Shown: piece after piece, positions 1 to 64,000 of the stretch
How the letters are laid out: each line of letters starts with the position of its first letter
Numbering within the stretch: the first letter of the stretch is position 1
Virus record (IMG/VR): IMGVR_UViG_3300028840_001835
Source: a virus
Lineage: Duplodnaviria; Caudoviricetes
Length of the DNA: 64,000 nt
Reading direction: 5' to 3' (one strand)
Program-made: the position numbers and the translations under genes
The notes under the pieces: model-generated
Databases searched by the model: none
What the model was told of the DNA's origin: nothing
The model's input: the letters and a program-made list of their open reading frames with translations, nothing else

Positions 1-333
1 TCTCAAAGGATTTGTATCTATTCCAAGATAATACGACACAGCACCGAACTTTTTATGGGTCTCCATAAAATTGAAAGCATCTTCGACCGTATTTCCATTG
101 TGTATAAGATCAGAATTACTAAAGAACATATAATCATATGGATCATGCTTGGCAAGATCAATACATCGTTTCCTTGCCTTACCTATTGCTTGATATCTTC
201 TTAAATCTTCACGAGGATAACTCTCTTTTTCAAAGACAGTAACAATATCATCAACCATCGGCTGATCGCAAAGGCATTTATATGTTTGAGGAAGGACTGT
301 CTGACCCAGTCCTATTGGTATATAAACAATCAT
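1..333 (-). CDS. Putative GT-A (family 2-like) glycosyltransferase, partial; runs off the left edge
   Basis: Not in ORF track. Manual translation from ATG at 333 (SD AAGGAG): MIVYIPIGLGQTVLPQTYKCLCDQPMVDDIVTVFEKESYPREDLRRYQAIGKARKRCIDLAKHDPYDYMFFSNSDLIHNGNTVEDAFNFMETHKKFGAVS..., resembling the GT2 'ARN...A..DY.FF.DSD' pattern (NSD in place of DxD). Confidence 0.5.
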   Translation of the reverse strand, partial: MIVYIPIGLGQTVLPQTYKCLCDQPMVDDIVTVFEKESYPREDLRRYQAIGKARKRCIDLAKHDPYDYMFFSNSDLIHNGNTVEDAFNFMETHKKFGAVSYYLGIDTNPLR

Positions 334-348
334 TCAATTCTCCTTCAA

Positions 349-1602
349 TTATGAAACACTAATTATAATTCCTCCTGATACAACCATACTACTAACAGAA
401 TTTGGATCAAATGAACTTGTAAGTCCTGGATCTCCATTGAATTGATATCCCTGTTCTGCGTCAACGTAACCTATGGTATGCATATTAGTGTTCTGACCAG
501 TACCGTCCATGTTAAATGTGAACTGGGTGATACCATCCATGTTCTTGAAACGAATATCGGGTTTCTGACTTGCGTTCAAACTCTGAATATTAAATGTTCC
601 CTGGACGCCTCCTGTACCACTAACCACCCAATCATCCTGAAAGTAAAGTATTTTAGTGTCCAAGTATGTATCGGTATAAATTGTTGTTGCACTGCTCTCA
701 AAAGTTGCTATACGATTATCTCCCGCCTCGGTCGTCTTAACCGTGACCATGTTGGAAGATGCCGATAGCTCCATGTTCCATGGGCCCGCCGGATCCATGG
801 CCGTCCCAGACCAGATAATTTTTCCCGCTGAATCCAACGTAAAATTACCAGTTCCTGTGTGAAAACTAAACATTGTGGAAAAAGTATTATCTTTAATTCT
901 TAACTGTGGAGAACTAAGTATACCAGCAAATGTCAAATCAGAATTCGATGCTGCAGATACGACCCAAGACGTTGTATCGGGATACCCAGGTCTAATAAAC
1001 TCCATACGACCATTTCCAACTATAAGATCAGTAGCGGCCGATACACTAGCAGATGTTATTAATAAACTTTCGACATCATTACTTGTTACTCTTAATCCTT
1101 CATTTGCTGATGTATAGAGTACAGTAGTTTTATAAACCCCTAGACCTTTTGTAAATTGTAATCCAATATTATCTGAGTTTAAGAAACGGACATTACCGTC
1201 CACTATGTCAAATCCCTTGGCCCCACCCTGATCAACTAGATGAAATCTAAATCTCATTTCATCATTTATATCATATAATCTTACTCGACCATAAGATGAA
1301 CCAACCCGATGTAGATCCAATGAATCTGTTCCATCGTCAGTATCAGCAGATAGATTAAAATAAGTATTAAATCCTACTCCAGTTACAAAATCCTTGTGTC
1401 CACTAACACTCTGATCCTGGGTGAGAAGCGTCTGACCAAGATCAGATGTAGTCTCATAATAATTTCCGCCATAATCACGATGAACCTCTGTGATAAACTG
1501 GGTATCATTTATGTATGCCTTTTGTCCAGGTCTAAGTATTCCGCTATACGCGGTGGCAGATGTTGTCCAAAGCCTGATTACGTCCGTATTCGCTGATGTC
1601 AT
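349..1602 (-). CDS. Virion fibre/receptor-binding-like protein
   Basis: 417 aa, S/T/G-rich beta-type composition, own late promoter at 1636, in the tail fibre region. Confidence 0.55.
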   Translation of the reverse strand: MTSANTDVIRLWTTSATAYSGILRPGQKAYINDTQFITEVHRDYGGNYYETTSDLGQTLLTQDQSVSGHKDFVTGVGFNTYFNLSADTDDGTDSLDLHRVGSSYGRVRLYDINDEMRFRFHLVDQGGAKGFDIVDGNVRFLNSDNIGLQFTKGLGVYKTTVLYTSANEGLRVTSNDVESLLITSASVSAATDLIVGNGRMEFIRPGYPDTTSWVVSAASNSDLTFAGILSSPQLRIKDNTFSTMFSFHTGTGNFTLDSAGKIIWSGTAMDPAGPWNMELSASSNMVTVKTTEAGDNRIATFESSATTIYTDTYLDTKILYFQDDWVVSGTGGVQGTFNIQSLNASQKPDIRFKNMDGITQFTFNMDGTGQNTNMHTIGYVDAEQGYQFNGDPGLTSSFDPNSVSSMVVSGGIIISVS

Positions 1603-1635
1603 AAAATATCCTCTTAATCTAAAATACTCTGTAAG

Positions 1636-1643
1636 TATTTATA
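1636..1643 (-). promoter_or_regulatory. T4-type late promoter TATAAATA
   Basis: Exact match upstream of 349..1602. Confidence 0.8.
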
Positions 1644-1671
1644 AAAACGAGGTGAAAGTTCGGATGGGCGA

Positions 1672-2166
1672 TTATTCCTCAAAATCCTTTATGATGGGTA
1701 GCAACTCCATCATTTTCTCACGATCAAACTCCTCTGGAAATGCGGAGAATGGTATCTGTGAGAGCTTGATCTCTATCTCCTCATCAAGCAACTTGTCCCT
1801 TTCCTGTGCGACCCTAGTTTGCTCGTCTATCGCTTCCTTGTATTCATCCTTGAGTTGGTTGATTCCCATAGTATAAACATCAATGTATTCTTTCTTGATC
1901 ACAAATGCGTTTGGACCAACCTTCTTGGGACCATCATTATCATCCTTCTCACAATACTGCTTTATGAGATCCGCCTCCTTGGTGATATACTCCTGAAACT
2001 TTGGACTTGGATTGGAATTCTGGAAGATGGTTTGAGTCTCCTTGGCGAAGCTCTCAAACTTTTTTATGTTAAGATTGACATACATACCGAATGTCTTGTC
2101 CTGTTTACCTTTGATCCCGGTAAGGATTTCAAATATCTTTAGGAACTCGCTTCTCTTTGCTTTCAT
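1672..2166 (-). CDS. Hypothetical protein, possible tail fibre assembly chaperone
   Basis: 164 aa, charged and helical, SD AAGGAGG, between fibre genes. Confidence 0.45.
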   Translation of the reverse strand: MKAKRSEFLKIFEILTGIKGKQDKTFGMYVNLNIKKFESFAKETQTIFQNSNPSPKFQEYITKEADLIKQYCEKDDNDGPKKVGPNAFVIKKEYIDVYTMGINQLKDEYKEAIDEQTRVAQERDKLLDEEIEIKLSQIPFSAFPEEFDREKMMELLPIIKDFEE

Positions 2167-2234
2167 TTAAAACCTCCTTCAAATGTTCAAATTAAATATA
2201 GTAAATAATTATTTAAATTAAAATATTATTGGAC

Positions 2235-2873
2235 TTAACTTCTCCAAAAATTATACATGGACTTTGACTTGTATACCATCTCGCATCTCTCACCAAAACA
2301 AATATCCTCTATGTATTTACCATCTACGATACATGGTAACTTTGATCCCCCAACTCGGGGATTTGGATGAGGATTTCTATTTTTGAAATTTGATATGTTA
2401 TACAATGTTGATAAAATTTTAATTTCATTCAATACATTAATAAATTCATTCCACTGTTTCTTATGTTCTCTCAAAATTGCACATGCTATTCTTATGGCAA
2501 ACTCTGGATTAAATTTATATTTTGATAACTCAGAACTTGTGATCACCTTTTTAAGATACAAATATCTTGCAGTCTTGAACTTGATATGGGAAAACCCCCT
2601 TGATGTGTTTATCCAATCAGTTAATGTTACTGCCTGCTCCGGAAGTATGTATTTCGGATTAGTCACTCTGTCGACAAGATCCAATGTTAATAATTTCAAT
2701 CTATGTATCTTACTTCTTATGGTCGGCAAATTGTATTGTATTCTCTCCACATACAATATACTGGTAAGTAATTTAACATCAACCTGAAAAACATCACACT
2801 CATTAAGAATACAATCTTTATGTTTTGAAATTTGGTGATATATGAAATCTTCTAAACTTTTATCAAAATTCAT
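2235..2873 (-). CDS. Lysozyme/SLT-like fold protein (DUF1402-like)
   Basis: ILYVE, S.G...IK..TA, LSTLYN...NPHPNPRVGG motifs; visibly AT-richer than flanks. Confidence 0.4.
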   Translation of the reverse strand: MNFDKSLEDFIYHQISKHKDCILNECDVFQVDVKLLTSILYVERIQYNLPTIRSKIHRLKLLTLDLVDRVTNPKYILPEQAVTLTDWINTSRGFSHIKFKTARYLYLKKVITSSELSKYKFNPEFAIRIACAILREHKKQWNEFINVLNEIKILSTLYNISNFKNRNPHPNPRVGGSKLPCIVDGKYIEDICFGERCEMVYKSKSMYNFWRS

Positions 2874-2882
2874 TATTTAATG

Positions 2883-5636
2883 TTATGTCTTATCGTACCA
2901 CAATAATGCATATGCTGTTTCATAAAACCCAGAATCCTGTGGCAACCTTCCTGCTTCTATCGCAAGCCTTACTTCCCAGTTACTACTTGCTGAAGAGTCG
3001 ACCGCTCTAAGAGAGTAACCATCGCCACCACCCGAAACTACAGACTCTAATGTGTTTTGATGAGATTGATCGTAACTTGCCACCGCCGATGTATCGACCA
3101 TCACCCTTATATCTAATATTCTATATGCTGTTGAAATACCAGTTGCGCAAATAGTTATACCTTCAGTTAATGTTCCCATCTCAACTGTTTCACAAGAAAT
3201 CTTTGGAGAGTCTCCAAAAAACTCAATGTAATCAATATCCTCAATATGCTTATTTTGCATATCAAGATAAACACTACTCATTGAGAGTGCTGCAGATGTG
3301 AGTCTCATCTGTGCCGTACCTTCAACATAAAAATCAAAATAGTCACTAATACTGGAATCATTATGTTGATACACTATTCTTCCAACTGTTGTGTTAGAAG
3401 GGCGCCCAAATAAAGCATAAGATTTTCCAACATTAGAACCAGTGTTAATCTGCAATGCTGCGTACACAGAACCCTCAATCGCAAGGGTGCTAACACTATT
3501 TCCATCAAGCAAGTTCACAGCAGTACCGATGCCACCAGAACCCGGCCAAAGAATAGCACTTGCAGAAGTTAGTGCTAATGATTCAGTGGCATTAACCCAT
3601 AGCTGCATCTCATCAGGATTGGTGACGGATGTGTATATTATCCTACCGGCATTATTATCGGAATCAATTCCGAAAAATATATTTCCCTTTCCGCCAGACG
3701 GATTAAGAATTGTTATTCCTGCTCCCGTGGAAGCATTATTACTTTCCACCACTAACTCATCTGCATTTACGGCAGCAACCATTCCTGTACTTCCAACCTG
3801 TCCAACCCACATATTATCTGTTGCAGAGATTGTGGAACCACCAGTAATACTCTGAATGACATCGGCCTTCAATAATGTGTTAGCTATTAGATCAACCTCT
3901 GATGTATTTCCCGCTGATGTTAATTTAAAAACGGTTGTGGCATCAACCCTAAATGCCATTTCATCTGTTGTTGCAAATGTATATTTTATCCAACCCACAT
4001 CATTATCTGCAGACGTTCCGAAGTAAATTCTGGCAGCATTAAGTTTGGTCAACAAAGACATACCCGGTCCATCGCCACCATCCTCAATCACCAAATGATC
4101 TGCTAGATTGCTTGCAGTTGCACCAGTTATAGTCGACCCCTGTATCAAAACATTTGTTATGATCTTATCATTAATGCTTACAGTTCCGTCTATAGATACA
4201 TTTCCTCCAACGTCAACCGCCCCAGAAACACCAAGACTATAAGGAATGTTTGTCAATGCAGATGTTGATTCAAGAAACGCAACATTACCTGCATATAACT
4301 TCATTTCATCCAGACCCGTATTGTATGTTATACGACCCCGTTTATTACCCTTTGAGCTTCCGAATGCTACTCCTGCCAGAGAGCTAGAGCTATTGGCTGT
4401 GAGTATAGTTAAACCGGTTCCAAAGATTGTTGAATTTTCTATGACAAAATCATTGAAAGATGAGTCCGCGCCCACCCCCGTTGATGTTGTTCCAAGAAGA
4501 TGAACAGTTCCATTGTTTGCAGACACAATACAGGTCCCTGCGGAATTTGTTCTAATGGTTGAAAATATTCCAGATGTACCTAACGCAATCTGCGGACCCG
4601 ATGATGACTCAACTGTTAATTTGGACCCAGTGTCAACTGAAGGTGACGAACCTGCCTGATAAATGTATACCCTTTCGTGTGTTGTTAATCCAAATGCGCT
4701 TGTATTGGTATCTGACCAATTCGATACAACAAGATTAGTAAGATTACTTGCGCTTGTCTCGGTCGTGAACACAAGTTGAACTATACCTTCCCATAAAAGA
4801 CTATTACCGCTTGGATCAGTCATTCTCTTTGTCTGTGTACCCTCAAATGCAACCTCTGCGAATGGTACAGGAAGAACAGTTGTCACCTCGTCACCGTTTC
4901 CGTCAACCCTTGACGCAAATAGAATAAATTTATTAAATCTAAAATTTCCCTTGGTTGAATCTAAGACCAATGTGTATCTTCCAGCATCAACTCCTGCACC
5001 GGCACTGGTTATCTTCGTGTACCCAGATACCTGATGAAGCATAGACGTTGCGGATAAATTCAATCCGCCTTCTAATTGAAAAGGAATCTCTGTGAACTTT
5101 GAAAGCTCAACATGGGATCCAGAAAAATTACCATTGTTATCACCAGACAAGGTCGCTGCGGAGAGTAACCCAGACATTGCGCTTGTTCCATTGATAAGAT
5201 TAGCTCTTACACCGATATATTGAGAAGAACCCGAAATTGAAGAACCATCAAAAGTTGGATTTCCGGAATACCCATATCCAAGATTTGACACGTTGGTCGC
5301 ACTGGTATAGACAAACGAGGCATCTGAAGCAATTGAATAAACATCAGTTGCCAATGAAACGCCATAGGCGTCCCTAACATATTGTGAGTTTTGATTGAAT
5401 ATCTTTTCACCCTCAAGAGTTGAATAGGTGTCACTTCCATCTATCGTAGCTGAAAGATGTTGTACCTCAACCCCCGTAGCCGTTGTTGTGTCCTGATCCT
5501 CTGTATGGATCACATCATCAATTCTTGGATCGTAAACAGGTAAGAAATACTTTAGCGCAAAATAAGGACCTAAGACGCCATTGTAAATCTCATTAATTCC
5601 TTCCTGTGTAATAATCGTGGTTCTCTGGTTTGCCAT
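2883..5636 (-). CDS. Baseplate-attached tail fibre protein
   Basis: 917 aa directly after gp6/gp7-like genes; N-terminal TIIT..G anchor-like segment; four ~65-aa internal repeats. Confidence 0.7.
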   Translation of the reverse strand: MANQRTTIITQEGINEIYNGVLGPYFALKYFLPVYDPRIDDVIHTEDQDTTTATGVEVQHLSATIDGSDTYSTLEGEKIFNQNSQYVRDAYGVSLATDVYSIASDASFVYTSATNVSNLGYGYSGNPTFDGSSISGSSQYIGVRANLINGTSAMSGLLSAATLSGDNNGNFSGSHVELSKFTEIPFQLEGGLNLSATSMLHQVSGYTKITSAGAGVDAGRYTLVLDSTKGNFRFNKFILFASRVDGNGDEVTTVLPVPFAEVAFEGTQTKRMTDPSGNSLLWEGIVQLVFTTETSASNLTNLVVSNWSDTNTSAFGLTTHERVYIYQAGSSPSVDTGSKLTVESSSGPQIALGTSGIFSTIRTNSAGTCIVSANNGTVHLLGTTSTGVGADSSFNDFVIENSTIFGTGLTILTANSSSSLAGVAFGSSKGNKRGRITYNTGLDEMKLYAGNVAFLESTSALTNIPYSLGVSGAVDVGGNVSIDGTVSINDKIITNVLIQGSTITGATASNLADHLVIEDGGDGPGMSLLTKLNAARIYFGTSADNDVGWIKYTFATTDEMAFRVDATTVFKLTSAGNTSEVDLIANTLLKADVIQSITGGSTISATDNMWVGQVGSTGMVAAVNADELVVESNNASTGAGITILNPSGGKGNIFFGIDSDNNAGRIIYTSVTNPDEMQLWVNATESLALTSASAILWPGSGGIGTAVNLLDGNSVSTLAIEGSVYAALQINTGSNVGKSYALFGRPSNTTVGRIVYQHNDSSISDYFDFYVEGTAQMRLTSAALSMSSVYLDMQNKHIEDIDYIEFFGDSPKISCETVEMGTLTEGITICATGISTAYRILDIRVMVDTSAVASYDQSHQNTLESVVSGGGDGYSLRAVDSSASSNWEVRLAIEAGRLPQDSGFYETAYALLWYDKT

Positions 5637-5662
5637 ATACTCTCCTATTCAATATCTTGAAT

Positions 5663-5670
5663 TATTTATA
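5663..5670 (-). promoter_or_regulatory. T4-type late promoter TATAAATA
   Basis: Exact match upstream of 2883..5636. Confidence 0.8.
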
Positions 5671-5673
5671 TCT

Positions 5674-6714
5674 TTATGACTCAACAATAATGTCTCCCGC
5701 TGATCCGGTCTCAACATAAATATCACCACCACCGGTCTCTACAATCGCCTCAACAAAAGAACTTGGTAATGGCGCGGACGTGTTATATGGAAAATCCATC
5801 TTGATTGTTGAATATGTGTCCAAATGTATTAGAACTGCTGGAAGGGTCGCTGTTAGAAATGCGGATAACCCCTCAAACACATCGCAGATCGGTCTCACCG
5901 TCTCAATAGCATTCACTATCTCATCCATTCTATCTATCCACGATGGTGCAGACACGTCCGTATTTATTCTCACAATAAAGTGAGGTGTTGTGAAATAGTT
6001 TTTAGGTATCTGACTCACTGCATCTGTTCCAGAGAGACTAATATCCTCTGTCAACCAAAGCGATTCTGTGTTTCCATATCCACCCTGTTCTGGGTGATTG
6101 ATAGATGCTGCAAGTTCGTCTGATGTCCATCTAAAATATATGTCTGCGATCAATCCAAATGAATACATCAAGACTTTTACGGCGTTTTTGGTCTGCTTAA
6201 TCTTATACCAGTTTGGAAGATTGCTCACAATAAATCTTAGATACTTATTTTCATCGTCAGTAGATGATGTGGCAAACGCTCCAACCTGTGCACGACTTAG
6301 CTCCACGTTATAACCCATATAGTCAGCCAATCTCTGAATGTATTCTATGTCTATCAAATCGGGATCATGGAGATTGGTAATTCTTTTCACCTTCTCAACA
6401 ATTGAGATAGCATCAGCGGATGTTATAAACGTTCTTGTCTGTGTACCATACTGATCATAAGCTGGAAGTCCGTTTCCCGATGTATCCAACTCAAAGTATT
6501 GTTTAGGTGTATTTGCGGCGCTTATCTCAAATAAAGAATTTGTTCCTCTATCTGTAGCATTATGATAATAAAGTTGTTTGAGAAAGTTTTCAAAGAACTT
6601 TAGAAAATTATACACCTCAGAATTATACAAGTGATCTGGCAAGTAACTTACCAGATCGATGTCAGTGTTTACATATCTTCTTTCAGCAGAGTATTGATCA
6701 TCAAATGTTGTCAT
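5674..6714 (-). CDS. Baseplate wedge protein, gp7/P2 gpI-like
   Basis: DPDLIDIEYIQRLADYMGY...YLRFIVSNLPNWYKIK...AVKVLM pattern; follows gp6. Confidence 0.7.
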   Translation of the reverse strand: MTTFDDQYSAERRYVNTDIDLVSYLPDHLYNSEVYNFLKFFENFLKQLYYHNATDRGTNSLFEISAANTPKQYFELDTSGNGLPAYDQYGTQTRTFITSADAISIVEKVKRITNLHDPDLIDIEYIQRLADYMGYNVELSRAQVGAFATSSTDDENKYLRFIVSNLPNWYKIKQTKNAVKVLMYSFGLIADIYFRWTSDELAASINHPEQGGYGNTESLWLTEDISLSGTDAVSQIPKNYFTTPHFIVRINTDVSAPSWIDRMDEIVNAIETVRPICDVFEGLSAFLTATLPAVLIHLDTYSTIKMDFPYNTSAPLPSSFVEAIVETGGGDIYVETGSAGDIIVES

Positions 6715-6717
6715 ATA

Positions 6718-9138
6718 TTATCCAAATACATAGCTGAGATTAATTTCCAATTGGACTATCTCATTATTAAGTGAATAGTTTGTCAAGTCACCATTCTCAT
6801 CAATGATGGCCGTTCTTATTGCTGGTGAAAGATCACTATACATCTTAAACATCACGTTCTTAAAATACTGTGAATCTCTCCATGGTTCTCCATTGATATC
6901 CAAGAATGATCCAAGACTAGGATCTAAGTTATCATATATGTTCTTCATCAATGTTTGATAAAATGTCTTGGTCGTTATATTACCAGATATATAATCTGCT
7001 GAATCACGATATCTGAATACATACGGAGGAACCGTGTCATAACTACTTTGCCAAACACCAGACACTTGCCCCGCGGAGGTTTCAAGTCTATTGAAAACCG
7101 AAAACTGATCTTCTGTTCCCTGAGGATTTGTCACTAATGAATATCCAGCATTTGAGAGATAGCTATTAATATATGTATTCAATACTGTTGTGACTGCCGA
7201 CGGTACCGCGGCACCGGATGTAACGTCCGGGTCACTTGCCCAATCTGTTATTAGTTGATCTGGCTTTGTTGCTTCAAAGTATATACTTGAATGTTTCACC
7301 TCGCTGGAATCGTGAATAAGATCATATATGTCAGAACGATGTATATTGACATTAAAGTCCGCATTCTCATTCAACCAATCATAGATGGAGTTGTTTACCG
7401 TCTGTTGAACAAGTGTTCTGTCCTCGAGTTTTCCTATAGTCACGGTACCTTTAAGTCTCATCTGTTGAACGATTGGTGAAATGTATAAATGTTTAACTGT
7501 CTGAGCTGATCTCTTATCTAGTTTGTTAAGCATCTGTGTTATTGGATGATCGTCATTGTTCTCTCTAAAATCTTGAACTCTCTCAACCTCTGGTTGCGGA
7601 TTCTCCTTCACAAGAATATTAAAATAAGCCTGTTCTGGAAATCCATCACCAGATACAACGCCAGATGATGAATCAACAACCTGAGAGAAATCATCTTCCT
7701 GCTCTAAGTATGCATTATGTAAATCAGCAGGCTGGAGTATGGTATATGTTCCACCTGAAGGAAAATTATAAAGCTCTCCGAGTGCACTAAAGAATGCTAT
7801 GTTAAAGAACCTAAAGTTTCCAAGTTGATTTCTATTACGAATCTCCTCTTGCTCTCCCCACGCCAGGGCGTTCTTTATTAGACCCCCAGTACCTCCAGTT
7901 GTCTGTGTCTTTAAATATGAGATATAATCCCTTGATGTAACCAATCTATCAAGAGAGTAAAACAATGCAGGGGCATTTAATTTCATTGACTCGACCTTTT
8001 CAAAGTCGGATCCTGTCACTATATTTCGTCTAAACTTGAATGTTATGTTATTGGTCAGGTTTACATTATTCTCAGGAGATATGAATGTTTCACTTGTCGT
8101 GATCTCGTTTCCAATTATACCAACCTCGTTTGCAGTCGCTCCCAGAGTCGATAGATACTGAATATATATGTTCTGTGATGTATTGGATAGACCTTTAGAC
8201 GCAAATCGATCATCACCGAAATATAGATTTACTCCCTCCTGCATATTAGAGGAGATCAAGACTATTCTAGGTATAGTTGAATTGTCTGGAGAAATCTTAT
8301 CAGGATTTACAAGGCTCCGTCTATCTATACTAAACAGGTTATCACCCGTTGCAGTAAGGGCCTCAGCTTGAGTCTGACCAATACCAACTTTTGTCAAATT
8401 CTCTGTAAGACTCTCTTCCTCTGTCTCAGCATCGTATCCTAGATCCTCCTCGCCATAGAAATTGGAGAATGTGGTATCATCGATCTTATATTTCTGAAAT
8501 AGTTGTCCAACTTGTGAGTTCTCAGACCCACCAAGAATCGTCTCCACTTTCATCTCACCTTGTAGAAGCTCAATGTCCACAAGATATCTTGTATCAACTC
8601 CACCAGTTACATCGAGAGGAATTGGTGCATCGCTTGCCGAAAGCACCACACCATAATCAATCTGTTTTGACCAATCCTGACTTGCGCCTCCAGTTATATC
8701 ATCAGATGTAAACGTGTATGTATATGAATTTTTAAGAATGAAGGGTATTCCATTTCCCTCAAATGCGTCCAATTTTTGAAATGTTATTGTATCGCCAGCG
8801 ACCAGTCCACCAGGCAAAGGACCCTTGAGAACAATACTCAAAGCCGAGTTTGCTGGTATCGGTCTCGTTGGAGAATACCCGAGCATTCTAGAGAGCTGAA
8901 TCACAGAGCTCCTTAACCGTGCGGTGTCCAGAAATTGCTCCTCCGCCCTTCTCTCTATGTAATAATTTGTTATATCGGTCGTTGCTGCAAAAATGTCAAG
9001 AAGCGTCTTTGCTATTGTGGAATCCCTAAAGTTTTCAAGATTGGGATCCTGATTTAATTCATATTCAATCTGACTACGGATCGAATCATAGTCCAACCCT
9101 GTGTAATTCAGGGGATTCCTTTTCTTGTTAGCTGCCAT
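6718..9138 (-). CDS. gp6: Baseplate wedge subunit gp6
   Basis: YTGLDYDSIR...EEQFLDTARLRSSVIQLSRMLGYSP and APALFYSLDRLVTSRDY motifs. Confidence 0.92.
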   Translation of the reverse strand: MAANKKRNPLNYTGLDYDSIRSQIEYELNQDPNLENFRDSTIAKTLLDIFAATTDITNYYIERRAEEQFLDTARLRSSVIQLSRMLGYSPTRPIPANSALSIVLKGPLPGGLVAGDTITFQKLDAFEGNGIPFILKNSYTYTFTSDDITGGASQDWSKQIDYGVVLSASDAPIPLDVTGGVDTRYLVDIELLQGEMKVETILGGSENSQVGQLFQKYKIDDTTFSNFYGEEDLGYDAETEEESLTENLTKVGIGQTQAEALTATGDNLFSIDRRSLVNPDKISPDNSTIPRIVLISSNMQEGVNLYFGDDRFASKGLSNTSQNIYIQYLSTLGATANEVGIIGNEITTSETFISPENNVNLTNNITFKFRRNIVTGSDFEKVESMKLNAPALFYSLDRLVTSRDYISYLKTQTTGGTGGLIKNALAWGEQEEIRNRNQLGNFRFFNIAFFSALGELYNFPSGGTYTILQPADLHNAYLEQEDDFSQVVDSSSGVVSGDGFPEQAYFNILVKENPQPEVERVQDFRENNDDHPITQMLNKLDKRSAQTVKHLYISPIVQQMRLKGTVTIGKLEDRTLVQQTVNNSIYDWLNENADFNVNIHRSDIYDLIHDSSEVKHSSIYFEATKPDQLITDWASDPDVTSGAAVPSAVTTVLNTYINSYLSNAGYSLVTNPQGTEDQFSVFNRLETSAGQVSGVWQSSYDTVPPYVFRYRDSADYISGNITTKTFYQTLMKNIYDNLDPSLGSFLDINGEPWRDSQYFKNVMFKMYSDLSPAIRTAIIDENGDLTNYSLNNEIVQLEINLSYVFG

Positions 9139-9173
9139 ATACTTTCCTCAATCTATAGTGTAATATTCTCTAA

Positions 9174-9181
9174 TATTTATA
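9174..9181 (-). promoter_or_regulatory. T4-type late promoter TATAAATA
   Basis: Exact match upstream of gp6. Confidence 0.8.
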
Positions 9182-10030
9182 CTAAGAAGGTATTTTCACG
9201 GTCTCGTCTGGATCAACCCTCTGGAAGGACACCTTGGTGTTACGAATGTCCTGTTTTAACTTCAATGTTCTGGCTCTTATGTCTGATTCATAATCATAGA
9301 CAGACTGAATATATGAATCGATCTTGAACGTCCAACCAGGTCCCTGTTTTTCCACACTTAATTTGTCCGCATAATCATCTCTCTTATTCAACGCAGTCGC
9401 TGTAAAGTTACAAATCTCAAACACACAGTTGACAAACACCTCCAGCGCGGCAAGTTCCCTCAATATGGGAGCTATCGCCTCGATGTATTCGGCAATAAGC
9501 TGATCCAAAAAACCAATAATCAATGCATCAAGAATAGCATCAAGCTGTTCCTCAAGCCAATTGAGATAATCTTCAATAAACTGATCGAGTATATCCCTAA
9601 AACTTAATTTACATACCCATTTTGCCCACTCCTCTGCCGCGTCAGAATCTCCATTTCTTATCTTATTTCTTGTGGACACTGGTATCATCTTAACAAATAC
9701 GGGGTCATCAGCTGGGTCTCCGCCTGGTGGAAATAATGTCTCCCTCACAGCACGACAGGCATAGGCCGCTTGACATAATGATCTCTGTGTTGCCTCTATG
9801 TTACTAAACCCTGGAACCTTTCTAAGATCCAAAAGTGATAATAATGTTTCCTCAAGACCTTTGAGTATAGTTTCATTAGCAACAAGTACAAGCTGTTCAT
9901 ATCTCTTGATCTGAGACTTCATTGCTTTAAGTGCAAACAAATTAGCAAACAAAATCCCTTCAATAAGAGATACTATGGCGTTAAATTGTCTCTCAGCAAC
10001 AGAACAAAAAAGTTTATCAGGTGAAGCCAT
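9182..10030 (-). CDS. Hypothetical protein
   Basis: 282 aa helical ORF tightly packed in the baseplate operon. Confidence 0.75.
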   Translation of the reverse strand: MASPDKLFCSVAERQFNAIVSLIEGILFANLFALKAMKSQIKRYEQLVLVANETILKGLEETLLSLLDLRKVPGFSNIEATQRSLCQAAYACRAVRETLFPPGGDPADDPVFVKMIPVSTRNKIRNGDSDAAEEWAKWVCKLSFRDILDQFIEDYLNWLEEQLDAILDALIIGFLDQLIAEYIEAIAPILRELAALEVFVNCVFEICNFTATALNKRDDYADKLSVEKQGPGWTFKIDSYIQSVYDYESDIRARTLKLKQDIRNTKVSFQRVDPDETVKIPS

Positions 10031-10033
10031 TCG

Positions 10034-10552
10034 TTACCTCTTAACCACACCGGTCTTGGATGTACTTTCGGCCGGCCTGTATGTAGCTTTCACAACTGGT
10101 GATTTTAATGTCAATGTTAAAGTAACCTTCATATCAATTGTCTCCTCATCTATTATTGTATTTATATCAGGATCATTGGCCGATGTGTACTCTGAGTAGG
10201 TCTCTGTATCAGTCAATGTTTCATTAAGCCCCTCGCCTCCTGTATAATCATTCTCTTCCTCGTCAAGACCAATTTCCTCTTCAGACCATCCGCCCGCTGA
10301 AACATTATCTGTGGAAACTGGAAAAGCAATCTCATCTGCAAGTATATTATCAGCCGAAAGAGATAACTGATGATTTAAACTCGCACTAAGTTCTGTATCT
10401 GCCGACGCAATCACTGCCAGACCAATTGAATTATATACCACAAGATCCCCAGCGATGTTTGAAATACTCTCTGTACTCTTTTCAAACAGACCTGTGGAAC
10501 TATTCAACAATATGTTGTAGTCTGGAACAGGGTCAAGTATATATCCGGCCAT
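10034..10552 (-). CDS. Hypothetical virion-associated protein
   Basis: 172 aa, acidic middle, operonic spacing. Confidence 0.65.
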   Translation of the reverse strand: MAGYILDPVPDYNILLNSSTGLFEKSTESISNIAGDLVVYNSIGLAVIASADTELSASLNHQLSLSADNILADEIAFPVSTDNVSAGGWSEEEIGLDEEENDYTGGEGLNETLTDTETYSEYTSANDPDINTIIDEETIDMKVTLTLTLKSPVVKATYRPAESTSKTGVVKR

Positions 10553-10562
10553 TATTCAATCC

Positions 10563-12068
10563 TTATTCATAAGCATAAGTCACCAACGTGACTCCCGTGT
10601 ACGGTCCTGGTCCTGGGGACGGTAATGAACCGACAGTTGGTATAGGAGCAATTACATTCATATTCAAAGCCAGTTTGATATATTTGTTCATTATTTCCCA
10701 AACCTCTCTCTTTCTAGTTTTGGAATCATCGGAGAATGATGTATTGGCTATCTGATTTGCACACGCTTTCCCCTGAGCGATAACCGCTGGAAAAGAAACA
10801 AACCCATGAAGTCCAGGACCTGTTCCCGGATCTGGCGGAACTATAGAGAGGGCTGCCAGGGGTCCAGTTGTCGGACTTAATCCAATTGTAAATGGAGGTG
10901 TATTTAACCATTGATTGAGTCCAGTAAAAAATCTATCAACACCGCCCTGGGCAAGACCAACATAAGTAGTGTTTTTTAAGAACTGTAATAATGTATTCTC
11001 TGGATTAAAATTCAATCTCGCCGCAAGAGGTCCTGCTGCAGGAGTCGGAACACCTGGCGAAACAATAACAGTTCCAGTACAATTTGCCTTCAATTCATAA
11101 TTCTCGTCAGTTGTGATGTATTCATATACACCCTGAGCTATATCCTCCCAACCGTAATTAGTATTCTGAGTCACGATCTGATTATTTGTTGTTGCTCCCG
11201 TTGGGATCGATGTTTCATATCCTCGTGCATCTTGTTTCTGTATCACTGTCTCCTGTGAGTCGAGTAACGGCTCATCGGCAACCTCTTCTGAGTTCTCTGT
11301 CTCTGTATGTACTTGTGATTGATTCAAATCTGTTTCATTTGTCACAAAATATTCGTCAGTAAGATACTGACTTCCTAATGTTCTTACATCAAAATGTACC
11401 CAAGTCGGTGCTATTCTTGCAGGCTCAAGTGCCTTCTTATTAGAATTGTTCCAACCAATTTGTGCGTTCATCTTTTCAACAACCCTTCTTCTGCAATCAT
11501 CACATTCTGTGTTTCCTCCCGGATCAATGTCTATGGCTTTTCCCATATGATTTGTACTCTGACGACCTCGTGCCTGATTATCTATTCGACATCTATAACC
11601 CGAGTTTAACGTCCAGTTATATTGAGGGTGATAAAAGAACACTGCACGAACAGCCCATAGTAACATTCGATGTATACCAAGATATTCCTTTTGGTGATAT
11701 GCTTCTATCTGGGGTTTTCCCGATCTATACTGACCATTAAAATCATTGTGTCCAAAACCATTATTTGTAGTCTGGCATGCTGGATCATTACATGGACATT
11801 TAATTGTGTTTTGAAATCTAGTAAATATTGGATATTGTATTGCAAATGTATCGGTCGCATCAAATGTTTGACGATCAGCAACACCGCTTGGTGTTATTCC
11901 CATAAAGTCTCTCTGAAATGCCATCACCGATGACTTGGTCTTTGCGGAAAACGTTCCATTAGGAACTGTAGCGTTTTTAAACCCAGCAAGACGAATCTGG
12001 AGCTCCTTTACATCGTCCCCACTCATTCCTTGACGGAGTAGTCTTTCTCCAAATACTTCACCAGCCAT
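10563..12068 (-). CDS. Peptidoglycan-binding domain + M15 Zn peptidase fused to an unknown C-terminal domain (lysin)
   Basis: LRQGMSGDDVKELQIRL...G.F...T..VMAFQR (PG_binding_1); SGYRC, HMGKAID (H-x6-D) and WVHFD zinc ligands. Confidence 0.85.
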   Translation of the reverse strand: MAGEVFGERLLRQGMSGDDVKELQIRLAGFKNATVPNGTFSAKTKSSVMAFQRDFMGITPSGVADRQTFDATDTFAIQYPIFTRFQNTIKCPCNDPACQTTNNGFGHNDFNGQYRSGKPQIEAYHQKEYLGIHRMLLWAVRAVFFYHPQYNWTLNSGYRCRIDNQARGRQSTNHMGKAIDIDPGGNTECDDCRRRVVEKMNAQIGWNNSNKKALEPARIAPTWVHFDVRTLGSQYLTDEYFVTNETDLNQSQVHTETENSEEVADEPLLDSQETVIQKQDARGYETSIPTGATTNNQIVTQNTNYGWEDIAQGVYEYITTDENYELKANCTGTVIVSPGVPTPAAGPLAARLNFNPENTLLQFLKNTTYVGLAQGGVDRFFTGLNQWLNTPPFTIGLSPTTGPLAALSIVPPDPGTGPGLHGFVSFPAVIAQGKACANQIANTSFSDDSKTRKREVWEIMNKYIKLALNMNVIAPIPTVGSLPSPGPGPYTGVTLVTYAYE

Positions 12069-12105
12069 GTAACCTTACCTTTCAAAAGTTTGTGTATGGT
12101 AATGA

Positions 12106-12522
12106 TTATCTGGTGACAGACACCACCTCAGCGGTCTTGTCTGGAGTAGCATTATGATCCTTGAACATATCATTCGAGGATATGTATTCTACAATCTCTT
12201 TATGAAGTTCACTAATATAATCAATACCATTTTTCAATTCCCGTTCAACCTTTAAATATCTCTTTGCTCCAAGGGCTACATCGATCACCCTATCAAGAAG
12301 ATAATAAGCGTCCATAACACGACCAATAGAGTCTTTCACATTACCCGTTCTTAATGAACTCAATGCATCACTAAGTTTCTCGACCAATGAGTTGGAAATA
12401 TTCTCACTTAGTATTCCACGAAGTTGTCCTTCGATACAATTCATCCATTCATTGATTCTAGTCTCAAGACTCCCGAAACCACTTCCCTCTGTCTCACATA
12501 TTATGTATTGTTTGAACTTCAA
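12106..12522 (-). CDS. Putative internal head protein with capsid-targeting-like leader
   Basis: Starts MKFKQYIICE. Confidence 0.55.
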   Translation of the reverse strand: MKFKQYIICETEGSGFGSLETRINEWMNCIEGQLRGILSENISNSLVEKLSDALSSLRTGNVKDSIGRVMDAYYLLDRVIDVALGAKRYLKVERELKNGIDYISELHKEIVEYISSNDMFKDHNATPDKTAEVVSVTR

Positions 12523-12527
12523 TTCAA

Positions 12528-13403
12528 TTATCCTTCCAGATAATTCTTAAGGTTTTCGGAGACAGTCGTTTCGAGACCGCCTTTCAATCTTCCAATAACT
12601 TCATCGACATCCTGTTTGAGACAAAATGCACCAACAAGCAATTCTCTCAGCTGTGCAAATGAGAATCCATCTGTCTTTTCAGCCAACGCCTTAATCTCCT
12701 TGGTGGTTTTCTGACCCTTCAATTTACTTTCAAGATATGCGATACGTCCGTTGACGGGTGGATTATCTATCTCGATCTTTCTATCAAATCTTGAGGGTCT
12801 TAGAATCCTTGCAGGTAGTTTTTCTATGTAATTGGTCGTTCCCAAGAACAATACATTGTCCATCTGATTCTCTCCGTCGAACAATTCAAGTATAGAATGT
12901 TCACCATATCTAACGATCTCATCAATATCTTCCATCACACAAAGAATCTTTCTATCCTTCTCTATATCTTTGATCAATCCAAGAGAATCGGTAAGGAGTC
13001 TTCCCTCTTTTGCGATTAGAACTACGTTACCCTTCTTTATAGAATCTTCCATTGCCAATTTTAACAGACAGGATTTTCCGGAACCCGGAACACCATAAAG
13101 CAGAACTCCTCTCTTATGTGTAAACCCTAGTCCCTTGTAATCGTCCTTCAGTCCCCAGAACTTATCTATCTCCTCGAGTATCTTATTATATCTTGAGTCC
13201 TCAAATCTAAGAATCTCATCGGTGTTCATATCATGCTGCTCAAAGAATATACCTTGCATGTTTCTACCGATCTGATATATACCAGGGGGTATTGTTGGTT
13301 CAGTCACGACTTCACCGACGGGTTGAAAAGTGTTGTCCTTGACAATATATTTCTTGAAAATCTGTTTTCTCTTTCCTTCCGTCAGATATTTAATAAAGTC
13401 CAT
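12528..13403 (-). CDS. AAA+ ATPase (classic clade) with capsid-targeting-like leader
   Basis: Walker A GVPGSGKS, Walker B CVMEDID, SRH TTNY...LRPSRFDRKI; starts MDFIKYLTE. Confidence 0.9.
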   Translation of the reverse strand: MDFIKYLTEGKRKQIFKKYIVKDNTFQPVGEVVTEPTIPPGIYQIGRNMQGIFFEQHDMNTDEILRFEDSRYNKILEEIDKFWGLKDDYKGLGFTHKRGVLLYGVPGSGKSCLLKLAMEDSIKKGNVVLIAKEGRLLTDSLGLIKDIEKDRKILCVMEDIDEIVRYGEHSILELFDGENQMDNVLFLGTTNYIEKLPARILRPSRFDRKIEIDNPPVNGRIAYLESKLKGQKTTKEIKALAEKTDGFSFAQLRELLVGAFCLKQDVDEVIGRLKGGLETTVSENLKNYLEG

Positions 13404-13435
13404 AATTATCTCCTTGAATGATCATTCTACCTAAC

Positions 13436-13443
13436 TATTTATA
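13436..13443 (-). promoter_or_regulatory. T4-type late promoter TATAAATA
   Basis: Exact match upstream of the AAA+ ATPase. Confidence 0.8.
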
Positions 13444-13446
13444 AGT

Positions 13447-14190
13447 TTATGGCCGAACATAAGTCGCTCCCGGGGTTCCGTTAAGCTGACGTCCAACCGC
13501 TTGCGGAGCTCCTGTGAAATCACTTAAAGGAACATTCAATACTGGTTGAGTTGCTTCAGTTCCACCAAGTAGTATCTTACCCTTGGGAGCCTCTATACTA
13601 ATATCACCTTCCTCGGACTTCAGAGTCACGCTTCCCTTCATTGTTATTGAGAAATTTCCTGTACTTGTCTTTGTGTTACTTAGTGATATATTTCCGTCTT
13701 TATCTATTCTAAGAACCAGTCCACTTGAATGGGTGTATACAGATTCAAATGTACTTCTGTTTATAAAAAAAGAATCTCCTTCGTCTGTCTCGAAAAATAC
13801 CATCACATTGGGATAATCCACATCTTTGTCAGATGGAAGATGATTTACATTTAGAACCTTGGTTGTATACATTGGGCTATATACTTCGCCTTTATCAAAA
13901 TAAACTCTTACCAGAGAATCAACGGGTGGAACAACAAATGACCCAACAGTCGAACCCATGAACTGAAAATCCGGCTTTGCCCATGGTAGATCGGAGGTCT
14001 GGATATTTCCTTCATCAAATACTCCAAAGATCCGTATCCTGCATCGACCCAATTTATCAGGATCATTGTTGTCCTCCACCCTACCGGTGAACATCGTCAT
14101 CCTTCTTTCATTGAGCCGATTCTTAATGAAGTCATTCAGCAATTCCCCAATTTCTTTTTGGAAACCTTTATCTCTCAAATCATCAGCCAT
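13447..14190 (-). CDS. gp5: Baseplate central spike gp5 (OB-fold, no lysozyme domain)
   Basis: FTGRVEDNNDPDKLGRCRIRIFG...DLPWA...VPPVDSLVRVYF OB-fold; short beta-helix. Confidence 0.88.
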   Translation of the reverse strand: MADDLRDKGFQKEIGELLNDFIKNRLNERRMTMFTGRVEDNNDPDKLGRCRIRIFGVFDEGNIQTSDLPWAKPDFQFMGSTVGSFVVPPVDSLVRVYFDKGEVYSPMYTTKVLNVNHLPSDKDVDYPNVMVFFETDEGDSFFINRSTFESVYTHSSGLVLRIDKDGNISLSNTKTSTGNFSITMKGSVTLKSEEGDISIEAPKGKILLGGTEATQPVLNVPLSDFTGAPQAVGRQLNGTPGATYVRP

Positions 14191-14199
14191 TTCAATCTC

Positions 14200-15540
14200 C
14201 TAAAATATTGTCCTCTTATCTATCTTTGCGTTCAGAAGTTTCTCTGAACTATGTCTACTTGTAAGGTCACTCTTAAATCCTCGAATATCAAGTCCATTTC
14301 TATAAAGGACCACGACCATCGTATATATGGAGTTTTTCTGGGCTTCATGGATTATTCCACCCACGACATATTCCCCAGAATGGACATCGTCCATCTTTGA
14401 GTTCACGGGAAACATACTAGGGACCCATACATTCACTTTGTCGAACAGTCTAAGGTCGCTTTCGGGGCGAGCGTATATCACAAGGTGGCTACTAAAAAAG
14501 TTCTCTCTAAGGTACTTATTCTGGCTCTGAGCTAGCATGTAGCTGGCGTGCATATTTGTGGAGTCAAAGAGTCCATTTTCATCATCGGCGACTATTTTGC
14601 CAATCTTGGACTTTTCCTTCAATGAATGTATGGACAGGGGATGATCATCCGTTGTTATAGAAGTCCTTTTTGAGTTCTCAAGATCATAGTAACTAACGGC
14701 CCTGCCATATGAATTTGTCTTATTGACCGTTCCAGCAAAGTTCTTGTAACCCCAGTTTCTATAGAATATAATATTCTCCTCACCATGGGTCTCTTTTAGC
14801 TCCTCCAACTGCTCATCATACTCATCCTCAGATATGGTTATATTACTAAGCATTGAGGCCCTAAGATCAAATATCGCCTGCTTGACCTGTTGTTTCCTTT
14901 CCATCTCGGTCTTTAATGATGTATATGTCATCTTACCATCTCGATCAACATAGGCAAACGGTGCATCATCATCATTCACATATGCCCTCTCCAATACATG
15001 CTTCATAAACATGAAATCATTCTGATTAGCCTGAAGCCAGGTCATCTTATCTCTTGAACTAACCCTTGATGTGAAGTCTTTGAACCCAATTTCATTTGAA
15101 AGTTTCTTGAACACCTCCTCAGACTTCATCTGAGAGAATGCCCTGGTCTTTAGTTCAAATGGAAACCCATCGGTCTTTAAGAAACCGGATAGTCGTATAA
15201 CGGCCTGTTCTGATTTACCCGGTCCCGAGTTAAGTATCTCGTAATCCTGTAAGATGAATTCATTTTTAACTATCGGATCATCATCCTTCTGAAAGTGTAA
15301 TTCAATTTTGATTGTATCATTATCCTCAAGAGGAAATCCGTCAGTAAACCAACCGGTATCTGACATTTCAATTTCGATTCTTGGTAATGTATCGAATATC
15401 CATTCTTTGATGAATATTGAAGCGATGGACGATGAAACAAGATCAACTTCCTTGATGCTGATCTTTAGAAAAAAGTTTACAACCGGATTCTCTCCACTCT
15501 CATTTAATTTCTTGATTTGGCTTTTTTCATCAACGGCCAT
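14200..15540 (-). CDS. Baseplate hub protein (gp27/late control D-like)
   Basis: 446 aa between gp53 and gp5; DFMFMKHV, SGEYVVGGIIH hub-like motifs. Confidence 0.65.
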   Translation of the reverse strand: MAVDEKSQIKKLNESGENPVVNFFLKISIKEVDLVSSSIASIFIKEWIFDTLPRIEIEMSDTGWFTDGFPLEDNDTIKIELHFQKDDDPIVKNEFILQDYEILNSGPGKSEQAVIRLSGFLKTDGFPFELKTRAFSQMKSEEVFKKLSNEIGFKDFTSRVSSRDKMTWLQANQNDFMFMKHVLERAYVNDDDAPFAYVDRDGKMTYTSLKTEMERKQQVKQAIFDLRASMLSNITISEDEYDEQLEELKETHGEENIIFYRNWGYKNFAGTVNKTNSYGRAVSYYDLENSKRTSITTDDHPLSIHSLKEKSKIGKIVADDENGLFDSTNMHASYMLAQSQNKYLRENFFSSHLVIYARPESDLRLFDKVNVWVPSMFPVNSKMDDVHSGEYVVGGIIHEAQKNSIYTMVVVLYRNGLDIRGFKSDLTSRHSSEKLLNAKIDKRTIF

Positions 15541-15542
15541 AA

Positions 15543-15872
15543 TTATTCCATATCAACCTTTCGGCGTGTTTCAATGAAGAACTCCTCAACATCAGCCAGA
15601 GCCGGAATCTGGAGAACCTTGCCTAGTGTGAAATCATTGAATATATCATCAATGTCATTTAGTTTCATTATTACCCACCAATAATCGACCTTGCCTAATG
15701 TTTCAAAACTAATCAGGTCAGGCCTCTTCATGTATTTCTCTGTAACGGTGAAGTATACTCTCGGTCTCTTAAATTGAAAGTTATCAAAATTGTTAAAAGG
15801 TAGATCGTTCTCTATGTTACCATCAATAAGATTTTGGTTCATAAAATTCGCTCTGTTCATCTTGGTTGACAT
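15543..15872 (-). CDS. gp53: Baseplate wedge gp53 (LysM-like)
   Basis: RPDLISFETLGKVDYWWVIMKLNDI...GKVLQIP. Confidence 0.85.
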   Translation of the reverse strand: MSTKMNRANFMNQNLIDGNIENDLPFNNFDNFQFKRPRVYFTVTEKYMKRPDLISFETLGKVDYWWVIMKLNDIDDIFNDFTLGKVLQIPALADVEEFFIETRRKVDME

Positions 15873-15874
15873 TA

Positions 15875-16648
15875 TTATCCTCCTGTCTGAGCATCCTGAC
15901 CATCAAACATTATGTTGAACCCACCTGCCTTTAAGACACCATCGACACCAACGCTTGCATTCTTGCCCTGTACCAGAGCCTCAACTGTCTCTAACCCAAC
16001 AGTAAAATCTCCAAACAATGGACCCTGATGGGTTATCTCCCTTGAGTATGTTACATTAAGGGACGTGATTATCATGGCCGTTGAACGGAAGAAGGAACCA
16101 ATCTTACAATCGACAGTCCTACCACTGGTCGTTAATGTCTTGAGAAAATTATAGGCTCCTTGTGCTAGCTCGCCTGCACCAAGACCTCCCTCAACTGCCT
16201 GCGCAAACTCTCCAGACGCCAATTCTTTTCTTGACTTTATTTGTTCCAACGTTCTTTCCCAATCGAACGGAGGAGGAGCGACCATGTTTGATAAATTTCT
16301 GGCAGCATTAACTATGGGGTTATAACTAAGGTTACCCTTATCTACAATTCTAAACTCAGCGTTGATCGCAAGATGACCGCCTCCTTTAAAATACTTTCTT
16401 GAGAAAAGACCTGTCACCAAACTTGCGTCACCAATCTTCTGCAATAGTTCAGCACCGGGTACAAGGTTTGTAAACAAGTTTGCCCATTCTGGACTTAGTG
16501 AGTATTGAAATTGATTTTTCATGTCTCCCACTATACTAAATCTCTCACCGCCAGAACCCTGCGTTCCCCGAATCACTATCTCATGTGTCGCCTTGTTATT
16601 TCGCCTACCCTGTGCAGTTATCAATGGTCTCTTTTCTATTCTTGCCAT
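15875..16648 (-). CDS. Tail tube initiator, gp48-like
   Basis: C-terminal AMIITSLNVTYS...GPLFGDFTVGLET tube-fold pattern; follows tape measure gene. Confidence 0.65.
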   Translation of the reverse strand: MARIEKRPLITAQGRRNNKATHEIVIRGTQGSGGERFSIVGDMKNQFQYSLSPEWANLFTNLVPGAELLQKIGDASLVTGLFSRKYFKGGGHLAINAEFRIVDKGNLSYNPIVNAARNLSNMVAPPPFDWERTLEQIKSRKELASGEFAQAVEGGLGAGELAQGAYNFLKTLTTSGRTVDCKIGSFFRSTAMIITSLNVTYSREITHQGPLFGDFTVGLETVEALVQGKNASVGVDGVLKAGGFNIMFDGQDAQTGG

Positions 16649-16661
16649 CTATACATCTCCA

Positions 16662-18722
16662 TTAACTTATCACTATCTTTGAACCCTTGATTGAGTCCAC
16701 AGGATCTTTTCTTCTCGCCGCCTCGATCTTCTTGGCCATCACTGTCGAGAAACTACCCTCCATCCATTCCATGAACTTAGCCATTCTCTCTATTTCGGTC
16801 ATACTTCTATCTATAGCAAATTCGGCAACCTCTGGCTCCCTCTGCTTGACCTCTTCAGCGACCTTCTTCTGTTTCTGTTTTATCTCTGTCTTTTCGGCCG
16901 TCTCCGCTAGTGTCTTTGTCTCCACTATAGCGGCTGGCGTTGGGGTAGGTGGTGCATCGGGTTCCCGTCTACCAAAAATCTTTTTGGCAAGTCTTCCAGC
17001 AAGACCTCCCAGGGCAAGTGCTTTCTCCTTCACTATATCCCAAAATCCAGTTATGATGTTTATCACACCATCACCAAACTTCATAAATCCATTCTTGACT
17101 TTTTCAAGAAGTGTACCCTCTGCAGAAAATAAATCGGTAATATAATCAACAACATTTGAAAATATATTCTTTATTCCATCCTTGAAACCAGATACAAATC
17201 CAAAGAAGTCAGAGTCAACGCCAAAGAATCCAAGTATACCATCGACTGCCTTTGCAAGTATAGTAGGGATCATAAGAAGTAGATCAACTATTCGGTTGAA
17301 TATTCCCTTAACCGGACCCTCGCCGCCAAATACATTTTCCCTTATAAACTCAAGCGGATCTGTGAAAGCCTTGAATATTCCGGTCGCCCATGTCTTGGCA
17401 TCACCCATAAGACCAAACGTCAGTCCCTCTATGATACCACCAATTGCTCCAGATATCTTTTGTCCAATTGTCGCTTGCTCGCCTGCTCCAAGACCAAAAA
17501 ATTCCCCAGCCTTAAAGAAACCGCGTATGCCATCAAATATAGACATCACTGCAGTGATCGCCAGACCAATGGGACCAGCGAATCTGGATATCTTTAATAG
17601 AGGCTTAATAAGATTATCCAGCCAACCAATGAGCTTACCGACTATTCCAAATCCTTTTCGGAATTTATCAAATATCTTAAATAGAACTCCGACTGGTTTT
17701 AGTATCTTACCTATGAACCCTAAACGACCTCCAGCCCGAAACATTTTTGCGAGGTTTGCAAATCCGGAAGTAAGCATTTTAATGAATTTAAGGTCTTTTA
17801 ATTTTGCAAATGCTCTAATCACACCGAGCCTAAGTAATTTTGGAAGATCAATTGCGATGCCTTTTATTATCTTTAAACCAATTCTAAATCTATTGAGTAT
17901 ACCAACAAGAACACCAGCAAGAAGGGTTAACAACAACCCAGCCCGACCTTCTTCCTCTTCATCTTTCTTTGCAGCAATCTTACCCAACAGCTCGTTGGTC
18001 ATTTTCTGTCTCTTAATTCTCTCTGCGTCCCGTGTTCTATTAAACTGAAATGCATTCATTCCCATACTCTCATCATACTTGTCCTGAAGTTCAAGTATCC
18101 CGTCCTCTATCGCCATCATCGTTTTTAAGGACGCTTCCATTATTGGAACCTGTTGTTGCTCAAGTATCTCCTGAGTCGCCAAAGCGGGCTCCTTTAGATC
18201 CTTTGCCTTGAATGGAAATAATTTTTTAAACTTCTCACCAAACGTTTTTCCAAACTTAGTGAAGAACACAGTTAAAACAAAAATCAATCTACCAAATGTT
18301 TTCTTCACACCCTCGCCCATTAAACCCACAAATGAACCAACCGTCTCGAAAGGATTTCGGACAATCTCAAGGGCCCTATGAACAGCGCCCCCAATTGATC
18401 CGGTTATGTTTCTAAAAATTCCGGTCAATCTATCTTTAATTCCTCGAATCATTCCACCAATAACGTCTGATAAACTTTTAACCATTTCTTTTCCATTCGG
18501 TTCAATCTGAATATTGGTAAGATTCTTTAGTACATCACTACTAAGAAATTTCGCCTGGAGTTTGGACGTTTCTACAACAGCCTGACCAATTCTGTCAAGT
18601 AGATCATTATTTGTGACTAATAACTTATTAGTCTCCTCATCCTCGACCTGCTGAACAGTAGGCAGCTCCTGGAGAAAGGTAGGTTTCTTTCCAAAAATGG
18701 TAGGTTTGATATCTTCTGGCAT
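16662..18722 (-). CDS. Tape measure protein (gp29-like)
   Basis: 686 aa amphipathic helical G/F/I-rich repeats; canonical position. Confidence 0.8.
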   Translation of the reverse strand: MPEDIKPTIFGKKPTFLQELPTVQQVEDEETNKLLVTNNDLLDRIGQAVVETSKLQAKFLSSDVLKNLTNIQIEPNGKEMVKSLSDVIGGMIRGIKDRLTGIFRNITGSIGGAVHRALEIVRNPFETVGSFVGLMGEGVKKTFGRLIFVLTVFFTKFGKTFGEKFKKLFPFKAKDLKEPALATQEILEQQQVPIMEASLKTMMAIEDGILELQDKYDESMGMNAFQFNRTRDAERIKRQKMTNELLGKIAAKKDEEEEGRAGLLLTLLAGVLVGILNRFRIGLKIIKGIAIDLPKLLRLGVIRAFAKLKDLKFIKMLTSGFANLAKMFRAGGRLGFIGKILKPVGVLFKIFDKFRKGFGIVGKLIGWLDNLIKPLLKISRFAGPIGLAITAVMSIFDGIRGFFKAGEFFGLGAGEQATIGQKISGAIGGIIEGLTFGLMGDAKTWATGIFKAFTDPLEFIRENVFGGEGPVKGIFNRIVDLLLMIPTILAKAVDGILGFFGVDSDFFGFVSGFKDGIKNIFSNVVDYITDLFSAEGTLLEKVKNGFMKFGDGVINIITGFWDIVKEKALALGGLAGRLAKKIFGRREPDAPPTPTPAAIVETKTLAETAEKTEIKQKQKKVAEEVKQREPEVAEFAIDRSMTEIERMAKFMEWMEGSFSTVMAKKIEAARRKDPVDSIKGSKIVIS

Positions 18723-18750
18723 ACTACTTCCTATCTATGTTATTCTCTAA

Positions 18751-18758
18751 TATTTATA
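18751..18758 (-). promoter_or_regulatory. T4-type late promoter TATAAATA
   Basis: Exact match upstream of the tape measure gene. Confidence 0.8.
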
Positions 18759-18762
18759 CTGC

Positions 18763-18960
18763 TCACCTGTTGATCATTTTCCTAAAATCCTCAACCGAGG
18801 CGCCCGATTTATCATTCTCTTCCTGTATTCTCTTTGCCATAATCTCATAAAACCAGATGAACTCTCGAAAGTCCTGCTGATCATTAATCTGATGTTTGGC
18901 GTTCCAAAGTAGCTCGAACTGGAACTTTAAAATATCTTCAAGTTTGTACTTTGGGAAGAA
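18763..18960 (-). CDS. gp51-like / tail-chaperone T-domain ORF, probably reached by a +1 frameshift from gp26
   Basis: LEDILKFQFELL...FREFIWFYEIMAKRIQEENDK; no ATG/GTG/TTG with an SD; overlaps the gp26 3' end at TTC TTT CTT CCC AAA G. Confidence 0.6.
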   Translation of the reverse strand, partial: FFPKYKLEDILKFQFELLWNAKHQINDQQDFREFIWFYEIMAKRIQEENDKSGASVEDFRKMINR

Positions 18961-19783
18961 AGAAGTCTGGTCGAAACGGAAGCACCGTTTCAGTGCTACC
19001 TCCACACTTATTACATTTTACATCAATAGTTGGCTCGACGCCAATTCCACAATCCTCAACAAAGGACTGTATGTATGCAAAGTCAGCGGGTTCAAGTGAA
19101 TTAGTGACAAAAGAATATTTCTCAATCATGCCAGGCTCTTTTCCATCGACTGTCTCGATCATCCGACATAAAGAAACTATCTCCTTATCAAAATCCATCA
19201 TGGAGTTCTCATTCTGCTTTAGAAATCTCTCATTGAGATCCTCGTCCTTGACCCTAAGTAACTTAAAGGTCAATGTATGTCCAGAAGGTAGTCTTACCTC
19301 ACTTGTAAACTTACCATATCTCTCAACCTCATAATCCTGTATCTTTAGAGAGTCAAGTTCGAAATTAAATGTTGAAGGTTTATTACATTTCATACAATTA
19401 AAATTCACTTGATAGCCAGAATCTTTGTATGTATTGGCCCTAAGCCAAAACACCAGATACATCTTATCCGCGGTGAACAATTCGTCAACTTCAATACCCC
19501 TAATCGTCTTTCTTAATACATCATTAATCACATCGTTTGCATTTTCGGCAGTCAACTGAGAAAGATGCTTTACTTCCATGACTTTTAGAGACCTGGCCTG
19601 GATCTTTGTTCCCTCTGGATAAAAATTTCCCTTAGTAGGAAGGTCTGTTATGGTTACATACATACCGTCGTCCACGGGAGGAGATTCCTTCTTTGGCGCT
19701 TCCTTTGCTGGCTCTGGTTGTGTCTGCTGTGGTTGTTCTTTTTTCTTTGGATCGAACTCTTCCATCTTAATTGATTTGTTCAT
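18938..19783 (-). CDS. gp26: Baseplate hub assembly chaperone gp26-like
   Basis: DLPTKG.FY, RSLKVMEVK, ADKMYLVFWLRANTY, CxxC twice, FRPDFF C-terminus. Confidence 0.85.
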   Translation of the reverse strand: MNKSIKMEEFDPKKKEQPQQTQPEPAKEAPKKESPPVDDGMYVTITDLPTKGNFYPEGTKIQARSLKVMEVKHLSQLTAENANDVINDVLRKTIRGIEVDELFTADKMYLVFWLRANTYKDSGYQVNFNCMKCNKPSTFNFELDSLKIQDYEVERYGKFTSEVRLPSGHTLTFKLLRVKDEDLNERFLKQNENSMMDFDKEIVSLCRMIETVDGKEPGMIEKYSFVTNSLEPADFAYIQSFVEDCGIGVEPTIDVKCNKCGGSTETVLPFRPDFFLPKVQT

Positions 19784-19827
19784 GTCATATACTCCTGTTC
19801 AAGGTTCAATTTAAGTTCTACTGAATG

Positions 19828-19835
19828 TATTTATA
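19828..19835 (-). promoter_or_regulatory. T4-type late promoter TATAAATA
   Basis: Exact match; contains the TAA stop of the upstream gene. Confidence 0.8.
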
Positions 19836-20487
19836 CTATAGGCAAGCCCTGGTTTTCAATCGCTATGAAATTCTGGGACTCCTTTTCCTGTTTCCCAGCA
19901 ACCTCCGATGGTCCATGATATTCACTAAAGTCTGCGCCAAATGTTATAGACCATTTCTGAGCAGCCGTTTGAGAATAATCAAATGTTAATGGAGTCGCCC
20001 TAAGAAAATAAGCATCCTTATATACATATCGGTAAGTTGGTTGATCAAACTCATCCAGAGCCTCAAACACAAGGCTTCCTATTCTATTAAGGATGGCTGG
20101 AAAGTGGATACCATTTTCATCAATAATTCTCTTCTGAGCCCAATCAACAAAACGGGACATGGTTCCTTTATTATCATCTTCAAACATCACTGCGATCTCA
20201 AACCCCTCATGTCCAAACACGGGAAAGGTGAATGGAAATATACCTTCCATCAAAACTTCTTTCTTAAAGTCATAGTTTGGAACCGTGATGTTCACGACCA
20301 TGAACTCTCTTATATTAGGCATTGGGCCTGATAGGGCGTCCATCTTCTCTTTAATCTTTGCTATTCTTGGATTCTTATTCGGCTCCTCGATCTTATCTGG
20401 AACAATGGTCAAAACAAACTTGTCCGTCTTTTGGATCGTCTTATCACCTTTAAAGAAATCGTTATATAGTTCTGGTCTTACTGGCAT
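19831..20487 (-). CDS. Tail tube paralogue (gp54-like tube initiator)
   Basis: gp19-fold pattern VNITVPNY...IAVMFEDD...FVDWAQK...FDYS...WSITF. Confidence 0.65.
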   Translation of the reverse strand: MPVRPELYNDFFKGDKTIQKTDKFVLTIVPDKIEEPNKNPRIAKIKEKMDALSGPMPNIREFMVVNITVPNYDFKKEVLMEGIFPFTFPVFGHEGFEIAVMFEDDNKGTMSRFVDWAQKRIIDENGIHFPAILNRIGSLVFEALDEFDQPTYRYVYKDAYFLRATPLTFDYSQTAAQKWSITFGADFSEYHGPSEVAGKQEKESQNFIAIENQGLPIV

Positions 20488-20515
20488 ATGTATCTCCGTT
20501 CAATTCATTCAAAAG

Positions 20516-20523
20516 TATTTATA
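20516..20523 (-). promoter_or_regulatory. T4-type late promoter TATAAATA
   Basis: Exact match. Confidence 0.8.
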
Positions 20524-20526
20524 ACA

Positions 20527-20554
20527 GAAAAAGAGGGTTTACAGAAAACCCTCT
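20527..20554 (-). terminator. Rho-independent terminator after the tail tube gene
   Basis: AGAGGGTTT-loop-AAACCCTCT followed by a T-run on the minus strand. Confidence 0.75.
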
Positions 20555-20583
20555 CTTAAAACCATTATTTTAGGATCATTGAC

Positions 20584-21108
20584 TTATTCAGGACGCCAGA
20601 AATCGTACTGCCACGTCACATCAAACTTCACACTATCAGAACCTGTGTAATCCAGGGTACTATCAGCGATATTCTGAGGCCATGTATTAAAAAACTTCAC
20701 TGAACCAACCAAGTCTCCGTCACCCTTATACATCTTGAGAGTCACATCCCTTGATATATCTCTCTTTGTAGGTGCTCCCTGTTTACCGCCGGATGCTGCA
20801 GTTGAATGATCAAAGATCAGCTGCATCCATGAGTCTATCGCCTTAAAAACGATTCCATCCTCAAACTCCTCAAACTGGGTTGAGAATGTTCCAGGGTAAT
20901 CGGTACGACCAGGGAAGAACTGTTTGGTTCCCATGAAGAAACTTTCAATTGGCTGTATGGTTCTACCAGGGATGACCACGTTCCTTACTCTCAGGACCAT
21001 GTCATCCATGTCGAGTTCGGCGATGCTAGGGATGAACAGTTCCCATTGAAAAACCTTCTGGACATCGCCCAAGTTTCCGAGTCTTCCTTCTGCTGTAAAA
21101 TTCGCCAT
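20584..21108 (-). CDS. gp19: Tail tube protein gp19
   Basis: VVIPGRTIQPIESFFMG...FPGRTDYPGTFSTQFEE...FFNTWPQNI...LDY...FDVTWQYDFW. Confidence 0.92.
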   Translation of the reverse strand: MANFTAEGRLGNLGDVQKVFQWELFIPSIAELDMDDMVLRVRNVVIPGRTIQPIESFFMGTKQFFPGRTDYPGTFSTQFEEFEDGIVFKAIDSWMQLIFDHSTAASGGKQGAPTKRDISRDVTLKMYKGDGDLVGSVKFFNTWPQNIADSTLDYTGSDSVKFDVTWQYDFWRPE

Positions 21109-21135
21109 GCTATTCTCCTTTTAAATCTTTACTCG

Positions 21136-21143
21136 TATTTATA
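21136..21143 (-). promoter_or_regulatory. T4-type late promoter TATAAATA (tandem copy 2)
   Basis: Exact match upstream of gp19. Confidence 0.75.
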
Positions 21144-21147
21144 CAAG

Positions 21148-21155
21148 TATTTATA
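21148..21155 (-). promoter_or_regulatory. T4-type late promoter TATAAATA (tandem copy 1)
   Basis: Exact match overlapping the terminator U-tract. Confidence 0.75.
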
Positions 21156-21179
21156 AAATGGGTACCCGAAGGTACCCAT
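21154..21179 (-). terminator. cUUCGg tetraloop terminator after the sheath gene
   Basis: ATGGGTACC-TTCG-GGTACCCAT-TTT on the minus strand. Confidence 0.8.
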
Positions 21180-21185
21180 CCAAAC

Positions 21186-22961
21186 TTAAACCGTTACTTC
21201 CGCAAGAGACACACCAGACCTGGTGATTACCATCTGAAGCTGGATGAACTCAATCGTCCTGGTAGGTTGTACATATATGTCAACATTCAGGATGTTGTTA
21301 TCCACGTCATCTGCACTGTTGTTTGTGTCATCAACAACAACTTTATACTGTTGTAAGCCACCACCAGACTGAACACCAGAGAGGAAACTATCAATTATAC
21401 TAAAGATCCTCAAACGTGTTGAGTCATTGTTAGGCTCAAAAATGAAAGACAACAGACTTGGCTCTATGGTGTTCTCCAAGAACAGAAGTAACCTTCTAAC
21501 AGCGATCTCACGGAGAGCCGTTACTGTCTTCTGAGCAGTTCTCTGACCCCAGATAACATTACCCTGTCCATTGATGAACTTAATTGCATTGATGTTTGCA
21601 TCGTACAAGTTACCAATCTGAGTCTTACTAAACTTGACACTCTGACCAAGCACTGGCAACACACCGCGCCTTATACCAGCAGGTGCGTTCCATGTATTTG
21701 CGATTCTATCTGTTCTTGCCATGATAACACCACCAAACAATGAGTTCGGAATATATACATTCTTATCATTGAATGAATCATATACAAGAGACCATCCAGC
21801 ATACTTAGCACCGTATGATGGAATCGTAAATGTGAGTCCATTACTCTCATTAATAATTGAAGTAGGATCGATCACCGATGTCCTACCAACTTGCATAGTT
21901 GCGATGCAGTCCTGTCTTGAAACAGCTACCTCTACGGGTTTCTTCATGGCCGTCTGATAACCAGTTGTCGTACCATATGTAGTACCAACAAGTATGTTGA
22001 CAGTAACCTTCTCTCGGTCTGTGTAAAATTCCCAACCATTTTCAAGGTTGGATGCATTCATCACAGTCGAAGAATCCGCTCCGTTTGCCAGAGCAGTCGT
22101 TGCACTAACATACATTGGATTGGTTCCCGCGGTCAAACCGTAGTTCTTCACATAGATATACTTGGAAATTCCATTGACTCTTTGTTCAATGTTGAGGTTG
22201 CTTCCATCGGGTCCAAGTAGGTCGCCCAATGAACCGTAGAACTCCTCGATTGCTGTCGTTGGAAATGAGTCAGCTGTCGTTGTTCTTGTAAACACCTCGA
22301 TCTTGAAAACTTTCTTCCACTTGGCGTCTGCCGCACTGGAAGCTGAACCATCGGTCTCTGGATTGTCATAAAAGAAATCCCAATCGACATTTGCGCTTGT
22401 TGATTCAACAAAGGCAGATGTTGCTGAGGTCCACGTGCTAGAATGACTAGCAGAAGTGGTCACCTTGATACCAACGTTGTTACCATAAGCACCAGGGCCT
22501 ATTGAAGCAATATTGAATCCACCTGATCCATAGTTATCAATGTCGTAAATCTCGTTAGCCTTGTTTGCGTCCCTTCCAAGAGCAACAAGAGCCGTAGCCG
22601 ATGTCGCAGTAAAATCTGTAGCTGCGCTTGCTGAATCACTTGTTAGAATTCTGTTAGCATAAACCTCTGTTCCATCCGCAACCCTTGTGAAATACAAGGC
22701 ACCTGACTCTTGGAGAAATTCTAATGCACCATATATTCCTGCGTCCACGGTGTCTGTCGTTCTTGAAGCTAACCAATCAGGGTTTGGATTTCCAAATTTC
22801 TCTATGAATTCCTTATCCGTTCCAACCAGAGTTCTTGCGTTAACCGGGCCTTTTGTGGCTCCGCCTACAATAGCGCCTGTTGAGGTACCTACCGGAGCAA
22901 CAACTTCAGAAATATCAGTTTCTAATCTCTCAATTCCCGGTGCTGTAAATTTTCTCGCCAT
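21186..22961 (-). CDS. gp18: Tail sheath protein gp18
   Basis: PGIERLETDIS, GPVN, WNAPAGIRRG, LYDANINAI, IWGQRT, VRRLLL, YVQPTRTIEFI. Confidence 0.97.
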   Translation of the reverse strand: MARKFTAPGIERLETDISEVVAPVGTSTGAIVGGATKGPVNARTLVGTDKEFIEKFGNPNPDWLASRTTDTVDAGIYGALEFLQESGALYFTRVADGTEVYANRILTSDSASAATDFTATSATALVALGRDANKANEIYDIDNYGSGGFNIASIGPGAYGNNVGIKVTTSASHSSTWTSATSAFVESTSANVDWDFFYDNPETDGSASSAADAKWKKVFKIEVFTRTTTADSFPTTAIEEFYGSLGDLLGPDGSNLNIEQRVNGISKYIYVKNYGLTAGTNPMYVSATTALANGADSSTVMNASNLENGWEFYTDREKVTVNILVGTTYGTTTGYQTAMKKPVEVAVSRQDCIATMQVGRTSVIDPTSIINESNGLTFTIPSYGAKYAGWSLVYDSFNDKNVYIPNSLFGGVIMARTDRIANTWNAPAGIRRGVLPVLGQSVKFSKTQIGNLYDANINAIKFINGQGNVIWGQRTAQKTVTALREIAVRRLLLFLENTIEPSLLSFIFEPNNDSTRLRIFSIIDSFLSGVQSGGGLQQYKVVVDDTNNSADDVDNNILNVDIYVQPTRTIEFIQLQMVITRSGVSLAEVTV

Positions 22962-23049
22962 GTTAAAACTCCTTAATGTGTATTTTTGATAAAAACAATA
23001 AAATTAATCAAAACATTTCACCCACTTATCAAATTTGTTTATCTAATAT

Positions 23050-23057
23050 TATTTATA
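23050..23057 (-). promoter_or_regulatory. T4-type late promoter TATAAATA
   Basis: Exact match upstream of gp18. Confidence 0.8.
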
Positions 23058-23075
23058 ATTCCAATGCTTTTTAAA

Positions 23076-24695
23076 TTACATAGGGTCATCGTCCTGTTTC
23101 AGACCCTCATCGTAACCCCAACCCTCATCAAGATCCTCCTCATTTATGGAGTCTGGTGTACTTCCATCATCAAAGAACATTACTGGTGCATCGTCCTCTT
23201 GTTTGGACTCATCAATTAGGAATTTCTTATCTATCTTTTTTATGTTGGTATTCTTTCCATCAAAGTGCACAGTTGAAACAAAATACAATCCCCAAATCAG
23301 AGCCATTACGCAATCATCATTTCCACCGCGCGGTGCCTTGAAAACATTCGGAGTGACCTCCTCGTATCTACTCAGTTCATAGATTGTATTCCTGTCAATT
23401 ATCTCCAACCAACCATTCTCAATATATCTCTTTAGTAGAATGTTAGCAGCTAATTTGGACTTTCTTGTTGACCGTATACCTATACCCTTCTTATCACAAA
23501 GAATGATCTTATCATACTCAAATTCAAACCAAATGGATTCGGCGACGGTTCCACCAACATCATTGTTCTCGACCATCATGTAACAGTCGTTATAATATTT
23601 GGAAACCGATATAACAATTTGCGCAAAGTCATGTGGCTCAATCAAATTATTTCGATATACCGCGACCTGTTCTATATCATTCTCCGATGATATCTTCAAA
23701 ACCTGAATAACGGAATAATCCTTTCCCGTGCCCTTGGCGCTATCAACACCCAACATATACATCTCCCCTTCCTTAGGTTCCTCATATATGGTAAGAAACG
23801 AACCCAACTTGAGGGTCTTGGGATCTTTCATCTGCATACGTTCCAATAGATCGGAGTCTATCAATGTATTGGTCGATCCAAGAAACTTACAAGCATACTC
23901 CTGGGCGAATGCCTGCGGTCCAAAGTCATTTATCTGCTCCTGTTTCCATTTCGCATCACGACCAGGAATCTCGTCCCAGTTGATCTTTATTGGCATGAAG
24001 TTATTTTCATTTCTTACCGCAGCACGCCATATATGATAGAACTGATTAAGTCCATTCGGCGTTGATACAATAATGATCTTTGTTGTTTTACCAGATGAGA
24101 TAGTGGGATACACAGAACGCATGAAATTGTCTGCTATATTCTGGGGAACGAAAGCAAACTCATCCAGATACAAAAGATTGATTGAGTATGTACGCATCGC
24201 TGATCCAGCCGTTGAACCAGAAATGATTCTTACGTGATTCTCAAATCCAATTGACCCTTTAGCCCAACCGCCGTACTGCTCCTCAATGCCCTGCTGAAGC
24301 CATAATGGAAGTTCCTGGAATGCGGTCTTTATCCTAAGCAAAATCTCGTGCGCGGTCTTCTCTTTGTTGGCAAGTATTGCTATTGTCTTATCCCTATTAA
24401 ATAAGGCATAATGAAGTATGTATAGTGCGGCAATGGTTGTCTTACCAGACTGCCGAGCACTAAGCATGATCACATGCTTTCTTTTCTTTGTGGGTTTAAT
24501 GAAGGCTTTTAAAATCTTTTTCTGATAGTAACGTAGCGGGATCCTCATTCTACCCTTGTCTACATCAATAATGTAAAAATACTTCTCAGCAAAGTACATT
24601 ACATCCTCTTTACACTTGATGTATTCAGCAAGTAGTTTCGGTGGCATGGCGACTTTCTCGCCAGGCCCTCTTAGAGTGGGATCCCCATTATACAT
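23076..24695 (-). CDS. gp17: Terminase large subunit gp17
   Basis: ARQSGKTT Walker A, LLYLDEFAFV Walker B, VSTPNG, FAQEY.CKFLGS, GVDSAKG.GKDYS, DDCVMA. Confidence 0.97.
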   Translation of the reverse strand: MYNGDPTLRGPGEKVAMPPKLLAEYIKCKEDVMYFAEKYFYIIDVDKGRMRIPLRYYQKKILKAFIKPTKKRKHVIMLSARQSGKTTIAALYILHYALFNRDKTIAILANKEKTAHEILLRIKTAFQELPLWLQQGIEEQYGGWAKGSIGFENHVRIISGSTAGSAMRTYSINLLYLDEFAFVPQNIADNFMRSVYPTISSGKTTKIIIVSTPNGLNQFYHIWRAAVRNENNFMPIKINWDEIPGRDAKWKQEQINDFGPQAFAQEYACKFLGSTNTLIDSDLLERMQMKDPKTLKLGSFLTIYEEPKEGEMYMLGVDSAKGTGKDYSVIQVLKISSENDIEQVAVYRNNLIEPHDFAQIVISVSKYYNDCYMMVENNDVGGTVAESIWFEFEYDKIILCDKKGIGIRSTRKSKLAANILLKRYIENGWLEIIDRNTIYELSRYEEVTPNVFKAPRGGNDDCVMALIWGLYFVSTVHFDGKNTNIKKIDKKFLIDESKQEDDAPVMFFDDGSTPDSINEEDLDEGWGYDEGLKQDDDPM

Positions 24696-24696
24696 A

Positions 24697-24873
24697 TTAA
24701 GTCGTTGCGCTAATTGCTATCGTTGTCGCAGACAAATCTGGTGAGATAGCATCCCTTCTCACTTTAAGCTCGTTTGAGGCGTCTATGTATGTCATATACA
24801 CAGTTCCACCATTAGCCGCTACATCAACAATAGTTACGGACTGGCCGTCTACTGTTGCACTAACACTATTCAT
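24697..24873 (-). CDS. Small 58-aa virion-type protein
   Basis: Not in track. MNSVSATVDGQSVTIVDVAANGGTVYMTYIDASNELKVRRDAISPDLSATTIAISATT with SD TAAGGAG; fills the gap exactly. Confidence 0.7.
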   Translation of the reverse strand: MNSVSATVDGQSVTIVDVAANGGTVYMTYIDASNELKVRRDAISPDLSATTIAISATT

Positions 24874-24883
24874 AAACTACTCC

Positions 24884-25117
24884 TTATTTAAAAAGGGACT
24901 TTGAGGTATTGAAGATCCATTTGGCCTGATCGGGTGAGAAGGACTTTTCTTTCTTGTAATAGTCCATGATACCCTGTGCCATCTTCAGCATCTCCTTCCC
25001 ATCCTTCTCAAGATTGTCATTCTTCTTGAGGGAACCTATGATAGCCTCGAGTGCGCCCTTTGCGTCCTCTGTACTACCCTCACAAAGCTGATCAACTAGG
25101 TATTGGTTAAAATTCAT
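24884..25117 (-). CDS. Putative internal head protein
   Basis: Starts MNFNQYLVDQLCE|G. Confidence 0.55.
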   Translation of the reverse strand: MNFNQYLVDQLCEGSTEDAKGALEAIIGSLKKNDNLEKDGKEMLKMAQGIMDYYKKEKSFSPDQAKWIFNTSKSLFK

Positions 25118-25132
25118 GATGTATCTCCTGTG

Positions 25133-25816
25133 TTATTCGTTACCAAGTTTTGCTTTAAGTTTTTCAATGTCCTTGTCAATAGCAGCGAGCTTGTCCTTAT
25201 TCTCAGTCCCCTCCTTCTGCTTCTCCAACTTCTCAATCTCTTTATTAATACTCTCTTTTGCTTTCTCGATTCTTGCCTTGATGGCGTCCTTTGCTGCGTC
25301 CTTTACAGACTTTCCAGCCTCGACCCCTTTCTCCACAGCACCGACAAGTGCAGGGTCAATTTTGGTTGCAATATTTTTCAATCCAGAACCAAGACCCTTG
25401 CCAAGTGACTTCATCGCTCCGGCGACCGCAGCTTTTGTATTCTTTAACTGCTCTTTAGAAACCGCCTTGGAACCCTTTTCTTCCTTTTCCTTACCCTCGG
25501 GTTCTTCTCCTTTAGTCTCTTTCTCTTTTGGCTTCTCCGCTGTATCGCCTTCCTTTCCTTTTCCTTTCACGTTTTTATCGAATGACATATTCCTAGTAAT
25601 ATCTGCAAGAGCTTGCTGTTGACCATCTGTCAGATGGTTGTTCTTCTGCAAATACTTCTTGAGATCCTCCAGGAATTTGGACTGTTTTGTTTCACTACCT
25701 ATCTCGGCCAGGGCTCTATTGATATAAAGTATGGTGTCCTCTGCGTACCCTTCATTCAGGGGTTCAAAGCGACCCTCGCCATACATCGCCTGTAACCAAT
25801 AGTTTGCGTCCTTCAT
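25133..25816 (-). CDS. Lys/Glu-rich putative internal head protein
   Basis: Leader ends ...FEPLNE|G; highly charged; first gene after late promoter 25836. Confidence 0.55.
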   Translation of the reverse strand: MKDANYWLQAMYGEGRFEPLNEGYAEDTILYINRALAEIGSETKQSKFLEDLKKYLQKNNHLTDGQQQALADITRNMSFDKNVKGKGKEGDTAEKPKEKETKGEEPEGKEKEEKGSKAVSKEQLKNTKAAVAGAMKSLGKGLGSGLKNIATKIDPALVGAVEKGVEAGKSVKDAAKDAIKARIEKAKESINKEIEKLEKQKEGTENKDKLAAIDKDIEKLKAKLGNE

Positions 25817-25835
25817 CCAATTCTCCCTTTCTATC

Positions 25836-25843
25836 TATTTATA
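25836..25843 (-). promoter_or_regulatory. T4-type late promoter TATAAATA
   Basis: Exact match. Confidence 0.8.
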
Positions 25844-26443
25844 CTATTCACGGACTTCTGGATACTTGATTCCTTTTTCATCCTTGAGATACACCTTCAA
25901 AGTGTCCAATTCAGACTGGGTCACGGTGAGTCCCCATCTAACCTTTACATTGTTCCATTTCTTACAATATCGCGGTTTCAATCGCTCCGGAATCTTCAAC
26001 CACTTGTCTGGACTTTTAGAACCTTTTGATCGGTTCTGCGATTTGGACACTGCTATCAGATGATCCGGATCATGTAAGTAATTGGCATACTCCATCTTTT
26101 TTGTTGAATTCCATGCCCAGGCTCCCGATATATGTGCGTCCTTTAGGGGGACTGTATGATCTATATCTATGTCCTTTGGATCGGTGAACCACTGACCAGT
26201 AAATAGATCAAACCATAGCCCCGATGTGACCCTGCACTGCTTGTCTGTCTTGAATTCCAATTCACCTATGTAGTAAAAATGTTCATCAACAAAGACCTCT
26301 TGTCTAGTGTCCCTACAATTCTTATCCTCATCGACCCAATGCTTGTAATCTTTTCTATCATATTTCGGAATAGTATCAACATATACACTATCACCCAAAC
26401 CAAGTTTTAAGCAAAGTAATATCGCAATTAAAAATAATTTCAT
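25844..26443 (-). CDS. Signal-peptide-bearing HNH nuclease (DUF1524/GmrSD C-terminal-like)
   Basis: MKLFLIAILLCLKLGLG leader; YDRKDYKHW, DIDH.VPL..AH.SGAWAW, LIAVS...NRSKG.K.PD.W. Confidence 0.8.
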   Translation of the reverse strand: MKLFLIAILLCLKLGLGDSVYVDTIPKYDRKDYKHWVDEDKNCRDTRQEVFVDEHFYYIGELEFKTDKQCRVTSGLWFDLFTGQWFTDPKDIDIDHTVPLKDAHISGAWAWNSTKKMEYANYLHDPDHLIAVSKSQNRSKGSKSPDKWLKIPERLKPRYCKKWNNVKVRWGLTVTQSELDTLKVYLKDEKGIKYPEVRE

Positions 26444-26455
26444 TTCAATTCTCCT

Positions 26456-27046
26456 TTATATTTCAAACGATTTAATTATTTGGGAAAGTATATCTTCTTT
26501 GTTCTTGCTCTTTGGCTGAATCTTGACCAGTTTGGCAAACTTCTGCCTTCGCTGTTTCATCGTTGGAGGTTTCTTTGGTTCCAATAATTTCTTGGTCACC
26601 TTGGGTCTGGGCGAGGCCTTGGGTTTGGTGTAGAATTTCTTCACCTGTGCCACGTTATTTACAATTCCGATCTCTGATGGCTTGACCCATTCTGGGGGAT
26701 GTCCGAACTCCTTCTGATAACCTCGTACCCCGGCGCCCCTTTCTAGGTCTCCGCGAAACCAAACGGTAGCTGGGAGCTTTTTAATGCCAGTGTCTATGGC
26801 TATCTGAATTCGATGATTCCCCTCTGTGACCAACGCCCATTCCCGGTGTAAATCATATGTAATGGTAAGTGGTACCTTTATACCTTTCTTGAGTATGTCC
26901 TTTTTTAATTTCTGATATGTTTCTGGCGAATGTTTACTAAAGGTTAGATTACTTCGGTCGTATTCCCTAAACATTCGGAGTACATCGGTCCTGATCATTT
27001 CTACCTTATTAGCTGGACCCTCGACTATGAGTTGACGAAAATTCAT
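26456..27046 (-). CDS. ParB/Srx-like domain protein with capsid-targeting-like leader
   Basis: LKKDILKKGIKVPL...VTEGNHRIQIA...LPATV; starts MNFRQLIVE|G. Confidence 0.75.
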   Translation of the reverse strand: MNFRQLIVEGPANKVEMIRTDVLRMFREYDRSNLTFSKHSPETYQKLKKDILKKGIKVPLTITYDLHREWALVTEGNHRIQIAIDTGIKKLPATVWFRGDLERGAGVRGYQKEFGHPPEWVKPSEIGIVNNVAQVKKFYTKPKASPRPKVTKKLLEPKKPPTMKQRRQKFAKLVKIQPKSKNKEDILSQIIKSFEI

Positions 27047-27612
27047 GCCGTCCCTTTTATAAACTTATGAAACCTCTCTATAGCACCCTCTAAAGTCTTT
27101 GCAGTGTTAAACGCCCTATGTGTATTGGTGACGAAGGTTACGTTTCCCTTCTCATCTATACTCTTCCAAACAGCGGGCGTTGCCTGACCCTTTGGTCCAT
27201 TATGCCACATCGCCTTCTTATCTATGCAGAGCTTTCTCTCATCATCGGTGAGAGTTTTCTTATTCTCTTTCAATTTTTCAAAATCCAAATGACTCTCCCT
27301 AAGACAAAAATCTTTCAATGTCTTTTCAATTATCTTTGTGGTTTTCTGTTTGATGTTTATGCCCGTCAGTCTACTAAATAGTTCCCTTGACACCTTATTC
27401 TTTCTATGTCCGACGGCCATTAGTAATGATCCATAGTCTCTATCGTCAATGAGATTTTTCAATTTATCATACCAGTCCTTCTGTTGTCCACGGATAAGGT
27501 CTTTCTTAATCTTTCCAAAATGACCTCTCTTATAAAACTTCTCAAAAGTCTTTTCAAAAATCTTCTCTTCCTTCTCCTGTCGGTAGAACTGTTTGAAACT
27601 ACGCCTACTCAT
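27043..27612 (-). CDS. Basic hypothetical protein, possible internal head protein
   Basis: Starts MSRRSFKQFYRQE; K/R-rich; overlapping stop/start coupling. Confidence 0.55.
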   Translation of the reverse strand: MSRRSFKQFYRQEKEEKIFEKTFEKFYKRGHFGKIKKDLIRGQQKDWYDKLKNLIDDRDYGSLLMAVGHRKNKVSRELFSRLTGINIKQKTTKIIEKTLKDFCLRESHLDFEKLKENKKTLTDDERKLCIDKKAMWHNGPKGQATPAVWKSIDEKGNVTFVTNTHRAFNTAKTLEGAIERFHKFIKGTA

Positions 27613-28123
27613 TACATATACCTCCCTCGTCAGTTATCTTGAAATCCGCCTTGATTTCATTTAGAGAGTTTTTACTTTTAGCATCCTCAATGAGTTTTGC
27701 GACCTCTTTATTCGATAGAAAATTATTCACTGTCAAATTCTTTGGACCTCCCAGCGGTCCTGCTAATTTAAACTTTAGTTCAACTATGGTCTTGTCGAGC
27801 TCCCGAAGCTCTTTTATACTTGTGATTTTTACATTGGCGAGGGTAGCATACACCTCAAACATTCTTGGGGGAGAACCTAATTTTATATCATTTCCGAGCT
27901 TGGTGATCACATCATTAAGATTGGACACACAGTTCTTGATCTCCTTCTTCATATACTCGGCTTCTTCCAAAGTCATTCCTGACAAATCTTTGGACACAAG
28001 ACTTTCCTTTTTCTTTAGGACAGTCTTAACCTCCTCGACCTCTTCACCATCAAAGGTCGTCTCCAACATCTCGTTTATCTTTTCAAACGAGTCGTTAGTC
28101 TCTAATTTCTTCTTCCTCGGCAT
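27605..28123 (-). CDS. gp16: Terminase small subunit gp16
   Basis: PRMFEVYATL...IKELREL...NLTVNNFLSNKEVAKLI, matching the T4-like gp16 pattern; start refined to MPRKK. Confidence 0.75.
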   Translation of the reverse strand: MPRKKKLETNDSFEKINEMLETTFDGEEVEEVKTVLKKKESLVSKDLSGMTLEEAEYMKKEIKNCVSNLNDVITKLGNDIKLGSPPRMFEVYATLANVKITSIKELRELDKTIVELKFKLAGPLGGPKNLTVNNFLSNKEVAKLIEDAKSKNSLNEIKADFKITDEGGICNE

Positions 28124-28361
28124 ATATATCACCCACTATTGAATCTTCATCGAATTCAAGAAATTCTCTCGGTGGCCCTTCCACTTCATAGGGCTGGAAT
28201 GTCTCCACGTCCCTCTCGATGGTTATGCCAAAGAATGAAACCCTTGACGCCGATAGTATCAAAATACCTAAACATAACAATAAAAAGAACAGACCCCACC
28301 TGAGCAGCCTGAACCTAGCGAACAGACCCCAGACGGTTTGTATTTTTTGTTTCACTTCCAT
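28095..28361 (-). CDS. Small single-pass membrane protein
   Basis: Basic N-terminus, hydrophobic WGLFFLLLCLGILILSA, acidic tail; own late promoter. Confidence 0.6.
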   Translation of the reverse strand: MEVKQKIQTVWGLFARFRLLRWGLFFLLLCLGILILSASRVSFFGITIERDVETFQPYEVEGPPREFLEFDEDSIVGDIYAEEEEIRD

Positions 28362-28375
28362 AATGCTCTACCAAA

Positions 28376-28383
28376 TATTTATA
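28376..28383 (-). promoter_or_regulatory. T4-type late promoter TATAAATA
   Basis: Exact match; contains the gp15 stop. Confidence 0.8.
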
Positions 28384-29212
28384 TGAAGTCGATAAAATAA
28401 TCGAAATCCAGTAATGTTGCGCTCATTGTAAGGGTCTGGGTATTTCCAGATATATCGTAAGGAGCGGTAAATGTGGAGCTGGAATCCCATCCAGATGTAT
28501 TTGCTCCCCCGACCGCGGACAATCCTTGACCCATTGTTCCCGGATAGTATCTCGTTCTGATCTCTTTAATTAAACCATCGTCCGATAATTCTCTATATAA
28601 AAACGCCTTGACGTTGAGCTGAAGTACACCACGTACATATCTAATATTGTCCTCGTTTTGCTCAACAAGAAAATCTGGAGATATGCCTTCAAGAATGACT
28701 TTTATATCCCTCTCTATATTTAGAAATGAAAATTCCTTCACTCTTAAATATCGTGCTGGATCAAAGTAAGGAAGAATATTCTCCATTAGCTGTGTAAAAT
28801 GATTCATACTCTCGGTTCTTATCTCAAGTGAAAAACCGAGATCATATGGTCGTGGATTTAGATTCGATATAAACCTATCAATATCGTTCAATCCCAGAGC
28901 AGTGTTGTAAAACGTTCTTACCTCAGAAAGACCCGCCGCCCTATCTCCTGCGAAATTTATACTATCCCATGAGAGGGCCATCTTGGGCAAAGGCATATAC
29001 TTCTGTGCAGAGGGTTCTCCCCTCTTTATGATCTCATGATATTTATTCATATGACCAAACTGAAGGGACACTGGTATGGTCTTGACTTTTGTGGTCTCAA
29101 GGTAATCGCCCGTTTCAAAGTTTTCAACCACGAGTCCATTGAACTCATTTAACAAGGCGATAATTATTCCCCTTATGGTTCTTGGTCTAAAATTATCTGG
29201 TACTAATGCCAT
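28379..29212 (-). CDS. gp15: Tail terminator / sheath stabiliser gp15
   Basis: IPVSLQFG, LPKMAL, PRPYDLGFSLEI.T..M....QLMENILPYF.P. Confidence 0.88.
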   Translation of the reverse strand: MALVPDNFRPRTIRGIIIALLNEFNGLVVENFETGDYLETTKVKTIPVSLQFGHMNKYHEIIKRGEPSAQKYMPLPKMALSWDSINFAGDRAAGLSEVRTFYNTALGLNDIDRFISNLNPRPYDLGFSLEIRTESMNHFTQLMENILPYFDPARYLRVKEFSFLNIERDIKVILEGISPDFLVEQNEDNIRYVRGVLQLNVKAFLYRELSDDGLIKEIRTRYYPGTMGQGLSAVGGANTSGWDSSSTFTAPYDISGNTQTLTMSATLLDFDYFIDFI

Positions 29213-29398
29213 TTATCGTTTTGTCCTTACCACGTTTGATACATTATATTTTTTCTTTAATGCCTCAACATCGTTTGATGTATCTATTACATTACCATCT
29301 TTGTCCCAGACTCCATATCTTTTAATAGGTAGTCCTTTAGGAGGTTCTCCTATATCAGTAATGTAATATTTTTCAATTATAAAATCTTTCCAGTCCAT
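29213..29398 (-). CDS. Putative internal head protein
   Basis: Starts MDWKDFIIE|K. Confidence 0.6.
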   Translation of the reverse strand: MDWKDFIIEKYYITDIGEPPKGLPIKRYGVWDKDGNVIDTSNDVEALKKKYNVSNVVRTKR

Positions 29399-29409
29399 AA
29401 TTTAACTCC

Positions 29410-30207
29410 TTAATCAAACCATCCACCGAGGCCAGGCTGATTACTACTCTCCTCGCTTGAACCACTTGTATACAATACATCATCCTTCTTGTTGGTAATG
29501 TAATCACTCTGATCAAGATAGTCATCAACATCATTGACACCCGTTATCTCTGTCATAGCGGCGCTGGTGTCTGCCGATAGGCTAAGTTTCTGATCAAGCA
29601 TAGTTCTCACAGTGAAAGTCCATGAGTGTTTTCCCTGAAGGAACATCTCATCTTCCTCGCCAACATCAATTATCTCATAATATACACCATTAAACTCGCA
29701 ACGAATTATATCACCAACTTTAGGCGTTAATGCTCCATATACATTCCTTTGTGATTGTTGAGCAGGTGGATATAATGCGACACCACTTGTTGGATATTTA
29801 GAGGCCTCTGCAAAATGATTCTTACTAACATACATCGGAAAATTGTCCAATCCCTCAATACCAAATTTGGCGTATAGCTCCAGCTGCTTGGGTAATTCAA
29901 ACACTGCCTTTACAGGAAATCTTCTCTCTATTCTTCGAACATCGTCCTCACCAAAAAGGGGATCATAATTAACATCGTAGGTCACACGATAATACATCAT
30001 CGGATTGCCGTGAATGTTATTTGCCTCAGACAATAGAACATCATATAATCCACGATCCGCATCATATCTCTTATTCTGGAAAAACTGAAAATACTGATTA
30101 GGCATAGGATCTATAGTGGAGATCCTACTGGTCGTCCAGTTCGCTACAGTACCTTCTGAATCAGATTCTATAAAAGGTGATGTTGGTTGTCCAGATCCTG
30201 ATGGCAT
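29410..30207 (-). CDS. gp14: Neck protein gp14
   Basis: EANNIHG.PMMYY...DPLFGED...KFGIEGLD...PKVGDII.....YYEII.V...EMFLQGK. Confidence 0.88.
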   Translation of the reverse strand: MPSGSGQPTSPFIESDSEGTVANWTTSRISTIDPMPNQYFQFFQNKRYDADRGLYDVLLSEANNIHGNPMMYYRVTYDVNYDPLFGEDDVRRIERRFPVKAVFELPKQLELYAKFGIEGLDNFPMYVSKNHFAEASKYPTSGVALYPPAQQSQRNVYGALTPKVGDIIRCEFNGVYYEIIDVGEEDEMFLQGKHSWTFTVRTMLDQKLSLSADTSAAMTEITGVNDVDDYLDQSDYITNKKDDVLYTSGSSEESSNQPGLGGWFD

Positions 30208-30226
30208 ATTTACTCCTGTTTATTAG

Positions 30227-30234
30227 TATTTATA
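30227..30234 (-). promoter_or_regulatory. T4-type late promoter TATAAATA
   Basis: Exact match upstream of gp14; contains the upstream stop. Confidence 0.8.
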
Positions 30235-31345
30235 AGTTGATTTTTTTAGAGAATGTGGATGTTAGTCCACTTCTTTTAACCATGTAAGGTATCACCAACG
30301 TTATTGCATTCTCCTCTGTGAGTACATTCATCTCTATTTGATTCTCCAAAACTATGACACGTTTCTCCCATCTCTTTATAGCCCTAACAAGACGATCAAG
30401 AAGATCCACTGCATCCTGATACCCAATTTCCTCAAATGGAACTCTTGGAAGAATGGTTCCAAATTTAAGATTAAATACCCTCTCACCCCTTAATGTGGAC
30501 AGTATATTCTCAATACTCTGATTTATGGCATCCTGATTATATGCTTCTCCGACTGATATAACCTTCTTATGTATATCATACGCCCATTTGGGTTGTATCA
30601 CGTCCTCAGAAAGACCGAGTGTTAAAGAAATCTGTTCAACTTCTACATAACCTCCTATTCTAGGAAGCGGTAAATTTATATCTACGATCTCATTAAACTG
30701 TTTAACAATGGCTCCGATGTATGGGTTGGCAATAACTATGTTTGCGGAGCCGCTCTGTGATTTGCCCGCGGCTATAATAGTCGGGGTTGGAATATCAAAT
30801 AAAATAGTTCCAATCTTTGGACTTACAACCGTTCCAACACCAGATACACTTGGTGAAGGTGTCGTGGAAATGCCAACGGCACTTTGAACCTGTCCTTGTG
30901 TAACAATCTCGATTGAAGGAACATTCAGGTTAGAAATTCCTGTTGTAGGGGATACCGATGTACCAGTTCCAGAAACAAGAACCCCAAGAATTATATCAAG
31001 AACTGAAGAACCGATAGTCGGAAACGAACTATCCAGTTTTATGATCTGAGTATCGTCACCGGGATACGGTTCCATTGTATACGTACGGAACGGTATGGCA
31101 TCTTCATAGGTAACGGGTTCAGAGAGTAAAGCAAATTCATCGTCATTAAACTCAATAGCACCAGATACATCAAGAGTTTCATCTACGGCAAGAACGGTTC
31201 CGAGTAGCGGAACCTCTTCCTGACTAAATGTAAAATCTGCTGTATGGACTATGGTCTCATCATATACAACGGTACCAACAAGTGAAAATTCCTCTTCACT
31301 ATACTCTACAGTTGGAGTATATTCGATACCTACATCAAAACTCAT
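30230..31345 (-). CDS. Beta-repeat protein with C-terminal gp25 domain (copy A)
   Basis: AINQSIENILSTLRGERVFNLKFGTILP...AIKRWEKRV = GPW/gp25 signature. Confidence 0.8.
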   Translation of the reverse strand: MSFDVGIEYTPTVEYSEEEFSLVGTVVYDETIVHTADFTFSQEEVPLLGTVLAVDETLDVSGAIEFNDDEFALLSEPVTYEDAIPFRTYTMEPYPGDDTQIIKLDSSFPTIGSSVLDIILGVLVSGTGTSVSPTTGISNLNVPSIEIVTQGQVQSAVGISTTPSPSVSGVGTVVSPKIGTILFDIPTPTIIAAGKSQSGSANIVIANPYIGAIVKQFNEIVDINLPLPRIGGYVEVEQISLTLGLSEDVIQPKWAYDIHKKVISVGEAYNQDAINQSIENILSTLRGERVFNLKFGTILPRVPFEEIGYQDAVDLLDRLVRAIKRWEKRVIVLENQIEMNVLTEENAITLVIPYMVKRSGLTSTFSKKINL

Positions 31346-31350
31346 ATCTA

Positions 31351-32979
31351 TTAGACTTCGTTATAGTTTGGGACCATCATTCCAATTTGAGCATCATTGA
31401 CTATTATATCAATGGTTGTATATGTTGTTGGATGTTGGGTCGCATGAAAATAAACCCATTCTTTAGAAACGATAGTTTTTCCATTTAACATCTGTGACAT
31501 TGAACCCACCGCTGTGTAATAAAGATTCTTTGCCTGTCCATATGAACGATTGCCTTCGGCATTTGGCGAGGAATTAGAATCATATTCACCAACCACGGGC
31601 TTCATAACTATGTATTTACCCTCATCATTGGGAGCGGAGTCTTTTATTAACTGTTCCAACACATGACCGCCAATTCTTGAATAACAAAAATCATCAGTTG
31701 CATGTACACCAAATTCTTTTTGTCTAACACTTCTAACGGGAATACCCATTCTAACATAATTGTTTACTCCAGTCAATATATTTGTACCAAGTACATGAAA
31801 TCTTTGATAGTATGGGGAAAGTAACGACCCAGAACTATGTCTCTTGGTTAAAGTTTCATTCAATGATAATGTATCTCCAGCCGTAGCAGTCACCTGAAGA
31901 TAATCAATGGCTTCAGAACGATTAAGATTATATAAGAAATAAAAATTATCATCGGTAAAATTAGAACCCTCTCCTGTGTTCAAATATATCGTTGAGTCGC
32001 CGTCGTTGGCCGCTGCAGAAAGTGTACCACTTATTGTAGCCGCTTCGACAAGATTTAAGTCAGTCAACCATTCATCAAGAATATATGTAGACCACGCAGT
32101 TCCTACTCTAGTCTGAATTACAATACATTCATCGCCACCACGAAAATCATAAACAAATGCACCAGCATCAACAGTTCCAAGTGAATGAGCGCCAAACATT
32201 CCAAAACCAGTATGAATAGTTGTATCATAATTCATCCAAGTCTTAATATATATCTGTCCGGCAGTTCCAGTGACCATTCCAATCTCAACAAACTTTGCAC
32301 CAGAGTATGTTGTTGGATTCTGTTGATCGGATACAACTATATACGGGTCAACACTAATATCGTTCTTGATTCCAGCACCCGATTCCATATCAAGATAAGC
32401 AGCACCTCCTATGTATGTTCCACCCAATGATGGATTAGTCAAATACGATACATCCTTGTTTGCTGCTCCGGCAACTATGATAAATCTATCTTCTAATGTT
32501 TGTGAATTATAAAACGGATTGTTTACATATAGTTTTCTAAAATGCTTAACTATGGCTCCGTCAAAACCATCACCTGGGCTTGAGCTAACAGATTGTATAC
32601 CTGTCTGAATCACATCAGCAACCTCATCCCAGGTTGTTATTGAACTAAAATCAAGAGCCGATACACCCCGTGAGACTCCGCCAATACTTATCTGAAACTC
32701 CCCATCACTAACCGCACTTATTTCTGCCAACGTATCAAAACTTGTACCCAGACCATTATCATCTGTTTTCAACCATGCAACCTTATTTGGGGACGGATCT
32801 ACACTTGTATCGCTCTGATCGTCAATAATATACCAACCCGGACCGCCACTAACAGTTGCAGAGGGGCTCGCCACAGGCGTCCTTATGACCCAGTTCTTGA
32901 AATTGGCAAGAAGCCCATCGGCGTTTGTCGCTGAGAACCCTCTTCCTGTGCATGTGGACTGTTCAATGTTAAAAGCCAT
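31351..32979 (-). CDS. Virion structural protein of unknown function
   Basis: 542 aa, G/S/T-rich, in the fibre block behind late promoter 33004. Confidence 0.6.
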   Translation of the reverse strand: MAFNIEQSTCTGRGFSATNADGLLANFKNWVIRTPVASPSATVSGGPGWYIIDDQSDTSVDPSPNKVAWLKTDDNGLGTSFDTLAEISAVSDGEFQISIGGVSRGVSALDFSSITTWDEVADVIQTGIQSVSSSPGDGFDGAIVKHFRKLYVNNPFYNSQTLEDRFIIVAGAANKDVSYLTNPSLGGTYIGGAAYLDMESGAGIKNDISVDPYIVVSDQQNPTTYSGAKFVEIGMVTGTAGQIYIKTWMNYDTTIHTGFGMFGAHSLGTVDAGAFVYDFRGGDECIVIQTRVGTAWSTYILDEWLTDLNLVEAATISGTLSAAANDGDSTIYLNTGEGSNFTDDNFYFLYNLNRSEAIDYLQVTATAGDTLSLNETLTKRHSSGSLLSPYYQRFHVLGTNILTGVNNYVRMGIPVRSVRQKEFGVHATDDFCYSRIGGHVLEQLIKDSAPNDEGKYIVMKPVVGEYDSNSSPNAEGNRSYGQAKNLYYTAVGSMSQMLNGKTIVSKEWVYFHATQHPTTYTTIDIIVNDAQIGMMVPNYNEV

Positions 32980-33003
32980 ATCTATTCCCCTTATTATCGT
33001 TAA

Positions 33004-33011
33004 TATTTATA
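33004..33011 (-). promoter_or_regulatory. T4-type late promoter TATAAATA
   Basis: Exact match; contains the upstream stop. Confidence 0.8.
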
Positions 33012-35115
33012 AATTAATCTTCCTTGAGAAGGTAGAGGTCAAACCACTTCTCCTCACCACATACGGAATCTGGATAGTTAGTGCGTTCTCCTCGGTCAGT
33101 ACATTTAATTCGATTTGATTCTCCAAAACTATTATCCTTTTCTCCCATCTCCTTATTGCTCGTACTATAATATCCAATAGATCAACTGCATTCTGATAGT
33201 CCAAAACCTCAAAAGGCACGATTGGAAGTATTGTTCCAAATCTTGGATTGAATATTCGTTCACCTCTTAATGTCGCAATTATATTCTCTATACTTTGATT
33301 AATTGCATCGTCATTATATGCCTTTCCAACAGATACCGCTTTCTTATGTATATCTATTGCCCATTTTGGCTGTTTGATCTCCTCGGGGGTTGGATCGACA
33401 GGAAGAGTAAATTTCTCAATCTCTCCATGAATGTTAATTCTAAGCCAAGGCATATATATGGACATATCATGATTAAACTGCTTGACAATAGCATCAATGT
33501 ATGTAGCTGGAATGTATATATCTGCTGATATACTATTGATAGTTCCAACACTAATAACACCCAGGCCCGGTAAAAGTAAATCAGACACGCCACTGGTCAA
33601 TGTTCCAGTTATCTGTGTGTAAGGATTTGGAATATTCACATCAATCGCCTGACCAGAAACGACCAGTTGACCACTGGCTTCGATATATGGGACCGTTACA
33701 TCAATATTCATGGTTCCTGTATTAACAATTCCCTGAATAGTCGTTACAACAAATCCCGTGTCTATATCTATCGCACCATTATTGACACTCCCTTGAATTG
33801 TCGTTACAACGAACCCAGCATCAATTATTGATGATCCGGCTGTTACGACTGTTCCAGAGATTGATGTATATGGAACTATTGTATCAATATCTATAATTCC
33901 CGTGTTAATAATTCCCTGAATGGTCGTAGTGACAAAACCAGTATCAATTGTTGATATGCCAGCAGTTGTAATTGTTCCAGAGATTGATGTATATGGAACT
34001 GTTGTATCAATATTCAATTGACCAGAGTTTATAGTGCCGCTAAGTTCTGTAACCGGAGATGAAACGATCAAATCTCCACTTCCAGTTGGTAAGTTACTAA
34101 TTGGTTCTGCGTCCCATTGTATGAACTGCTCCTCATTAAACATGGCAGAATACAATGCACTTGTACTATGTCCCGATACATGAGTCCAATCCCAAAAACG
34201 AAATTCATCAATAGTGCCATCAAAAAAGTTCTCAAAATCAGGAGATATCCAAGTTGCACCAATCGTGTGATTTCTTGTTGTGTTAATGCCCGTTTCTCCA
34301 GCGACCGTCTCTAACTGCTCCTCGACACCATTCACATATAAAATTAAATCTCCTTCAGTCTGAAAAGATATCAATACATGATACTCAGTATCCGTGGAGA
34401 ATACATAATCAAACTCATGATAATTTGAACCCAAATCAAATTCTAACTTGGCATTTTCTGTTATACCTATATTAATTCTTTTACCGCCACCGTCCGGATC
34501 ATCACTTGAAAATATTGAATAAAACTCTGTTCCGCCGGGTATGGAATGTAATTTCATTATAAATTCAATTGAAAACTCCGTCATGTCATTTTCGCCACCG
34601 AAGTCATTAATATCATCAATATACGCATCAGAATCAATATCGAAATCGAATGCGGAATTTAAATGACCAGATGTTTCTGTAACATTGACTAATGTACCAA
34701 AGAAGGGATCAACGTCAATGTCTGAACTATTGATTGCTTCTCCAGCACTTGTTCCGCCATGATATACAATTGAATTATTTGCCCAAAGATCATCTACAGC
34801 CTCTGCAGTTGCGGACGAATTACCATACCAGAAATAATACTCATTATCTTCTCCCGGCCACCACTGATCAGAAGCGAACCAAATCTCTGCGCTTGCTGAG
34901 GATTCAAATCTAACTATCTCTATTGATTGCTGTCCGCTACCATCAGCCCCAGAAGTGATTCGGATGTCACCACCATCTGACCTAGCGTTGGCAAATACAT
35001 GCTGGGGAAGTGTTCTATGGGTTAACACAAAGGGAGCATCCGACCACTCTCCACCGAAGAAGGCACCCGAAGTCGTAAACTTAAACTTATAATTCCATCC
35101 GTCAGGAAACGCCAT
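33007..35115 (-). CDS. DUF2341 + LamG/concanavalin-like + beta repeats + C-terminal gp25 domain (copy B)
   Basis: ARSDGGDIRIT...EIWF (DUF2341); FSIEF...YHVL...LYVNG...FDGTIDEFRFW (LamG); SIENII.TLRGERIFNPRFG (gp25). Confidence 0.8.
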   Translation of the reverse strand: MAFPDGWNYKFKFTTSGAFFGGEWSDAPFVLTHRTLPQHVFANARSDGGDIRITSGADGSGQQSIEIVRFESSASAEIWFASDQWWPGEDNEYYFWYGNSSATAEAVDDLWANNSIVYHGGTSAGEAINSSDIDVDPFFGTLVNVTETSGHLNSAFDFDIDSDAYIDDINDFGGENDMTEFSIEFIMKLHSIPGGTEFYSIFSSDDPDGGGKRINIGITENAKLEFDLGSNYHEFDYVFSTDTEYHVLISFQTEGDLILYVNGVEEQLETVAGETGINTTRNHTIGATWISPDFENFFDGTIDEFRFWDWTHVSGHSTSALYSAMFNEEQFIQWDAEPISNLPTGSGDLIVSSPVTELSGTINSGQLNIDTTVPYTSISGTITTAGISTIDTGFVTTTIQGIINTGIIDIDTIVPYTSISGTVVTAGSSIIDAGFVVTTIQGSVNNGAIDIDTGFVVTTIQGIVNTGTMNIDVTVPYIEASGQLVVSGQAIDVNIPNPYTQITGTLTSGVSDLLLPGLGVISVGTINSISADIYIPATYIDAIVKQFNHDMSIYMPWLRINIHGEIEKFTLPVDPTPEEIKQPKWAIDIHKKAVSVGKAYNDDAINQSIENIIATLRGERIFNPRFGTILPIVPFEVLDYQNAVDLLDIIVRAIRRWEKRIIVLENQIELNVLTEENALTIQIPYVVRRSGLTSTFSRKINL

Positions 35116-35124
35116 TCAATACCC

Positions 35125-38100
35125 CTATAAAATTATCTTCCTAGAGAACGTACCTGTCAGACCACTCCTGTTTATGATGTATGGTATCTGGATTGTCATT
35201 GCGTTCTCTTCCGTCAATATGTTCATCTCGATCTGGTCCTCAATGACCGTTATTCGTGTCTCCCAGAACTGTATGGCCTTGAGCAGATCGACAAGCAGTG
35301 CCTCGGCGTCAGCATAATCCAGTTGTGAGAAAATGGTGAGTGGTAACACAGATCCAAAGAACGGTGAAAATACTCTCTCACCTCTAAGCGTGGAAAGTAT
35401 ATTCTCAATGCTATTATTTATAGCTTTCTCATTAAGAACATAACCTGTTGTTAAAACGTCCTTTGATATATCCTCTGCCCATATCTGTGTATTCTCCCTC
35501 TCGGCGGGTATCACTATGGTCGTTATATTTCTCTCAAGTAGACCATCAATGTCAGTAGTTGGTTTTGGTATTTCAATGTCAATCGCACCTTGTATAGGAA
35601 CAGCACCCACTCCACTTACAATCGTAAAAGGTATTATTAAATCACCTGTTATACGATTAACAACGCCCGAGCCGGAACAACTAACAAATGGAATTATTAG
35701 ACTACCAGTTACACGATTGACTGTTCCTTGTATGTCAACCTCTGGAACTGGTGTCTGGACATCAAGAGAATCACCAGAAACAACAAGCTGACCAGTACCT
35801 TCAACATCAACCGCTGGTATGTCCACATCAATAGAATCCCCAGAAACCACTCTCTGACCAGTTCCATCAATTTCCGGAACTGGTATTGATATGTCCGCTT
35901 GACCAGTATTATTTGACGCAGATATGTCTAGAATTATCGAAGGAATTGCCACATCGAGGGCACCACCAGATACTACTAATTGACCGCTTGCTGTTATGTA
36001 TGGGATCGGTATATCGACATCAATGACACCACCATTAACAACACCTTCAGCATCGACAATCACAAAACCGGCGTCAATTACGATCTCGCCATCATTAATA
36101 AGTCCATTTGAAACAATATATGGGATAGGAACATCAATGTTTAGAATTCCTTTATTTACGATCCCTTGAACATCGACTGATACAAATCCTGTATCTATCG
36201 TGATCGTTCCTGTTGTTTCTATTAGACCCGTACCAGATGTAACAACAAATCCGGTGTCTATATCTATAGTTCCACCCGTTGCTGCTTCACCAACACCACC
36301 AATCTCTGGAATTGGTATATCTATATCTATGTTACCCTGATTAACAATACCCTGGGAGGATATTACAACAAAACCCGTATCTATGTCAATTAAACCAGTA
36401 TTTGATACACCACTTGCAGTGATGTATGGGACAGGCGTATCAATGTTTAATATTCCTTTATTAACAACGCCTTCTGCGTCAACAATAACCCAACCGGCAT
36501 CTATGACTATCTGACCATCATTGACAAGTCCCTGGGCGATAACATCGACCGCGGGTATCACAAGATCAGTTAAACCAACCGTCGAGATTGTTCCCGTTCC
36601 AGATACATCAACAAACCCAGTATCTATATCTATCGAACCCTGTGTTTCTGCCGTGCCTGTAGCAGACAGATACGGGACAGGAATAGTTATGTTTATGTTA
36701 CCCTGATTTAAAACACCCTGAGAAACTATATATGGAACTGGCACATCTATGTCAATCGTTCCACGATTAACAACGCCAGATACATCGACATCGACCGCTG
36801 GAATTACTATGTCAAGGGCTGTTCCAGAAACCACCAATTGACCGGTCGCCTGAACCTCAACCGCCGGGATCACAACATCAAGAACGTCAGCAGAAACAAC
36901 TAATTGCCCAACAGCGTCTATGTATGGAATCGGTACATCAATATTCAGGGTTCCTTTATTCACAGTTCCTACTGCGTCAACAACGACCCATCCAGCAACT
37001 ATGACTACCTCGCCATCATTGACGAGACCCTGGGCATCAACCGATACAAACCCAGTATCTATATCTATCGAACCCTGCTTCTCAGTCGACCCAGTCGCTG
37101 AGAGATAAGGGACAGGGATATCTATGTTTATGTTACCCTGATTTACAACTCCAGTAAGATTAGAATCGACCGCTGGAATTACTATGTCAAGGGCTGTTCC
37201 AGAAACCACTAGCTGCCCAGAGGCAACAATGTATGGGACTGGTATATCTATTGTTACATCGCCACTATTCACAACCCCAGTAACATCAACATCAACTGCA
37301 GGGAGTATAACATCCAATGATGTAGCAGATACAACAAGTTGACCCACCAATGACGCCTGAATAGCAGGAATAACAACATCAAGGGATAACGCAGAAACGA
37401 CCAATTGACCAGAGGCTTCGATATATGGAACAGGAATATCAATGTCCAAGGTTCCCTTGTTCACAACTCCTTCGCCATCAACAACCACAAACCCGGCGTC
37501 AATTACTATCTCGCCATCGTTGACAAGACCATTAATATCCACATAAGGAACAGGAATATCTATCGCTATTGTACCCGCGGTCTCTATTAAACCAGTCGCA
37601 GACGTATATGGAACCGGTACATCAATGTTTAGTGTTCCTTGATTTACAACACCGCTTGCTACAACATACGGAACGGGTACGTCTATGTCAATCGTTCCAA
37701 CAGATTCAATAATACCCGTTGCTGATAGATACGGAACTGGAGTATCTATGTCTATGTTACCTTGATTTACAATTCCCTCACCATCGACAACCACAAATCC
37801 AGCATCGATCACTATCTCGCCATCATTGACAAGCCCGCTTATATCTACATATGGAACGGGGATATCAATATTCAGAGTGCCTTTATTGACAACTCCAGAT
37901 ACATCAACATCAATTGCTGGAATTACAACATCAAGGGAAGTTGCAGATACAACAAAATTCCCAACAGCATCTACATACGGAATAGGAACATCTATTACAA
38001 TCGTTCCCTGAACTTCTACCTGTCCCTGACCGCTAGTGTATGGAACCGTTGTATTAATATCGAGGGAGGTCGCAGATACGACAAGCTGACCAGCTGCATC

Positions 38101-38478
38101 GACATACGGAACAGGTGTATCAATATTCAACGTACCAGTGTTGACGATGCCTGCTGCATCGACAACCACAAACCCGGCATCGATCACTATCTCGCCATCA
38201 TTGACGAGCCCGCTTGCAGTGATGTACGGGACGGGTATATTGATATCCAACGCCCCAGATGTCAACGGCGTCGCGGCGCTGATAACAAGGTCTTTATTAA
38301 AACTTAGACTTCCAGACTCACCTGGGGTTGGTAATGTTAGGTTGACGGTCTTTGAGGAAGACTCATAAAGGGTTATCGTTCCGCCATTAAGTGATAACGC
38401 TGAAGTGGATACATAACTTAGATCATTGCTTGCCTCTCCAGCACTTATAGTATATTTAAACCATAGTTTCTTAAACAT
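35125..38478 (-). CDS. Long ~21-aa beta-repeat fibre with C-terminal gp25 domain (copy C)
   Basis: Dozens of G.L.ID.PVPY..A.G.V repeats; AINNSIENILSTLRGERVFSPFFG (gp25). Confidence 0.8.
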   Translation of the reverse strand: MFKKLWFKYTISAGEASNDLSYVSTSALSLNGGTITLYESSSKTVNLTLPTPGESGSLSFNKDLVISAATPLTSGALDINIPVPYITASGLVNDGEIVIDAGFVVVDAAGIVNTGTLNIDTPVPYVDAAGQLVVSATSLDINTTVPYTSGQGQVEVQGTIVIDVPIPYVDAVGNFVVSATSLDVVIPAIDVDVSGVVNKGTLNIDIPVPYVDISGLVNDGEIVIDAGFVVVDGEGIVNQGNIDIDTPVPYLSATGIIESVGTIDIDVPVPYVVASGVVNQGTLNIDVPVPYTSATGLIETAGTIAIDIPVPYVDINGLVNDGEIVIDAGFVVVDGEGVVNKGTLDIDIPVPYIEASGQLVVSALSLDVVIPAIQASLVGQLVVSATSLDVILPAVDVDVTGVVNSGDVTIDIPVPYIVASGQLVVSGTALDIVIPAVDSNLTGVVNQGNINIDIPVPYLSATGSTEKQGSIDIDTGFVSVDAQGLVNDGEVVIVAGWVVVDAVGTVNKGTLNIDVPIPYIDAVGQLVVSADVLDVVIPAVEVQATGQLVVSGTALDIVIPAVDVDVSGVVNRGTIDIDVPVPYIVSQGVLNQGNINITIPVPYLSATGTAETQGSIDIDTGFVDVSGTGTISTVGLTDLVIPAVDVIAQGLVNDGQIVIDAGWVIVDAEGVVNKGILNIDTPVPYITASGVSNTGLIDIDTGFVVISSQGIVNQGNIDIDIPIPEIGGVGEAATGGTIDIDTGFVVTSGTGLIETTGTITIDTGFVSVDVQGIVNKGILNIDVPIPYIVSNGLINDGEIVIDAGFVIVDAEGVVNGGVIDVDIPIPYITASGQLVVSGGALDVAIPSIILDISASNNTGQADISIPVPEIDGTGQRVVSGDSIDVDIPAVDVEGTGQLVVSGDSLDVQTPVPEVDIQGTVNRVTGSLIIPFVSCSGSGVVNRITGDLIIPFTIVSGVGAVPIQGAIDIEIPKPTTDIDGLLERNITTIVIPAERENTQIWAEDISKDVLTTGYVLNEKAINNSIENILSTLRGERVFSPFFGSVLPLTIFSQLDYADAEALLVDLLKAIQFWETRITVIEDQIEMNILTEENAMTIQIPYIINRSGLTGTFSRKIIL

Positions 38479-38481
38479 TAA

Positions 38482-40530
38482 TTACTCCACCAAAGGCGGT
38501 TTGGTCTTATATGGATGACCACTGGGTAAATTGTCCACAAGACCCCACTTCCATGCTAGGTACCCTTCAACTTTTTGTATTGTTGCGGTCGATACATCTG
38601 GCACTATTAAAAACTCACCAAATGCGCCATTTGGGTGTCTTATTCCCCCTCTGTTTCTAAATGCCCCAAATGTCTGTGATGTATCTAATGTATCATCATA
38701 TAAAACATCTGGTGTTCTTTTTATTCCATCTATGTTGACATAATATACCTGACTTGTGAAATCCATCACTACAGAAAATGTGGACGGGCCATTAAATGGC
38801 CCACCAGATAACACAACATCATCACCAATATTAGATTGGTTTATTTCTCCATCAAAATCTACTGTGCTGTCCGATGCAAACTGTAAATCGTTTGTAGCAT
38901 CTACACAAAACACCGAATCGTTTGCATTGGCAAGAGAATCAATTACATATATACCAAAGAATGTCATGTTACCATCAGAAGGTAATGTCACATTCCCTTC
39001 TAAGTGTCCATCACCATCACAATCAAATACATTCAAATCATTAATTTCTCTAACCCCTGTATCTGGTCTATCCCCTTCCGTGGCCTGAATCAAAGAATTG
39101 CCCATCCCGCTCTTATCTGCCCAACTACTAACACCACCGGCCGCCGTTGTTATTGTACTTTCATCGGTTGTGTCCCACCATCCCGATGTTACTATTTCTG
39201 ATGGTGTCCAGTTGGCTACATAATCAACTTTTCTCCCACCTACCTTAACATCAAGATCGAGCTGTGGTGTACCCGTCGCAGAGACCTGATCACTAAACTC
39301 GACACAGAGATAAAGGGTCTGACCGGCGATATAAGTTCCGTCATCATCTGGACTGGTCACGTTGACAACAGGGACCTCGACTGAACCCGAGATTGTGGTT
39401 GAGACCGCAGGTAATGTTAATGCTCCAGACCCTTCTGGAGTAACGGGCCCGACCGCCTGCGATGGACCAGCACTTATAAAATTCTGAGGTGTTGCCCATG
39501 CATCATAATATGTCTGTAACCAATTATCACCTTTTGTATCATCAATGATCAGGATCTCATCAAGTTTTATGTTTGCATAATCGGTGAAATTATCCCTAGC
39601 AATACGGCAGGCCTCCTGAAGCCTTAGGGGATAAGAGGTATCCCATGTAACAGTTCCAACAGATGCACCATTTACATACAGTTCTGTTTGATCTATGGTA
39701 CTATTATACCTCATCGCTATGTGATATTCTGTACCGCTGTTGAATGTTTGTGTTTCTATATATTCATTTCCGCCTTCCCCATCATCATTATCAACAACCA
39801 ATATACCTATTTCATCATACTCACTATCTATGAAAAGACTAAAATCACCAGTATCAGTATCGCCAACCGAAGCAAAGATTGGCATATATAAACTAATATC
39901 ATTTGGCTCAACCCAACATGAAAACACAACAACCGCCTCCGATGTATTTGATAGCCCGTTTGTTGCAAAATTAAAATAATCTCCTGAACCATCTAAATTT
40001 TGTCTTACCCTTGATATATTTCCTGTTGCAGTTGTCGCCAAGCTACCATATGAATTTGCATCCGCGCTATTTGGCGATTGATCCGTAAAGGTCGGAGTCG
40101 ACCCAGTTTTATCCATTGGTGACGCATAGAAACAAATACTATATACCCCCTCAGAACCCCCAGAGGTTTCTCTGGAAGGTTGAGAGTCCGTACCAGTGGT
40201 GTTCCACCATATCCAGATCGTTTGATTCGAACCAGTGGTATCAATCTCCGCTGCTATCTCAGCATATGCGGTAGCTGAAGTGCCATCTGAAAAATAATCT
40301 CTTATATGAATGGGAACTAAATTAACACCAGCGGAATCTGTTGTTACGCGGATATCCCCACCATCGGACTGTGCCGATGTACTTGTGGTAAACATATCCG
40401 CTGGAAGATTACTCGTAGCTGGATTACCATCCCACTTTAATTTAAAAATAAGCTCAGCGGGAGTACCCGTGACCTCTGACCCTTGAATCTGTAAAGGAGC
40501 TTTTCTTGTATGTGTAAGACCGCCTGCCAT
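38482..40530 (-). CDS. DUF2341 + LamG + Ig-like + LamG adhesin-like virion protein
   Basis: AQSDGGDIRVT; YHIAMRY...LYVNG; DGTY.AG...VEFSD.V..TGTPQL; WTP...WWD..D..TI...VSSWADKSG. Confidence 0.75.
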   Translation of the reverse strand: MAGGLTHTRKAPLQIQGSEVTGTPAELIFKLKWDGNPATSNLPADMFTTSTSAQSDGGDIRVTTDSAGVNLVPIHIRDYFSDGTSATAYAEIAAEIDTTGSNQTIWIWWNTTGTDSQPSRETSGGSEGVYSICFYASPMDKTGSTPTFTDQSPNSADANSYGSLATTATGNISRVRQNLDGSGDYFNFATNGLSNTSEAVVVFSCWVEPNDISLYMPIFASVGDTDTGDFSLFIDSEYDEIGILVVDNDDGEGGNEYIETQTFNSGTEYHIAMRYNSTIDQTELYVNGASVGTVTWDTSYPLRLQEACRIARDNFTDYANIKLDEILIIDDTKGDNWLQTYYDAWATPQNFISAGPSQAVGPVTPEGSGALTLPAVSTTISGSVEVPVVNVTSPDDDGTYIAGQTLYLCVEFSDQVSATGTPQLDLDVKVGGRKVDYVANWTPSEIVTSGWWDTTDESTITTAAGGVSSWADKSGMGNSLIQATEGDRPDTGVREINDLNVFDCDGDGHLEGNVTLPSDGNMTFFGIYVIDSLANANDSVFCVDATNDLQFASDSTVDFDGEINQSNIGDDVVLSGGPFNGPSTFSVVMDFTSQVYYVNIDGIKRTPDVLYDDTLDTSQTFGAFRNRGGIRHPNGAFGEFLIVPDVSTATIQKVEGYLAWKWGLVDNLPSGHPYKTKPPLVE

Positions 40531-40533
40531 AAA

Positions 40534-40782
40534 TTATTTTGTCCTATATTTTGGAGCTCCGAGTTTTCTACGAATCTCATTTAGCCCACGTTCAGAAAAA
40601 TAAGCAACCCGCATACATTCTAAGAGTGATAATTCATCAACGAATTTTAACTCTGTTGGAAGGGGTTCTTCTTTTGTGTATCCATCAATAGTATCAACAA
40701 TTGTTTGCTCCGTAACTGTGATTGGTTTTATGTCAGTCGCACTTGTTTTTGTGTCAGTCGCACTTGTCTTTAATTCAGGCAT
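40534..40782 (-). CDS. Hypothetical protein with N-terminal TSATD tandem repeat
   Basis: 82 aa, first gene after late promoter 40818. Confidence 0.65.
   Translation of the reverse strand: MPELKTSATDTKTSATDIKPITVTEQTIVDTIDGYTKEEPLPTELKFVDELSLLECMRVAYFSERGLNEIRRKLGAPKYRTK
40731..40767. repeat. 16-bp direct repeat, 21-bp period
   Basis: tgtcagtcgcacttgt at 40731-40746 and 40752-40767. Confidence 0.85.
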
Positions 40783-40817
40783 TAATAATAATTCTCCTTT
40801 TCAATATGCTATATGAA

Positions 40818-40825
40818 TATTTATA
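40818..40825 (-). promoter_or_regulatory. T4-type late promoter TATAAATA
   Basis: Exact match upstream of the adhesin block. Confidence 0.8.
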
Positions 40826-40908
40826 CCTTTTCACCACAAACAGAAAAGGTACCACTTTTCGTGATACCTTTTCCAAATATGAACCGTCGTAGTCTTGGAC
40901 CAGACGGT

Positions 40909-41043
40909 CTAATCTTCTTTTTCCTTATCCTTCTTCGTGACCATTCCGACAGCCTTAACCTTGGTTTCGATCCCCTTTCCAATAACTTTTTTAAACTTTC
41001 TAAACAACGGATCTTTTCTAAGGTCCTTTAAATCTTTAGCCAT
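40909..41043 (-). CDS. Small basic protein, 44 aa
   Basis: Not in track. MAKDLKDLRKDPLFRKFKKVIGKGIETKVKAVGMVTKKDKEKED with SD GAGAGG. Confidence 0.55.
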   Translation of the reverse strand: MAKDLKDLRKDPLFRKFKKVIGKGIETKVKAVGMVTKKDKEKED

Positions 41044-41080
41044 TATATACCTCTCAATTTAAGATTTAAAAAGCTACCGA

Positions 41081-41476
41081 TTAACCAGCACTCGTTACGG
41101 GTACCGTCACCGTCACTGATGTGATAGAGACCGCGTCACCCACTGTGATGGAAGTCGTGTTGAACTCCAAATCGAAACTGGAATCTGTTCCCACCGTTCC
41201 AGAAAGGATCGGGTTAGCAGACGAGTCCTCGAACCTGAAAGCGGCTGCAGTGCCTGTTGCAAGAGCACTGGTCTCGTTTGTCAGGGGAGTTGCAGCTGTG
41301 ATCGTTCCGTTTGAAGGTGCGCCAAATGACGGATCTTGGAAATCGATCTTTGCCAACAGGGTTCCAAAATTAGCTGTGTAAATCTTGATGGCCCCTGAAG
41401 ACTGCTCAGCGTCAACCAAGTTACCTATGGCAGAAGCAAGATAATTTCTTGTGTCAGTGTAAAGTCCTACAGCCAT
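41081..41476 (-). CDS. Small virion structural protein
   Basis: IKIYT...LLAK...DPSFG...G...ATGTA..FR..DS...GTVG...N.TSI..G..V.ITS pattern common in phage morphogenesis regions. Confidence 0.65.
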   Translation of the reverse strand: MAVGLYTDTRNYLASAIGNLVDAEQSSGAIKIYTANFGTLLAKIDFQDPSFGAPSNGTITAATPLTNETSALATGTAAAFRFEDSSANPILSGTVGTDSSFDLEFNTTSITVGDAVSITSVTVTVPVTSAG

Positions 41477-41515
41477 TGTATTTCTCTCCTTTTAAAATGT
41501 TCAAATACTTTCTTA

Positions 41516-41523
41516 TATTTATA
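41516..41523 (-). promoter_or_regulatory. T4-type late promoter TATAAATA
   Basis: Exact match. Confidence 0.8.
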
Positions 41524-41526
41524 ATC

Positions 41527-42282
41527 TTACTCGATGAAAAATATCGGTTCTTCAGATTCCCCGGATATTCTTTCCATCAACCTCTCTTTGTCCTCACGAC
41601 CCTCTGCCAGAATTTCCGACCAATTGATCGTTCCTCCAGACGGTAAAGTCATATTATACTTTCTGAGATTCTGGCCCCATTGTATCTTTGCCTCTGCCAC
41701 GGATAGGGCTTTCACCATCTCATTATTATATAAATTCTCCGCGGTTTCTCTCGAAAAACACTCCACGAGTAATATACCTGTCGCGGTAGGTGTCGGAGTG
41801 ATTAGTATCTCCCGTCTAGCACTGGAATACTGCGCGTGATAGACACGATTGAAGAAATCTTTAATATCCTCTAGGTATTGAATTGCGACCTCATACCCTG
41901 CGAGAGCCATCCCAGAATCAAGATAAGCTCCGCCCGCTGGACCGCCCGGATATCCGCCATGTATCACCCAATCCTCATAGAGTAATGAGTGCGTAGATGA
42001 GAAAAGGACATTTATTCCATTTTCTCCAAAAGTAAGCGATGTATCTATTGTGGCCTCTATATTACGATCCGCAACATCATAGGCAGAGACTCCATTTGTT
42101 ATTGAGAGTCCAAAATAATTCCTATAATTTCCCTCCCCCGTATGATGAGTTTGGAAATATTGAACAGAATCCTCTATAGCCTGATCAAGCTGTCCTTGAG
42201 AAAGTTCAATTTGAATAACAGGCGATCCCAATTTGGTGAGAACGTATGTCTCCATACCTGCGAGTGTGGTTATTCTAGCCAT
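41527..42282 (-). CDS. gp13: Neck protein gp13
   Basis: LTKLGSPVIQIELS..QLDQAIED...AEAKIQWGQNLRKY..TLPSGGTINW. Confidence 0.92.
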   Translation of the reverse strand: MARITTLAGMETYVLTKLGSPVIQIELSQGQLDQAIEDSVQYFQTHHTGEGNYRNYFGLSITNGVSAYDVADRNIEATIDTSLTFGENGINVLFSSTHSLLYEDWVIHGGYPGGPAGGAYLDSGMALAGYEVAIQYLEDIKDFFNRVYHAQYSSARREILITPTPTATGILLVECFSRETAENLYNNEMVKALSVAEAKIQWGQNLRKYNMTLPSGGTINWSEILAEGREDKERLMERISGESEEPIFFIE

Positions 42283-42284
42283 TA

Positions 42285-42581
42285 TTATTTGTTACCGAAG
42301 AAGGGTGAGAAGAATCCTTTTTTAGGCTTCTCATTATTTTCTTCAACCAATGTTTCCTTTTTTGGATTTTCATAGGGATCGATCTCTGTGAGCATTTCCC
42401 TTTTAGGTGTCTCATTTTCTTTGACAGCTTTCTTCTTATCCTGAACAATTACTCCCTGGGGAAGAACATATTTACAACCTTCACTAATCTCCATTGAGCT
42501 TAGTCCTTTAAGATCAATCGAAACGCCGTCAACGATCACAGAAACTGTTGCATTTGTAGTATTGACAATTTTCATCTCCAA
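42285..42581 (-). CDS. Hypothetical protein
   Basis: 98 aa after late promoter 42612. Confidence 0.65.
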   Translation of the reverse strand: MEMKIVNTTNATVSVIVDGVSIDLKGLSSMEISEGCKYVLPQGVIVQDKKKAVKENETPKREMLTEIDPYENPKKETLVEENNEKPKKGFFSPFFGNK

Positions 42582-42611
42582 AACTCCTTTACTGATTGTG
42601 GTATCTACTAA

Positions 42612-42619
42612 TATTTATA
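42612..42619 (-). promoter_or_regulatory. T4-type late promoter TATAAATA
   Basis: Exact match. Confidence 0.8.
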
Positions 42620-42634
42620 ATCGAGGGAACAAAT

Positions 42635-42664
42635 AAAAAAGGCGCTCCGTAAAGAGCGCCTTTT
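42635..42664 (-). terminator. Rho-independent terminator after the major capsid gene
   Basis: GGCGCTC-6nt-GAGCGCC followed by T6 on the minus strand. Confidence 0.85.
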
Positions 42665-42685
42665 GAATAATCACCAATGTTAGAA

Positions 42686-43927
42686 TTAAATCAGGTTGGT
42701 CAAACCAGCAACGGCGAACTTCGTGTAATAACGAGATGCACCAAGCAAATTGCTAGTTATGGCATACCTAGACATAACCCCGATTCTTGGAGTGAAATCT
42801 TCCTGAGCCATAGCCCTGTTGAACAGACCGGTTACATAAGGCGAGAAGATAATACCGGCATCGGCAGTACCAGGACCCTTATATCCAACCAGAACGTTGT
42901 TATCAGTGTTATAGGTGTCACGGAAGACCCTAATTGTTCCGTTCAGTGTTCCAATCTCAGCGAATGTGTTTGAAGGATTCACATTGGCTTTGTTGGCAGT
43001 GAACAAACCATTGTTAGACAGTGCCTGCAGAGCAGTTGCAACCCTTGTTGAAACAACAACAAAGTTACCAACATCACGCCTCGTTCTGGTTCCAATGTTA
43101 TTGGACTCGAGGATTATCTTGTTGGCGAGGTTAGCGAAATGCTCCTGGGTCCAACGACCGCTTGATGCAGAGGCAGTGTAGGTACCTGCGTCAGACGCAG
43201 CGTCCTTCATGGCCTTCAACAGTTCCCTGTCGAGCTCAGCCTGAACCTCATACTGGAGAACATTCACCATCTCTCTCTCAATGTCCACACCGTGCATCGC
43301 TTTGATGTCCTGAGCGGATTCGAGTGAGAAACTAGCAGCCAGTTTCCTGGTCTTTGCTGTGATAGCAGTCTGATCAATCTTGAGTCCGAGTTCCGGAGTC
43401 TTAATCAGAGATGTATCGGTGTTGTTTCTTACAATGTTCCATGCTTCAGCGGCTGAAGTGTCAACGCCTGTTCCAGCATCAGCTGTACCAGATGTACCAC
43501 CAGCAGAAGTAGCATCGGAGCCAGTGTATCCAGAATACTGAGGCACAACATCAAATGCAGCTTCTTCACTATTTCCATCGTCCGCATAAATGAAGCGGAG
43601 AGCATAGGCGAGCCCAACGGGACCCGTCATGGCCTGCACGCCCACAACTTGGTTGGCGAACAAAGCAGGAAATGTGCGTCTTACCAGAGCCAGAGAGATC
43701 GGCGAAAAAGCACCGTCCTGCCCAGCGTGAGTCTGAGAAGCCACAGAAGTTGTGATAGCCTTACTACCTTCAAAAAGTTCTTCCTGAAGGTCAGCAGTCT
43801 TTTGGTTTTCTAACAAAATGGCCATGTTTTCTTTTACATAGTCATCAGAAATGTCGCCGACTGACATCCTTCCGATGTCTTCCCTGCTCCAATCTTCGAC
43901 CAGCTTTCTAACATAATCTTTTTCCAT
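42686..43927 (-). CDS. gp23: Major capsid protein gp23
   Basis: MAILLENQ, LVRRTFPAL.A..VVGVQAMTGPVGLAYALR, AQDIKAMHG.D.E, QAELDRE, YKG...DAGIIFSPY, IGVMSRY; start refined to MEKDY (SD AGGAG). Confidence 0.98.
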   Translation of the reverse strand: MEKDYVRKLVEDWSREDIGRMSVGDISDDYVKENMAILLENQKTADLQEELFEGSKAITTSVASQTHAGQDGAFSPISLALVRRTFPALFANQVVGVQAMTGPVGLAYALRFIYADDGNSEEAAFDVVPQYSGYTGSDATSAGGTSGTADAGTGVDTSAAEAWNIVRNNTDTSLIKTPELGLKIDQTAITAKTRKLAASFSLESAQDIKAMHGVDIEREMVNVLQYEVQAELDRELLKAMKDAASDAGTYTASASSGRWTQEHFANLANKIILESNNIGTRTRRDVGNFVVVSTRVATALQALSNNGLFTANKANVNPSNTFAEIGTLNGTIRVFRDTYNTDNNVLVGYKGPGTADAGIIFSPYVTGLFNRAMAQEDFTPRIGVMSRYAITSNLLGASRYYTKFAVAGLTNLI

Positions 43928-43974
43928 TTTATTATCTCCTTGTTGCAAAAAATCAAACCTAAATCAGTTAAAAA

Positions 43975-43982
43975 TATTTATA
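43975..43982 (-). promoter_or_regulatory. T4-type late promoter TATAAATA
   Basis: Exact match upstream of gp23. Confidence 0.85.
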
Positions 43983-43987
43983 AAGGT

Positions 43988-44830
43988 TTACAATAATTTA
44001 TTGGCCGAGCTCAAAAAGTCGGCGTAAGGTCCTGCCTTCTCCTTCTTTTCTTCCTCTTCCTGTTCCTTTTTCTCTTCCTCATTGAGATCGTCCTTGTCAG
44101 AATCGTCAATTCCATCCTCATCAGAGAAATTCTTTTCTTTGTCCTTTTCCTCTTCCTCGTTCAGTTCTTCACCTTTATCTTCGGTGTCATCCTCAACGAT
44201 GGCTACAAATCTGTCGATCTTTTCCTGGACATCCTCAAAAGTCTTGCCTTCGCAAAAAGCGGAAACACGATCCTTCTGGGTCTCGGTCAAATCAACGGTC
44301 TTGTCGGAAATAAGGAGCTTAATAGCTGCGCCCTCAGCGAGCTTTGCAAGTTCGATCTTCTCAGCCATAAGATCAGAATTCTGATCCTTGAGCTGCTGAA
44401 TCTCTTCCTTACTATCTGCAATAGCCTTTTCACCATCAGAGTCCAGTTCCACATACTTTTCTTCGAAAAGCTGCTTGATACCGTCCACGAGGGGCTTCAG
44501 TGATTCATTGATTGCGATCTTCTTGAGAGTTTCCTCGGAAATCTGCTCGGAGATTTCGACCTCTAGGAACTTGTCAAGTCTCTCGACCATCGTGTCCTCG
44601 AGTTCATCCATCTTCTTATCGTACTCAGCGATAAGTGCTTCCTTTTCCTTGTCAACCCCTTCAGCGATCTTCATCTGGCAAAATTCCTCAGCCTTCTCAT
44701 CGAGCTCCTTGGTCTTTTCCTCGACTCTCAATGCGACCTCGTCATCCACCATCTTCTGAATGCCTTCCTCAATTGTTTTTAAATCTTCAGGCGAAAGAAC
44801 TTCCTTAAGTTTTTCAGTAATCTTACTCAT
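43988..44830 (-). CDS. gp22: Prohead core scaffold gp22
   Basis: Acidic coiled coil, MVERLDKFLE, position between gp21 and gp23, repeated LxE motifs. Confidence 0.88.
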   Translation of the reverse strand: MSKITEKLKEVLSPEDLKTIEEGIQKMVDDEVALRVEEKTKELDEKAEEFCQMKIAEGVDKEKEALIAEYDKKMDELEDTMVERLDKFLEVEISEQISEETLKKIAINESLKPLVDGIKQLFEEKYVELDSDGEKAIADSKEEIQQLKDQNSDLMAEKIELAKLAEGAAIKLLISDKTVDLTETQKDRVSAFCEGKTFEDVQEKIDRFVAIVEDDTEDKGEELNEEEEKDKEKNFSDEDGIDDSDKDDLNEEEKKEQEEEEKKEKAGPYADFLSSANKLL

Positions 44831-44884
44831 TTATCGTTCCTCCTAAAAGTTTAAAACCATATTCAAGTGATATATGATTAAAAT

Positions 44885-44892
44885 TATTTATA
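44885..44892 (-). promoter_or_regulatory. T4-type late promoter TATAAATA
   Basis: Exact match upstream of gp22. Confidence 0.8.
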
Positions 44893-44897
44893 AATCC

Positions 44898-44937
44898 AAA
44901 AAACAAAAAATGCTTGGTTTTGGGTCAACCAAGCATT
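44898..44937 (-). terminator. Rho-independent terminator after the prohead protease gene
   Basis: AATGCTTGGTT-7nt-AACCAAGCATT followed by T-runs on the minus strand. Confidence 0.75.
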
Positions 44938-44964
44938 CTTTGCTACTAATATATGTATGGGTTA

Positions 44965-45621
44965 TTATTTTCTACGTCCAGCCCAGCCGACCTTGATGTT
45001 ATCAAGAAAATCACTAAATGCTGCCGCGATCTCTCTGGAACCGTTTTTCTTCACGTTATTCTCCAAAGTATCGACTGCCTTCTCCACGATTCTGTTGTTA
45101 TTTATGATGAACTCTTTGTTCTCCAAGATACCATCAACAAAAGCATCCGGGGCCGATGGGTCAGCAACTATATCAACTGTTATAAGTTTGAAATCATCAT
45201 TCACCTTCGGACCATTAAGAGAACCTACACCCCTTGTCGATACACCGAGTTTTGTTCCGGCCTCGAGTAATGTATGTGCGATTCGTCCCTTTGGCGTATC
45301 CAGAATCTTTGCGACACCAATCCCGTTGTTTCCTTCCATAGAAAGAGATTCAATAAGATGGGACACACGTTCCAGATTTACTGTTGGTGACGGAGGATGG
45401 TCAAGTTCACCAAATGACCTTTTCTCTTTAATCTTTTCTTTGTTGAAACATTCAACCTCTCTCATAAGGAGGTTCTTCTCGTAAATTCGACCATTTCTAT
45501 TCTTGACCTCTGCTTGAAGAAAAGGACCTTTAATCCGAAAAGCCTTAGCTTTTCCATTATCATCCTGTTCACATACAATGTCAAGGTCTTGATGTTCGAT
45601 ATATTCCGTAATAAGTAGCAT
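44965..45621 (-). CDS. gp21: Prohead protease gp21
   Basis: KGPFLQAEVKNRNGRIY, GELDHP, VSHLI, TPKG, LGVSTRGVGS, DIVADPSAPDA. Confidence 0.96.
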   Translation of the reverse strand: MLLITEYIEHQDLDIVCEQDDNGKAKAFRIKGPFLQAEVKNRNGRIYEKNLLMREVECFNKEKIKEKRSFGELDHPPSPTVNLERVSHLIESLSMEGNNGIGVAKILDTPKGRIAHTLLEAGTKLGVSTRGVGSLNGPKVNDDFKLITVDIVADPSAPDAFVDGILENKEFIINNNRIVEKAVDTLENNVKKNGSREIAAAFSDFLDNIKVGWAGRRK

Positions 45622-45623
45622 TG

Positions 45624-45794
45624 TTACACCCCTGATCTTACTTTGTCGATAAACTCCTTCTTACTGTCAATGATTTTATTATGTATCTTTTTGGCAACAA
45701 CAGACTCCACATCGTCTTTTAACGAGGAAAAGTCCTTGTCATGCAACTTGCCCAATAAAGTACCATCATTAACTTTCTTCTCATCATTTTCCAT
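45624..45794 (-). CDS. Small prohead core protein (gp67/gp68 position)
   Basis: Not in track. MENDEKKVNDGTLLGKLHDKDFSSLKDDVESVVAKKIHNKIIDSKKEFIDKVRSGV, between portal and protease. Confidence 0.65.
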   Translation of the reverse strand: MENDEKKVNDGTLLGKLHDKDFSSLKDDVESVVAKKIHNKIIDSKKEFIDKVRSGV

Positions 45795-45825
45795 AATATG
45801 AACTCCTTTTAATGTACTTTAAATG

Positions 45826-45833
45826 TATTTATA
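45826..45833 (-). promoter_or_regulatory. T4-type late promoter TATAAATA
   Basis: Exact match; contains the portal stop. Confidence 0.8.
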
Positions 45834-47574
45834 ATACCTTCTTGGTTTTTCTGGGCCTCTTTAGGAAATCCTTGACCAATTTACTATTTTTATGATATGA
45901 CCTATCGCCAGGCATTTCTAATGACTCCTCTTCCTCTTCGGGTTCTCTTGGAGCTTCCTCCGGAGGTGGTTTTTCAGGACCCTCTGGTTTCTTTTCTGGA
46001 GATCCTCCCTCCTCATCACCTTCGTCTCCTTCATCACCTTCCTCATCCTCATCGGATGGCATATCCTCAATCGCCTTCTTTTCCTTCTTCAGCAATCTTT
46101 GATTCTTTGCCCACTCCTCATCAGACATCATAAAGTAATCACGTAACACCAGTTCTCTTGCAAGAGGATTATTAGGCTCGTCCTCGTTGATGGCATATGT
46201 AATGGCCGTTCCGAGTATATTCAATCTGGATTCAAGTAACTCTAAGTCCTTGATCTCCTTAAAGAAGTTCGCCTGTGTAAAATACACATCAAAGAAATTT
46301 GAATTGATATATTTCTTAATCTTGGCATCTTTTCCAAACTTGAATTTTAATTGCTCCATGAATGTATCTTTTATGAGCTTTCTAAATCGTTTCTGTAATC
46401 TTATAATGAATAGACTAAATTTCAATTCATCTCTATCCATCTCTCGCCCAGACTGATAAGACTGTTGCCCGAGCTGTGGATCCCATCTGGTCTTTGGTAT
46501 CTTCAATGTCTTATACATCTTGCCCTGAAAATAACGGACGTCCTCGAGTTCACCAAGATTCATTCCGCTCTGTAATGTTTCGACATTCGTTCCAGAACCT
46601 TCTCGTCTTGCAAACCAGAAGTCTTCAGATAATGATTGAACATTTCTTGAACTGTCTATAGCGCCCGTTGCGGGATTATAATTAAGCTGTCTCTTATATT
46701 TGTGTATAATCTTCCTGATGTATTCCTCTGCTTTATGAGAAGGCATTCTTCCGACCTCGATGTTCCATACCCTTCTCTCCGGGGCACGGACAAGTCTATA
46801 TACAACAAGCGAATCTTCCAGATTCTTTAACTGGTTGTATGTTCTTATAGAGGTCTCTAAATAACCACGAATATCAAGTAGATTTCTTCCATACTTACCA
46901 TAATGAACATATACAACCTGATTAGACTCAAATGCCTTGAGATCATCTTTTCCAGTTCGTTCATCATATACATTCTGTAAAAATCCCTTGATAGACCCAG
47001 TAGGATTATATACAGGATATGTGGTGAACGCAGGAAGTACCTTGTATCCAATCACGTTCTTTCGTTTCTTATCAAGTATTAGCTCCACATAAAGCTCACC
47101 CTCAATTAGCCATTTCAAAAACAGGTCATATAAATTCTCATTCACATCAAATACATCTTTGGAAACATACTCAAATTCTTTGGTGAATAATTTTTCAACC
47201 CTTTTTGGTAGCTCCTTCTTAATGTTTAGATGAATAATGTTACCCTCTGAATCCTCGACTATACTCTCATCAGAGATTATATCTAACCCCTCAGAAATCT
47301 CTGGGTAATAAGACATTTCCCTATACTTAGCGATTCTCTGTCGCTTGTCAATGAAAATTTGATTGAAGTTTATACCCGTGTTAGTGTAATCGCCATAGGC
47401 ATAACCGGGTATATTATACTTGGTATGTGGTGAAAAGAAGTCATACTCGATCTCAGACATACCCTGAGAATTGCTCTCAATCTGTCGCTGGATCTCCTGG
47501 TTGATCAGATCATTTTGTCTGAACGCCTTTGAGAACGGGTTAACAAACTTTAGATTATCCAAAAAACTCGCCAT
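45829..47574 (-). CDS. gp20: Portal protein gp20
   Basis: YREMSYYPEI, LEDSLVVYRLVRAPERRVWNIEVG, EDFWFARREG..GT.VETL, DELKFS.FI.RLQ.RF; acidic C-terminal tail. Confidence 0.97.
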   Translation of the reverse strand: MASFLDNLKFVNPFSKAFRQNDLINQEIQRQIESNSQGMSEIEYDFFSPHTKYNIPGYAYGDYTNTGINFNQIFIDKRQRIAKYREMSYYPEISEGLDIISDESIVEDSEGNIIHLNIKKELPKRVEKLFTKEFEYVSKDVFDVNENLYDLFLKWLIEGELYVELILDKKRKNVIGYKVLPAFTTYPVYNPTGSIKGFLQNVYDERTGKDDLKAFESNQVVYVHYGKYGRNLLDIRGYLETSIRTYNQLKNLEDSLVVYRLVRAPERRVWNIEVGRMPSHKAEEYIRKIIHKYKRQLNYNPATGAIDSSRNVQSLSEDFWFARREGSGTNVETLQSGMNLGELEDVRYFQGKMYKTLKIPKTRWDPQLGQQSYQSGREMDRDELKFSLFIIRLQKRFRKLIKDTFMEQLKFKFGKDAKIKKYINSNFFDVYFTQANFFKEIKDLELLESRLNILGTAITYAINEDEPNNPLARELVLRDYFMMSDEEWAKNQRLLKKEKKAIEDMPSDEDEEGDEGDEGDEEGGSPEKKPEGPEKPPPEEAPREPEEEEESLEMPGDRSYHKNSKLVKDFLKRPRKTKKVL

Positions 47575-47601
47575 CTATAAACCTCTTGTTATGTACACTA
47601 A

Positions 47602-47609
47602 TATTTATA
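47602..47609 (-). promoter_or_regulatory. T4-type late promoter TATAAATA
   Basis: Exact match upstream of the portal gene. Confidence 0.8.
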
Positions 47610-48143
47610 TTAATCCCTCGGAACCGTTATAAAGTTCTTCTCCACGATTCCGATGTTTATTCCGTAATATGTTCTCGCATAAAATTTCAATGTCTCCTCG
47701 ACAGCGGTGTTTGGAATTCTTCTCATGGCAAAAATTCTATTCATCCTATAATGTCGGGTACACGCATTCGCTGCTTTCTTATAAAGAAAATGCAACCTCT
47801 GATATCTAATAAGTCTTAATAACCTCTTGTCCTCATTTATCTGCTCCTTTGATACCTCCATCACACGATCCAACCAAAACTGTCTTGCGGCTATTGGAAG
47901 ATGGTGAAAATTTAGACCTCGGATCATGTCGTTATCTCCCTTGTCCTTATACTTATCATAGGAGAACACAAAAGGCATGAGATCATAAAACTTAATCTTC
48001 TCATATGGAAGCGTCCTATCTATCTTATATGTAAACGCATAAAAGTAACCAGGACGCATAATCCTGGTTCTTGGAAATTGCTTTAGATGTTCGATATATC
48101 TCTGTAGAACACCATATGTTGCTCTGTCAGGTTTTGCTGGCAT
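47610..48143 (-). CDS. gp2: DNA end protector protein gp2-like
   Basis: PG.FY.F.Y....LPY...YD.MP.V.....GLNFHHLP...R..WL. Confidence 0.75.
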   Translation of the reverse strand: MPAKPDRATYGVLQRYIEHLKQFPRTRIMRPGYFYAFTYKIDRTLPYEKIKFYDLMPFVFSYDKYKDKGDNDMIRGLNFHHLPIAARQFWLDRVMEVSKEQINEDKRLLRLIRYQRLHFLYKKAANACTRHYRMNRIFAMRRIPNTAVEETLKFYARTYYGINIGIVEKNFITVPRD

Positions 48144-48466
48144 TAGGCATACTTCTTAAGGAACTTTCTCCATTCCTCTTCCTTTTTCTTTTCCTTATCA
48201 CGATGGGTTCCCATCCTAAAAGCAAAGTTTGCCGAACCACCAGGGGTTGCTGCATTACCGACCGACGTGGTCGTTATATTAGCCATGGAACTTTCTATAT
48301 TAAGCATCTTCTTTAATATACCAACTACATAAGGATAAAAATTTTCATCTTCCTCTGCTCTTCCATCATCAACTGCGATCTGTTTCGCCTTCTTCCATAG
48401 CCTCTCAACCTCTTCCTCTGATTTACCAGATTTATCTGCGAACGGTTTGATTATATTTGCAGGCAT
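48143..48466 (-). CDS. Hypothetical protein
   Basis: 107 aa, ATG overlaps neighbour, KSGKS..EVERLW.KAK motif. Confidence 0.7.
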   Translation of the reverse strand: MPANIIKPFADKSGKSEEEVERLWKKAKQIAVDDGRAEEDENFYPYVVGILKKMLNIESSMANITTTSVGNAATPGGSANFAFRMGTHRDKEKKKEEEWRKFLKKYA

Positions 48467-48468
48467 TA

Positions 48469-48873
48469 TTAGCCTCCTCTTTCTTGTTCGTGTTTTATCT
48501 CACAATCATCACATCTAACCTTCTTCCACATCCCAAATCTCAATCGTCCAGGTGCGCCGCAGGTCTCGCAGGTCTCATATGATCTATTTTCAAACTCCAA
48601 GAGAATGTCCCTAACCTCTCTCTCTATCTCTGAACTAGGTCTACAATATATTCTAAGTCCGCCAAACTTCTCTTTGACCTGTATAAAGTTTATGGCGTAT
48701 TTATCACCTGCCAGTTTCTCCAATCTCTCAAAGCATTCCCAAAGCAGCCCAGCCCAGCCATAATCAACAGCAAAACCAAAACTCATTAAGCTCTGAGATG
48801 TATCCACGTTCCGACCATCCGGAAATAACTTCCTGAATCTCAGGAACATATTCTTTTCAATATTTTCAATCAT
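48469..48873 (-). CDS. Conserved phage hypothetical protein with CxxC motifs
   Basis: GW..LL...QVKEKFGGLRIY...CETCGAPG...CDDC. Confidence 0.75.
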   Translation of the reverse strand: MIENIEKNMFLRFRKLFPDGRNVDTSQSLMSFGFAVDYGWAGLLWECFERLEKLAGDKYAINFIQVKEKFGGLRIYCRPSSEIEREVRDILLEFENRSYETCETCGAPGRLRFGMWKKVRCDDCEIKHEQERGG

Positions 48874-48880
48874 AATTCAA

Positions 48881-49060
48881 TTAAAGTAAATGTCTGACTT
48901 CGTAAAATCTATTCTTATAACATGCTACAACCGATACGTTGTCATTAGGGAATCTATAAGTAAAAATATAAGGGGATTGTTTATGGAGTTCTGGGTATTC
49001 TTGGATGTTACCTATAATTATGAAATTTCCCCTTTTTGAAAACTCACTGATCTCCCTCAT
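48881..49060 (-). CDS. Small hypothetical protein, 59 aa
   Basis: Not in track. MREISEFSKRGNFIIIGNIQEYPELHKQSP...EVRHLL with SD GGGAGG; fills the gap; IGNI.E.PEL resembles YopX C-termini. Confidence 0.5.
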   Translation of the reverse strand: MREISEFSKRGNFIIIGNIQEYPELHKQSPYIFTYRFPNDNVSVVACYKNRFYEVRHLL

Positions 49061-49538
49061 TCTCAGCCTCCCGCTGCTTCTTAAACTCGTACATCTCTTC
49101 AGCGATCATTAAATTGAAAAATTCATCATAATCAAAATCATATGAATCGATCAGCTGTTCGATATCTTGCTTGACCCTCTTTACTGCAGCACGCCTTTCC
49201 ACATTTCCAATGACCACTAAATTATCATAGAAATCATCATCCAGAACAGTCTGTAGATATATGAACCTATTTAGTTTTGCAACCCTTGAACCTAAAAGAG
49301 CCTTGACCTTAAACATTATTTGATCAAACAAAGTAACAGCGTTACGCTCCTCCTTTGTCTCTGGCTCCTTTATCATCTTTCCCGATTTATCTATAAGACC
49401 CAGTTTGAATGCTTTAGAATTCTGGATGGGAGTAATTAGTTTCTTGAGAACCATAAAAGACATAACACTTTTGACCTTCTCCTCATTCGATACATCGATC
49501 TTGTCTGCCTTCTTTTTCTTCTTTTCTTTCGCCATCAT
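49044..49538 (-). CDS. T4-like conserved hypothetical protein
   Basis: TPI....AFKLGLID..G..IK.PET.EE..A.T.F pattern. Confidence 0.7.
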   Translation of the reverse strand: MMAKEKKKKKADKIDVSNEEKVKSVMSFMVLKKLITPIQNSKAFKLGLIDKSGKMIKEPETKEERNAVTLFDQIMFKVKALLGSRVAKLNRFIYLQTVLDDDFYDNLVVIGNVERRAAVKRVKQDIEQLIDSYDFDYDEFFNLMIAEEMYEFKKQREAENEGDQ

Positions 49539-49545
49539 TGAATCC

Positions 49546-50001
49546 TTATTCTATCGTGAGCAACCCTTCATTATTCCACTGAAGAGTAAATGGGCCATTT
49601 GTTGATATACGAGTCACTGAGAGATCATAATACGCAAGTGGAATACCCGTTTCGGGTGTCGCCCCCTTTAGATACATCAAAGCACCGCCAGCAGAGATCG
49701 TTGAATTTGTCCATGTGAGATCATCGGCATCAATATATCCGATTCCGCCTGTTGCAGATACTATCACATTCTGTAAATATTGTCCCGGTGATGAATAACC
49801 AGTACCAGATACTTGTGTAAGAGGCAACGATGTATCCCCTAAAGGACTAATAGACATCACGTCCTCGACAGTCGCCGCGCTCGTTATTATAGTTGCGTTG
49901 GACTCTTGAACGAGTGCGACACCAACAGCATTAGCCGATGTGAGATCCACACCCACATCGTAAACAAATTGCTTCAATTTGTCAAAAGCAGCATGAGCCA
50001 T
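49546..50001 (-). CDS. Small virion structural protein
   Basis: IDADDLTWT..TI.AGGA..Y.....PLAYYD.....STNG.FTLQWN. Confidence 0.65.
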   Translation of the reverse strand: MAHAAFDKLKQFVYDVGVDLTSANAVGVALVQESNATIITSAATVEDVMSISPLGDTSLPLTQVSGTGYSSPGQYLQNVIVSATGGIGYIDADDLTWTNSTISAGGALMYLKGATPETGIPLAYYDLSVTRISTNGPFTLQWNNEGLLTIE

Positions 50002-50020
50002 AATATACTCCCAATTTTAA

Positions 50021-50311
50021 TTAAACATAACGGCTGGCTTCGTCAATGACCTCCTTCTGGGCATCATTCTGAGTTGCTTCCTTCAGCAAATTCTGGGCGA
50101 TGACTGTTGAAGCATCACTCAACTGTTTCATGAATTTGTTACTGAGGGGATCCTCTGAAAGTGCGATACCCTTTAGAAGTTGAACGGCCTTCATCTGGGC
50201 TTCATTGTCTTTGCCCCAATCCGTTTCACCGAGGGACTTAATAACGCCTTTTACATCGACCTTCTTTTCCTGCTCCTCGACCTTCTCTTCCTTTTTCTTC
50301 TCTTCAGACAT
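50021..50311 (-). CDS. Hypothetical protein
   Basis: 96 aa after late promoter 50346. Confidence 0.65.
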   Translation of the reverse strand: MSEEKKKEEKVEEQEKKVDVKGVIKSLGETDWGKDNEAQMKAVQLLKGIALSEDPLSNKFMKQLSDASTVIAQNLLKEATQNDAQKEVIDEASRYV

Positions 50312-50345
50312 TTCACTTCTCCTTTTTAAAATGAACTGTTACTCA

Positions 50346-50353
50346 TATTTATA
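50346..50353 (-). promoter_or_regulatory. T4-type late promoter TATAAATA
   Basis: Exact match. Confidence 0.8.
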
Positions 50354-50357
50354 AAAA

Positions 50358-51836
50358 TTAAATATAGAACGGCGCGTTCTTATCCTTTGTTCCAATATTC
50401 GTACTCTGATAGTGTATATCAATAAAATGAACAAACGTATCTTGATCTAATGTATCATTTGCTGACCCAGGATCTCTTGTTAATCTAACTAAAAACAATC
50501 CATCTATTTCCATATCATTTCTATCAAAAGTAGATGAAGTATCCGACCCCGATGTAAACTGAACCTCGGCAATCATATGTCCGTATTGTGTTGTTGACCC
50601 CTGTTGTGTAACTGTTACGGATTTTGGATCATTAAAAGCCGAAGCAACTCCTCCGGGTGTTCCGTATCCTTTTGCATATGATATCTCAAATGTCCATTCT
50701 GATACTCCTGGAACCGAGGCGGGCCCTCCCGTGTCTACTGTTATTTGAGACCAATGTACATGAATAAACATATCAGTTCCCGGAACATAATCGTGGGGCA
50801 TATGAAATTCGATAAAAGTTTCATGTAAATGATTATTTGGATTTGCTGTTCCAAATCTATATGCGTATATATTTCCTCTATATTGAACATAGTCTGGTCT
50901 TGCAGCAGAACCGCCGCCAGCATCGGGTCTATTTTTCATATCACCCGTTAAATCTCTATATCCAAATGTGGGATTGTTTACATCGACCTTGATTCCAAAA
51001 CCGGATGTCTTAGGAACAATAAGCCCAGAAGAGGTTATTAATAAATTATTAGTGGCATCCCAATAGCCATTAATGTCATCCCAGACTATTGTGGCTCCAT
51101 TAATGGGTGAAGTTGGTCCATTTAAAAAAGAGGACGCACTAACTGTAACAACATTTGACCCAGAGGTTAACTGAGTATTGGGTCCTGCAGATAACGTGCG
51201 AAATTCTAAATCTACTCCCGTCTTTTGTTTAAAAAGTTGAACACCAGTGCCAACATTACTTGCTGTATTTGATTGTCCAGCACCAAGACTATTATGTACA
51301 TCGGTGGCTATTCTACGTGCTTCATCGGGTCCAACGCCCGACCCCATTCCACCCTTACCGTCCTGTCCATCTTCGACAAGACTCACCCATTTCTTGCCAT
51401 CATATATGTAGACTGTCTTCTGATAATCATTCTTATAGAAGTGTCCCTCTTTGGGACTTTTTGGATGTTCGTGATGTATTCCACGAAACATCAAACCCTT
51501 ACCAGGGGTTCCGTCTCGACCATCTTTTCCTGGAGGTCCGGCCTCGCCACGGGCGCCAGGTTTTCCAGGGAGTCCATTTTTAGGCGCAGGAATCTCATTG
51601 AGAAGATCCTCAATTATTTCCTGTTTGGAAGGTGGATCTTTTGGAGCTGGTATCTTCTTTGAGACACCATCTATTATTTGTTCAAGTAATTTTGTTTTTA
51701 CATTTTCAACCTTTACATCAAGACTTTCCAGAAAGGTGAAAATATTTTCAACGTCATCCTTGGGAGATTCTTTTTTCTCCCCTTTGATGAACTCTCTATA
51801 TTCCTCGATTGCTTTCTTATCTTTATTGCTGGTCAT
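50358..51836 (-). CDS. Collagen-repeat fibre/whisker protein
   Basis: GLPGKPGARGEAGPPGKDGRDGTPGKG Gly-X-Y run; ASNVGTG..LFKQK.GVDLEFRTL fibre segment. Confidence 0.75.
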   Translation of the reverse strand: MTSNKDKKAIEEYREFIKGEKKESPKDDVENIFTFLESLDVKVENVKTKLLEQIIDGVSKKIPAPKDPPSKQEIIEDLLNEIPAPKNGLPGKPGARGEAGPPGKDGRDGTPGKGLMFRGIHHEHPKSPKEGHFYKNDYQKTVYIYDGKKWVSLVEDGQDGKGGMGSGVGPDEARRIATDVHNSLGAGQSNTASNVGTGVQLFKQKTGVDLEFRTLSAGPNTQLTSGSNVVTVSASSFLNGPTSPINGATIVWDDINGYWDATNNLLITSSGLIVPKTSGFGIKVDVNNPTFGYRDLTGDMKNRPDAGGGSAARPDYVQYRGNIYAYRFGTANPNNHLHETFIEFHMPHDYVPGTDMFIHVHWSQITVDTGGPASVPGVSEWTFEISYAKGYGTPGGVASAFNDPKSVTVTQQGSTTQYGHMIAEVQFTSGSDTSSTFDRNDMEIDGLFLVRLTRDPGSANDTLDQDTFVHFIDIHYQSTNIGTKDKNAPFYI

Positions 51837-52146
51837 CTTCAAGTATTTTCTTCAACCGTTCTTTGACCTCATCACTCTCTATATATATCTCACCAGCTTC
51901 CGATACATCATCATTTTCCTTTATAAGACCTCTGATGAGCAGTTCCTCACGATTCTCCTCTTTAATCACGTTTCCGTTCTTATGGCGGAGAATAAGATTA
52001 ATCAAAGCAGCAATGGATATATTACTCTCTAAGCAAACTGTTTGTATAGCCCTAAGATCCTTCTCATTGAGATCAAGATCATTAAATTGTTGTTTATCTG
52101 AGAGGGTATTAGAATTTAATCTAAACTTTTTGAACTCGCCTTCCAT
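51823..52146 (-). CDS. Hypothetical protein
   Basis: 107 aa, SD AGGAG, operonic. Confidence 0.65.
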   Translation of the reverse strand: MEGEFKKFRLNSNTLSDKQQFNDLDLNEKDLRAIQTVCLESNISIAALINLILRHKNGNVIKEENREELLIRGLIKENDDVSEAGEIYIESDEVKERLKKILEDDQQ

Positions 52147-52155
52147 AATATCTCC

Positions 52156-52575
52156 TTAAATTCTGTATCCTTTCCCTGTGAACATGGATACTATTCGTTT
52201 TGTTTTTGGAAAAACTTTTTTGATCTTTGTCTCTAGTTTTTTCTTTTTTGCATCAGAAAGGGTCTTCGGACTAGGATAAGAATCGTCATCAACCTGAATC
52301 ACCGATGGTTTCTTTTTCTCATGTAGAAACGCATAAGTCATATCACGGAGAAATTTCTTCTGAATAACATGATGGAGAATATCCGCCCTCCATGCAAACA
52401 TTTTTAACTTTGAGTCAAAACAGAATCTAACATCGCCCGTGCCATCAGTTTTACTAATTGACTCTATCTCACTTCTGGTAGGATTCTCAAATATCTCCAC
52501 ATATTCTTTCCAACCATAAGGTCGAACAACGTCCGATGTATAGAATTTCTCTCTAAGATATTTTAACCAACCCAT
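52156..52575 (-). CDS. Putative internal head protein
   Basis: Start refined to MGWLKYLRE|K (SD GGAGAGG). Confidence 0.6.
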   Translation of the reverse strand: MGWLKYLREKFYTSDVVRPYGWKEYVEIFENPTRSEIESISKTDGTGDVRFCFDSKLKMFAWRADILHHVIQKKFLRDMTYAFLHEKKKPSVIQVDDDSYPSPKTLSDAKKKKLETKIKKVFPKTKRIVSMFTGKGYRI

Positions 52576-52576
52576 A

Positions 52577-52861
52577 TTAATCCCTCTCCAAAAACTTCTC
52601 CTTAAATACTTGGGCATCAAATACAATTTTTAATTTTGCATCAGCAATCTTAATTGCATTTTTATCTCTGCTCTTTTTAGCATCTTTCAATTTTTTACTA
52701 TATTCATGTTCCCAACTTATTAAATCGCCCATACTATTCATTGAAAGATGTTTTGCAAGGTCTTTTCTTTTTTGGGGAGATAGTTTAGTAACATCCTTTA
52801 CACCCTTAAATGGATCAGTGGGAGGGCCATACCCATTCTTTAAATATTCTTTCCAGTCCAT
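52577..52861 (-). CDS. Putative internal head protein
   Basis: Starts MDWKEYLKNG (leader variant lacking the Glu). Confidence 0.55.
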   Translation of the reverse strand: MDWKEYLKNGYGPPTDPFKGVKDVTKLSPQKRKDLAKHLSMNSMGDLISWEHEYSKKLKDAKKSRDKNAIKIADAKLKIVFDAQVFKEKFLERD

Positions 52862-52870
52862 ATACATCTC

Positions 52871-53104
52871 CTATAGGTCTATCCATTTCTTACCAATGAG
52901 AATTGAATGAAATCCCATCTTACGCATAAACTTCTTAACATTCTCTTCCTTACCAGTTACCCGAACCATACCCTCATCATCCAATAACTTGATCTTAACT
53001 CCAAACTTCTGAGCCTGATATTTTACATTCGGGTCTTTCGGATCCTCAAAATCCTGGACAGTGACGATCTTCTTCTCTGTCAAATACTTTTTCCACTTCA
53101 TCAA
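52871..53104 (-). CDS. Putative internal head protein
   Basis: Starts (M)MKWKKYLTE|K; first gene after late promoter 53128. Confidence 0.6.
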   Translation of the reverse strand: MMKWKKYLTEKKIVTVQDFEDPKDPNVKYQAQKFGVKIKLLDDEGMVRVTGKEENVKKFMRKMGFHSILIGKKWIDL

Positions 53105-53127
53105 AGGAAACTCTCCTGGTTTATTAG

Positions 53128-53135
53128 TATTTATA
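53128..53135 (-). promoter_or_regulatory. T4-type late promoter TATAAATA
   Basis: Exact match. Confidence 0.8.
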
Positions 53136-53156
53136 AAACTTTTTCAGACCCTAATC

Positions 53157-53164
53157 TATAAATA
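53157..53164 (+). promoter_or_regulatory. T4-type late promoter TATAAATA (divergent)
   Basis: Exact match on the plus strand upstream of 53248..53709. Confidence 0.8.
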
Positions 53165-53247
53165 CTTTTGGATGATTAACAACATCCTGAAAATGCATTT
53201 TTGAACCTGTATATAGCTATAACAATTCAACAAGGAGAATTAAAACA

Positions 53248-53709
53248 ATGGCCGATATAATCAAAGTAACAGGGACTACATTGTCAGCAACAACTGGCAC
53301 ACAGTTTGTTCCGTTCGACACTACTCGGTTTTTCAATGGCTCCGTCTTTGCTCTTTCCGGAACGAGCGCAGTAAACACGATTTCTGCTGGACCTATTAGG
53401 GTCGAAGCAAGTGTTAAAGTAAACCCAGCCGACAAGGTAAACCAGGAACTAATTCTGGACGTAAGGCAGGCAGGGGTTACAGTAGCATCTGCTGGCTTCG
53501 GTGAGCTTGATTCGATTAACATGAGATGGATACATGGTGGAGAAATCTGGGACCCAGACAAAGCCACATACGAAGGTGTCGAAAGCCTAACGCTCGGTGG
53601 ATCAACAATTGTTTCCGCCACAGCAAATGATCAGATAGGAGTATACCTGACTGGTCGGGTTGAGAGTGCGACAGTGACAGCGACATTGACATTAGAAAAC
53701 TTGAATTAA
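53248..53709 (+). CDS. Jelly-roll (C1q/TNF/BclA-C-like) virion protein
   Basis: VPFDT...FAL.G...I..G...V.ASV.V...TIVSA.AND.I.VY; SD AAGGAG; own late promoter and terminator. Confidence 0.5.
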   Translation: MADIIKVTGTTLSATTGTQFVPFDTTRFFNGSVFALSGTSAVNTISAGPIRVEASVKVNPADKVNQELILDVRQAGVTVASAGFGELDSINMRWIHGGEIWDPDKATYEGVESLTLGGSTIVSATANDQIGVYLTGRVESATVTATLTLENLN

Positions 53710-53720
53710 AATTAATTCAA
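53701..53720. repeat. Inverted repeat TTGAATTAA-aa-TTAATTCAA
   Basis: 9-bp arms spanning the stop of the plus-strand gene. Confidence 0.6.
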
Positions 53721-53729
53721 CTGATCCCG

Positions 53730-53755
53730 AAAGACCCCCATAAAGGGGGTCTTTT
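53730..53755. terminator. Bidirectional terminator between convergent genes
   Basis: AAAGACCCCC-ATAAA-GGGGGTCTTT(T). Confidence 0.8.
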
Positions 53756-55247
53756 ATATTTGGAATTTTCGATTGTAAAATGTAAATCCCTGCTCCTCAT
53801 AATACTTCAATCTCTCAAGATAGTGCTTGTATGTATGATTATGTCCAATGTTACCAGTTCGCTTCTTCCAAGTCAAATCATCAACAAAATCCCAAATTAT
53901 AACCTTTTCTTTACTTGAATGAGTTCTCAATCCACGACCTATCGCTTGAAGAACTTTTATCTTGGACTTATAACTACTCGCAAAGAATACATTGTGCATC
54001 TTTCTAATATTTACTCCGGTGCTCATCGTAGCATATGTCCCCACAAGGATCATATTCGACTCCTTCTCCATGAGATGGCGAATCGCTTCACGCTCCTCGG
54101 GTTTCGTCTTTCCATATATATTCACGATCATATACTTGTCAGGAAGTACATGCTCAAGATGTTCCTGAATCATTTTTAAATGTTCGATCTTTCTACATAA
54201 CACCAGAGAGTTTTGGCCGTCTGGAATATTATTGAATATTAAATCAAATATCTTATTACGCCCAACATGATTTATAATTGTGTCCTCTTCCTCATTATAC
54301 GGGCGGTTCCGGTTTTTCTGGATAACGGACTCTGGAAACTTCAGTAGGACGTTTACAATTTTAATCTTTGAAAGTATACCACGATCTATTAGCTCTTTGG
54401 ATATCTGTTTGAAAATAACAGGTCCAAGATATCCATGTATATTAAACAAGTCGGAGCGATTTGTTGGTAATGTACCCGTGTATCCAAAACGATATTCCGC
54501 CTCAGTGCATTTCTTTGATATGGATTGAATTGAAAGCGCCTTCGCCTGATGTGTCTCATCAACCATCAACACTCCGTACTTTTGAAAGAAAATCTTCTGC
54601 TTACGATGTATCGACTGCCACGTTGTTATGAGTACACTCTTTCTAAAATCTGGCTTTAGTCCAGAATATAATTTAGTCACCTTATAGTCAATATTCAACC
54701 ATCCATAATCCTGAAAGTCCGAATACATCTGCTCAACAAGAGATGTGGTCGGAACGATAAGAATGATTTTTCTATCTGGATCTTGAGCAAGAAGTAATCG
54801 TATTGTCATGTATATGGTCAATGATTTGCCGCTACCAGTGGGGGAAAGAATTACGCCCCGCTTGTTCCTTATAGAATTGGTAACCGCCTCGATCTGATAG
54901 TCGTATGGGTCGTACCTAGTATTTTCCATAAGCCCATTAGCGAATGACTCCACTTGTTCTATGGTCACATCATTACATAGTTCCGATGTATCGAAATCGA
55001 AACGATATTTGTAACCAAATTGCTTACAGAATCTATGGAAGTCTGGGAGCAACCCAACAGGTAGCAGCTTATTCTGCATATTAAAGAATGAGACTTTGCC
55101 GTCCCAAATCTTTGCTCTAAATTTTGGATGATACATATAATTCGGAACATGGCAGCTGAGGAAAGATTTTAGCTCCAATTCCTGATCAAGATGGCACCTG
55201 ACCCGTACATATACCTGATTCACTTTTTCAATTAAAATTTCATTCAT
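53754..55247 (-). CDS. uvsW: UvsW helicase
   Basis: SPTGSGKS, IVPTTSLVEQM, VDETH, GYTGT, STGVNI, VLQAIGRGLR, H..ERLKYY. Confidence 0.95.
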   Translation of the reverse strand: MNEILIEKVNQVYVRVRCHLDQELELKSFLSCHVPNYMYHPKFRAKIWDGKVSFFNMQNKLLPVGLLPDFHRFCKQFGYKYRFDFDTSELCNDVTIEQVESFANGLMENTRYDPYDYQIEAVTNSIRNKRGVILSPTGSGKSLTIYMTIRLLLAQDPDRKIILIVPTTSLVEQMYSDFQDYGWLNIDYKVTKLYSGLKPDFRKSVLITTWQSIHRKQKIFFQKYGVLMVDETHQAKALSIQSISKKCTEAEYRFGYTGTLPTNRSDLFNIHGYLGPVIFKQISKELIDRGILSKIKIVNVLLKFPESVIQKNRNRPYNEEEDTIINHVGRNKIFDLIFNNIPDGQNSLVLCRKIEHLKMIQEHLEHVLPDKYMIVNIYGKTKPEEREAIRHLMEKESNMILVGTYATMSTGVNIRKMHNVFFASSYKSKIKVLQAIGRGLRTHSSKEKVIIWDFVDDLTWKKRTGNIGHNHTYKHYLERLKYYEEQGFTFYNRKFQI

Positions 55248-55274
55248 ATCTTCAACCCTTACAAACTATAAGGA

Positions 55275-55282
55275 TATTTATA
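55275..55282 (-). promoter_or_regulatory. T4-type late promoter TATAAATA
   Basis: Exact match upstream of uvsW, which is also late-expressed in T4. Confidence 0.8.
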
Positions 55283-55290
55283 CTTTAAAA

Positions 55291-56358
55291 TTACTCGCCT
55301 AGAAATCTCTTTGGGTTGTCTGTAGCGATTGCTTTGAATTTCTTTTCACCTATAAACGAACGGAGTTCAACTCCATATCTTTTCTCGTCTGACTCCATCT
55401 CTACCATATAATAGTCCGAACCAAACAACACCTTATCCCTTACCTTCTTATCATTTAAAATATTATTCAATAAAGGAAAGAATCGTCTGTCGCTTAATGT
55501 GAAAGATATATCGGTATAAAAATTATCATGTCTTTTGATCAAATCCTTTATTATCCGATACCAGTTTCCCTTCATTCCGGGATCATCGAGATACTTATCC
55601 CACATATATGCAGAACCAAAATGACCAAAACAAATTCTTAGTTTCGGAAAATCCTTAATCACCCGAAGATAGTTAAGAGGGTTGGTGAACATAGAACAAA
55701 GTTCTTTTCTGTTCTTACCCTTAATCTTTACATTAGAATTTCCATCTCTTAATAATTTCTTTAGTTCTTTCTTCTTGCCCTTGAAATGGATCGGATTATA
55801 TGGACTACAATGCGCAAGTATAGGTAGATTTTTATTCTCACAAATTTGATATATTGGATACAATCTCTTATCATATGGGTAATATCCTAAAGGTGGGTAT
55901 AGCTTTACTCCACGAAAATCATGTCGTTCTACCGCAAACATAAACTCACTTAGAACTCCAGTTCGTCTGGGATCAACATGAAAGAACGGTATAACCTGTT
56001 CTGGATATTGTTTTCTAAGTAACTTTAGTTCATGTATCTGGTCGGAATATTCTCTGGGAACATCGCCCGCTCCCATATGTTCCATATCCATAGGAAGTAT
56101 TATGAATTTTGTTCCCTTTGGATAAAACTTGATTAATTTTTCAAATATCTTTTTCTGGGATCCAAGATCGCAAGTACGTGCGAATGTCGCATATCTATGA
56201 AGAAGGTCTTTATCAGTGAAAGGAATAAGCCCACTAAGAAACCCAGTGATCAACTTATTGCCCGGCTTGGTGCGTAATATTTTTACAAGGTAAGCTGGTA
56301 GCAACTTATCTGGTATATCAATGTCCAAGAATGTATGTGTATGACAGTTGTAGATCAC
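55291..56358 (-). CDS. Metal-dependent amidohydrolase (Amidohydro_2, TIM barrel)
   Basis: NCHTH, GVKLYPPLGY, LAHCS, CFGHFG, FYTDIS, LFGSDY. Confidence 0.88.
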   Translation of the reverse strand: MIYNCHTHTFLDIDIPDKLLPAYLVKILRTKPGNKLITGFLSGLIPFTDKDLLHRYATFARTCDLGSQKKIFEKLIKFYPKGTKFIILPMDMEHMGAGDVPREYSDQIHELKLLRKQYPEQVIPFFHVDPRRTGVLSEFMFAVERHDFRGVKLYPPLGYYPYDKRLYPIYQICENKNLPILAHCSPYNPIHFKGKKKELKKLLRDGNSNVKIKGKNRKELCSMFTNPLNYLRVIKDFPKLRICFGHFGSAYMWDKYLDDPGMKGNWYRIIKDLIKRHDNFYTDISFTLSDRRFFPLLNNILNDKKVRDKVLFGSDYYMVEMESDEKRYGVELRSFIGEKKFKAIATDNPKRFLGE

Positions 56359-56648
56359 TTTTTAAAAACAAATCTTATAGTGTTTGTTGAGGAATCAAAG
56401 CCCATCCATTCTAGATTTGAAAACTTCGCTATCTGTTTCAAATCTTTGGGGTAAAATGTACTTCCTTTTCCAAGTGAAGCATCAAGAGCAATATTCATCT
56501 TTTTATTTTGGGTTATCCAGTTTATTCTCAAAACAGAACTCTTAAATCTTGTGAAAAACTTTTTTAGATCGGGTTCAAGATCCTTGACCTCAAGAGGAAT
56601 TATATCCTCATTTATAAATTCCTCACTAATATATTCTTTCCAGTTCAT
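56355..56648 (-). CDS. Putative internal head protein
   Basis: Starts MNWKEYISE|E. Confidence 0.62.
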   Translation of the reverse strand: MNWKEYISEEFINEDIIPLEVKDLEPDLKKFFTRFKSSVLRINWITQNKKMNIALDASLGKGSTFYPKDLKQIAKFSNLEWMGFDSSTNTIRFVFKK

Positions 56649-56673
56649 AATTTCTTCCTTTCATTTTCCAAAA

Positions 56674-56979
56674 TTATCCTTTTTCTATAATAATCTTTTC
56701 CGAAGTTCTTTTGACCTTAAATCCTCGTTCCTTAAGTTTCTTATGAAAAGGTTTTCCTATGTATCTATCTAACATTATTTCAATTGAAGTTGTGTTATTA
56801 TTTTTACCCTTGATCTCGATTCTGTTCTTCTTTGAAAAGTTCAGATCGTTTCCCCATCTTTTATCCGTTTCTGTTCCGAATATATTCCAAATCTGTACCT
56901 TCAATTCATCCATCGGAGTATTTTTAGTGTGAGGTATCTTACCTTTCAGTTCTTCTTTAAGATATTCTTTCCAGTTCAT
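56674..56979 (-). CDS. Putative internal head protein
   Basis: Starts MNWKEYLKE|E. Confidence 0.62.
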   Translation of the reverse strand: MNWKEYLKEELKGKIPHTKNTPMDELKVQIWNIFGTETDKRWGNDLNFSKKNRIEIKGKNNNTTSIEIMLDRYIGKPFHKKLKERGFKVKRTSEKIIIEKG

Positions 56980-56983
56980 ATGA

Positions 56984-57184
56984 CTATCCTTTTATATCGG
57001 ACTCCTCTACTCTGAAGTCAGTTATCTTATCTCCTGTAAAATCAGCAGCATCTTTTCTTGCTTGTTCAGCTTTCTGCTTTGAATAGTATACACCAAAAGG
57101 AAGCGCCTTGTTGCTCCCTCTTTGGAATATCAAGACAAAGACCTTCTTGAATACTCCCTCTGTAACGTAGTCTGTAAACTTCAT
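56984..57184 (-). CDS. Putative internal head protein
   Basis: Starts MKFTDYVTE|G. Confidence 0.62.
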   Translation of the reverse strand: MKFTDYVTEGVFKKVFVLIFQRGSNKALPFGVYYSKQKAEQARKDAADFTGDKITDFRVEESDIKG

Positions 57185-57363
57185 ACTTTTTTATTGATTT
57201 GATATGTCCAATTTTTATCACTAACTTTTGTTATCTCAATCGTTGCGACCTCTCCATCTGCAAGGAGCATATTCACATCCTGAACAAACACCGTTGGTTT
57301 CTGTTTGTGTTGAATGCCTTTCTTGACTTTTCTTTCATTTAAAAAAGTTTTGAATCGACCCAT
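57181..57363 (-). CDS. Putative internal head protein
   Basis: Starts MGRFKTFLNE|R. Confidence 0.62.
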   Translation of the reverse strand: MGRFKTFLNERKVKKGIQHKQKPTVFVQDVNMLLADGEVATIEITKVSDKNWTYQINKKV

Positions 57364-57575
57364 TATAACCCCGCAGCTTTCTTGAATCTTTCCTCATCAA
57401 ATCTTGGGTTCGCCTTCGCAAATATATCGATCATCATCTTTGCCATCTCCTCTTTGGTCTTGGCGTCCTTTATCGCCTTGGCCATCGCCTGGAAATGTTG
57501 CTTGGTGAACGTGGTCTCAAGTATGACTTCCTCTTTAGGAATCTTTGGTATGAATCTATCTATAAATTCCTTCAT
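57363..57575 (-). CDS. Putative internal head protein
   Basis: Starts MKEFIDRF...VILE|T; C-terminal NPRFDEERFKKAAGL. Confidence 0.55.
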   Translation of the reverse strand: MKEFIDRFIPKIPKEEVILETTFTKQHFQAMAKAIKDAKTKEEMAKMMIDIFAKANPRFDEERFKKAAGL

Positions 57576-57576
57576 G

Positions 57577-57948
57577 TTATTTCCTCACAAATGATTTGAT
57601 AAATGCCTTCTCTTCCTCAGACGCACCTTTTTTGGCGCCACCCTGAACGAAAGACTTAACAAATGCCTTCGCCTCTGGAGAGGAATAATAATCACCCTTA
57701 GTATATCTGTTTATATCTCGGAGGCTATTGAGAACCTGGGTGAGTCGTAGTAATGTTCCAGACTGTTTATTTGTATTCCATTCCTTCTTGAGAGTAGATA
57801 ACACCTTTGAAACATTTTTCATCAATGTATCGGCCTCCTTGAAGTTCTTCCGAGCCATCTTATCAAACCCAGAAGCGTCTGCCTCTTTGATGAATTCAGT
57901 TGGCTTCTCATTCATCCATGTTCTGGCATCTTTTGTTAAATCTGACAT
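57577..57948 (-). CDS. Putative internal head protein
   Basis: Leader ...RTWMNE|KPTEFIKE|A. Confidence 0.52.
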   Translation of the reverse strand: MSDLTKDARTWMNEKPTEFIKEADASGFDKMARKNFKEADTLMKNVSKVLSTLKKEWNTNKQSGTLLRLTQVLNSLRDINRYTKGDYYSSPEAKAFVKSFVQGGAKKGASEEEKAFIKSFVRK

Positions 57949-57957
57949 ATGTACCTC

Positions 57958-58230
57958 TTATCCGATTCCGCTTGATATACTAACCCCCATAGAGACTAAC
58001 GCATCATTAAGCGGTGAACCGTGTTGAACTTTTTTCTTATCTATCTCGACCTCTATGTTCCATCGTCCAGCGCCTGTCTGGAAATCGTTCTCGACCTTAC
58101 CACCATGTTTCTTAATAAGTTCGATCACTTTGGTTTTCATTTGAAAACCTTTTTTCCCCTTTCCATAAAGAGAGAAAGTCCAATAGTTTGGACCTCTCTT
58201 TGCCTCACCGATGTAATCCAGAAATCTCAT
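57958..58230 (-). CDS. Putative internal head protein
   Basis: Starts MRFLDYIGE|A. Confidence 0.62.
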   Translation of the reverse strand: MRFLDYIGEAKRGPNYWTFSLYGKGKKGFQMKTKVIELIKKHGGKVENDFQTGAGRWNIEVEIDKKKVQHGSPLNDALVSMGVSISSGIG

Positions 58231-58282
58231 AGAAACCTCTACATAGGATTGAAATAGTTATGTATATGACAAAGGAGCAAGA

Positions 58283-58522
58283 TTATTTCTTCTTACAATC
58301 TTTCTTTTCGTTTTTCTTCTCGTCCTTCTCTTCCTCGTCATCTTCTTCTTTATCGTCTTTATCCTCAGAATCGTCCTTATCCTTGGACTCTTCCTCGTCA
58401 TCCTTTTCCTTGTCTTCCTTTTCTTTATCTTCCTCTTCCTGCTCCTTCACCTTCTTTTCTTCGAGTTCTTCTTTGGACTCATCCTCTTCGAGGTACTTGT
58501 TTAATCTATCCAATACTGTCAT
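58283..58522 (-). CDS. Extremely charged D/E/K low-complexity protein, putative core/internal protein
   Basis: MTVLDRLNKYLEE| followed almost only by D/E/K; first gene after late promoter 58560. Confidence 0.65.
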   Translation of the reverse strand: MTVLDRLNKYLEEDESKEELEEKKVKEQEEEDKEKEDKEKDDEEESKDKDDSEDKDDKEEDDEEEKDEKKNEKKDCKKK

Positions 58523-58559
58523 TTTATGCCTCCTGTTAGGTTGAACAAATTATTTGAAG

Positions 58560-58567
58560 TATTTATA
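58560..58567 (-). promoter_or_regulatory. T4-type late promoter TATAAATA
   Basis: Exact match heading the small-gene array. Confidence 0.8.
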
Positions 58568-58571
58568 AAAC

Positions 58572-58982
58572 CTAGAAGCCTACTTCCACAAACTTCTTAT
58601 ATTCTATGATGTTTTTAATCTGGAAGGATGTCCGTTTGATATTTTCCAGCGCCATCTCCAGTTGCTTGACCATAGTCTCCTGCTCATTAAACTCAACCAC
58701 CAAAGCATAATATTCATCATGCGCTAATATCTGAGTCTCGATTTCACCCTTGGTCTCCCAATTGTGATTATCAAAGTATTTGAAGTGTTTATATAGCTCC
58801 CCAAATTTCTTATGCTTATCCGCGGACAATTTCTTCAGGCTTCTAAGTTCCTTTGAAAATATATCCAAATATTCGTTATAGAGCATCGGAAGTTTTTTAG
58901 ATTTCTCGATGAGATTTTCCTCAGTGAGGGTTAGCTCCAAGTCTAACTTTTTCATTAGGGCTTTGAATGTCTTTATTTCCAT
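58572..58982 (-). CDS. uvsY: Recombination mediator UvsY
   Basis: DLEL...NLIEKS.KLPMLY.EYL...L...L.NI.R.SFQIKNIIEYKKF..G; start refined to MEIKT (SD AAGGAG). Confidence 0.85.
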   Translation of the reverse strand: MEIKTFKALMKKLDLELTLTEENLIEKSKKLPMLYNEYLDIFSKELRSLKKLSADKHKKFGELYKHFKYFDNHNWETKGEIETQILAHDEYYALVVEFNEQETMVKQLEMALENIKRTSFQIKNIIEYKKFVEVGF

Positions 58983-59047
58983 GGCGTCTCCTTGGTTGTA
59001 TATATACTTATAATGTAACAAACTTACCACCGAGGACGCCACCTTAC

Positions 59048-59232
59048 ATGGACAGAATTTTGGACGAACTTAAAATAGTTCCAAAACGTGAAGCCCTCCA
59101 GGAAACATTTTGTTATATATAAAGTATGATGATGTAAAGGGAGAACAGTATTGTATAGGACTCCATCAGGGAACCCTTTATGATATAAAGGGTGAACTAT
59201 GCTTAAAATTTATTCATTCTATTTATTTTTAA
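59048..59232 (+). pseudogene. Possible ~60-aa gene broken by a (TA)4 tract
   Basis: MDRILDELKIVPKREALQETFCYI* and KYDDVKGEQYCIGLHQGTLYDIKGELCLKFIHSIYF* join in frame if one TA is removed from 59114-59121. Confidence 0.3.
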
Positions 59233-59247
59233 TTTTATTGAATAGAT

Positions 59248-59268
59248 TCCCGGTGCTTCGCACCGGGA
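59248..59268. other. Perfect 9-bp GC-rich hairpin with a GAA/TTC triloop
   Basis: TCCCGGTGC-TTC-GCACCGGGA; minus strand contains GCGAAGC. Confidence 0.7.
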
Positions 59269-59292
59269 GACTCCTATACTTTAAATAAATCT

Positions 59293-61047
59293 ATGTATAT
59301 CAAATTCGATACCCTCAGGTTTAAAAACGTAAATTCTTACGGAAATACATTAACCACATTTGATTTCAAAAAAGGGATAAACTCTATCTCTGGAGAAAAT
59401 GGCCAAGGTAAATCATCCATTCTTGAAGCCTTATGTTTCTGTTTATTTGGAGTTCCATATCGAAAGGTCAGGATCAAGGAAATAATAAATCGAACCAATA
59501 GGCGTGGTTTATTTACACAGGTCACATTCTCAATAAGGAATGAAAGATATCAGATCACTAGATGCCTGAATCCATATTCATTCGACATACAGAAGAATGG
59601 AGAGTCCCTTGAACTTTTATCCACAAAAAGATTGACGCAAGAAGAGGTCGACAAATTACTCGGGATTGATGTGACCTTATTTAGGCAGATCATCTCACTA
59701 GCCATAAACGCAAACAAGCCTTTTCTATCATTGTCTGCAAAAGAGAAACGGGACATAGTTGAAACGATATTCAATATAAAAGTCTTTGGAGTGATGTTAA
59801 AGACCGTTAAGCAGAATATGTCTGGAGTAAAAGGTGACTATGGTATACAACAGAAGACCATTAAAATGCTTGAGACCAATATTCTTGAACTTCGTAAACA
59901 AGTCAAGGATATAGAATATACTGAAGCGAATTTTCAACAGGACAAGGAAAAAGAATTAAAGTTTATAGACAAGAATATAAAATCACTTGAATATAAGATC
60001 AAACAAGGTAATAGTAAAATCGAAAGACTTCAAAAGTCAGAGAAATTCTTTGATGAAAAGAAATTCAAATTTGGACCTAATGATAGACAGAGAGTCGCGG
60101 AGGAGATTGGTAAACTGGAGTATAAAATACGAAAGGGTAAAAAGGATCTGAAGTTCTTTGAGACAAACGATAGTTGCCCCGTGTGTTTAGCAAGTCTGAA
60201 GGACGGAACGGTCAAGGATGATCATATTAATAGAATAACCGCAAGGGTCAAAAACGATGAGGGCGTTCTTGCTCTCAAATTAAAAGAAAAGAAATCCATC
60301 GAGGATAGTATTGATCTTAAAAAGAGAAATGAAGAAAAGATCAATTCAATAAAGGAACAAATAAAGATTGAGAATGAAAAACTCAAAATGAATACTGAGC
60401 AGATGGAGAACTATAAAAAGACCCGAGTGCAGACAGAAGCCAAACAATTTACATTTGACATTGACAAGATTCGTGCACTATACGAGTCTAAGAAGAAGGA
60501 GTATAAAACTACCTTCAAGAAAACAACCGAGCTATCCAAAGAGCTTACTATGTTTGAGACCATTTGTAACATACTCGGTACGGAGGGAATAAAATCTCAT
60601 TTCTTCGCCAAGTTAATTCCGATACTCAATCAAAAGATAAACGAATATCTGACAACATTTGATTTACCAATATCCCTTACCTTCAATGAATTTATGGAGG
60701 AAAAGATATATGTATTTGGTGAAAAGTTTCAGGAGATTCCATATCTCGCATTTAGTGAAGGTGAAAAGAAAAGGATTGACATCGCCATTCTTTTATCATT
60801 CATAGAGACAACGAAGGTTATTAGTAACTGGAGTTCCAATGTACTTATATTTGATGAGATATTTGATGGAAGTACAGATGCTCAGGCGATAAACAAGATC
60901 ATGGAATCCATTAAAGATATGTACTTTCAAGATCCCAACCTTTGTTTATATATAATGTCACATAGAACACTTGAATTAAGTTTTCATAACAAATATGTAG
61001 CAAAGAAGGTCGGAGGTTTCTCCAGCATAGTCAAAGAGGCCGATTAA
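59293..61047 (+). CDS. gp46: Recombination endonuclease subunit gp46 (SbcC/Rad50-like)
   Basis: GENGQGKS, central CPVC zinc hook, FSEGEKKRIDIA, LIFDEIFD, MSH. Confidence 0.95.
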   Translation: MYIKFDTLRFKNVNSYGNTLTTFDFKKGINSISGENGQGKSSILEALCFCLFGVPYRKVRIKEIINRTNRRGLFTQVTFSIRNERYQITRCLNPYSFDIQKNGESLELLSTKRLTQEEVDKLLGIDVTLFRQIISLAINANKPFLSLSAKEKRDIVETIFNIKVFGVMLKTVKQNMSGVKGDYGIQQKTIKMLETNILELRKQVKDIEYTEANFQQDKEKELKFIDKNIKSLEYKIKQGNSKIERLQKSEKFFDEKKFKFGPNDRQRVAEEIGKLEYKIRKGKKDLKFFETNDSCPVCLASLKDGTVKDDHINRITARVKNDEGVLALKLKEKKSIEDSIDLKKRNEEKINSIKEQIKIENEKLKMNTEQMENYKKTRVQTEAKQFTFDIDKIRALYESKKKEYKTTFKKTTELSKELTMFETICNILGTEGIKSHFFAKLIPILNQKINEYLTTFDLPISLTFNEFMEEKIYVFGEKFQEIPYLAFSEGEKKRIDIAILLSFIETTKVISNWSSNVLIFDEIFDGSTDAQAINKIMESIKDMYFQDPNLCLYIMSHRTLELSFHNKYVAKKVGGFSSIVKEAD

Positions 61048-61128
61048 TGGGTTTAATCCAAAAATGCGACCCAATCTGTAGCATGTTTATTATATTTAAT
61101 ATATGTCCTTTGTAACAGAGGAGGATAT

Positions 61129-61590
61129 ATGGCAAAGAGTAAGCACTATGTAAATAATGAGGAATTTTATGAATTACTAAAACAATACAATATAGAAAAC
61201 ACAATACTAAAAGAAGCTAAAAAGACCAAGTCTCCAGATGAGATTAGAATGATCGCAAATCGAGTAGCAAAGGTCAAAAATGAAATTGGTCAAATATTCG
61301 TAAAGATAGGGACAGGGATACTTACAAAACCCAACTTTATAAATTACACCCGAGATTGGAAAGGTGAGATGTTATCTGATGCCACGTTTTATATGAGTAA
61401 GTATATTGATAGGTATGATATAAGTAAGACAAACCCATTTTCTTATTTCACAACAATTGCACATCATGCGTTTCTTCAATATATAAACAAGCAAAACAAA
61501 TACTCGGACAAATTTCAACCACTTTCATATATAGAAAATATGCACGTCCAAAACAATCAAGCGATTGAGGATATAGAAGATGGATTTTAA
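61129..61590 (+). CDS. gp55: Late transcription sigma factor gp55
   Basis: HYVNN.EF...IG......KPNFINY...EM.SD......NPFSYFT.I...AFLQ.I. Confidence 0.93.
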   Translation: MAKSKHYVNNEEFYELLKQYNIENTILKEAKKTKSPDEIRMIANRVAKVKNEIGQIFVKIGTGILTKPNFINYTRDWKGEMLSDATFYMSKYIDRYDISKTNPFSYFTTIAHHAFLQYINKQNKYSDKFQPLSYIENMHVQNNQAIEDIEDGF

Positions 61591-61948
61591 AGAATATCAA
61601 AAGGAAGCTCGAAAGACCGCCATATACATGAAAGGATTTGAGAAGAAAAATCCTGGACTTAAGGAGAGCATATATCGAATAGTCGCATTGTCCTATGTAG
61701 CAAACGGTCTTGGCGAAGTCGGTGAGATACAGGGCAAGGTCAAGAAGATAATCCGTGATGATCTTGGGGTCATCACGGACCAGCATAGAAAAGATTTGTC
61801 CAAAGAAATAGGAGATGTTCTCTGGTATGTATCTAATATGTGTACGGAGCTTGATCTTGATCTTGAAGAGGTCGCAAAACAAAATGTTGAAAAATTATTT
61901 GACCGTAAGAAAAGAGGGGTCATACGTGGATCAGGAGATGATAGATAG
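61580..61948 (+). CDS. mazG: MazG-like nucleotide pyrophosphohydrolase
   Basis: YQ..A..TA.Y...GLGEVGE...KVKK..RD...KEIGDVLWYV......LE.VA..NVEKL..R..RG.I.GSGDDR. Confidence 0.9.
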   Translation: MDFKEYQKEARKTAIYMKGFEKKNPGLKESIYRIVALSYVANGLGEVGEIQGKVKKIIRDDLGVITDQHRKDLSKEIGDVLWYVSNMCTELDLDLEEVAKQNVEKLFDRKKRGVIRGSGDDR

Positions 61949-62228
61949 ATTTAATAAAGCAAAGGATCGTTTTATCGAATTATGTAAGGAGTGTGATGTT
62001 ACCATTCCGTCCATAAAACCCGCCCTGATGACTGATCCTTGTGATGTAACGGATATTAATCAGGTAAGATTGAATGTAGAGAAGATCAAAGATTTTGATA
62101 ATTTTAATACATTTGAATATTATGTCAATCATGTTTTTATCCATTACCTTTGCGAATTAAATGTAACAGATGAAAGTGACCATGTATGTGATTTGATTTG
62201 GGGATGGAAGAAAAGGATATTAAATTGA
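61938..62228 (+). CDS. Hypothetical protein
   Basis: Start refined to MIDRF (SD AGGAG), overlapping the mazG end. Confidence 0.6.
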   Translation: MIDRFNKAKDRFIELCKECDVTIPSIKPALMTDPCDVTDINQVRLNVEKIKDFDNFNTFEYYVNHVFIHYLCELNVTDESDHVCDLIWGWKKRILN

Positions 62229-62806
62229 AAAAATATAACATCATATATGCGGATCCGCCCTGGGCATACAATGATAAAATGTCTGGCAATAGGGGTGCGT
62301 GTTATAAGTATGATGTTATGGACATAGAGGAAATTAAAAAGATACCAGTGCAGAATATTGCTGCCGACGATTGCGCCCTATTCATGTGGGCGACAATGCC
62401 TCATTTAAAGAGTGCGTTTAATCTCATGGAGACATGGGGGTTTACATATAAGACTAATGCCTTTACATGGGTGAAGAGGTCAAAGAATGGAAACTGGTTT
62501 ACTGGTTGTGGAAGCTGGACGCGCTCCAATGCGGAGCTTTGCCTCCTTGGTGTGAAGGGTAAGATAAGAAGAAAGAACGCCGATGTAAACTCTGTCATCA
62601 GTGCACGGGTCATGGAGCATAGTAAGAAACCCAACATTGTACGTGACAGGATAGTCAGGTTGATGGGGAATCTCCCAAGAATAGAACTCTTTTCCAGAGA
62701 GAAGATCAAGGGTTGGGATGTATGGGGCAACGAATCAGAGACCAACTTTTGGGATGAATTTACGATCAAGAGAAAAGAAAGTAAATTAAAAGGATTTTTA
62801 AAATGA
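62204..62806 (+). CDS. MT-A70 family adenine methyltransferase
   Basis: IIYADPPW, LFMWAT, WGFTYKT..FTWVK, TRSNAELCLLG, HSKKP, RIELFSR...GWDVWGNE. Confidence 0.92.
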   Translation: MEEKDIKLKKYNIIYADPPWAYNDKMSGNRGACYKYDVMDIEEIKKIPVQNIAADDCALFMWATMPHLKSAFNLMETWGFTYKTNAFTWVKRSKNGNWFTGCGSWTRSNAELCLLGVKGKIRRKNADVNSVISARVMEHSKKPNIVRDRIVRLMGNLPRIELFSREKIKGWDVWGNESETNFWDEFTIKRKESKLKGFLK

Positions 62807-63855
62807 ATAAACAGATCGCACTTATAGGCGACACCCACTTTGGTATATACAAGTCGTCCCAGATATTTCTGGATTCACAATTAAGATTCTTTAGGGAGTG
62901 TCTTATACCTCATTGTAAGATGAATGGAATTTCAACTATTGTTCATGCGGGTGACTTTTTTGATAATAGAAATAACATAAACATCAAAGTTTTAAATGAG
63001 GTGCATAAACTTCTAACAGAGGATCTAAAAGATTTTGAATTGTACATATTGGTTGGCAACCATGACACATTCTTTAAATCTTCAATAGAGACTCACTCCT
63101 TAAAACTAATTGGTGAGATGCCCAATATTAATGTAATTGATAATATACAATTACATAACAATAATGAGTTTAGAAGATCAATCTTGTTTGTTCCGTGGCA
63201 AACAGATCATGAGAGATTTAAAAAGAAAGTTGCAGATCAAAATATACATTGTGATATATGTATAGGTCATTTTGAGACCGCGGGATTCTTTTTAAACTCG
63301 GCAAAGGTATGTGAGGAGGGGTTATCTCCTGAATTGTTTTTCAACAATTATACTCTCACAATGTCTGGACATTTTCATCGGAGAAGTAACAAGAAATATA
63401 ATGATAGTATAATTCAATATTTTGGAAATCCATATCATCTCACTAGGCATGATATAGATTCTGATAGAGGATTCTGTGTTCTTGATCTGGAGACGCTTGA
63501 ATATCACTTCGTGAATAACGATATATCGATCCGATTTGAGAGATTATATTATCCAGAGGATTTTGATGTAAATAAGATTAGAGGAAATATAGTCGATATT
63601 CATGTGAATATTAATGAGGACTATGATGAAAAAGAATTTCAGGATTATCTCTCGACAGTTGAGTCCTATCGACCCGCCTTTCCCGCAAATGTGAAGATTG
63701 AAAATAATTTCAGTATGTCCACAAGCGGCGATTATAAGGTGCAGACGGTTCCAGAATTGATAAATGAGTATGTCGGTGATCTAGACATCAAATATAAAAA
63801 AGAGATCACGCAAAAGATTATTGATTTATATAACGAATGTAAATCCAACATATAG
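62803..63855 (+). CDS. gp47: Recombination endonuclease subunit gp47 (SbcD/Mre11-like)
   Basis: GDTHFG, GDFFDNR, GNHD, GHFE, SGHFH, GNPY. Confidence 0.95.
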   Translation: MNKQIALIGDTHFGIYKSSQIFLDSQLRFFRECLIPHCKMNGISTIVHAGDFFDNRNNINIKVLNEVHKLLTEDLKDFELYILVGNHDTFFKSSIETHSLKLIGEMPNINVIDNIQLHNNNEFRRSILFVPWQTDHERFKKKVADQNIHCDICIGHFETAGFFLNSAKVCEEGLSPELFFNNYTLTMSGHFHRRSNKKYNDSIIQYFGNPYHLTRHDIDSDRGFCVLDLETLEYHFVNNDISIRFERLYYPEDFDVNKIRGNIVDIHVNINEDYDEKEFQDYLSTVESYRPAFPANVKIENNFSMSTSGDYKVQTVPELINEYVGDLDIKYKKEITQKIIDLYNECKSNI

Positions 63856-63860
63856 GGGAT

Positions 63861-64000
63861 ATGTATATGACTGATGATTTGAAATCATTTGAAGAACAAT
63901 TGAAACAACAGATAACTGGAGCAAAGCCGAAAGAGGAGAACTCCTTAAAGTCATTTGAAGATCAATTGAAGAAACAAATAAAAGGAGAGAATCCAAGTAA
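63861..64000 (+). CDS. Hypothetical protein, partial; runs off the right edge
   Basis: (MY)MTDDLKSFEEQLKQQITGAKPKEENSLKSFEDQLKKQIKGENPS..., internal 12-aa repeat. Confidence 0.55.
   Translation, partial: MYMTDDLKSFEEQLKQQITGAKPKEENSLKSFEDQLKKQIKGENPS

Follow-up and report, generated by a model that had tools for sequence, protein, structure and literature searches.

Head assembly and maturation in tailed phages are taught as energy-free until the terminase packages the DNA. In phage T4, the capsid targeting sequence (CTS) MKTYQEFIAE works through the scaffolding core (PMC8442874) and is removed by the prohead protease (PMC8442874; PMC3012670). Proteins joined to the CTS, whatever their nature, are retained in the expanded capsid (PMC8442874), and the T4 internal proteins are delivered into the host (PMC3012670; PMC8442874). 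BCS1 orthologues in jumbo phages were described by Iyer et al. 2021, who speculated that they translocate folded head-packaged proteins (PMC7824862). The idea that an AAA+ ATPase is addressed to the capsid is not wholly new, as this speculation precedes the present analysis; it was put forward without evidence from leaders, fusions or gene context (PMC7824862). No experimental report of a packaged or prohead-associated AAA+ ATPase was found in the literature. What is new in the present comparison of sequences is that leader-tagged free-standing ATPases and fused ATPases group as one clade, that the leader tracks the genome in which it occurs, and that free-standing forms are found in head modules.

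The ATPase is encoded by a complete virus record in IMG/VR, of 202,503 bp and with terminal repeats. The window, by which we mean the whole stretch of 64,000 nucleotides that was analysed, corresponds to bases 84165-148164 of this genome, on the minus strand. The phage is a distant T4-like myovirus, and a megablast search with 20 kb of the window returned no match among cultured phages. Besides the major head protein and the prohead protease listed in Table 1, the scaffold and portal genes are in the window, as are sheath, tube, tape measure and baseplate genes. The protease (218 aa) and the scaffold (280 aa; 43988-44830) are separate genes here. Two further genes of the window are worth recording for their composition: a late 494-aa protein with a collagen-like G-x-y stretch (GLPGKPGARGEAGPPGKDGRDGTPGKG; 50358-51842), which may be a fibre, and a 79-aa ORF composed nearly entirely of Glu, Asp and Lys (58283-58522).

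Table 1. Features of the ATPase locus and of associated genes, in window coordinates.
Feature	Position	Strand	Basis or remark
138-aa ORF, TTG start, leader MKFKQYIICE	12106-12522	-	TTG 5 nt past the ATPase stop, coupled
AAA+ ATPase gene, YjoB/Bcs1-like, 291 aa, 33.3 kDa	12528-13403	-	PF00004, AF2 model, homologues
Sensor-1, second region of homology and arginine fingers (N191, R199, R202, R205), TTNYIEKLPARILRPSRFD, residues 189-207	12783-12839	-
Walker B ILCVMED, residues 153-159, order ED not DE	12927-12947	-
Walker A GVPGSGKS, residues 104-111	13071-13094	-
Beta-rich N-domain and linker helices, residues 16-95, family-specific	13119-13358	-	Conserved in alignments, AF2 model
Leader codons 1-9, MDFIKYLTE; predicted protease cut after E9, before G10	13377-13403	-	Fit to T4 CTS motif; cut inferred
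Ribosome-binding site AAGGAG	13410-13415	-	6 nt before the ATPase ATG
T4-type late promoter motif TATAAATA	13436-13443	-	33 nt upstream of the ATPase ATG
gp23-like major head protein	42686-43948		~35% identity to cyanophage and Melnitz capsid proteins
gp21-like prohead protease, presumed leader-removing enzyme	44965-45621	-	phrog_207, E 2e-66
Small-gene cluster with ATPase-type leader	52156-58230	-	e.g. 52871-53101, 56355-56648, 56674-56979, 56984-57184, 57958-58230

The protein is an intact classic AAA+ ATPase, as had been claimed in the original prediction. Its score against the Pfam AAA family PF00004 was 49.6 bits (E 7e-13; gathering threshold 21.2), and the residues invariant across 52 homologues (G104, P106, G107, G109, K110, E158, N191, R199, R202, R205 and D207) take in the Walker A and B motifs, sensor-1 and the arginine fingers. 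The AF2 model had an overall pLDDT of 84, and in this full model the N-domain consisted of strands at residues 18-56 and helices at residues 70-91; modelled alone, the N-domain gave a poor model (pLDDT 61, pTM 0.25). In total 201 homologues were found, with identities of up to 77%. Among GenBank phages, tblastn retrieved full-length relatives only as gp14 of Xanthomonas phage phiXF1 and in three unannotated huge-phage contigs. In phiXF1 (PP475461; locus L001, 5806-9822) the AAA+ module is the C-terminus of a 1338-aa protein and has 43% identity to the window ATPase; phiXF1 is alone among cultured phages in having a close relative, and offers an experimental handle. Another homologue (L081:8774-10588) is interrupted by an intein that includes an HNH endonuclease (Pfam Intein_splicing, E 3e-10; HNH_3), positioned ahead of the AAA domain match and near the P-loop.

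A profile search placed the ATPase in the classic clade with p97, VAT and YjoB. The best structural matches were YjoB (PDB 7w42; Z 20.7, 252 residues) and mitochondrial Bcs1 (PDB 6u1y, 9gsn and 8tp1; Z 19.6/19.1/18.9), followed by the proteasomal Rpt subunits (Z 17.9), so that the margin in favour of YjoB and Bcs1 was a modest 1-3 Z units. For these two proteins 225-252 residues could be aligned, with an identity of only 20-25%. The YjoB alignment covered residues 11-275 of the ATPase model, and the alignments of both YjoB and Bcs1 reached into the strands of the N-domain. The order ED in Walker B, present in the window ATPase, is a feature of Bcs1. As in YjoB and Bcs1, few residues separate beta2 from Walker B, and a conserved aromatic pore loop is missing: pore loop 1 (aromatic-hydrophobic-Gly) was absent, and the loop at residues 132-136 (KEGRL) was variable, with no conserved aromatic residue in 52 sequences. 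The lack of this loop in the sequences argues against a canonical threading unfoldase and in favour of a chaperone for folded clients; the description of the protein as an unfoldase in the original prediction is therefore doubtful. No hydrophobic segment that might act as a transmembrane anchor was found in residues 1-95. The ATPase is predicted to be soluble and, because it has no membrane anchor, would not strictly count as a Bcs1 orthologue. The top viral structural match, in BFVD, was an AAA+ protein of Atu_ph07. Similarity between the jumbo-phage examples and the window ATPase was confined to the AAA core (26-28%), which does not in itself establish family identity.

The N-terminal nonapeptide of the ATPase matches the pattern [WFY]xx[YFW][LIVM]xE, as does the T4 CTS. 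Among the 400 crudely called genes of this phage, 15 had the motif within their first 12 residues, where ~0.8 would be expected from its internal frequency; a looser pattern returned 20 genes. The leaders among the small genes at 52-58 kb include MKWKKYLTE, MNWKEYISE, MNWKEYLKE, MKFTDYVTE and MRFLDYIGE, and the claim that the ATPase has the same leader as these small proteins was borne out by the common motif. Genome-specific leaders of this kind offer a plain criterion, readable from the sequence, by which packaged and possibly injected proteins of uncultured T4-like phages can be predicted. The loosened pattern also fits a 284-aa P-loop protein encoded outside the window (beginning MKTFRKFVEEKEIPNL...SPGVGKTT; 59612-60466 of the whole genome, minus strand). 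Its N-terminus may be the native end of a clamp-loader-type protein and not a leader, and serves as a warning of false positives.

Among the leaders of this genome, Leu was encoded by five codons and Glu by GAG and GAA in a ratio of 10:6, and the DNA upstream of the leader genes was unrelated, the ribosome-binding site excepted. As synonymous codons vary freely and the upstream DNA is unrelated, the leader is conserved as a peptide and not as DNA. This bears on the explanation that the common N-terminus carries no signal at the protein level and results from constraints that translation initiation or recombination places on the 5' ends of genes. Early codons rich in Lys or Glu can favour expression, but in the leaders it is the residue classes that are conserved, above all the hydrophobic positions and the terminal Glu, and the three different leader types described below all end in the same way. 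The explanation at the DNA level is largely refuted by the codon analysis, and we regard it as extremely improbable.

The original prediction had made it an issue whether the leader is part of the conserved fold, and the leader was found to lie outside it. In the AF2 model the pLDDT was below 50 over residues 1-11 and was 39 for residues 1-10. Alignments with homologues begin at ATPase residues 10-16, behind the leader, and among the closest homologues the linker between the leader and the KRKQ(I/V)(F/Y) motif ranges from 1 to ~35 residues. In YjoB of B. subtilis, the nearest solved cellular relative, it is residue 92 that aligns to residue 11 of the model, the N-terminal part of the ATPase being much shorter than that of YjoB. 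On the grounds of the low pLDDT, the alignment starts and the variable linker, the leader is not part of the ATPase fold.

The motif TATAAATA occurs 43 times on the coding strand genome-wide, against ~13.6 expected, and lies upstream of 35 genes. As the portal, scaffold, capsid, tube and baseplate genes are among these, it behaves as a T4-type late promoter. It was enriched at leader genes (5/15, compared with 30/385 for other genes; p 0.006). The ATPase was thus correctly described as standing behind a late promoter of its own, and the claim that the next gene also bears a leader agreed with the opening residues of the downstream ORF. The leader of this ORF is equal in length to the T4 CTS and identical to it at positions 1, 2, 5, 8 and 10. 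The 138-aa ORF had no Pfam or PHROG family match. In L003 and L007 the ATPase is followed by genes that are homologous to each other; no similarity between these and the 138-aa ORF could be detected. It is not claimed as a conserved partner of the ATPase, as no homologue was detected in related loci.

The leaders of related phages were compared in a set of 80 viral loci encoding relatives of the ATPase and in five whole related genomes (G001-G005). A type A leader, MxFxxYLxE, was present on the ATPase and on its neighbours in L003/G001 and L004/L007/G002, and a type B leader, MSKAxxLLxxIxE, in L005, L006/G003, L010 and L020/G004. A third type, xIExAIDM, was found in G005, with a similar one in L013. 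Each of the three types is common to many neighbouring small genes and ends hydrophobic-x-acidic, and mixing of types A and B between the ATPase and its neighbours was observed in 0 loci. In an unbiased BLOSUM score matrix, in which the present genome was designated G000, the block structure was clearest for G000 to G003 and G005; the ATPase leader of G004 matched six genes of G003 and only one of G004. A type A or B leader was carried by 21 of the 28 closest full-length homologues and by none of those ranked 66-120. A gp21-type protease (phrog_207) was encoded in all five related genomes. On these sequences, the leader of the ATPase covaries with the leader family of its own genome, a relationship that comprises only three leader types, or about three independent events, with types shared among related phages.

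Several other features of these related loci were recorded. L003 and L007 each have a large leader-tagged protein (682 aa and 553 aa, respectively) adjacent to the ATPase, and neither matched a PHROG family. The gp21-like protease of the type B and type D phages forms the N-terminus of longer products, namely proteins or open frames of 520-730 aa (L010:4040-5602, L020:16769-18424 and L005:11673-13337, and also in G003-G005); these are probably protease-scaffold fusions, unlike the arrangement in the window. Upstream of the ATPase region in G005 (L012:2500-4000), ORF translations such as AGSIPAPSTN suggest the presence of a tRNA gene cluster.

A tree of 57 AAA+ modules, built by maximum likelihood, placed the window ATPase in a 16-member clade (support 100/100) which holds every leader-bearing form together with fused forms (five/six). 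One of these fusions is the 1277-aa protein of L022, in which a head-maturation protease (phrog_18299, E 2e-31) is joined to the AAA+ module and a further 740 aa, and whose gene is flanked by those for the portal (E 3e-69) and the major head protein (E 2e-45). It has 39% identity to the window ATPase over residues 14-274, the N-domain included. L019 likewise has a 917-aa AAA+ fusion, with a portal fragment on one side and the major head protein on the other. Free-standing ATPases of the clade were located 0.8 kb upstream of a gp21-like protease and a capsid gene in L010, between a putative portal and the protease in L020, and two genes upstream of the portal (E 1e-34) in G005; in L005 and L006 the ATPase precedes homologues of the putative portal of L020. 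In T4, the interval from portal to protease is occupied by the core genes 67 and 68. By sequence, the leader-tagged free-standing ATPase and the fused forms are one clade linked to head modules. The more distant homologues have acidic N-termini (e.g. ELNEIL), replication-type neighbourhoods and no leader in common with their neighbours, and the link to the head is therefore claimed for the 16-member clade only.

The same set of genomes allows a different use of the leader to be weighed, in which it is the mark by which the ATPase recognises clients in the cytoplasm, so as to fold, hold or hand over tagged late proteins, its own copy serving for self-association or autoregulation. Packaging would then not be needed. 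This would fit the presence, in each of the six genomes analysed, of many tagged genes together with the ATPase, the handling of folded clients by YjoB/Bcs1-type ATPases, and the fact that T4 uses its CTS without any such ATPase, which makes the ATPase an extra. Against it, the leader fits the T4 CTS, which acts through the scaffolding core; the type B phages have tagged genes and an ATPase placed between portal and protease; and the protease fusion of L022 puts the module inside the prohead machinery. We consider recognition of cytoplasmic clients to be decidedly unlikely as the purpose of the leader.

The position of the window ATPase differs from that of the other clade members, being in a baseplate operon, between the gp5-like spike and a cell-wall hydrolase. 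The spike (13447-14190) itself has the OB domain (PF04717) only, and a separate 501-aa protein (10563-12068) has a peptidoglycan-binding domain and endolysin-like matches. Such a position, and that of phiXF1 gp14 among tail-fibre-like and Ig-like structural genes, might indicate a chaperone for baseplate or tail assembly, like the AAA+ ATPases of extracellular contractile injection systems (Afp15/Pvc15-like), with the leader being incidental. However, in the nearest relatives, G001 and G002, the gp27-like, gp5 and gp6-like genes are in the same order with no ATPase between them, and the ATPase is 23 kb to over 200 kb away from the baseplate genes, among leader-tagged genes. The cassette of late promoter, ATPase and 138-aa ORF (12106-13446) lies between gp5 and the hydrolase in this phage only (compared with G001 7016-8408 and G002 27328-37899). 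As the syntenic baseplate genes of G001 and G002 are without the ATPase, the baseplate position is a lineage-specific insertion of a late-promoter cassette and is not evidence of a tail function; the promoter of the cassette fits such an insertion, and other members of the clade are in head modules. The baseplate-chaperone reading was rejected on the grounds that the gene position is not conserved in G001 and G002, and we regard it as very improbable.

The predicted addressing of the ATPase to the capsid is well supported by these comparisons. This part of the original prediction, that of an address to the capsid interior, is supported by the covariation of the leader, the head-module clade, the gp21-type protease in 5/5 related genomes, the late promoter and the location of the leader outside the fold; the unfoldase part is doubtful, given the missing aromatic pore loop. 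That the protein is packaged is inferred, as are the site of cleavage, its substrates and where it acts. We consider it fairly probable that the protein is a YjoB/Bcs1-type chaperone whose leader takes it into the scaffolding core, where the prohead protease would cut after Glu9. In this scheme, the ATPase would be made late from its own TATAAATA promoter and brought by its nine-residue leader into the prohead scaffolding core, as is the case for the T4 internal proteins. A gp21-like protease would then cut after Glu9 (YLTE|G), and inside or at the prohead ATP would be used to hold, arrange or release bulky folded proteins. The many leader-tagged cargo proteins, or the scaffold itself, are possible clients. 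A further 11 [LIVM]xE sites were counted within the ATPase, and it could be degraded like the scaffold instead of being trimmed once.

By analogy with T4 CTS fusions, the ATPase may also be retained in the head and reach the host together with the DNA. A filled capsid is not expected, on general reasoning, to supply ATP, and the work of the ATPase would therefore be done before DNA packaging or after ejection. Another explanation is that the ATPase is purely injected cargo with no role in assembly, which is ejected with the DNA and has an early function in the host, e.g. refolding co-injected enzymes after their passage through the tail or dismantling a host defence complex. CTS cargo does stay in the T4 head, internal proteins do reach the host, and ATP is available there again; but the fusion to a prohead protease, and the slot beside protease and scaffold in other phages, suggest a role in maturation, and passage through the tail would require a ring ATPase to travel as monomers and to reassemble from few copies. 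The fusions to a protease speak for work in the prohead, and the behaviour of T4 CTS fusions allows delivery to the host. An exclusively injected effector seems to us unlikely.

A more general proposal, which we put forward tentatively and hold to be possible at most, is that the whole clade provides an ATP-dependent chaperone step in the assembling capsid. The prohead would be reached by a cleavable leader in T4-like phages and by fusion to the maturation protease or scaffold in other phages, and the chaperone would load, arrange or release bulky folded cargo. If this is true, capsid maturation would not be purely self-driven in these phages. With a prohead-addressed AAA+ chaperone, the picture of head assembly would gain an ATP-using step or a co-delivered chaperone, and it would be easier to understand how dozens of folded enzymes come to be loaded into the capsids of some phages.

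Compared with the T4 CTS system, the cargo considered here is different, being a 33-kDa AAA+ ATPase and not a small basic DNA-associated protein. The set of leader-bearing genes is also several times larger than in T4, and packaging and cleavage are predictions in the present phage. The likeness lies in the leader of ~10 residues with the pattern aromatic-x-x-aromatic-(L/I)-x-E, present on unrelated proteins of one phage, in the gp21-type protease that is encoded alongside it, and in the late expression of the genes. The protease fusion of L022 belongs to the same AAA+ clade; the window ATPase, by comparison, stands alone, and a cleavable leader would bring it to the prohead in place of covalent fusion.

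What the first reader, a model, noticed from the sequence alone, without database searches (positions are those of the whole stretch)
30230..38478. Three giant adhesin-like proteins each tipped with a gp25 sheath-initiator domain, inserted between neck genes 13 and 14
Seen: the last ~120 aa of the 371-, 702- and 1117-aa proteins (about 30230-30592, 33007-33369, 35125-35487) are paralogous gp25 domains (SIENI..TLRGER.F...FG...AI..WE.R). Their N-termini differ: beta repeats, DUF2341+LamG, or ~900 aa of repeats. No stand-alone gp25 gene is in the window. Known: gp25 is a single ~130-aa baseplate protein that mimics the sheath inner domain and nucleates sheath assembly; T4 genes 13 and 14 are adjacent. 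Inference: gp25 has been repurposed as a plug-in anchor that displays different lectin/adhesin arms from the sheath lattice, either as a heteromeric ring at the baseplate or capping the neck end. This would be an appendage-display system I do not recognise from described phages.
Basis: partly seen in the sequence, partly recalled or inferred. Interest (0 to 1): 0.85.

Follow-up and report, generated by a model that had tools for sequence, protein, structure and literature searches.

The report
Sheath-starter protein fused to adhesin arms
In an uncultured 202-kb T4-like phage, the small baseplate protein that starts tail-sheath assembly (gp25) exists only as three tandem genes, each fused behind a different long lectin-, fibre- or adaptor-like arm. 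This points to an undescribed way of hanging host-binding appendages on the innermost part of a contractile tail.

Summary
The 371-, 702- and 1117-aa proteins each end in a complete gp25/GPW sheath-initiator domain (Pfam 37-42 bits against a cut-off of 27.2). The folded domain matches solved initiators at Z 11-14. The genes lie between gp13 and gp14 of a complete, terminally repeated T4-like genome.

Four further results:
- The genome has no other gp25, even with a lineage-specific profile.
- At least 15 more distant relatives carry a free 127-131-aa gp25 directly upstream of gp6. Here, and in a close relative (66.5-kb contig), that slot is empty and gp25 occurs only as fusions at the gp13/gp14 junction.
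- One to three such fusions (161-1799 aa, mostly LamG/DUF2341 arms) sit at this junction in seven or more independent assemblies, so they are not artefacts.
- The N-terminal domain of the 371-aa protein matches a small protein that follows homologues of the neighbouring 542-aa fibre-like gene in unrelated phages, so it is probably that protein's adaptor.

Best reading (about 0.7): these fusions are the phage's working sheath initiators, sited in the baseplate with their arms displayed outward. The neck-cap idea is not supported. Virion presence and stoichiometry are untested. This scan has noted single gp25 fusions on other DNA. I class it as a new variant of a known kind.

The parts
30233..30598 (-). 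gp25 (sheath-initiator) domain of P0001, residues ~250-371
   Evidence: PF04965 42 bits, residues 271-358. Lineage HMM 162 bits, ORF positions 254-375 counted from the preceding stop codon, i.e. about residues 249-370. 78% identical to the P0002 domain over the last 122 residues, dN/dS about 0.06.
30599..31030 (-). Ser/Thr/Gly/Val-rich spacer of P0001 with a few beta repeats, residues ~106-249
   Evidence: Composition and motifs. Its C-terminal part aligns with the pre-gp25 segment of P0002.
31031..31345 (-). N-terminal domain of P0001: three ~27-aa repeats plus a PGDD[ST]Q motif. Probable adaptor for the 542-aa fibre-like protein.
   Evidence: Collinear homology (E 2e-10 and 1e-7) to free-standing 148-aa proteins encoded directly after P0004 homologues in P22-portal-type phage contigs L012 and L035. 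The ortholog P0019 keeps the domain, and its gene follows a P0004 homologue in L011.
31351..32979 (-). P0004, a 542-aa fibre/tailspike-like structural protein inside the array
   Evidence: PF11863 (DUF3383 / E217_gp31_N) 37 bits on residues 81-205 only. AF2 model pLDDT 82, pTM 0.87. Foldseek matches: JBD30 baseplate chains, N-terminal anchor domains of podoviral tailspikes, and the protruding domain of the E217 sheath. 44-46% identical homologues lie after the portal-capsid block of P22-portal-type phages.
33010..33378 (-). gp25 domain of P0002, residues ~580-702
   Evidence: PF04965 41.8 bits. AF2 pLDDT 92-98. VIA-align Z 14.3 (rmsd 2.1 A, 106 residues) to 2ia7, 11.6 to TssE 6gj1_D, 11.4 to Pvc9 9qgl and to pyocin PA0617 6u5b.
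33379..34095 (-). Beta-repeat spacer of P0002, about ten 20-aa repeats, residues ~341-579
   Evidence: Repeat motifs. Modelled as short strands at low confidence (pLDDT ~50). Weak resemblance to beta-solenoids, Z about 7, not above background.
34096..35115 (-). Lectin-like arm of P0002: DUF2341-like start plus LamG (concanavalin A-like) domain
   Evidence: Laminin_G_3 51.2 bits, residues 178-309. The same arm type occurs in 7 of 10 related fusions. Residues 1-110 are modelled at pLDDT 65-91.
35128..35496 (-). gp25 domain of P0003, residues ~995-1117
   Evidence: PF04965 37.3 bits. Lineage HMM 154 bits. In the tree it groups with the first-in-array genes of other contigs.
35497..38478 (-). Arm of P0003: a short N-terminal segment also found in P0016, then about 46 diverged 20-aa repeats (consensus G-x-V-N-x-G-x-L-x-I-D-I-P-V-P-Y-I-x-A-x)
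   Evidence: No high-identity DNA repeat, so it is not an assembly artefact.
38482..40530 (-). 682-aa structural protein whose N-terminal half resembles the LamG-type arms but which has a different C-terminal anchor
   Evidence: PHROG 10356 'virion structural protein', E 5e-21, on residues 425-681. 23-31% identity to the arms of P0002 and of the L005 fusions.
41527..42282 (-). gp13-like neck protein (upstream flank)
   Evidence: PHROG 211 head-tail adaptor Ad2, E 3.6e-23. Its 62%-identical homologue in L009 carries PF26809 Phage_T4_gp13.
29410..30207 (-). gp14-like neck protein (downstream flank)
   Evidence: PHROG 679 head closure Hc2, E 9e-11. Pfam T4_neck-protein 23.6 bits, just under the cut-off of 25.
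9139..9181 (-). Empty canonical gp25 slot: 43 bp between the 282-aa gene (9182-10030) and gp6 (6718-9138)
   Evidence: Fifteen or more related contigs have a 127-131-aa gp25 exactly here. The close relative G005 also has an empty slot of 37 bp. The gap holds a TATAAATA motif at 9174-9181.
33004..33011 (-). T4-type late-promoter motif TATAAATA overlapping the stop codon of P0002, ahead of P0004. Further copies at 30227-30234 (stop of P0001, ahead of gp14) and 40818-40825 (head of the operon).
   Evidence: 28 matches in the window, 27 of them on the minus strand, against 5.5 expected; 0 of 100 shuffles reach 28.

Best explanation
The three genes encode this phage's only sheath initiators.

In an ancestor of this sub-lineage of T4-like phages, the small gp25 gene left its usual place directly upstream of gp6. 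It came to lie at the junction of the head module and the neck/tail module, gained N-terminal arms, and duplicated.

Proposed mechanism (inferred). Each C-terminal gp25 domain takes one of the six gp25 positions of the inner baseplate. There it docks on the helical bundle of the gp6/gp7-type wedge and accepts the terminal strands of the first sheath discs, as gp25, gpW and TssE do. The polypeptide leaves the inner baseplate at the domain's N-terminus through a flexible segment and a beta-repeat spacer. It carries the arm to the outside.

The three arms:
- P0002: a LamG lectin-like head, probably glycan binding.
- P0003: a fibre of about 900 residues made of 20-aa repeats.
- P0001: a three-repeat adaptor that probably holds the neighbouring 542-aa fibre/tailspike-like protein P0004.

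The arms would then act as baseplate-anchored host-adhesion or receptor-binding appendages.

Shown: domain identity and fold, conservation of family positions, absence of any other gp25, the empty canonical slot, recurrence of the locus in relatives, and the late-promoter context. Inferred: the position in the virion, outward display, binding function, the P0001-P0004 pairing, and how the three paralogs share the six sites.
For: 1. Domain identity. PF04965 is above its cut-off in all three and PHROG wedge families match. The gp25 part of the P0002 model has pLDDT 92-98 and matches solved initiators at Z 14.3-8.2: 2ia7, TssE, Pvc9, PA0617, Afp9, and phages Pam3, A-1(L), XM1 and P1.

2. Function retained. 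All 13 nearly invariant family columns are kept in all three. These include the Glu and Arg of the W-E-x-R motif, which aligns with 'WEPR' of 9gtp_V. Non-synonymous divergence is 0.13 against saturated synonymous divergence of 0.73 between P0001 and P0002.

3. No alternative gp25. A six-frame PF04965 search of the complete genome finds only these three, plus a sub-threshold 11-bit hit inside gp13. A lineage HMM run with filters off finds nothing else below E 0.35.

4. Replacement, not addition. A stand-alone 127-131-aa gp25, 32-49% identical to the fused domains, lies directly upstream of gp6 in L014-L019, L037-L039 and L042-L047. The complete 158-kb relative G001 has exactly one such gene. 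In the window, 43 bp separate the 282-aa gene from gp6. The close relative G005 (gp6 55%, gp14 57% identical) has the same empty slot, and its only two PF04965 hits lie in 1331- and 994-aa fusions between gp13 and gp14.

5. Real and conserved. Fusions at the same junction occur in L005 (three: 1318, 512 and 885 aa), L008 (two or more), L009 (a single one of 1799 aa between gp13 and gp14), L010, L011, L006 and L050, from different samples. The fusion clade has 98/95 support in the domain tree.

6. Structural-gene context. The genes lie in a late operon framed by TATAAATA motifs.

7. Outward display is feasible. In the solved PlPVC1 baseplate, the longer gp25 homologue Pvc9 has an extra region that protrudes and is exposed toward the outside of the particle (bioRxiv 10.1101/2025.04.20.649488; 9qgl_9A is 239 aa with the gp25 part at 125-222).

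8. Adaptor reading. The gene pair [P0004 homologue][148-152-aa gene] is kept in three P22-portal-type contigs, with start and stop overlapping. P0001 residues 1-105 align along their whole length with two of those small proteins.
Against: - Nothing shows that the proteins are in virions, or that the arms stay attached.
- T4 gp25 is, from my own knowledge, a deeply placed inner-baseplate protein. Arms of 250-1000 residues on all six copies could be sterically demanding.
- Three paralogs for six equivalent sites leave the stoichiometry open.
- Some relatives pair a long form with a short one of 126-180 aa (L006, L010). A mixed ring containing a short 'plain' gp25 may therefore be the normal state, and this phage has no short form.
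- The Pro of the classical E-P-R motif is Lys (P0001, P0002) or Thr (P0003).
- The spacer and LamG parts of the P0002 model are of low confidence, so arm geometry is unknown.
- The P0001-P0004 pairing rests on gene neighbourhood alone.
Confidence: 0.7

Rival explanations
1. Alternative cassettes. All three can fill the gp25 site, but each baseplate or each virion uses them interchangeably or in random mixtures. Alternatively, only one paralog class is the obligatory initiator and the others are optional. The array would then be a host-range or bet-hedging device and not an ordered hetero-ring.
For: The copy number varies from one (L009) to three (window, L005) among relatives. P0001 and P0002 are recent duplicates (100/99 support, 78% identity). 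The arms are shuffled among paralogs: LamG arms occur on all three L005 genes.
Against: In the domain tree, P0003 groups with the first-in-array genes of L005, L010 and L006, and P0001/P0002 group with last-in-array genes and with the single L009 gene (supports 80-90%). This hints at two old, non-redundant classes. All three domains are under strong constraint.
Confidence: 0.15
2. A free gp25 is still made. Proteolytic cleavage or internal translation initiation would release a ~125-aa gp25 from one or more fusions. In that case the inner baseplate is conventional, and the arms are separate proteins or are discarded.
For: Short forms of 126-180 aa exist in the arrays of some relatives (L006, L010, P0008, P0014). 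P0002 has two Met codons about 25-30 residues before its domain. The segment before the domain is predicted to be flexible.
Against: P0001 and P0003 have no Met near the domain start. No protease or autoprocessing domain was detected in any of the three. The arm-spacer-gp25 order is kept over large sequence divergence and in a single-copy relative of 1799 aa, which argues that the linkage itself is selected.
Confidence: 0.08
3. The gp25 domains dock somewhere other than the baseplate, for example on the neck-proximal end of the sheath or along it, and form whisker-like decorations.
For: The genes lie between the neck genes gp13 and gp14.
Against: The genome would then have no sheath initiator at all, and the canonical slot is empty. 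Sheath initiators accept the N- and C-terminal strands of the first sheath discs (PMC13433997). From my own knowledge of sheath 'handshake' structures, such free strands exist only at the baseplate end. Gene position is a weak guide here, because this is a junction of two modules: in G001 the best gp14-like match lies far from gp13, and the short gp13-gp15 interval holds no gp25.
Confidence: 0.04
4. Assembly artefact or decaying pseudogenes.
For: None found.
Against: The ORFs are uninterrupted in a complete, terminally repeated genome. Orthologous fusions occur in seven or more independent assemblies. The domains are under strong purifying selection. The repeats are diverged at the DNA level.
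Confidence: 0.01

Closest known systems
T4 gp25 / P2 gpW / T6SS TssE sheath initiators (Pfam PF04965)
   Same: Same domain by sequence and fold. Conserved family positions, including the Glu and Arg of the W-E-x-R motif. Presumably the same docking on the wedge bundle and the same handshake with the first sheath discs.
   Different: The known proteins are single-domain, about 100-150 aa, single-copy, and encoded next to the gp6/Baseplate_J gene. Here the domain is the C-terminal tenth to third of 371-1117-aa proteins, present in three tandem paralogs, and encoded between gp13 and gp14. The canonical gene is absent.
Pvc9 of the Photorhabdus luminescens PlPVC1 contractile injection system (PDB 9qgl; bioRxiv 10.1101/2025.04.20.649488)
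   Same: A gp25 homologue that is longer than usual (239 aa, gp25 part at 125-222). Its extra region protrudes above the wedge proteins and is exposed to the outside, and its authors suggest carbohydrate contacts. This is a solved precedent for display from gp25.
   Different: The extension is only about 120 residues, in one copy, in an eCIS and not a phage. No lectin, fibre or adaptor modules are involved.
Tail sheath initiator of Staphylococcus phage 812 (PDB 9euf; PMC13433997)
   Same: A two-domain initiator (LysM plus handshake domain, 212 aa) in a phage baseplate. It shows that an N-terminal domain ahead of the handshake fold is tolerated.
   Different: The added domain is small and belongs to the baseplate core. 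It is not an external arm. One gene only.
Earlier notes of this scan on other DNA: gpW fused to about 1000 aa of adhesin-like repeats in a P2/HP1-type phage (e1-3290149), and PDZ-TssE (e1-1223797)
   Same: N-terminal additions to the same anchor domain. The first is also adhesin-like and of similar size (AI notes, not checked here).
   Different: Those are single genes. The gpW fusion was reported there as rare among about 155 related loci that keep gpW separate. Here the fusion state defines a sub-lineage, is multiplied up to three-fold, and goes with relocation and loss of the canonical gene.
Podoviral tailspike or fibre with its N-terminal particle-binding domain (for example LKA1 gp49, phi297 gp61), as a comparison for P0004
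   Same: Foldseek aligns an ~85-residue part of the P0004 model with the N-terminal anchor domains of these tailspikes (probability 1.0, rmsd ~3 A). P0004 homologues lie after the portal-capsid block in P22-portal-type phages.
   Different: The global TM-scores are low (0.11-0.27). P0004 has no beta-helix catalytic body. It carries an inserted domain like the protruding domain of the E217 sheath protein (PF11863, partial match).

Membership tests
GPW_gp25 sheath initiator (PF04965; T4 gp25, P2 gpW, TssE) | Sequence match to the family profile above the curated cut-off, over nearly the whole profile | tested here: met
   42.0, 41.8 and 37.3 bits against 27.2; profile positions 4-93 of 96. Six-frame search gives 45, 46 and 43 bits.
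GPW_gp25 sheath initiator (PF04965; T4 gp25, P2 gpW, TssE) | The alpha/beta 'handshake' fold of solved initiators | tested here: met
   P0002 residues 580-702 are modelled at pLDDT 92-98. Z 14.3 to 2ia7, 11.6 to TssE 6gj1_D, 11.4 to 9qgl Pvc9 and 6u5b PA0617, 11.2 to Afp9 6rao_H. P0001 and P0003 were not folded, but their domains are 78% and 57% identical to the P0002 domain.
GPW_gp25 sheath initiator (PF04965; T4 gp25, P2 gpW, TssE) | Conserved Glu-Pro-Arg motif, thought to contact the wedge helical bundle (the role of the motif is recalled from the T4 and T6SS literature and was not re-read here) | tested here: inconclusive
   Glu and Arg are invariant in all three (RWEKR, RWEKR, FWETR) and align with 'WEPR' of 9gtp_V. 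The Pro is replaced by Lys or Thr.
GPW_gp25 sheath initiator (PF04965; T4 gp25, P2 gpW, TssE) | Small single-domain protein of about 100-150 aa | tested here: not met
   371, 702 and 1117 aa, with the domain at the extreme C-terminus. Of the 150 best library matches, about 130 are under 170 aa.
GPW_gp25 sheath initiator (PF04965; T4 gp25, P2 gpW, TssE) | Gene adjacent to the gp6/Baseplate_J wedge gene | tested here: not met
   The genes lie about 21-26 kb from gp6, between gp13 and gp14. The slot upstream of gp6 is 43 bp of non-coding DNA, whereas 15 or more relatives have gp25 there.
GPW_gp25 sheath initiator (PF04965; T4 gp25, P2 gpW, TssE) | Six copies in the inner baseplate, bound to the wedge and to the first sheath disc | not testable with these tools
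   This needs virion proteomics or cryo-EM. It is inferred from the lack of any other gp25 in a complete genome that encodes sheath, tube, hub, gp6 and a gp53-like protein.
T4-like myophage structural module (gp13, gp14, gp15, gp17, gp18, gp19, gp23) | Presence of the hallmark genes flanking the array | tested here: met
   Gp23 273 bits; T4-gp15_tss 114 bits; PHROG Ad2 (gp13), Hc2 (gp14), large terminase, sheath, tube and portal. The capsid protein is only 32-36% identical to cultured Kyanoviridae and other T4-like phages.
Concanavalin A-like lectin (Laminin_G_3, PF13385): arm of P0002 | Profile match above the cut-off | tested here: met
   51.2 bits against 27.6, residues 178-309. The fold was not confirmed: this part of the model has pLDDT below 50.
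Tail sheath protein, DUF3383 / E217_gp31_N (PF11863): considered for P0004 | Full-length match including the sheath core and handshake strands | tested here: not met
   Only profile positions 98-195 of 493 match (residues 81-205). Foldseek aligns only 125-133 residues with the E217 sheath. The phage's real sheath gene is at 21186-22961.

The most novel reading that the evidence does not exclude
The arms may be more than passive decorations. They are covalently joined to the very protein that passes the baseplate's conformational change on to the sheath. Receptor binding by the arms could therefore pull directly on the sheath initiator and trigger contraction, bypassing the usual relay of fibre, peripheral baseplate and wedge. 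The two old paralog classes (P0003-type and P0001/P0002-type) could alternate around the ring, giving an ordered hetero-hexamer with three-fold symmetry.
Probability: 0.2. Interest if true: 0.85.

Novelty: new variant of a known kind. Interest (0 to 1): 0.64.

Why it matters
gp25/gpW/TssE is among the most conserved parts of contractile injection machines. It is normally a small, single-domain, single-copy protein.

This lineage has dispensed with the free protein. It makes the domain only as the C-terminal anchor of long, modular, multiplied arms. That would show the inner baseplate can serve as an attachment point for host-recognition modules, and would add a new solution to the question of how fibres are mounted on contractile tails.

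It also bears on annotation. A 'missing' gp25 in metagenomic T4-like genomes may be hidden at the end of large 'adhesins'.

It suggests an engineering handle. If the N-terminus of gp25 tolerates cargo of up to about 1700 residues, it could serve as a display site on phage tails, tailocins or eCIS.

The shared two-gene module (P0004 plus its small partner) links the fibre repertoires of T4-like and P22-portal-type phages.

Tried and rejected
- Megablast of 28000-42000 and tblastn of P0002 against 50,697 phage records found no match. Cultured phages match only the bare gp25 domain, at about 30-39% identity.
- A pattern scan of IMG/VR with full-length P0001 found no relative.
- A word-based homologue search with P0002 gave only 3 other proteins.
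- Complex prediction of P0004 with P0001 residues 1-130 gave no verdict (score 0.00, partner pLDDT 24-27). It counts neither for nor against binding.
- P0004 against PDB sequences gave no match.
- The AF2 model of P0002 is uninformative for the LamG and repeat parts (pLDDT 30-57). The beta-solenoid look-alikes at Z about 7 are within background for this aligner.
- Candidates for a cryptic free gp25 were examined and dropped:
  - The 11-bit PF04965 hit inside gp13.
  - ORF 57577-57948: lineage HMM E 0.35, no PHROG family.
  - The 138-aa and 172-aa ORFs of the baseplate block: no Pfam or PHROG family, nothing in the Atlas above chance.
  - The 109-aa gp53-like protein. It co-occurs with a separate gp25 in relatives, so it is not a substitute.
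- The TATAAATA at 35415-35422, inside the P0003 gp25 domain, is explained by the codons of the conserved 'A-I-N-N' motif. I did not treat it as an internal promoter.
- Literature searches for described gp25 fusions found only the short extensions cited above.

Full report
**What is there.** The window is the reverse strand of positions 84165-148164 of a 202,503-bp IMG/VR virus record with direct terminal repeats, rated 100% complete. On the minus strand it carries a T4-like late region. In order of transcription:
- portal, prohead protease, gp22 scaffold, gp23 capsid protein (Pfam Gp23, 274 bits)
- gp13-like adaptor (41527-42282)
- a 131-aa structural protein, an 82-aa ORF and a 682-aa structural protein
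- P0003 (1117 aa), P0002 (702 aa), P0004 (542 aa), P0001 (371 aa)
- gp14-like head-closure protein (29410-30207), gp15, small and large terminase, sheath, tube
- a gp26/51-like hub protein, tape measure, a gp53-like 109-aa protein, a gp5-like protein
- an inserted ATPase and a peptidoglycan-binding protein
- a 282-aa protein, gp6, and further baseplate or fibre genes.

No cultured phage is close. The capsid protein is at most 36% identical to any of 50,697 phage records, and the region has no nucleotide match.

**Check of the observation.** P0001, P0002 and P0003 each end in a near full-length GPW_gp25 domain (42.0, 41.8 and 37.3 bits; cut-off 27.2). PHROG baseplate-wedge families confirm this, as does a profile built from the 148 best library matches (154-162 bits). 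Over the last ~122 residues the domains are 78% (P0001/P0002) and 57% (either against P0003) identical. The 13 columns that are nearly invariant across 62 family members are all kept in the three paralogs. These include the Glu and Arg of the W-E-x-R motif, which aligns with WEPR in the solved protein 9gtp_V.

In an AlphaFold2 model of P0002, the gp25 part has pLDDT 92-98. It superposes on solved sheath initiators at Z 14.3 (2ia7; rmsd 2.1 A over 106 residues), 11.6 (TssE), 11.4 (Pvc9 and pyocin PA0617), 11.2 (Afp9) and 8-10 for several phage baseplates. Between P0001 and P0002 the synonymous sites are saturated (0.73) while non-synonymous divergence is 0.13. Both copies are therefore under strong constraint.

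The N-terminal parts differ:
- P0001 has three ~27-aa repeats, a PGDD[ST]Q motif and a Ser/Thr/Gly/Val-rich spacer.
- P0002 has a DUF2341-like start, a LamG domain (51 bits) and about ten 20-aa beta repeats.
- P0003 has about 46 diverged 20-aa repeats.

The repeats are not repeated at the DNA level.

**Is there a free gp25?** No. A six-frame search of the complete genome with PF04965 finds the three fusions and one sub-threshold hit (11 bits) inside gp13. The lineage profile, run with all filters off on every ORF of 40 aa or more, finds nothing else below E 0.35. Small ORFs of the baseplate block have no family match.

**The decisive comparison.** More distant relatives share the baseplate block. 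In them a stand-alone gp25 of 127-131 aa lies between the homologue of the 282-aa gene and gp6, immediately upstream of gp6. This holds for six IMG/VR contigs (L014-L019) and nine metagenome contigs (L037-L039, L042-L047). These free proteins are 32-49% identical to the fused domains. The complete 158-kb relative G001 has exactly one gp25, at that position.

In the window, the 282-aa gene ends 43 bp before gp6. That gap holds only a late-promoter motif.

A close relative was found as a 66.5-kb contig, G005 (gp6 55%, gp14 57%, terminase 61% identical). It covers both regions and shows the same state. The 272-aa gene abuts gp6 with 37 bp between. The only two PF04965 matches in the contig lie at the ends of 1331-aa and 994-aa proteins between gp13 and gp14. 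The fused genes have therefore replaced the canonical gene in this sub-lineage. A contractile tail with sheath, tube, hub and gp6 needs an initiator, so the fusions must supply it.

**Recurrence.** The 1.84-billion-protein library gives 825 matches to the domain. Among the 20 closest (46-58% identity), 12 are N-terminally extended (161-1799 aa) with the domain at the extreme C-terminus. Further away almost all are 120-150 aa. Their contigs show the same junction:
- L005: gp13, the 131-aa homologue, three fusions (1318, 512 and 885 aa), gp14.
- L009: gp13, then a single 1799-aa fusion, gp14, gp15.
- L008 and L051: two fusions before gp14.
- L010: a 166-aa and a 610-aa form before gp14.
- L011: a P0004 homologue followed by the P0001 ortholog.
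- L006: a long form followed by a 126-aa form.

These come from different samples and assemblers, which rules out a chimeric assembly. Seven of ten fusions carry LamG arms, often doubled and with DUF2341. Others carry unrelated N-terminal domains.

A maximum-likelihood tree of the domains places all junction genes in one clade (98/95 support). Free gp25 proteins of relatives lie outside it. P0001 and P0002 are recent duplicates (100/99). P0003 groups, with moderate support (80-90%), with the first-in-array genes of L005, L010 and L006. P0001/P0002 group with last-in-array genes and with the single L009 gene. This hints at two old classes.

**The fourth gene.** P0004 is not a sheath paralog. 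The PF11863 match covers only an inserted domain (residues 81-205). The real sheath gene is elsewhere. The P0004 model (pLDDT 82) resembles baseplate proteins of phage JBD30 and the N-terminal anchor domains of podoviral tailspikes.

Its closest homologues (44-46% identical) lie after the portal-capsid block of P22-portal-type phages. In three such contigs the next gene overlaps the stop codon and encodes a 148-152-aa protein. Two of these small proteins align along their whole length with residues 1-105 of P0001 (E 2e-10 and 1e-7). P0001 therefore looks like that small partner protein fused, through a spacer, to gp25. I infer that it ties P0004 to the baseplate. Its three repeats might suit a trimeric partner, but this is speculation. 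A complex prediction gave no verdict.

**How it most likely works.** The gp25 domain takes the usual inner-baseplate position and keeps the two usual contacts, with the wedge helical bundle and with the terminal strands of the first sheath discs. These contacts are described for phage 812 (PMC13433997) and phiKZ (PMC13250141). The chain leaves at the domain's N-terminus and carries a beta-repeat spacer and an arm.

That an N-terminal addition can reach the outside is shown by the solved PlPVC1 baseplate. Its longer gp25 homologue Pvc9 protrudes above the wedge proteins and is exposed outward. The arms are lectin-like, fibre-like or fibre-recruiting, so host-surface adhesion or receptor binding is the likely role.

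The genes are late genes. TATAAATA occurs 27 times on the coding strand of the window against 5.5 expected. Copies sit at the head of the operon (40818) and, overlapping the stop codons of P0002 and P0001, ahead of P0004 and gp14.

It would leave the phage without an initiator. The free sheath strands that a gp25 fold accepts exist only at the baseplate end (this last point is from my own knowledge of sheath structures). The position between gp13 and gp14 is a seam between the head module and the neck/tail module. In the complete relative G001 the short interval between gp13 and the gp15 gene holds no gp25, and the best gp14-like match lies far away.

**What remains open.**
- Whether the proteins are in virions and uncleaved.
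- How three paralogs share six sites: ordered, random or alternative.
- Whether the arms bind glycans.
- Whether P0001 binds P0004.

Some relatives combine a long and a short form, so a plain gp25 may be needed in some baseplates. This phage has none.

**Novelty.** N-terminal additions to gp25 homologues are known at small scale: PlPVC1 Pvc9, about 120 residues, and the phage 812 LysM-handshake initiator. Earlier notes of this scan record a single gpW-adhesin fusion in a P2/HP1-type phage and a PDZ-TssE fusion on other DNA (not checked here). My literature searches found no description of a lineage in which the free gp25 is lost and replaced by one to three tandem, relocated fusions carrying arms of 250 to 1700 residues. 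I class it as a new variant of a known kind. It should interest phage structural biologists and is useful for annotation.

Noticed in passing
window 31351-32979 and 31031-31345; L012:10001-12054; L035:8001-10072: A two-gene module is shared between this T4-like phage and P22-portal-type phages. It consists of a 536-543-aa fibre-like protein followed by an overlapping 148-152-aa gene. Here the small partner is fused to gp25.
   Followed up: partly
window, whole (28 sites; e.g. 40818, 33004, 30227, 28376, 9174): The T4 late-promoter motif TATAAATA occurs 27 times on the minus strand against 5.5 expected. At the ends of P0001 and P0002, the last Leu codon and the stop codon (TTA TAA) form part of the motif for the next gene.
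   Followed up: partly
window 38482-40530: A 682-aa protein carries a DUF2341/LamG-like N-terminal half (23-31% identical to the arms of the gp25 fusions) on a different C-terminal anchor (PHROG 10356 'virion structural protein'). The same kind of arm is thus mounted on two different anchors in one operon.
   Followed up: partly
window 10563-13403: An ATPase-like 291-aa protein, a 138-aa ORF and a 501-aa protein with a PG_binding_1 domain and a weak Peptidase_M15 match lie between gp5 and the 282-aa/gp6 genes. Most relatives lack these genes at that place.
   Followed up: no
L033:11651-13243 (G001): In the complete 158-kb relative, the gp15 tail-sheath-stabiliser domain is the C-terminal part (residues 291-503) of a 530-aa protein. 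This is another case of a small conserved tail or neck domain carrying an N-terminal extension.
   Followed up: no
window 15543-15872: A 109-aa protein matches small 'baseplate wedge subunit' PHROGs (E 1e-11) and weakly matches Pfam Phage_gp53. It is conserved next to the 446-aa gene in all relatives and is probably the gp53 equivalent.
   Followed up: partly
window 41527-42282: The gp13-like gene follows gp23 directly, so the head and neck/tail modules are joined differently from T4 and from the Kyanoviridae phage C48C1, where gp13 and gp14 are adjacent.
   Followed up: partly

What the first reader, a model, noticed from the sequence alone, without database searches (positions are those of the whole stretch)
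52156..58522. Large arsenal of proteins sharing a T4-like capsid-targeting leader: a packaged, injectable effector set
Seen: 11 small unrelated ORFs here start M-x-[WF]-x-x-[YF]-[LIV]-x-E or a variant: MGWLKYLRE, MDWKEYLKN, MKWKKYLTE, MNWKEYISE, MNWKEYLKE, MKFTDYVTE, MGRFKTFLNE, MRFLDYIGE, ...LNKYLEE and two looser cases. Seven more are scattered elsewhere (12106, 12528, 24884, 25133, 26456, 27043, 29213). Four share ATG[GA]ACTGGAAAGA at the DNA level, but their bodies differ. All are under TATAAATA promoters. Known: T4 IPIII uses MKTYQEFIAE for prohead targeting, gp21 cleaves after [IL]-x-E, and IPI* blocks GmrSD. The gp21 here is intact and LxE sites occur in gp22 and gp23. Inference: a portable ~10-aa address tag shuffled onto ~18 cargoes, several-fold more than T4's three IPs, giving a rich pool of candidate day-zero anti-defence or host-takeover proteins.
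Basis: partly seen in the sequence, partly recalled or inferred. Interest (0 to 1): 0.88.

Follow-up and report, generated by a model that had tools for sequence, protein, structure and literature searches.

The report
Capsid-loading leader on many phage proteins
An uncultured marine T4-like phage starts two to three dozen otherwise unrelated late proteins with a nine-residue tag that matches, residue for residue in its functional positions, the tag phage T4 uses to load proteins into its head and then cut off, so it probably packs and injects a much larger protein set than T4, though no experiment shows this yet.

Summary
In a complete 202.5-kb T4-like phage genome, 24 of 367 ORFs start M-x(1-3)-[FWY]-x-x-[FYWL]-[LIVMY]-x-[ED], against 5 of 1307 internal Met (p=3e-12). 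Twelve clear and six looser cases lie in this window, eleven of them at 52156-58522.

- **Selection:** it acts on the protein, not the DNA.
- **Location:** the tag is absent from early and replication zones (0/158) and confined to zones with TATAAATA late promoters (24/176).
- **Cargo:** the bodies are mostly unrelated and unusually basic.
- **Match to T4:** the conserved positions match the four positions of T4's MKTYQEFIAE that genetics assigns to targeting (4, 7) and to processing (8, 10).
- **Head genes:** a gp21-type protease, a scaffold and a capsid protein with L-x-E at the T4-equivalent cleavage point are present.
- **Calibration:** the same ruler finds 5 hits in T4 and 0-1 in two cultured marine relatives.
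- **Relatives:** one cargo family has 927 metagenomic representatives. In its tandem polyproteins the cleavage half of the tag recurs at internal junctions, while the targeting half stays at true N-termini.

Packaging, cleavage, injection and any anti-defence role remain untested. This scan noted the same phenomenon earlier, on this genome and on other uncultured T4-like phages. Verdict: a new variant of the known T4 capsid-targeting system.

The parts
58560..58567 (-). TATAAATA late-promoter-like site heading a nine-gene operon (58522 down to 55291)
   Evidence: 28 sites in the window against 5.5 expected, 27 on the coding strand
58283..58522 (-). 79-aa extremely acidic Glu/Asp/Lys-rich protein (mature pI 4.3) with a displaced leader MTVLDRLNKYLEE; first gene of the operon; possibly a core or scaffold-like component
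   Evidence: no Pfam family
57958..58230 (-). 90-aa cargo, leader MRFLDYIGE, mature pI 9.9; ferredoxin/ACT-like fold as a lead only
57577..57948 (-). 123-aa basic protein; loose, displaced leader (PTEFIKE at residues 16-22)
   Evidence: no family
57363..57575 (-). 70-aa basic protein; loose leader (MKEFIDRF, then VILE ending at residue 20)
57181..57363 (-). 60-aa cargo, leader MGRFKTFLNE (one extra residue before the first aromatic)
56984..57184 (-). 66-aa cargo, leader MKFTDYVTE; weak DUF7336 / phrog_3002 match that covers residues 14-65 only, so the leader lies outside the family profile
56674..56979 (-). 101-aa cargo, leader MNWKEYLKE, mature pI 10.0
56355..56648 (-). 97-aa cargo, leader MNWKEYISE
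55291..56358 (-). 355-aa amidohydrolase (PF04909), last gene of the operon, without a leader
53754..55247 (-). UvsW helicase with its own TATAAATA (55275-55282); no leader; splits the two leader clusters
53128..53135 (-). TATAAATA site heading the three-gene leader cluster 53101-52156
52871..53101 (-). 76-aa cargo, leader MKWKKYLTE, mature pI 9.6
52577..52861 (-). 94-aa cargo, leader MDWKEYLKN (Asn where Glu is expected; may be targeted but not cut at this site)
   Evidence: PMC9026906 for the effect of changing residue 10 in T4
52156..52575 (-). 139-aa cargo, leader MGWLKYLRE; member of a five-paralogue family (A1) with 927 metagenomic representatives; confident alpha/beta model without a solved relative
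29213..29398 (-). 61-aa cargo, leader MDWKDFIIE, between neck/tail genes
27043..27612 (-). 189-aa basic protein just after the small terminase gene; loose leader MSRRSFKQFYRQE
26456..27046 (-). 196-aa cargo, leader MNFRQLIVE, pI 10.2; ParB N-terminal-domain-like as a lead only
25133..25816 (-). 227-aa protein; very loose leader (MKDANYWLQAMYGE); doubtful member
24884..25117 (-). 77-aa cargo, leader MNFNQYLVD (Asp at the last position)
12528..13403 (-). 291-aa AAA+ ATPase (PF00004) with leader MDFIKYLTE directly behind TATAAATA (13436-13443); orthologues at 58-77% identity keep the leader across a linker of 1-22 residues
12106..12522 (-). 138-aa acidic protein; loose leader MKFKQYIICE
44965..45621 (-). 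gp21-type prohead protease (218 aa)
   Evidence: phrog_207, 2e-66; T4 gp21 structure 5jbl, 4e-20
43988..44830 (-). gp22-type scaffold protein with 17 [LIV]-x-E sites
42686..43927 (-). gp23-type major capsid protein; 5 of its 6 [LIV]-x-E sites lie in the first 53 residues; LQE49 and LFE53 sit where T4 gp23 is cut (after residue 65, which aligns to about residue 48 here)
   Evidence: propeptide length from PMC9026906
61129..61590 (+). gp55-type late sigma factor, which gives the TATAAATA sites their meaning

Best explanation
The shared N-terminus is a T4-type capsid targeting sequence with a built-in prohead-protease site.

Proposed course of events:
1. The tagged genes are transcribed late from gp55-dependent TATAAATA promoters, while proheads assemble.
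2. The first nine to thirteen residues form a short amphipathic helix. Its hydrophobic face (aromatic, x, x, aromatic or Leu, aliphatic) docks the protein onto the scaffolding core, so it is enclosed in the prohead.
3. The gp21-type protease then cuts after the Glu of [L/I/V]-x-E. This removes the tag and frees the mostly basic mature protein.
4. The mature protein stays with the DNA in the head and leaves with it at infection.

Shown here: the motif, its restriction to true N-termini and to late-promoter zones, selection at the protein level, its modularity, the basic cargo, the head genes, and the split behaviour of the two halves of the tag in relatives.

Inferred, not shown: binding to the core, enclosure, cleavage, ejection, and what any cargo does in the host.
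For: 1. **Enrichment.** 24/367 N-termini against 5/1307 internal Met, p=3e-12. There were no ORF-start matches in 740 kb of related loci.
2. **Same functional positions as T4.** In MKTYQEFIAE (PMC8442874), residues 4 and 7 carry targeting and residues 8 and 10 carry processing (PMC9026906). Here the conserved residues are aromatic-3, aromatic-6, aliphatic-7 and Glu-9, which is the same spacing.
3. **Protein-level selection.** Information per base is 1.12 bits at codon positions 1-2 and 0.43 at position 3.
4. **Late context.** The motif is in 0/158 ORFs in early/replication zones and 24/176 in late-promoter zones, p=1e-7. TATAAATA occurs 28 times in the window against 5.5 expected. A gp55 homologue is present, and there is no excess of sigma-70-like sites.
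5. **Machinery.** gp21-, gp22- and gp23-like genes are present. The capsid protein has LQE49/LFE53 at the T4-equivalent cleavage point, and 5 of its 6 sites lie in the first 53 residues.
6. **Cargo charge, a feature independent of the motif.** Mature pI is at least 9 in 31/40 tagged proteins, against 50/159 controls (p=2e-7) and 14% of late-arm controls. T4 internal proteins are basic and contact DNA (PMC3012670).
7. **Modularity.**
   - The bodies are unrelated.
   - The family profiles of the AAA ATPase and of DUF7336 start after the tag.
   - AAA orthologues keep the tag across linkers of 1 to 22 residues.
   - In the AF2 model of family A1 the tag is the only low-confidence part.
8. **Relatives.** In tandem polyproteins of family A1, an aliphatic residue at -2 from the Glu is found at 71% of internal junctions (88% at N-termini, 22% background). 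The two targeting positions fall to background at internal junctions (35% and 11%, against 77% and 54% at N-termini).
9. **Calibration.** The same caller and pattern recover T4 ipII and ipIII.
Against: - No protein-level data exist. The phage is uncultured, no RNA run holds it, and no virion proteome is available.
- Three clear tags end in Asp or Asn. In T4, Asp at that position blocks processing.
- About a third of the 40 candidates are loose matches whose false-positive rate I could not estimate.
- [LI]-x-E is not significantly depleted in the mature parts (observed/expected 0.82 against 1.19 in controls).
- In family A1 the tag is inherited with the domain across hundreds of homologues. Part of its conservation, including Leu at -2, could therefore be structural.
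- Two cultured marine relatives lack the motif, so no published proteome can be transferred.
- Large tagged enzymes such as the AAA ATPase in the baseplate module could be assembly factors rather than cargo.
Confidence: 0.66

Rival explanations
1. The tag does send proteins into the prohead, but most of them are core, filler or charge-balancing components (like T4 gp67, gp68 or bulk IPIII) that are degraded or merely coat the DNA. They are not host-directed effectors. On this reading the 'arsenal' is mostly head chemistry.
For: - The cargo is uniformly basic and small.
- The most multiplied family (A1) has no enzyme-like solved relative. In relatives it is encoded as long tandem polyproteins, which suits a bulk component.
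- An extremely acidic protein heads the operon.
- T4 core proteins are also gp21 substrates (PMC9026906).
Against: - Tagged proteins include enzymes: an AAA ATPase in this window and, by earlier notes on this genome that I did not re-test, nuclease-, NUDIX- and CCA-adding-type proteins.
- The many unrelated folds are hard to explain by a purely physical role.
Confidence: 0.2
2. The shared N-terminal helix is a docking or recognition tag for some other common partner of late proteins, such as a chaperone, a modifying enzyme, a protease that controls their level, or a membrane or assembly site. It has nothing to do with the capsid interior.
For: - Short amphipathic N-terminal helices serve many purposes.
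- Elsewhere in this scan a shared phage N-terminal tag turned out to track a radical-SAM enzyme rather than the capsid (note e1-127136).
- More distant AAA-ATPase homologues carry other short acidic N-terminal helices.
Against: - The four conserved positions are exactly those defined genetically for the T4 CTS, and the tag ends in the gp21 motif.
- The only radical-SAM gene of the genome (34063-34320 on the genome) lies in the early/metabolic zone, far from any tagged gene.
- The cleavage half alone persists at polyprotein junctions, which fits a protease site and not a docking tag.
Confidence: 0.1
3. The similarity has no function of its own. It is either a remnant of common descent or recombination at gene starts, or an mRNA-level element for translation start or regulation.
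For: Four genes share 14-18 identical bases at the start. T4-type phages are known to shuffle genes at short shared sequences (my own knowledge).
Against: - Conservation is in codon positions 1-2 and not 3. Trp, Phe and Tyr interchange, and so do Leu, Ile and Val.
- The tag is kept in orthologues at 58-77% identity next to variable linkers, and in hundreds of family A1 members below 50% identity.
- The bodies are unrelated.
Confidence: 0.04

Closest known systems
Capsid targeting sequence of phage T4 internal proteins IPII and IPIII (MKTYQEFIAE; Mullaney and Black 1996, as reviewed in PMC9026906 and PMC3012670)
   Same: - It is the extreme N-terminal tag of about ten residues.
- Aromatic residues sit three apart, followed by an aliphatic residue, any residue and Glu.
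- It ends in the gp21 motif L/I-x-E.
- The genes are late, the cargo is basic and otherwise unrelated, and gp21/gp22/gp23 homologues are in the same genome.
   Different: - It is one residue shorter before the first aromatic, and uses Trp/Phe where T4 has Tyr.
- It occurs on 24 to about 40 proteins, against 2-5 in T4 by the same ruler.
- The cargo includes enzymes up to 490 aa.
- There is no sequence similarity to the IPII or IPIII bodies (best E 0.6).
- Nothing has been tested experimentally.
Polymorphic internal-protein loci of T-even phages (Repoila et al. 1994, cited in PMC9026906; paper not held)
   Same: Different, unrelated basic proteins in related phages keep a CTS-like N-terminus. 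The tag is the conserved part and the cargo the variable part.
   Different: There it is a few genes per phage at one or two loci in enterobacterial phages. Here there are dozens per genome, in several late operons, in a marine lineage only 37% identical to known phages in UvsW.
Inner-body and ejection proteins of phiKZ-like giant phages (phiKZ, 201phi2-1, SPN3US), processed by a gp21-related protease (PMC9026906, PMC5694885)
   Same: Many head-internal proteins are cut after Glu by a prohead protease related to gp21. A large protein mass is delivered with the DNA.
   Different: Their motif is S/A-x-E and no short shared N-terminal address tag is described. This phage is a classical T4-type genome with L/I/V-x-E.
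Phage P1 Dar anti-restriction proteins with an N-terminal packaging signal in DarB (PMC9024508)
   Same: An N-terminal segment is sufficient to send a foreign protein into the capsid. The cargo is delivered to counter host defence.
   Different: No consensus is shared among the Dar proteins and the signal is longer than nine residues. The head assembly system is unrelated and no protease-site logic is known.

Membership tests
T4-type capsid targeting sequence (CTS) proteins | The tag sits at the extreme N-terminus, within the first 10-19 residues | tested here: met
   14 of 15 strict matches are at ORF starts. 24/367 N-termini match against 5/1307 internal Met.
T4-type capsid targeting sequence (CTS) proteins | Hydrophobic or aromatic residues at the two targeting positions (T4 residues 4 and 7) | tested here: met
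   Trp/Phe/Tyr at position 3 and Tyr/Phe/Leu at position 6, three apart as in T4. T4 genetics from PMC9026906.
T4-type capsid targeting sequence (CTS) proteins | Ends in the gp21 processing motif L/I-x-E (T4 residues 8 and 10) | tested here: met
   22 of the 24 pattern matches end in [LIVMY]-x-Glu and two end in Asp. One further clear case ends in Asn.
T4-type capsid targeting sequence (CTS) proteins | A gp21-family prohead protease and a gp22-type scaffolding core in the same genome | tested here: met
   phrog_207 2e-66 and PDB 5jbl 4e-20 for 44965-45621; phrog_237 for 43988-44830.
T4-type capsid targeting sequence (CTS) proteins | Made late, while proheads assemble | tested here: inconclusive
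   All tagged genes lie in operons behind TATAAATA, and there are none in early zones. gp55 is present. This is promoter motif only; no transcript data exist.
T4-type capsid targeting sequence (CTS) proteins | The tag is sufficient to enclose a protein in the head | not testable with these tools
   Needs a leader-reporter fusion in an infected host or a surrogate T4 system.
T4-type capsid targeting sequence (CTS) proteins | The tag is removed by cleavage after Glu | not testable with these tools
   Needs N-terminal mass spectrometry or an in vitro protease assay. Indirect evidence: the cleavage half persists at polyprotein junctions in relatives.
T4-type capsid targeting sequence (CTS) proteins | The mature protein is ejected into the host with the DNA | not testable with these tools
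   No cultured host.
Homologues of T4 IPII / IPIII proteins | Sequence similarity of the mature protein to T4 internal proteins | tested here: not met
   BLASTP of T4 ipII and ipIII against all 40 candidates: best E 0.6. The likeness is in the tag only.
phiKZ-type inner-body proteins | S/A-x-E processing motif and a phiKZ-like head gene set | tested here: not met
   The motif here is L/I/V-x-E and the head genes are classical T4-type.
Leader peptides recognised by a neighbouring radical-SAM/SPASM maturase | A radical-SAM enzyme encoded close to the tagged genes | tested here: not met
   There is one radical-SAM match in the genome, at 34063-34320 in the early/metabolic zone, not near any tagged gene.

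The most novel reading that the evidence does not exclude
This lineage loads a capsid-delivered proteome of 25-40 different proteins, enzymes included. It does so through a two-part code that can be read from sequence alone: a targeting half needed only at the true N-terminus, and a cleavage half that can also be used internally. In relatives the commonest cargo is therefore made as polyproteins of up to ten units, which the prohead protease cuts apart inside the head. If true, the injected protein set of uncultured T4-like phages could be predicted from genomes.
Probability: 0.4. Interest if true: 0.8.

Novelty: new variant of a known kind. Interest (0 to 1): 0.62.

Why it matters
T4's three internal proteins are the textbook case of proteins injected with phage DNA, and one of them defeats a restriction enzyme. 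If a tag readable from sequence marks dozens of such proteins in environmental T4-like phages, the first-minute protein payload of uncultured phages becomes predictable.

That would give a defined candidate list for counter-defence and host-takeover functions. The natural tag variants could also extend the T4 protein-packaging technology.

The split between targeting and cleavage halves seen in natural polyproteins is an evolutionary confirmation of genetics done on one T4 protein. The papers I could search hold no report of such expansions. The idea itself is foreshadowed in the Black review (PMC9026906).

Tried and rejected
- **Nearest DNA relatives:** a megablast of the region against 50,697 phage records found no match.
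- **Families for the small cargos:** Pfam and PHROGs give nothing above threshold for ten small cargos.
- **Homologue searches:**
  - Word-based searches for the 66-aa and 196-aa cargos returned only the query itself.
  - tblastn of a family A1 member and of the 66-aa cargo against deposited phages found no match.
- **Leader as a DNA pattern:** two back-translated patterns scanned over IMG/VR gave no match. By my estimate of its information content, the second pattern is expected less than once by chance, so this only says that close relatives are rare there.
- **UvsW neighbourhoods:** 80 loci at 37-50% identity carry no such N-termini.
- **Complex prediction:** scaffold plus the 76-aa cargo gave no verdict (score 0.02, controls not run). 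This is no evidence either way.
- **Fold searches of the family A1 model:**
  - Foldseek against PDB gave nothing at E<=0.001.
  - VIA-align gave a best Z of 4.1.
  - AlphaFold DB gave only uncharacterised clusters and weak matches to the C-terminal regions of RHS / toxin-43 entries. I do not build on these.
- **Atlas look-ups:** nothing for the 101-aa cargo. ACT-like and ParB_N-like results for two others are leads only.
- **Depletion of [LI]-x-E in mature cargo:** a trend only, not significant.
- **Late-promoter proximity:** my first version of this test was spoiled by a spurious antisense ORF and a 5-kb cut-off. I replaced it.
- **Sequencing runs:** two DNA metagenomes hold the region and no RNA holder is listed, so there is no expression evidence.
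- **Literature:** Repoila et al. 1994 is not held. Petrov et al. 2010 does not mention internal proteins.

Full report
**What the DNA is.** The window is the minus strand of bases 84165-148164 of a single 202,503-bp virus record with direct terminal repeats, rated complete. It is a T4-type phage.
- The window holds portal, gp21-type prohead protease, scaffold, major capsid protein, sheath, tube, terminase, baseplate genes, UvsW, UvsY and a gp55-type late sigma factor.
- Its UvsW is only 37% identical to the nearest deposited phages, Pelagibacter phage HTVC008M and cyanophages, and at most 50% to IMG/VR contigs.
- The region is held by a sediment and a seawater metagenome.

**The observation.**
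- I called ORFs over the whole genome with a simple greedy caller (367 ORFs). The pattern M-x-[WFY]-x-x-[YFW]-[LIVM]-x-[EDNQ] then hits 15 Met positions, 14 of them at ORF starts.
- A slightly wider pattern that allows one to three residues before the first aromatic hits 24 of 367 N-termini and 5 of 1307 internal Met (p=3e-12).
- The pattern is rare in general. In 740 kb of related loci read in six frames it occurs 14 times and never at an ORF start.
About 40 candidates exist genome-wide if displaced or one-residue-longer variants are admitted. I cannot give a false-positive rate for those.
- One correction: the flagged region has only three TATAAATA sites on the coding strand, at 58560, 55275 and 53128. 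Each heads an operon, so there is not one per gene.

**Is it DNA, RNA or protein?** Among 20 tags in the same register, information per base averages 1.12 bits at codon positions 1 and 2 and 0.43 at position 3. Trp, Phe and Tyr replace each other, as do Leu, Ile and Val. Selection is therefore on the peptide. The four genes that share ATG[GA]ACTGGAAAGA are the exception, not the rule.

**Are the bodies unrelated?** All-against-all BLASTP of the parts behind the tag finds one family of five paralogues, which includes 52156-52575, and one weak pair. Nothing else matches.
- The small cargos have no Pfam or PHROG family.
- Where a family is recognised, its profile starts behind the tag. The AAA ATPase 12528-13403 matches from residue 18, and the DUF7336-like 66-aa protein from residue 14.
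- Orthologues of the AAA ATPase at 58-77% identity all keep a tag of this type. It is followed by a linker of 1 to 22 residues before the conserved core.
- On a 253-kb relative the ATPase gene again stands behind TATAAATA, between two other tagged genes.
- In a confident AF2 model of the five-paralogue family (pLDDT 85.6), the first ten residues are the only weak part, with a mean of 53.

**Comparison with T4.** The T4 tag is MKTYQEFIAE (PMC8442874).
- Amber-suppression genetics on IPIII places targeting mainly at residues 4 and 7 and processing at residues 8 and 10. Asp at residue 10 blocks processing but not targeting. gp21 cuts after Glu in L/I-x-E (PMC9026906).
- The residues conserved here are aromatic-3, aromatic-6, aliphatic-7 and Glu-9. 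That is the same four positions with one residue fewer after the Met.
- The phage's capsid protein aligns with T4 gp23 so that the T4 cut after residue 65 falls at about residue 48, where LQE49 and LFE53 stand. Five of its six [LIV]-x-E sites lie in the first 53 residues.
- The scaffold has 17 such sites.

Zones of the genome without coding-strand TATAAATA (the replication genes and the two early arms) hold 158 ORFs of 55 aa or more, and none carries the tag. Zones with such promoters hold 24 tagged ORFs among 176 (p=1e-7). The flagged region shows no excess of sigma-70-like sites. The motif is therefore not equally common in early genes.

**An independent property of the cargo.** Behind the tag, 31 of 40 candidates have pI of 9 or more. 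The figure is 50 of 159 for other ORFs and 14% for other late-arm ORFs (p=2e-7). T4 internal proteins are basic and touch the packaged DNA (PMC3012670).

**Calibration.** The same caller and pattern run on T4 give five N-terminal hits.
- Two are ipII and ipIII, confirmed by the record's annotation.
- One is gp61.1 (MKTFKEFIKE), a small ORF of unknown function.
- One is a weak match on the ORF over gene 61.4.
- One is an evident false positive at 144561-145112, which I take to be thymidylate synthase from its N-terminus; I did not check its annotation.
- HTVC008M gives 0 and Prochlorococcus phage P-TIM68 gives 1.

So the expansion is about fivefold over T4 and is not a general trait of marine T4-like phages.

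**Evidence from relatives.** A profile of the five-paralogue family finds 927 representatives at E<=0.001 among 1.84 billion proteins, and none among deposited phage genomes.
- The single-domain members, about 130-145 aa and all below 50% identity to each other, nearly all begin MKF-x-[DQ]-L-L-N-E-K-[FY].
- Half of the best 150 hits are tandem polyproteins of up to ten units.
- One of them, of 1285 aa, lies on a T4-like contig. Several of its neighbours begin with an aliphatic form of the tag: MKLFELLDE, MKVIDILSE, MNLTEVLSD.
- I anchored each unit on the domain's own E-x-[FWY] and forced nothing else. The residue two before the Glu is then aliphatic in 88% of N-terminal units and 71% of internal junctions, against 22% background.
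- The two targeting positions are hydrophobic or aromatic in 77% and 54% of N-terminal units. At internal junctions they fall to 35% and 11%, which is background.
- The cleavage half is thus kept wherever a unit begins, and the targeting half only where the protein begins. This is what the T4 genetics predicts for polyproteins cut inside the head.
- A caveat: Leu at -2 could also be a structural part of the domain.

**What the cargos are.** Mostly unknown.
- Family A1 is an alpha/beta fold without a solved relative.
- The 90-aa cargo looks ferredoxin/ACT-like and the 196-aa cargo ParB-N-terminal-like. Both are leads only.
- One cargo is an AAA ATPase.
- Nothing here supports or excludes an anti-defence role.

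**Rivals.**
- A capsid-directed tag on mostly bulk or core proteins, rather than effectors, is the main alternative reading of function.
- A tag for another partner is made unlikely by the exact match to the T4 functional positions, by the junction result, and by the absence of a neighbouring maturase.
- A DNA- or RNA-level element, or a recombination relic, is made unlikely by the codon-position result and by conservation across distant orthologues.

**Relation to earlier notes of this scan.**
- The same genome was already reported to carry about 28 tagged proteins, with a late operon of tagged enzymes outside my window (e1-5368925, e1-5368921).
- Similar tags were noted on several other uncultured T4-like phages (e1-3862018, e1-5358537 and others).
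- My counts and the polyprotein junctions were obtained independently here and agree with those notes.
- I found no paper in the library I could search that describes such expansions. The Black review states the general idea that the CTS may let T4-like phages load various proteins.

**Verdict.** The feature is real, highly non-random and well explained: a lineage-specific and strongly expanded variant of the T4 capsid targeting sequence. The mechanism is inferred with about two-in-three confidence. The effector interpretation is open.

Noticed in passing
L085:18966-19130 (phage T4, NC_000866, gene 61.1): T4's own small ORF gp61.1, annotated hypothetical, begins MKTFKEFIKE. This is a close copy of the capsid targeting sequence, and the same pattern that finds ipII and ipIII picks it up.
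   Followed up: partly
L084:10001-13858 (JGI metagenome contig, T4-like, with Cpn10): A 1285-aa protein made of nine tandem copies of the 139-aa cargo family, most units preceded by [LIV]-x-E-E-W. An 804-aa protein of the same family lies 350 bases downstream. Family-wide, 74 of the best 150 representatives are longer than 190 aa and carry two or more units.
   Followed up: partly
window 25844-26443 (-): A 199-aa protein with a lipoprotein-like hydrophobic N-terminus and a GmrSD C-terminal (DUF1524-type) nuclease domain (PF07510, 9e-6). It sits among tagged genes between the small and large terminase genes.
   Followed up: no
window 50358-51836 (-): A 492-aa late protein with a collagen-like Gly-x-y run. 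About residues 12-21 read EEYREFIKGE, which resembles the T4 tag but is displaced and one residue longer. No Pfam family.
   Followed up: no
window 53248-53709 (+): The only convincing plus-strand gene inside the late arm. It encodes a 153-aa Thr/Ser/Gly-rich protein with its own TATAAATA at 53157-53164, wedged between UvsW and a tagged-gene cluster. No family.
   Followed up: no
L083 (G000:C1:2000-18500); genome 2291, 2919, 16880, 17992: Four more tagged small genes lie in the tRNA region of the genome. At least three directly follow tRNA-like 3' ends, and three are directly behind TATAAATA.
   Followed up: no
L081 (G000:C1:59612-60562, minus strand): A 316-aa ORF contains MKTFRKFVEE at an internal Met (residue 33), almost the T4 tag. 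The true start may be there.
   Followed up: no
P0159-P0264 (homologues of window 12528-13403): More distant homologues of the tagged AAA ATPase carry other short N-terminal helices, such as M-S-[KR]-A-[KR]-[ED]-L-L-E or acidic [DE]-L-N-[DE]-[FL]-[LIM]. The N-terminal address may therefore be older and more varied than the aromatic form.
   Followed up: partly
None lies in a tagged gene.
   Followed up: no
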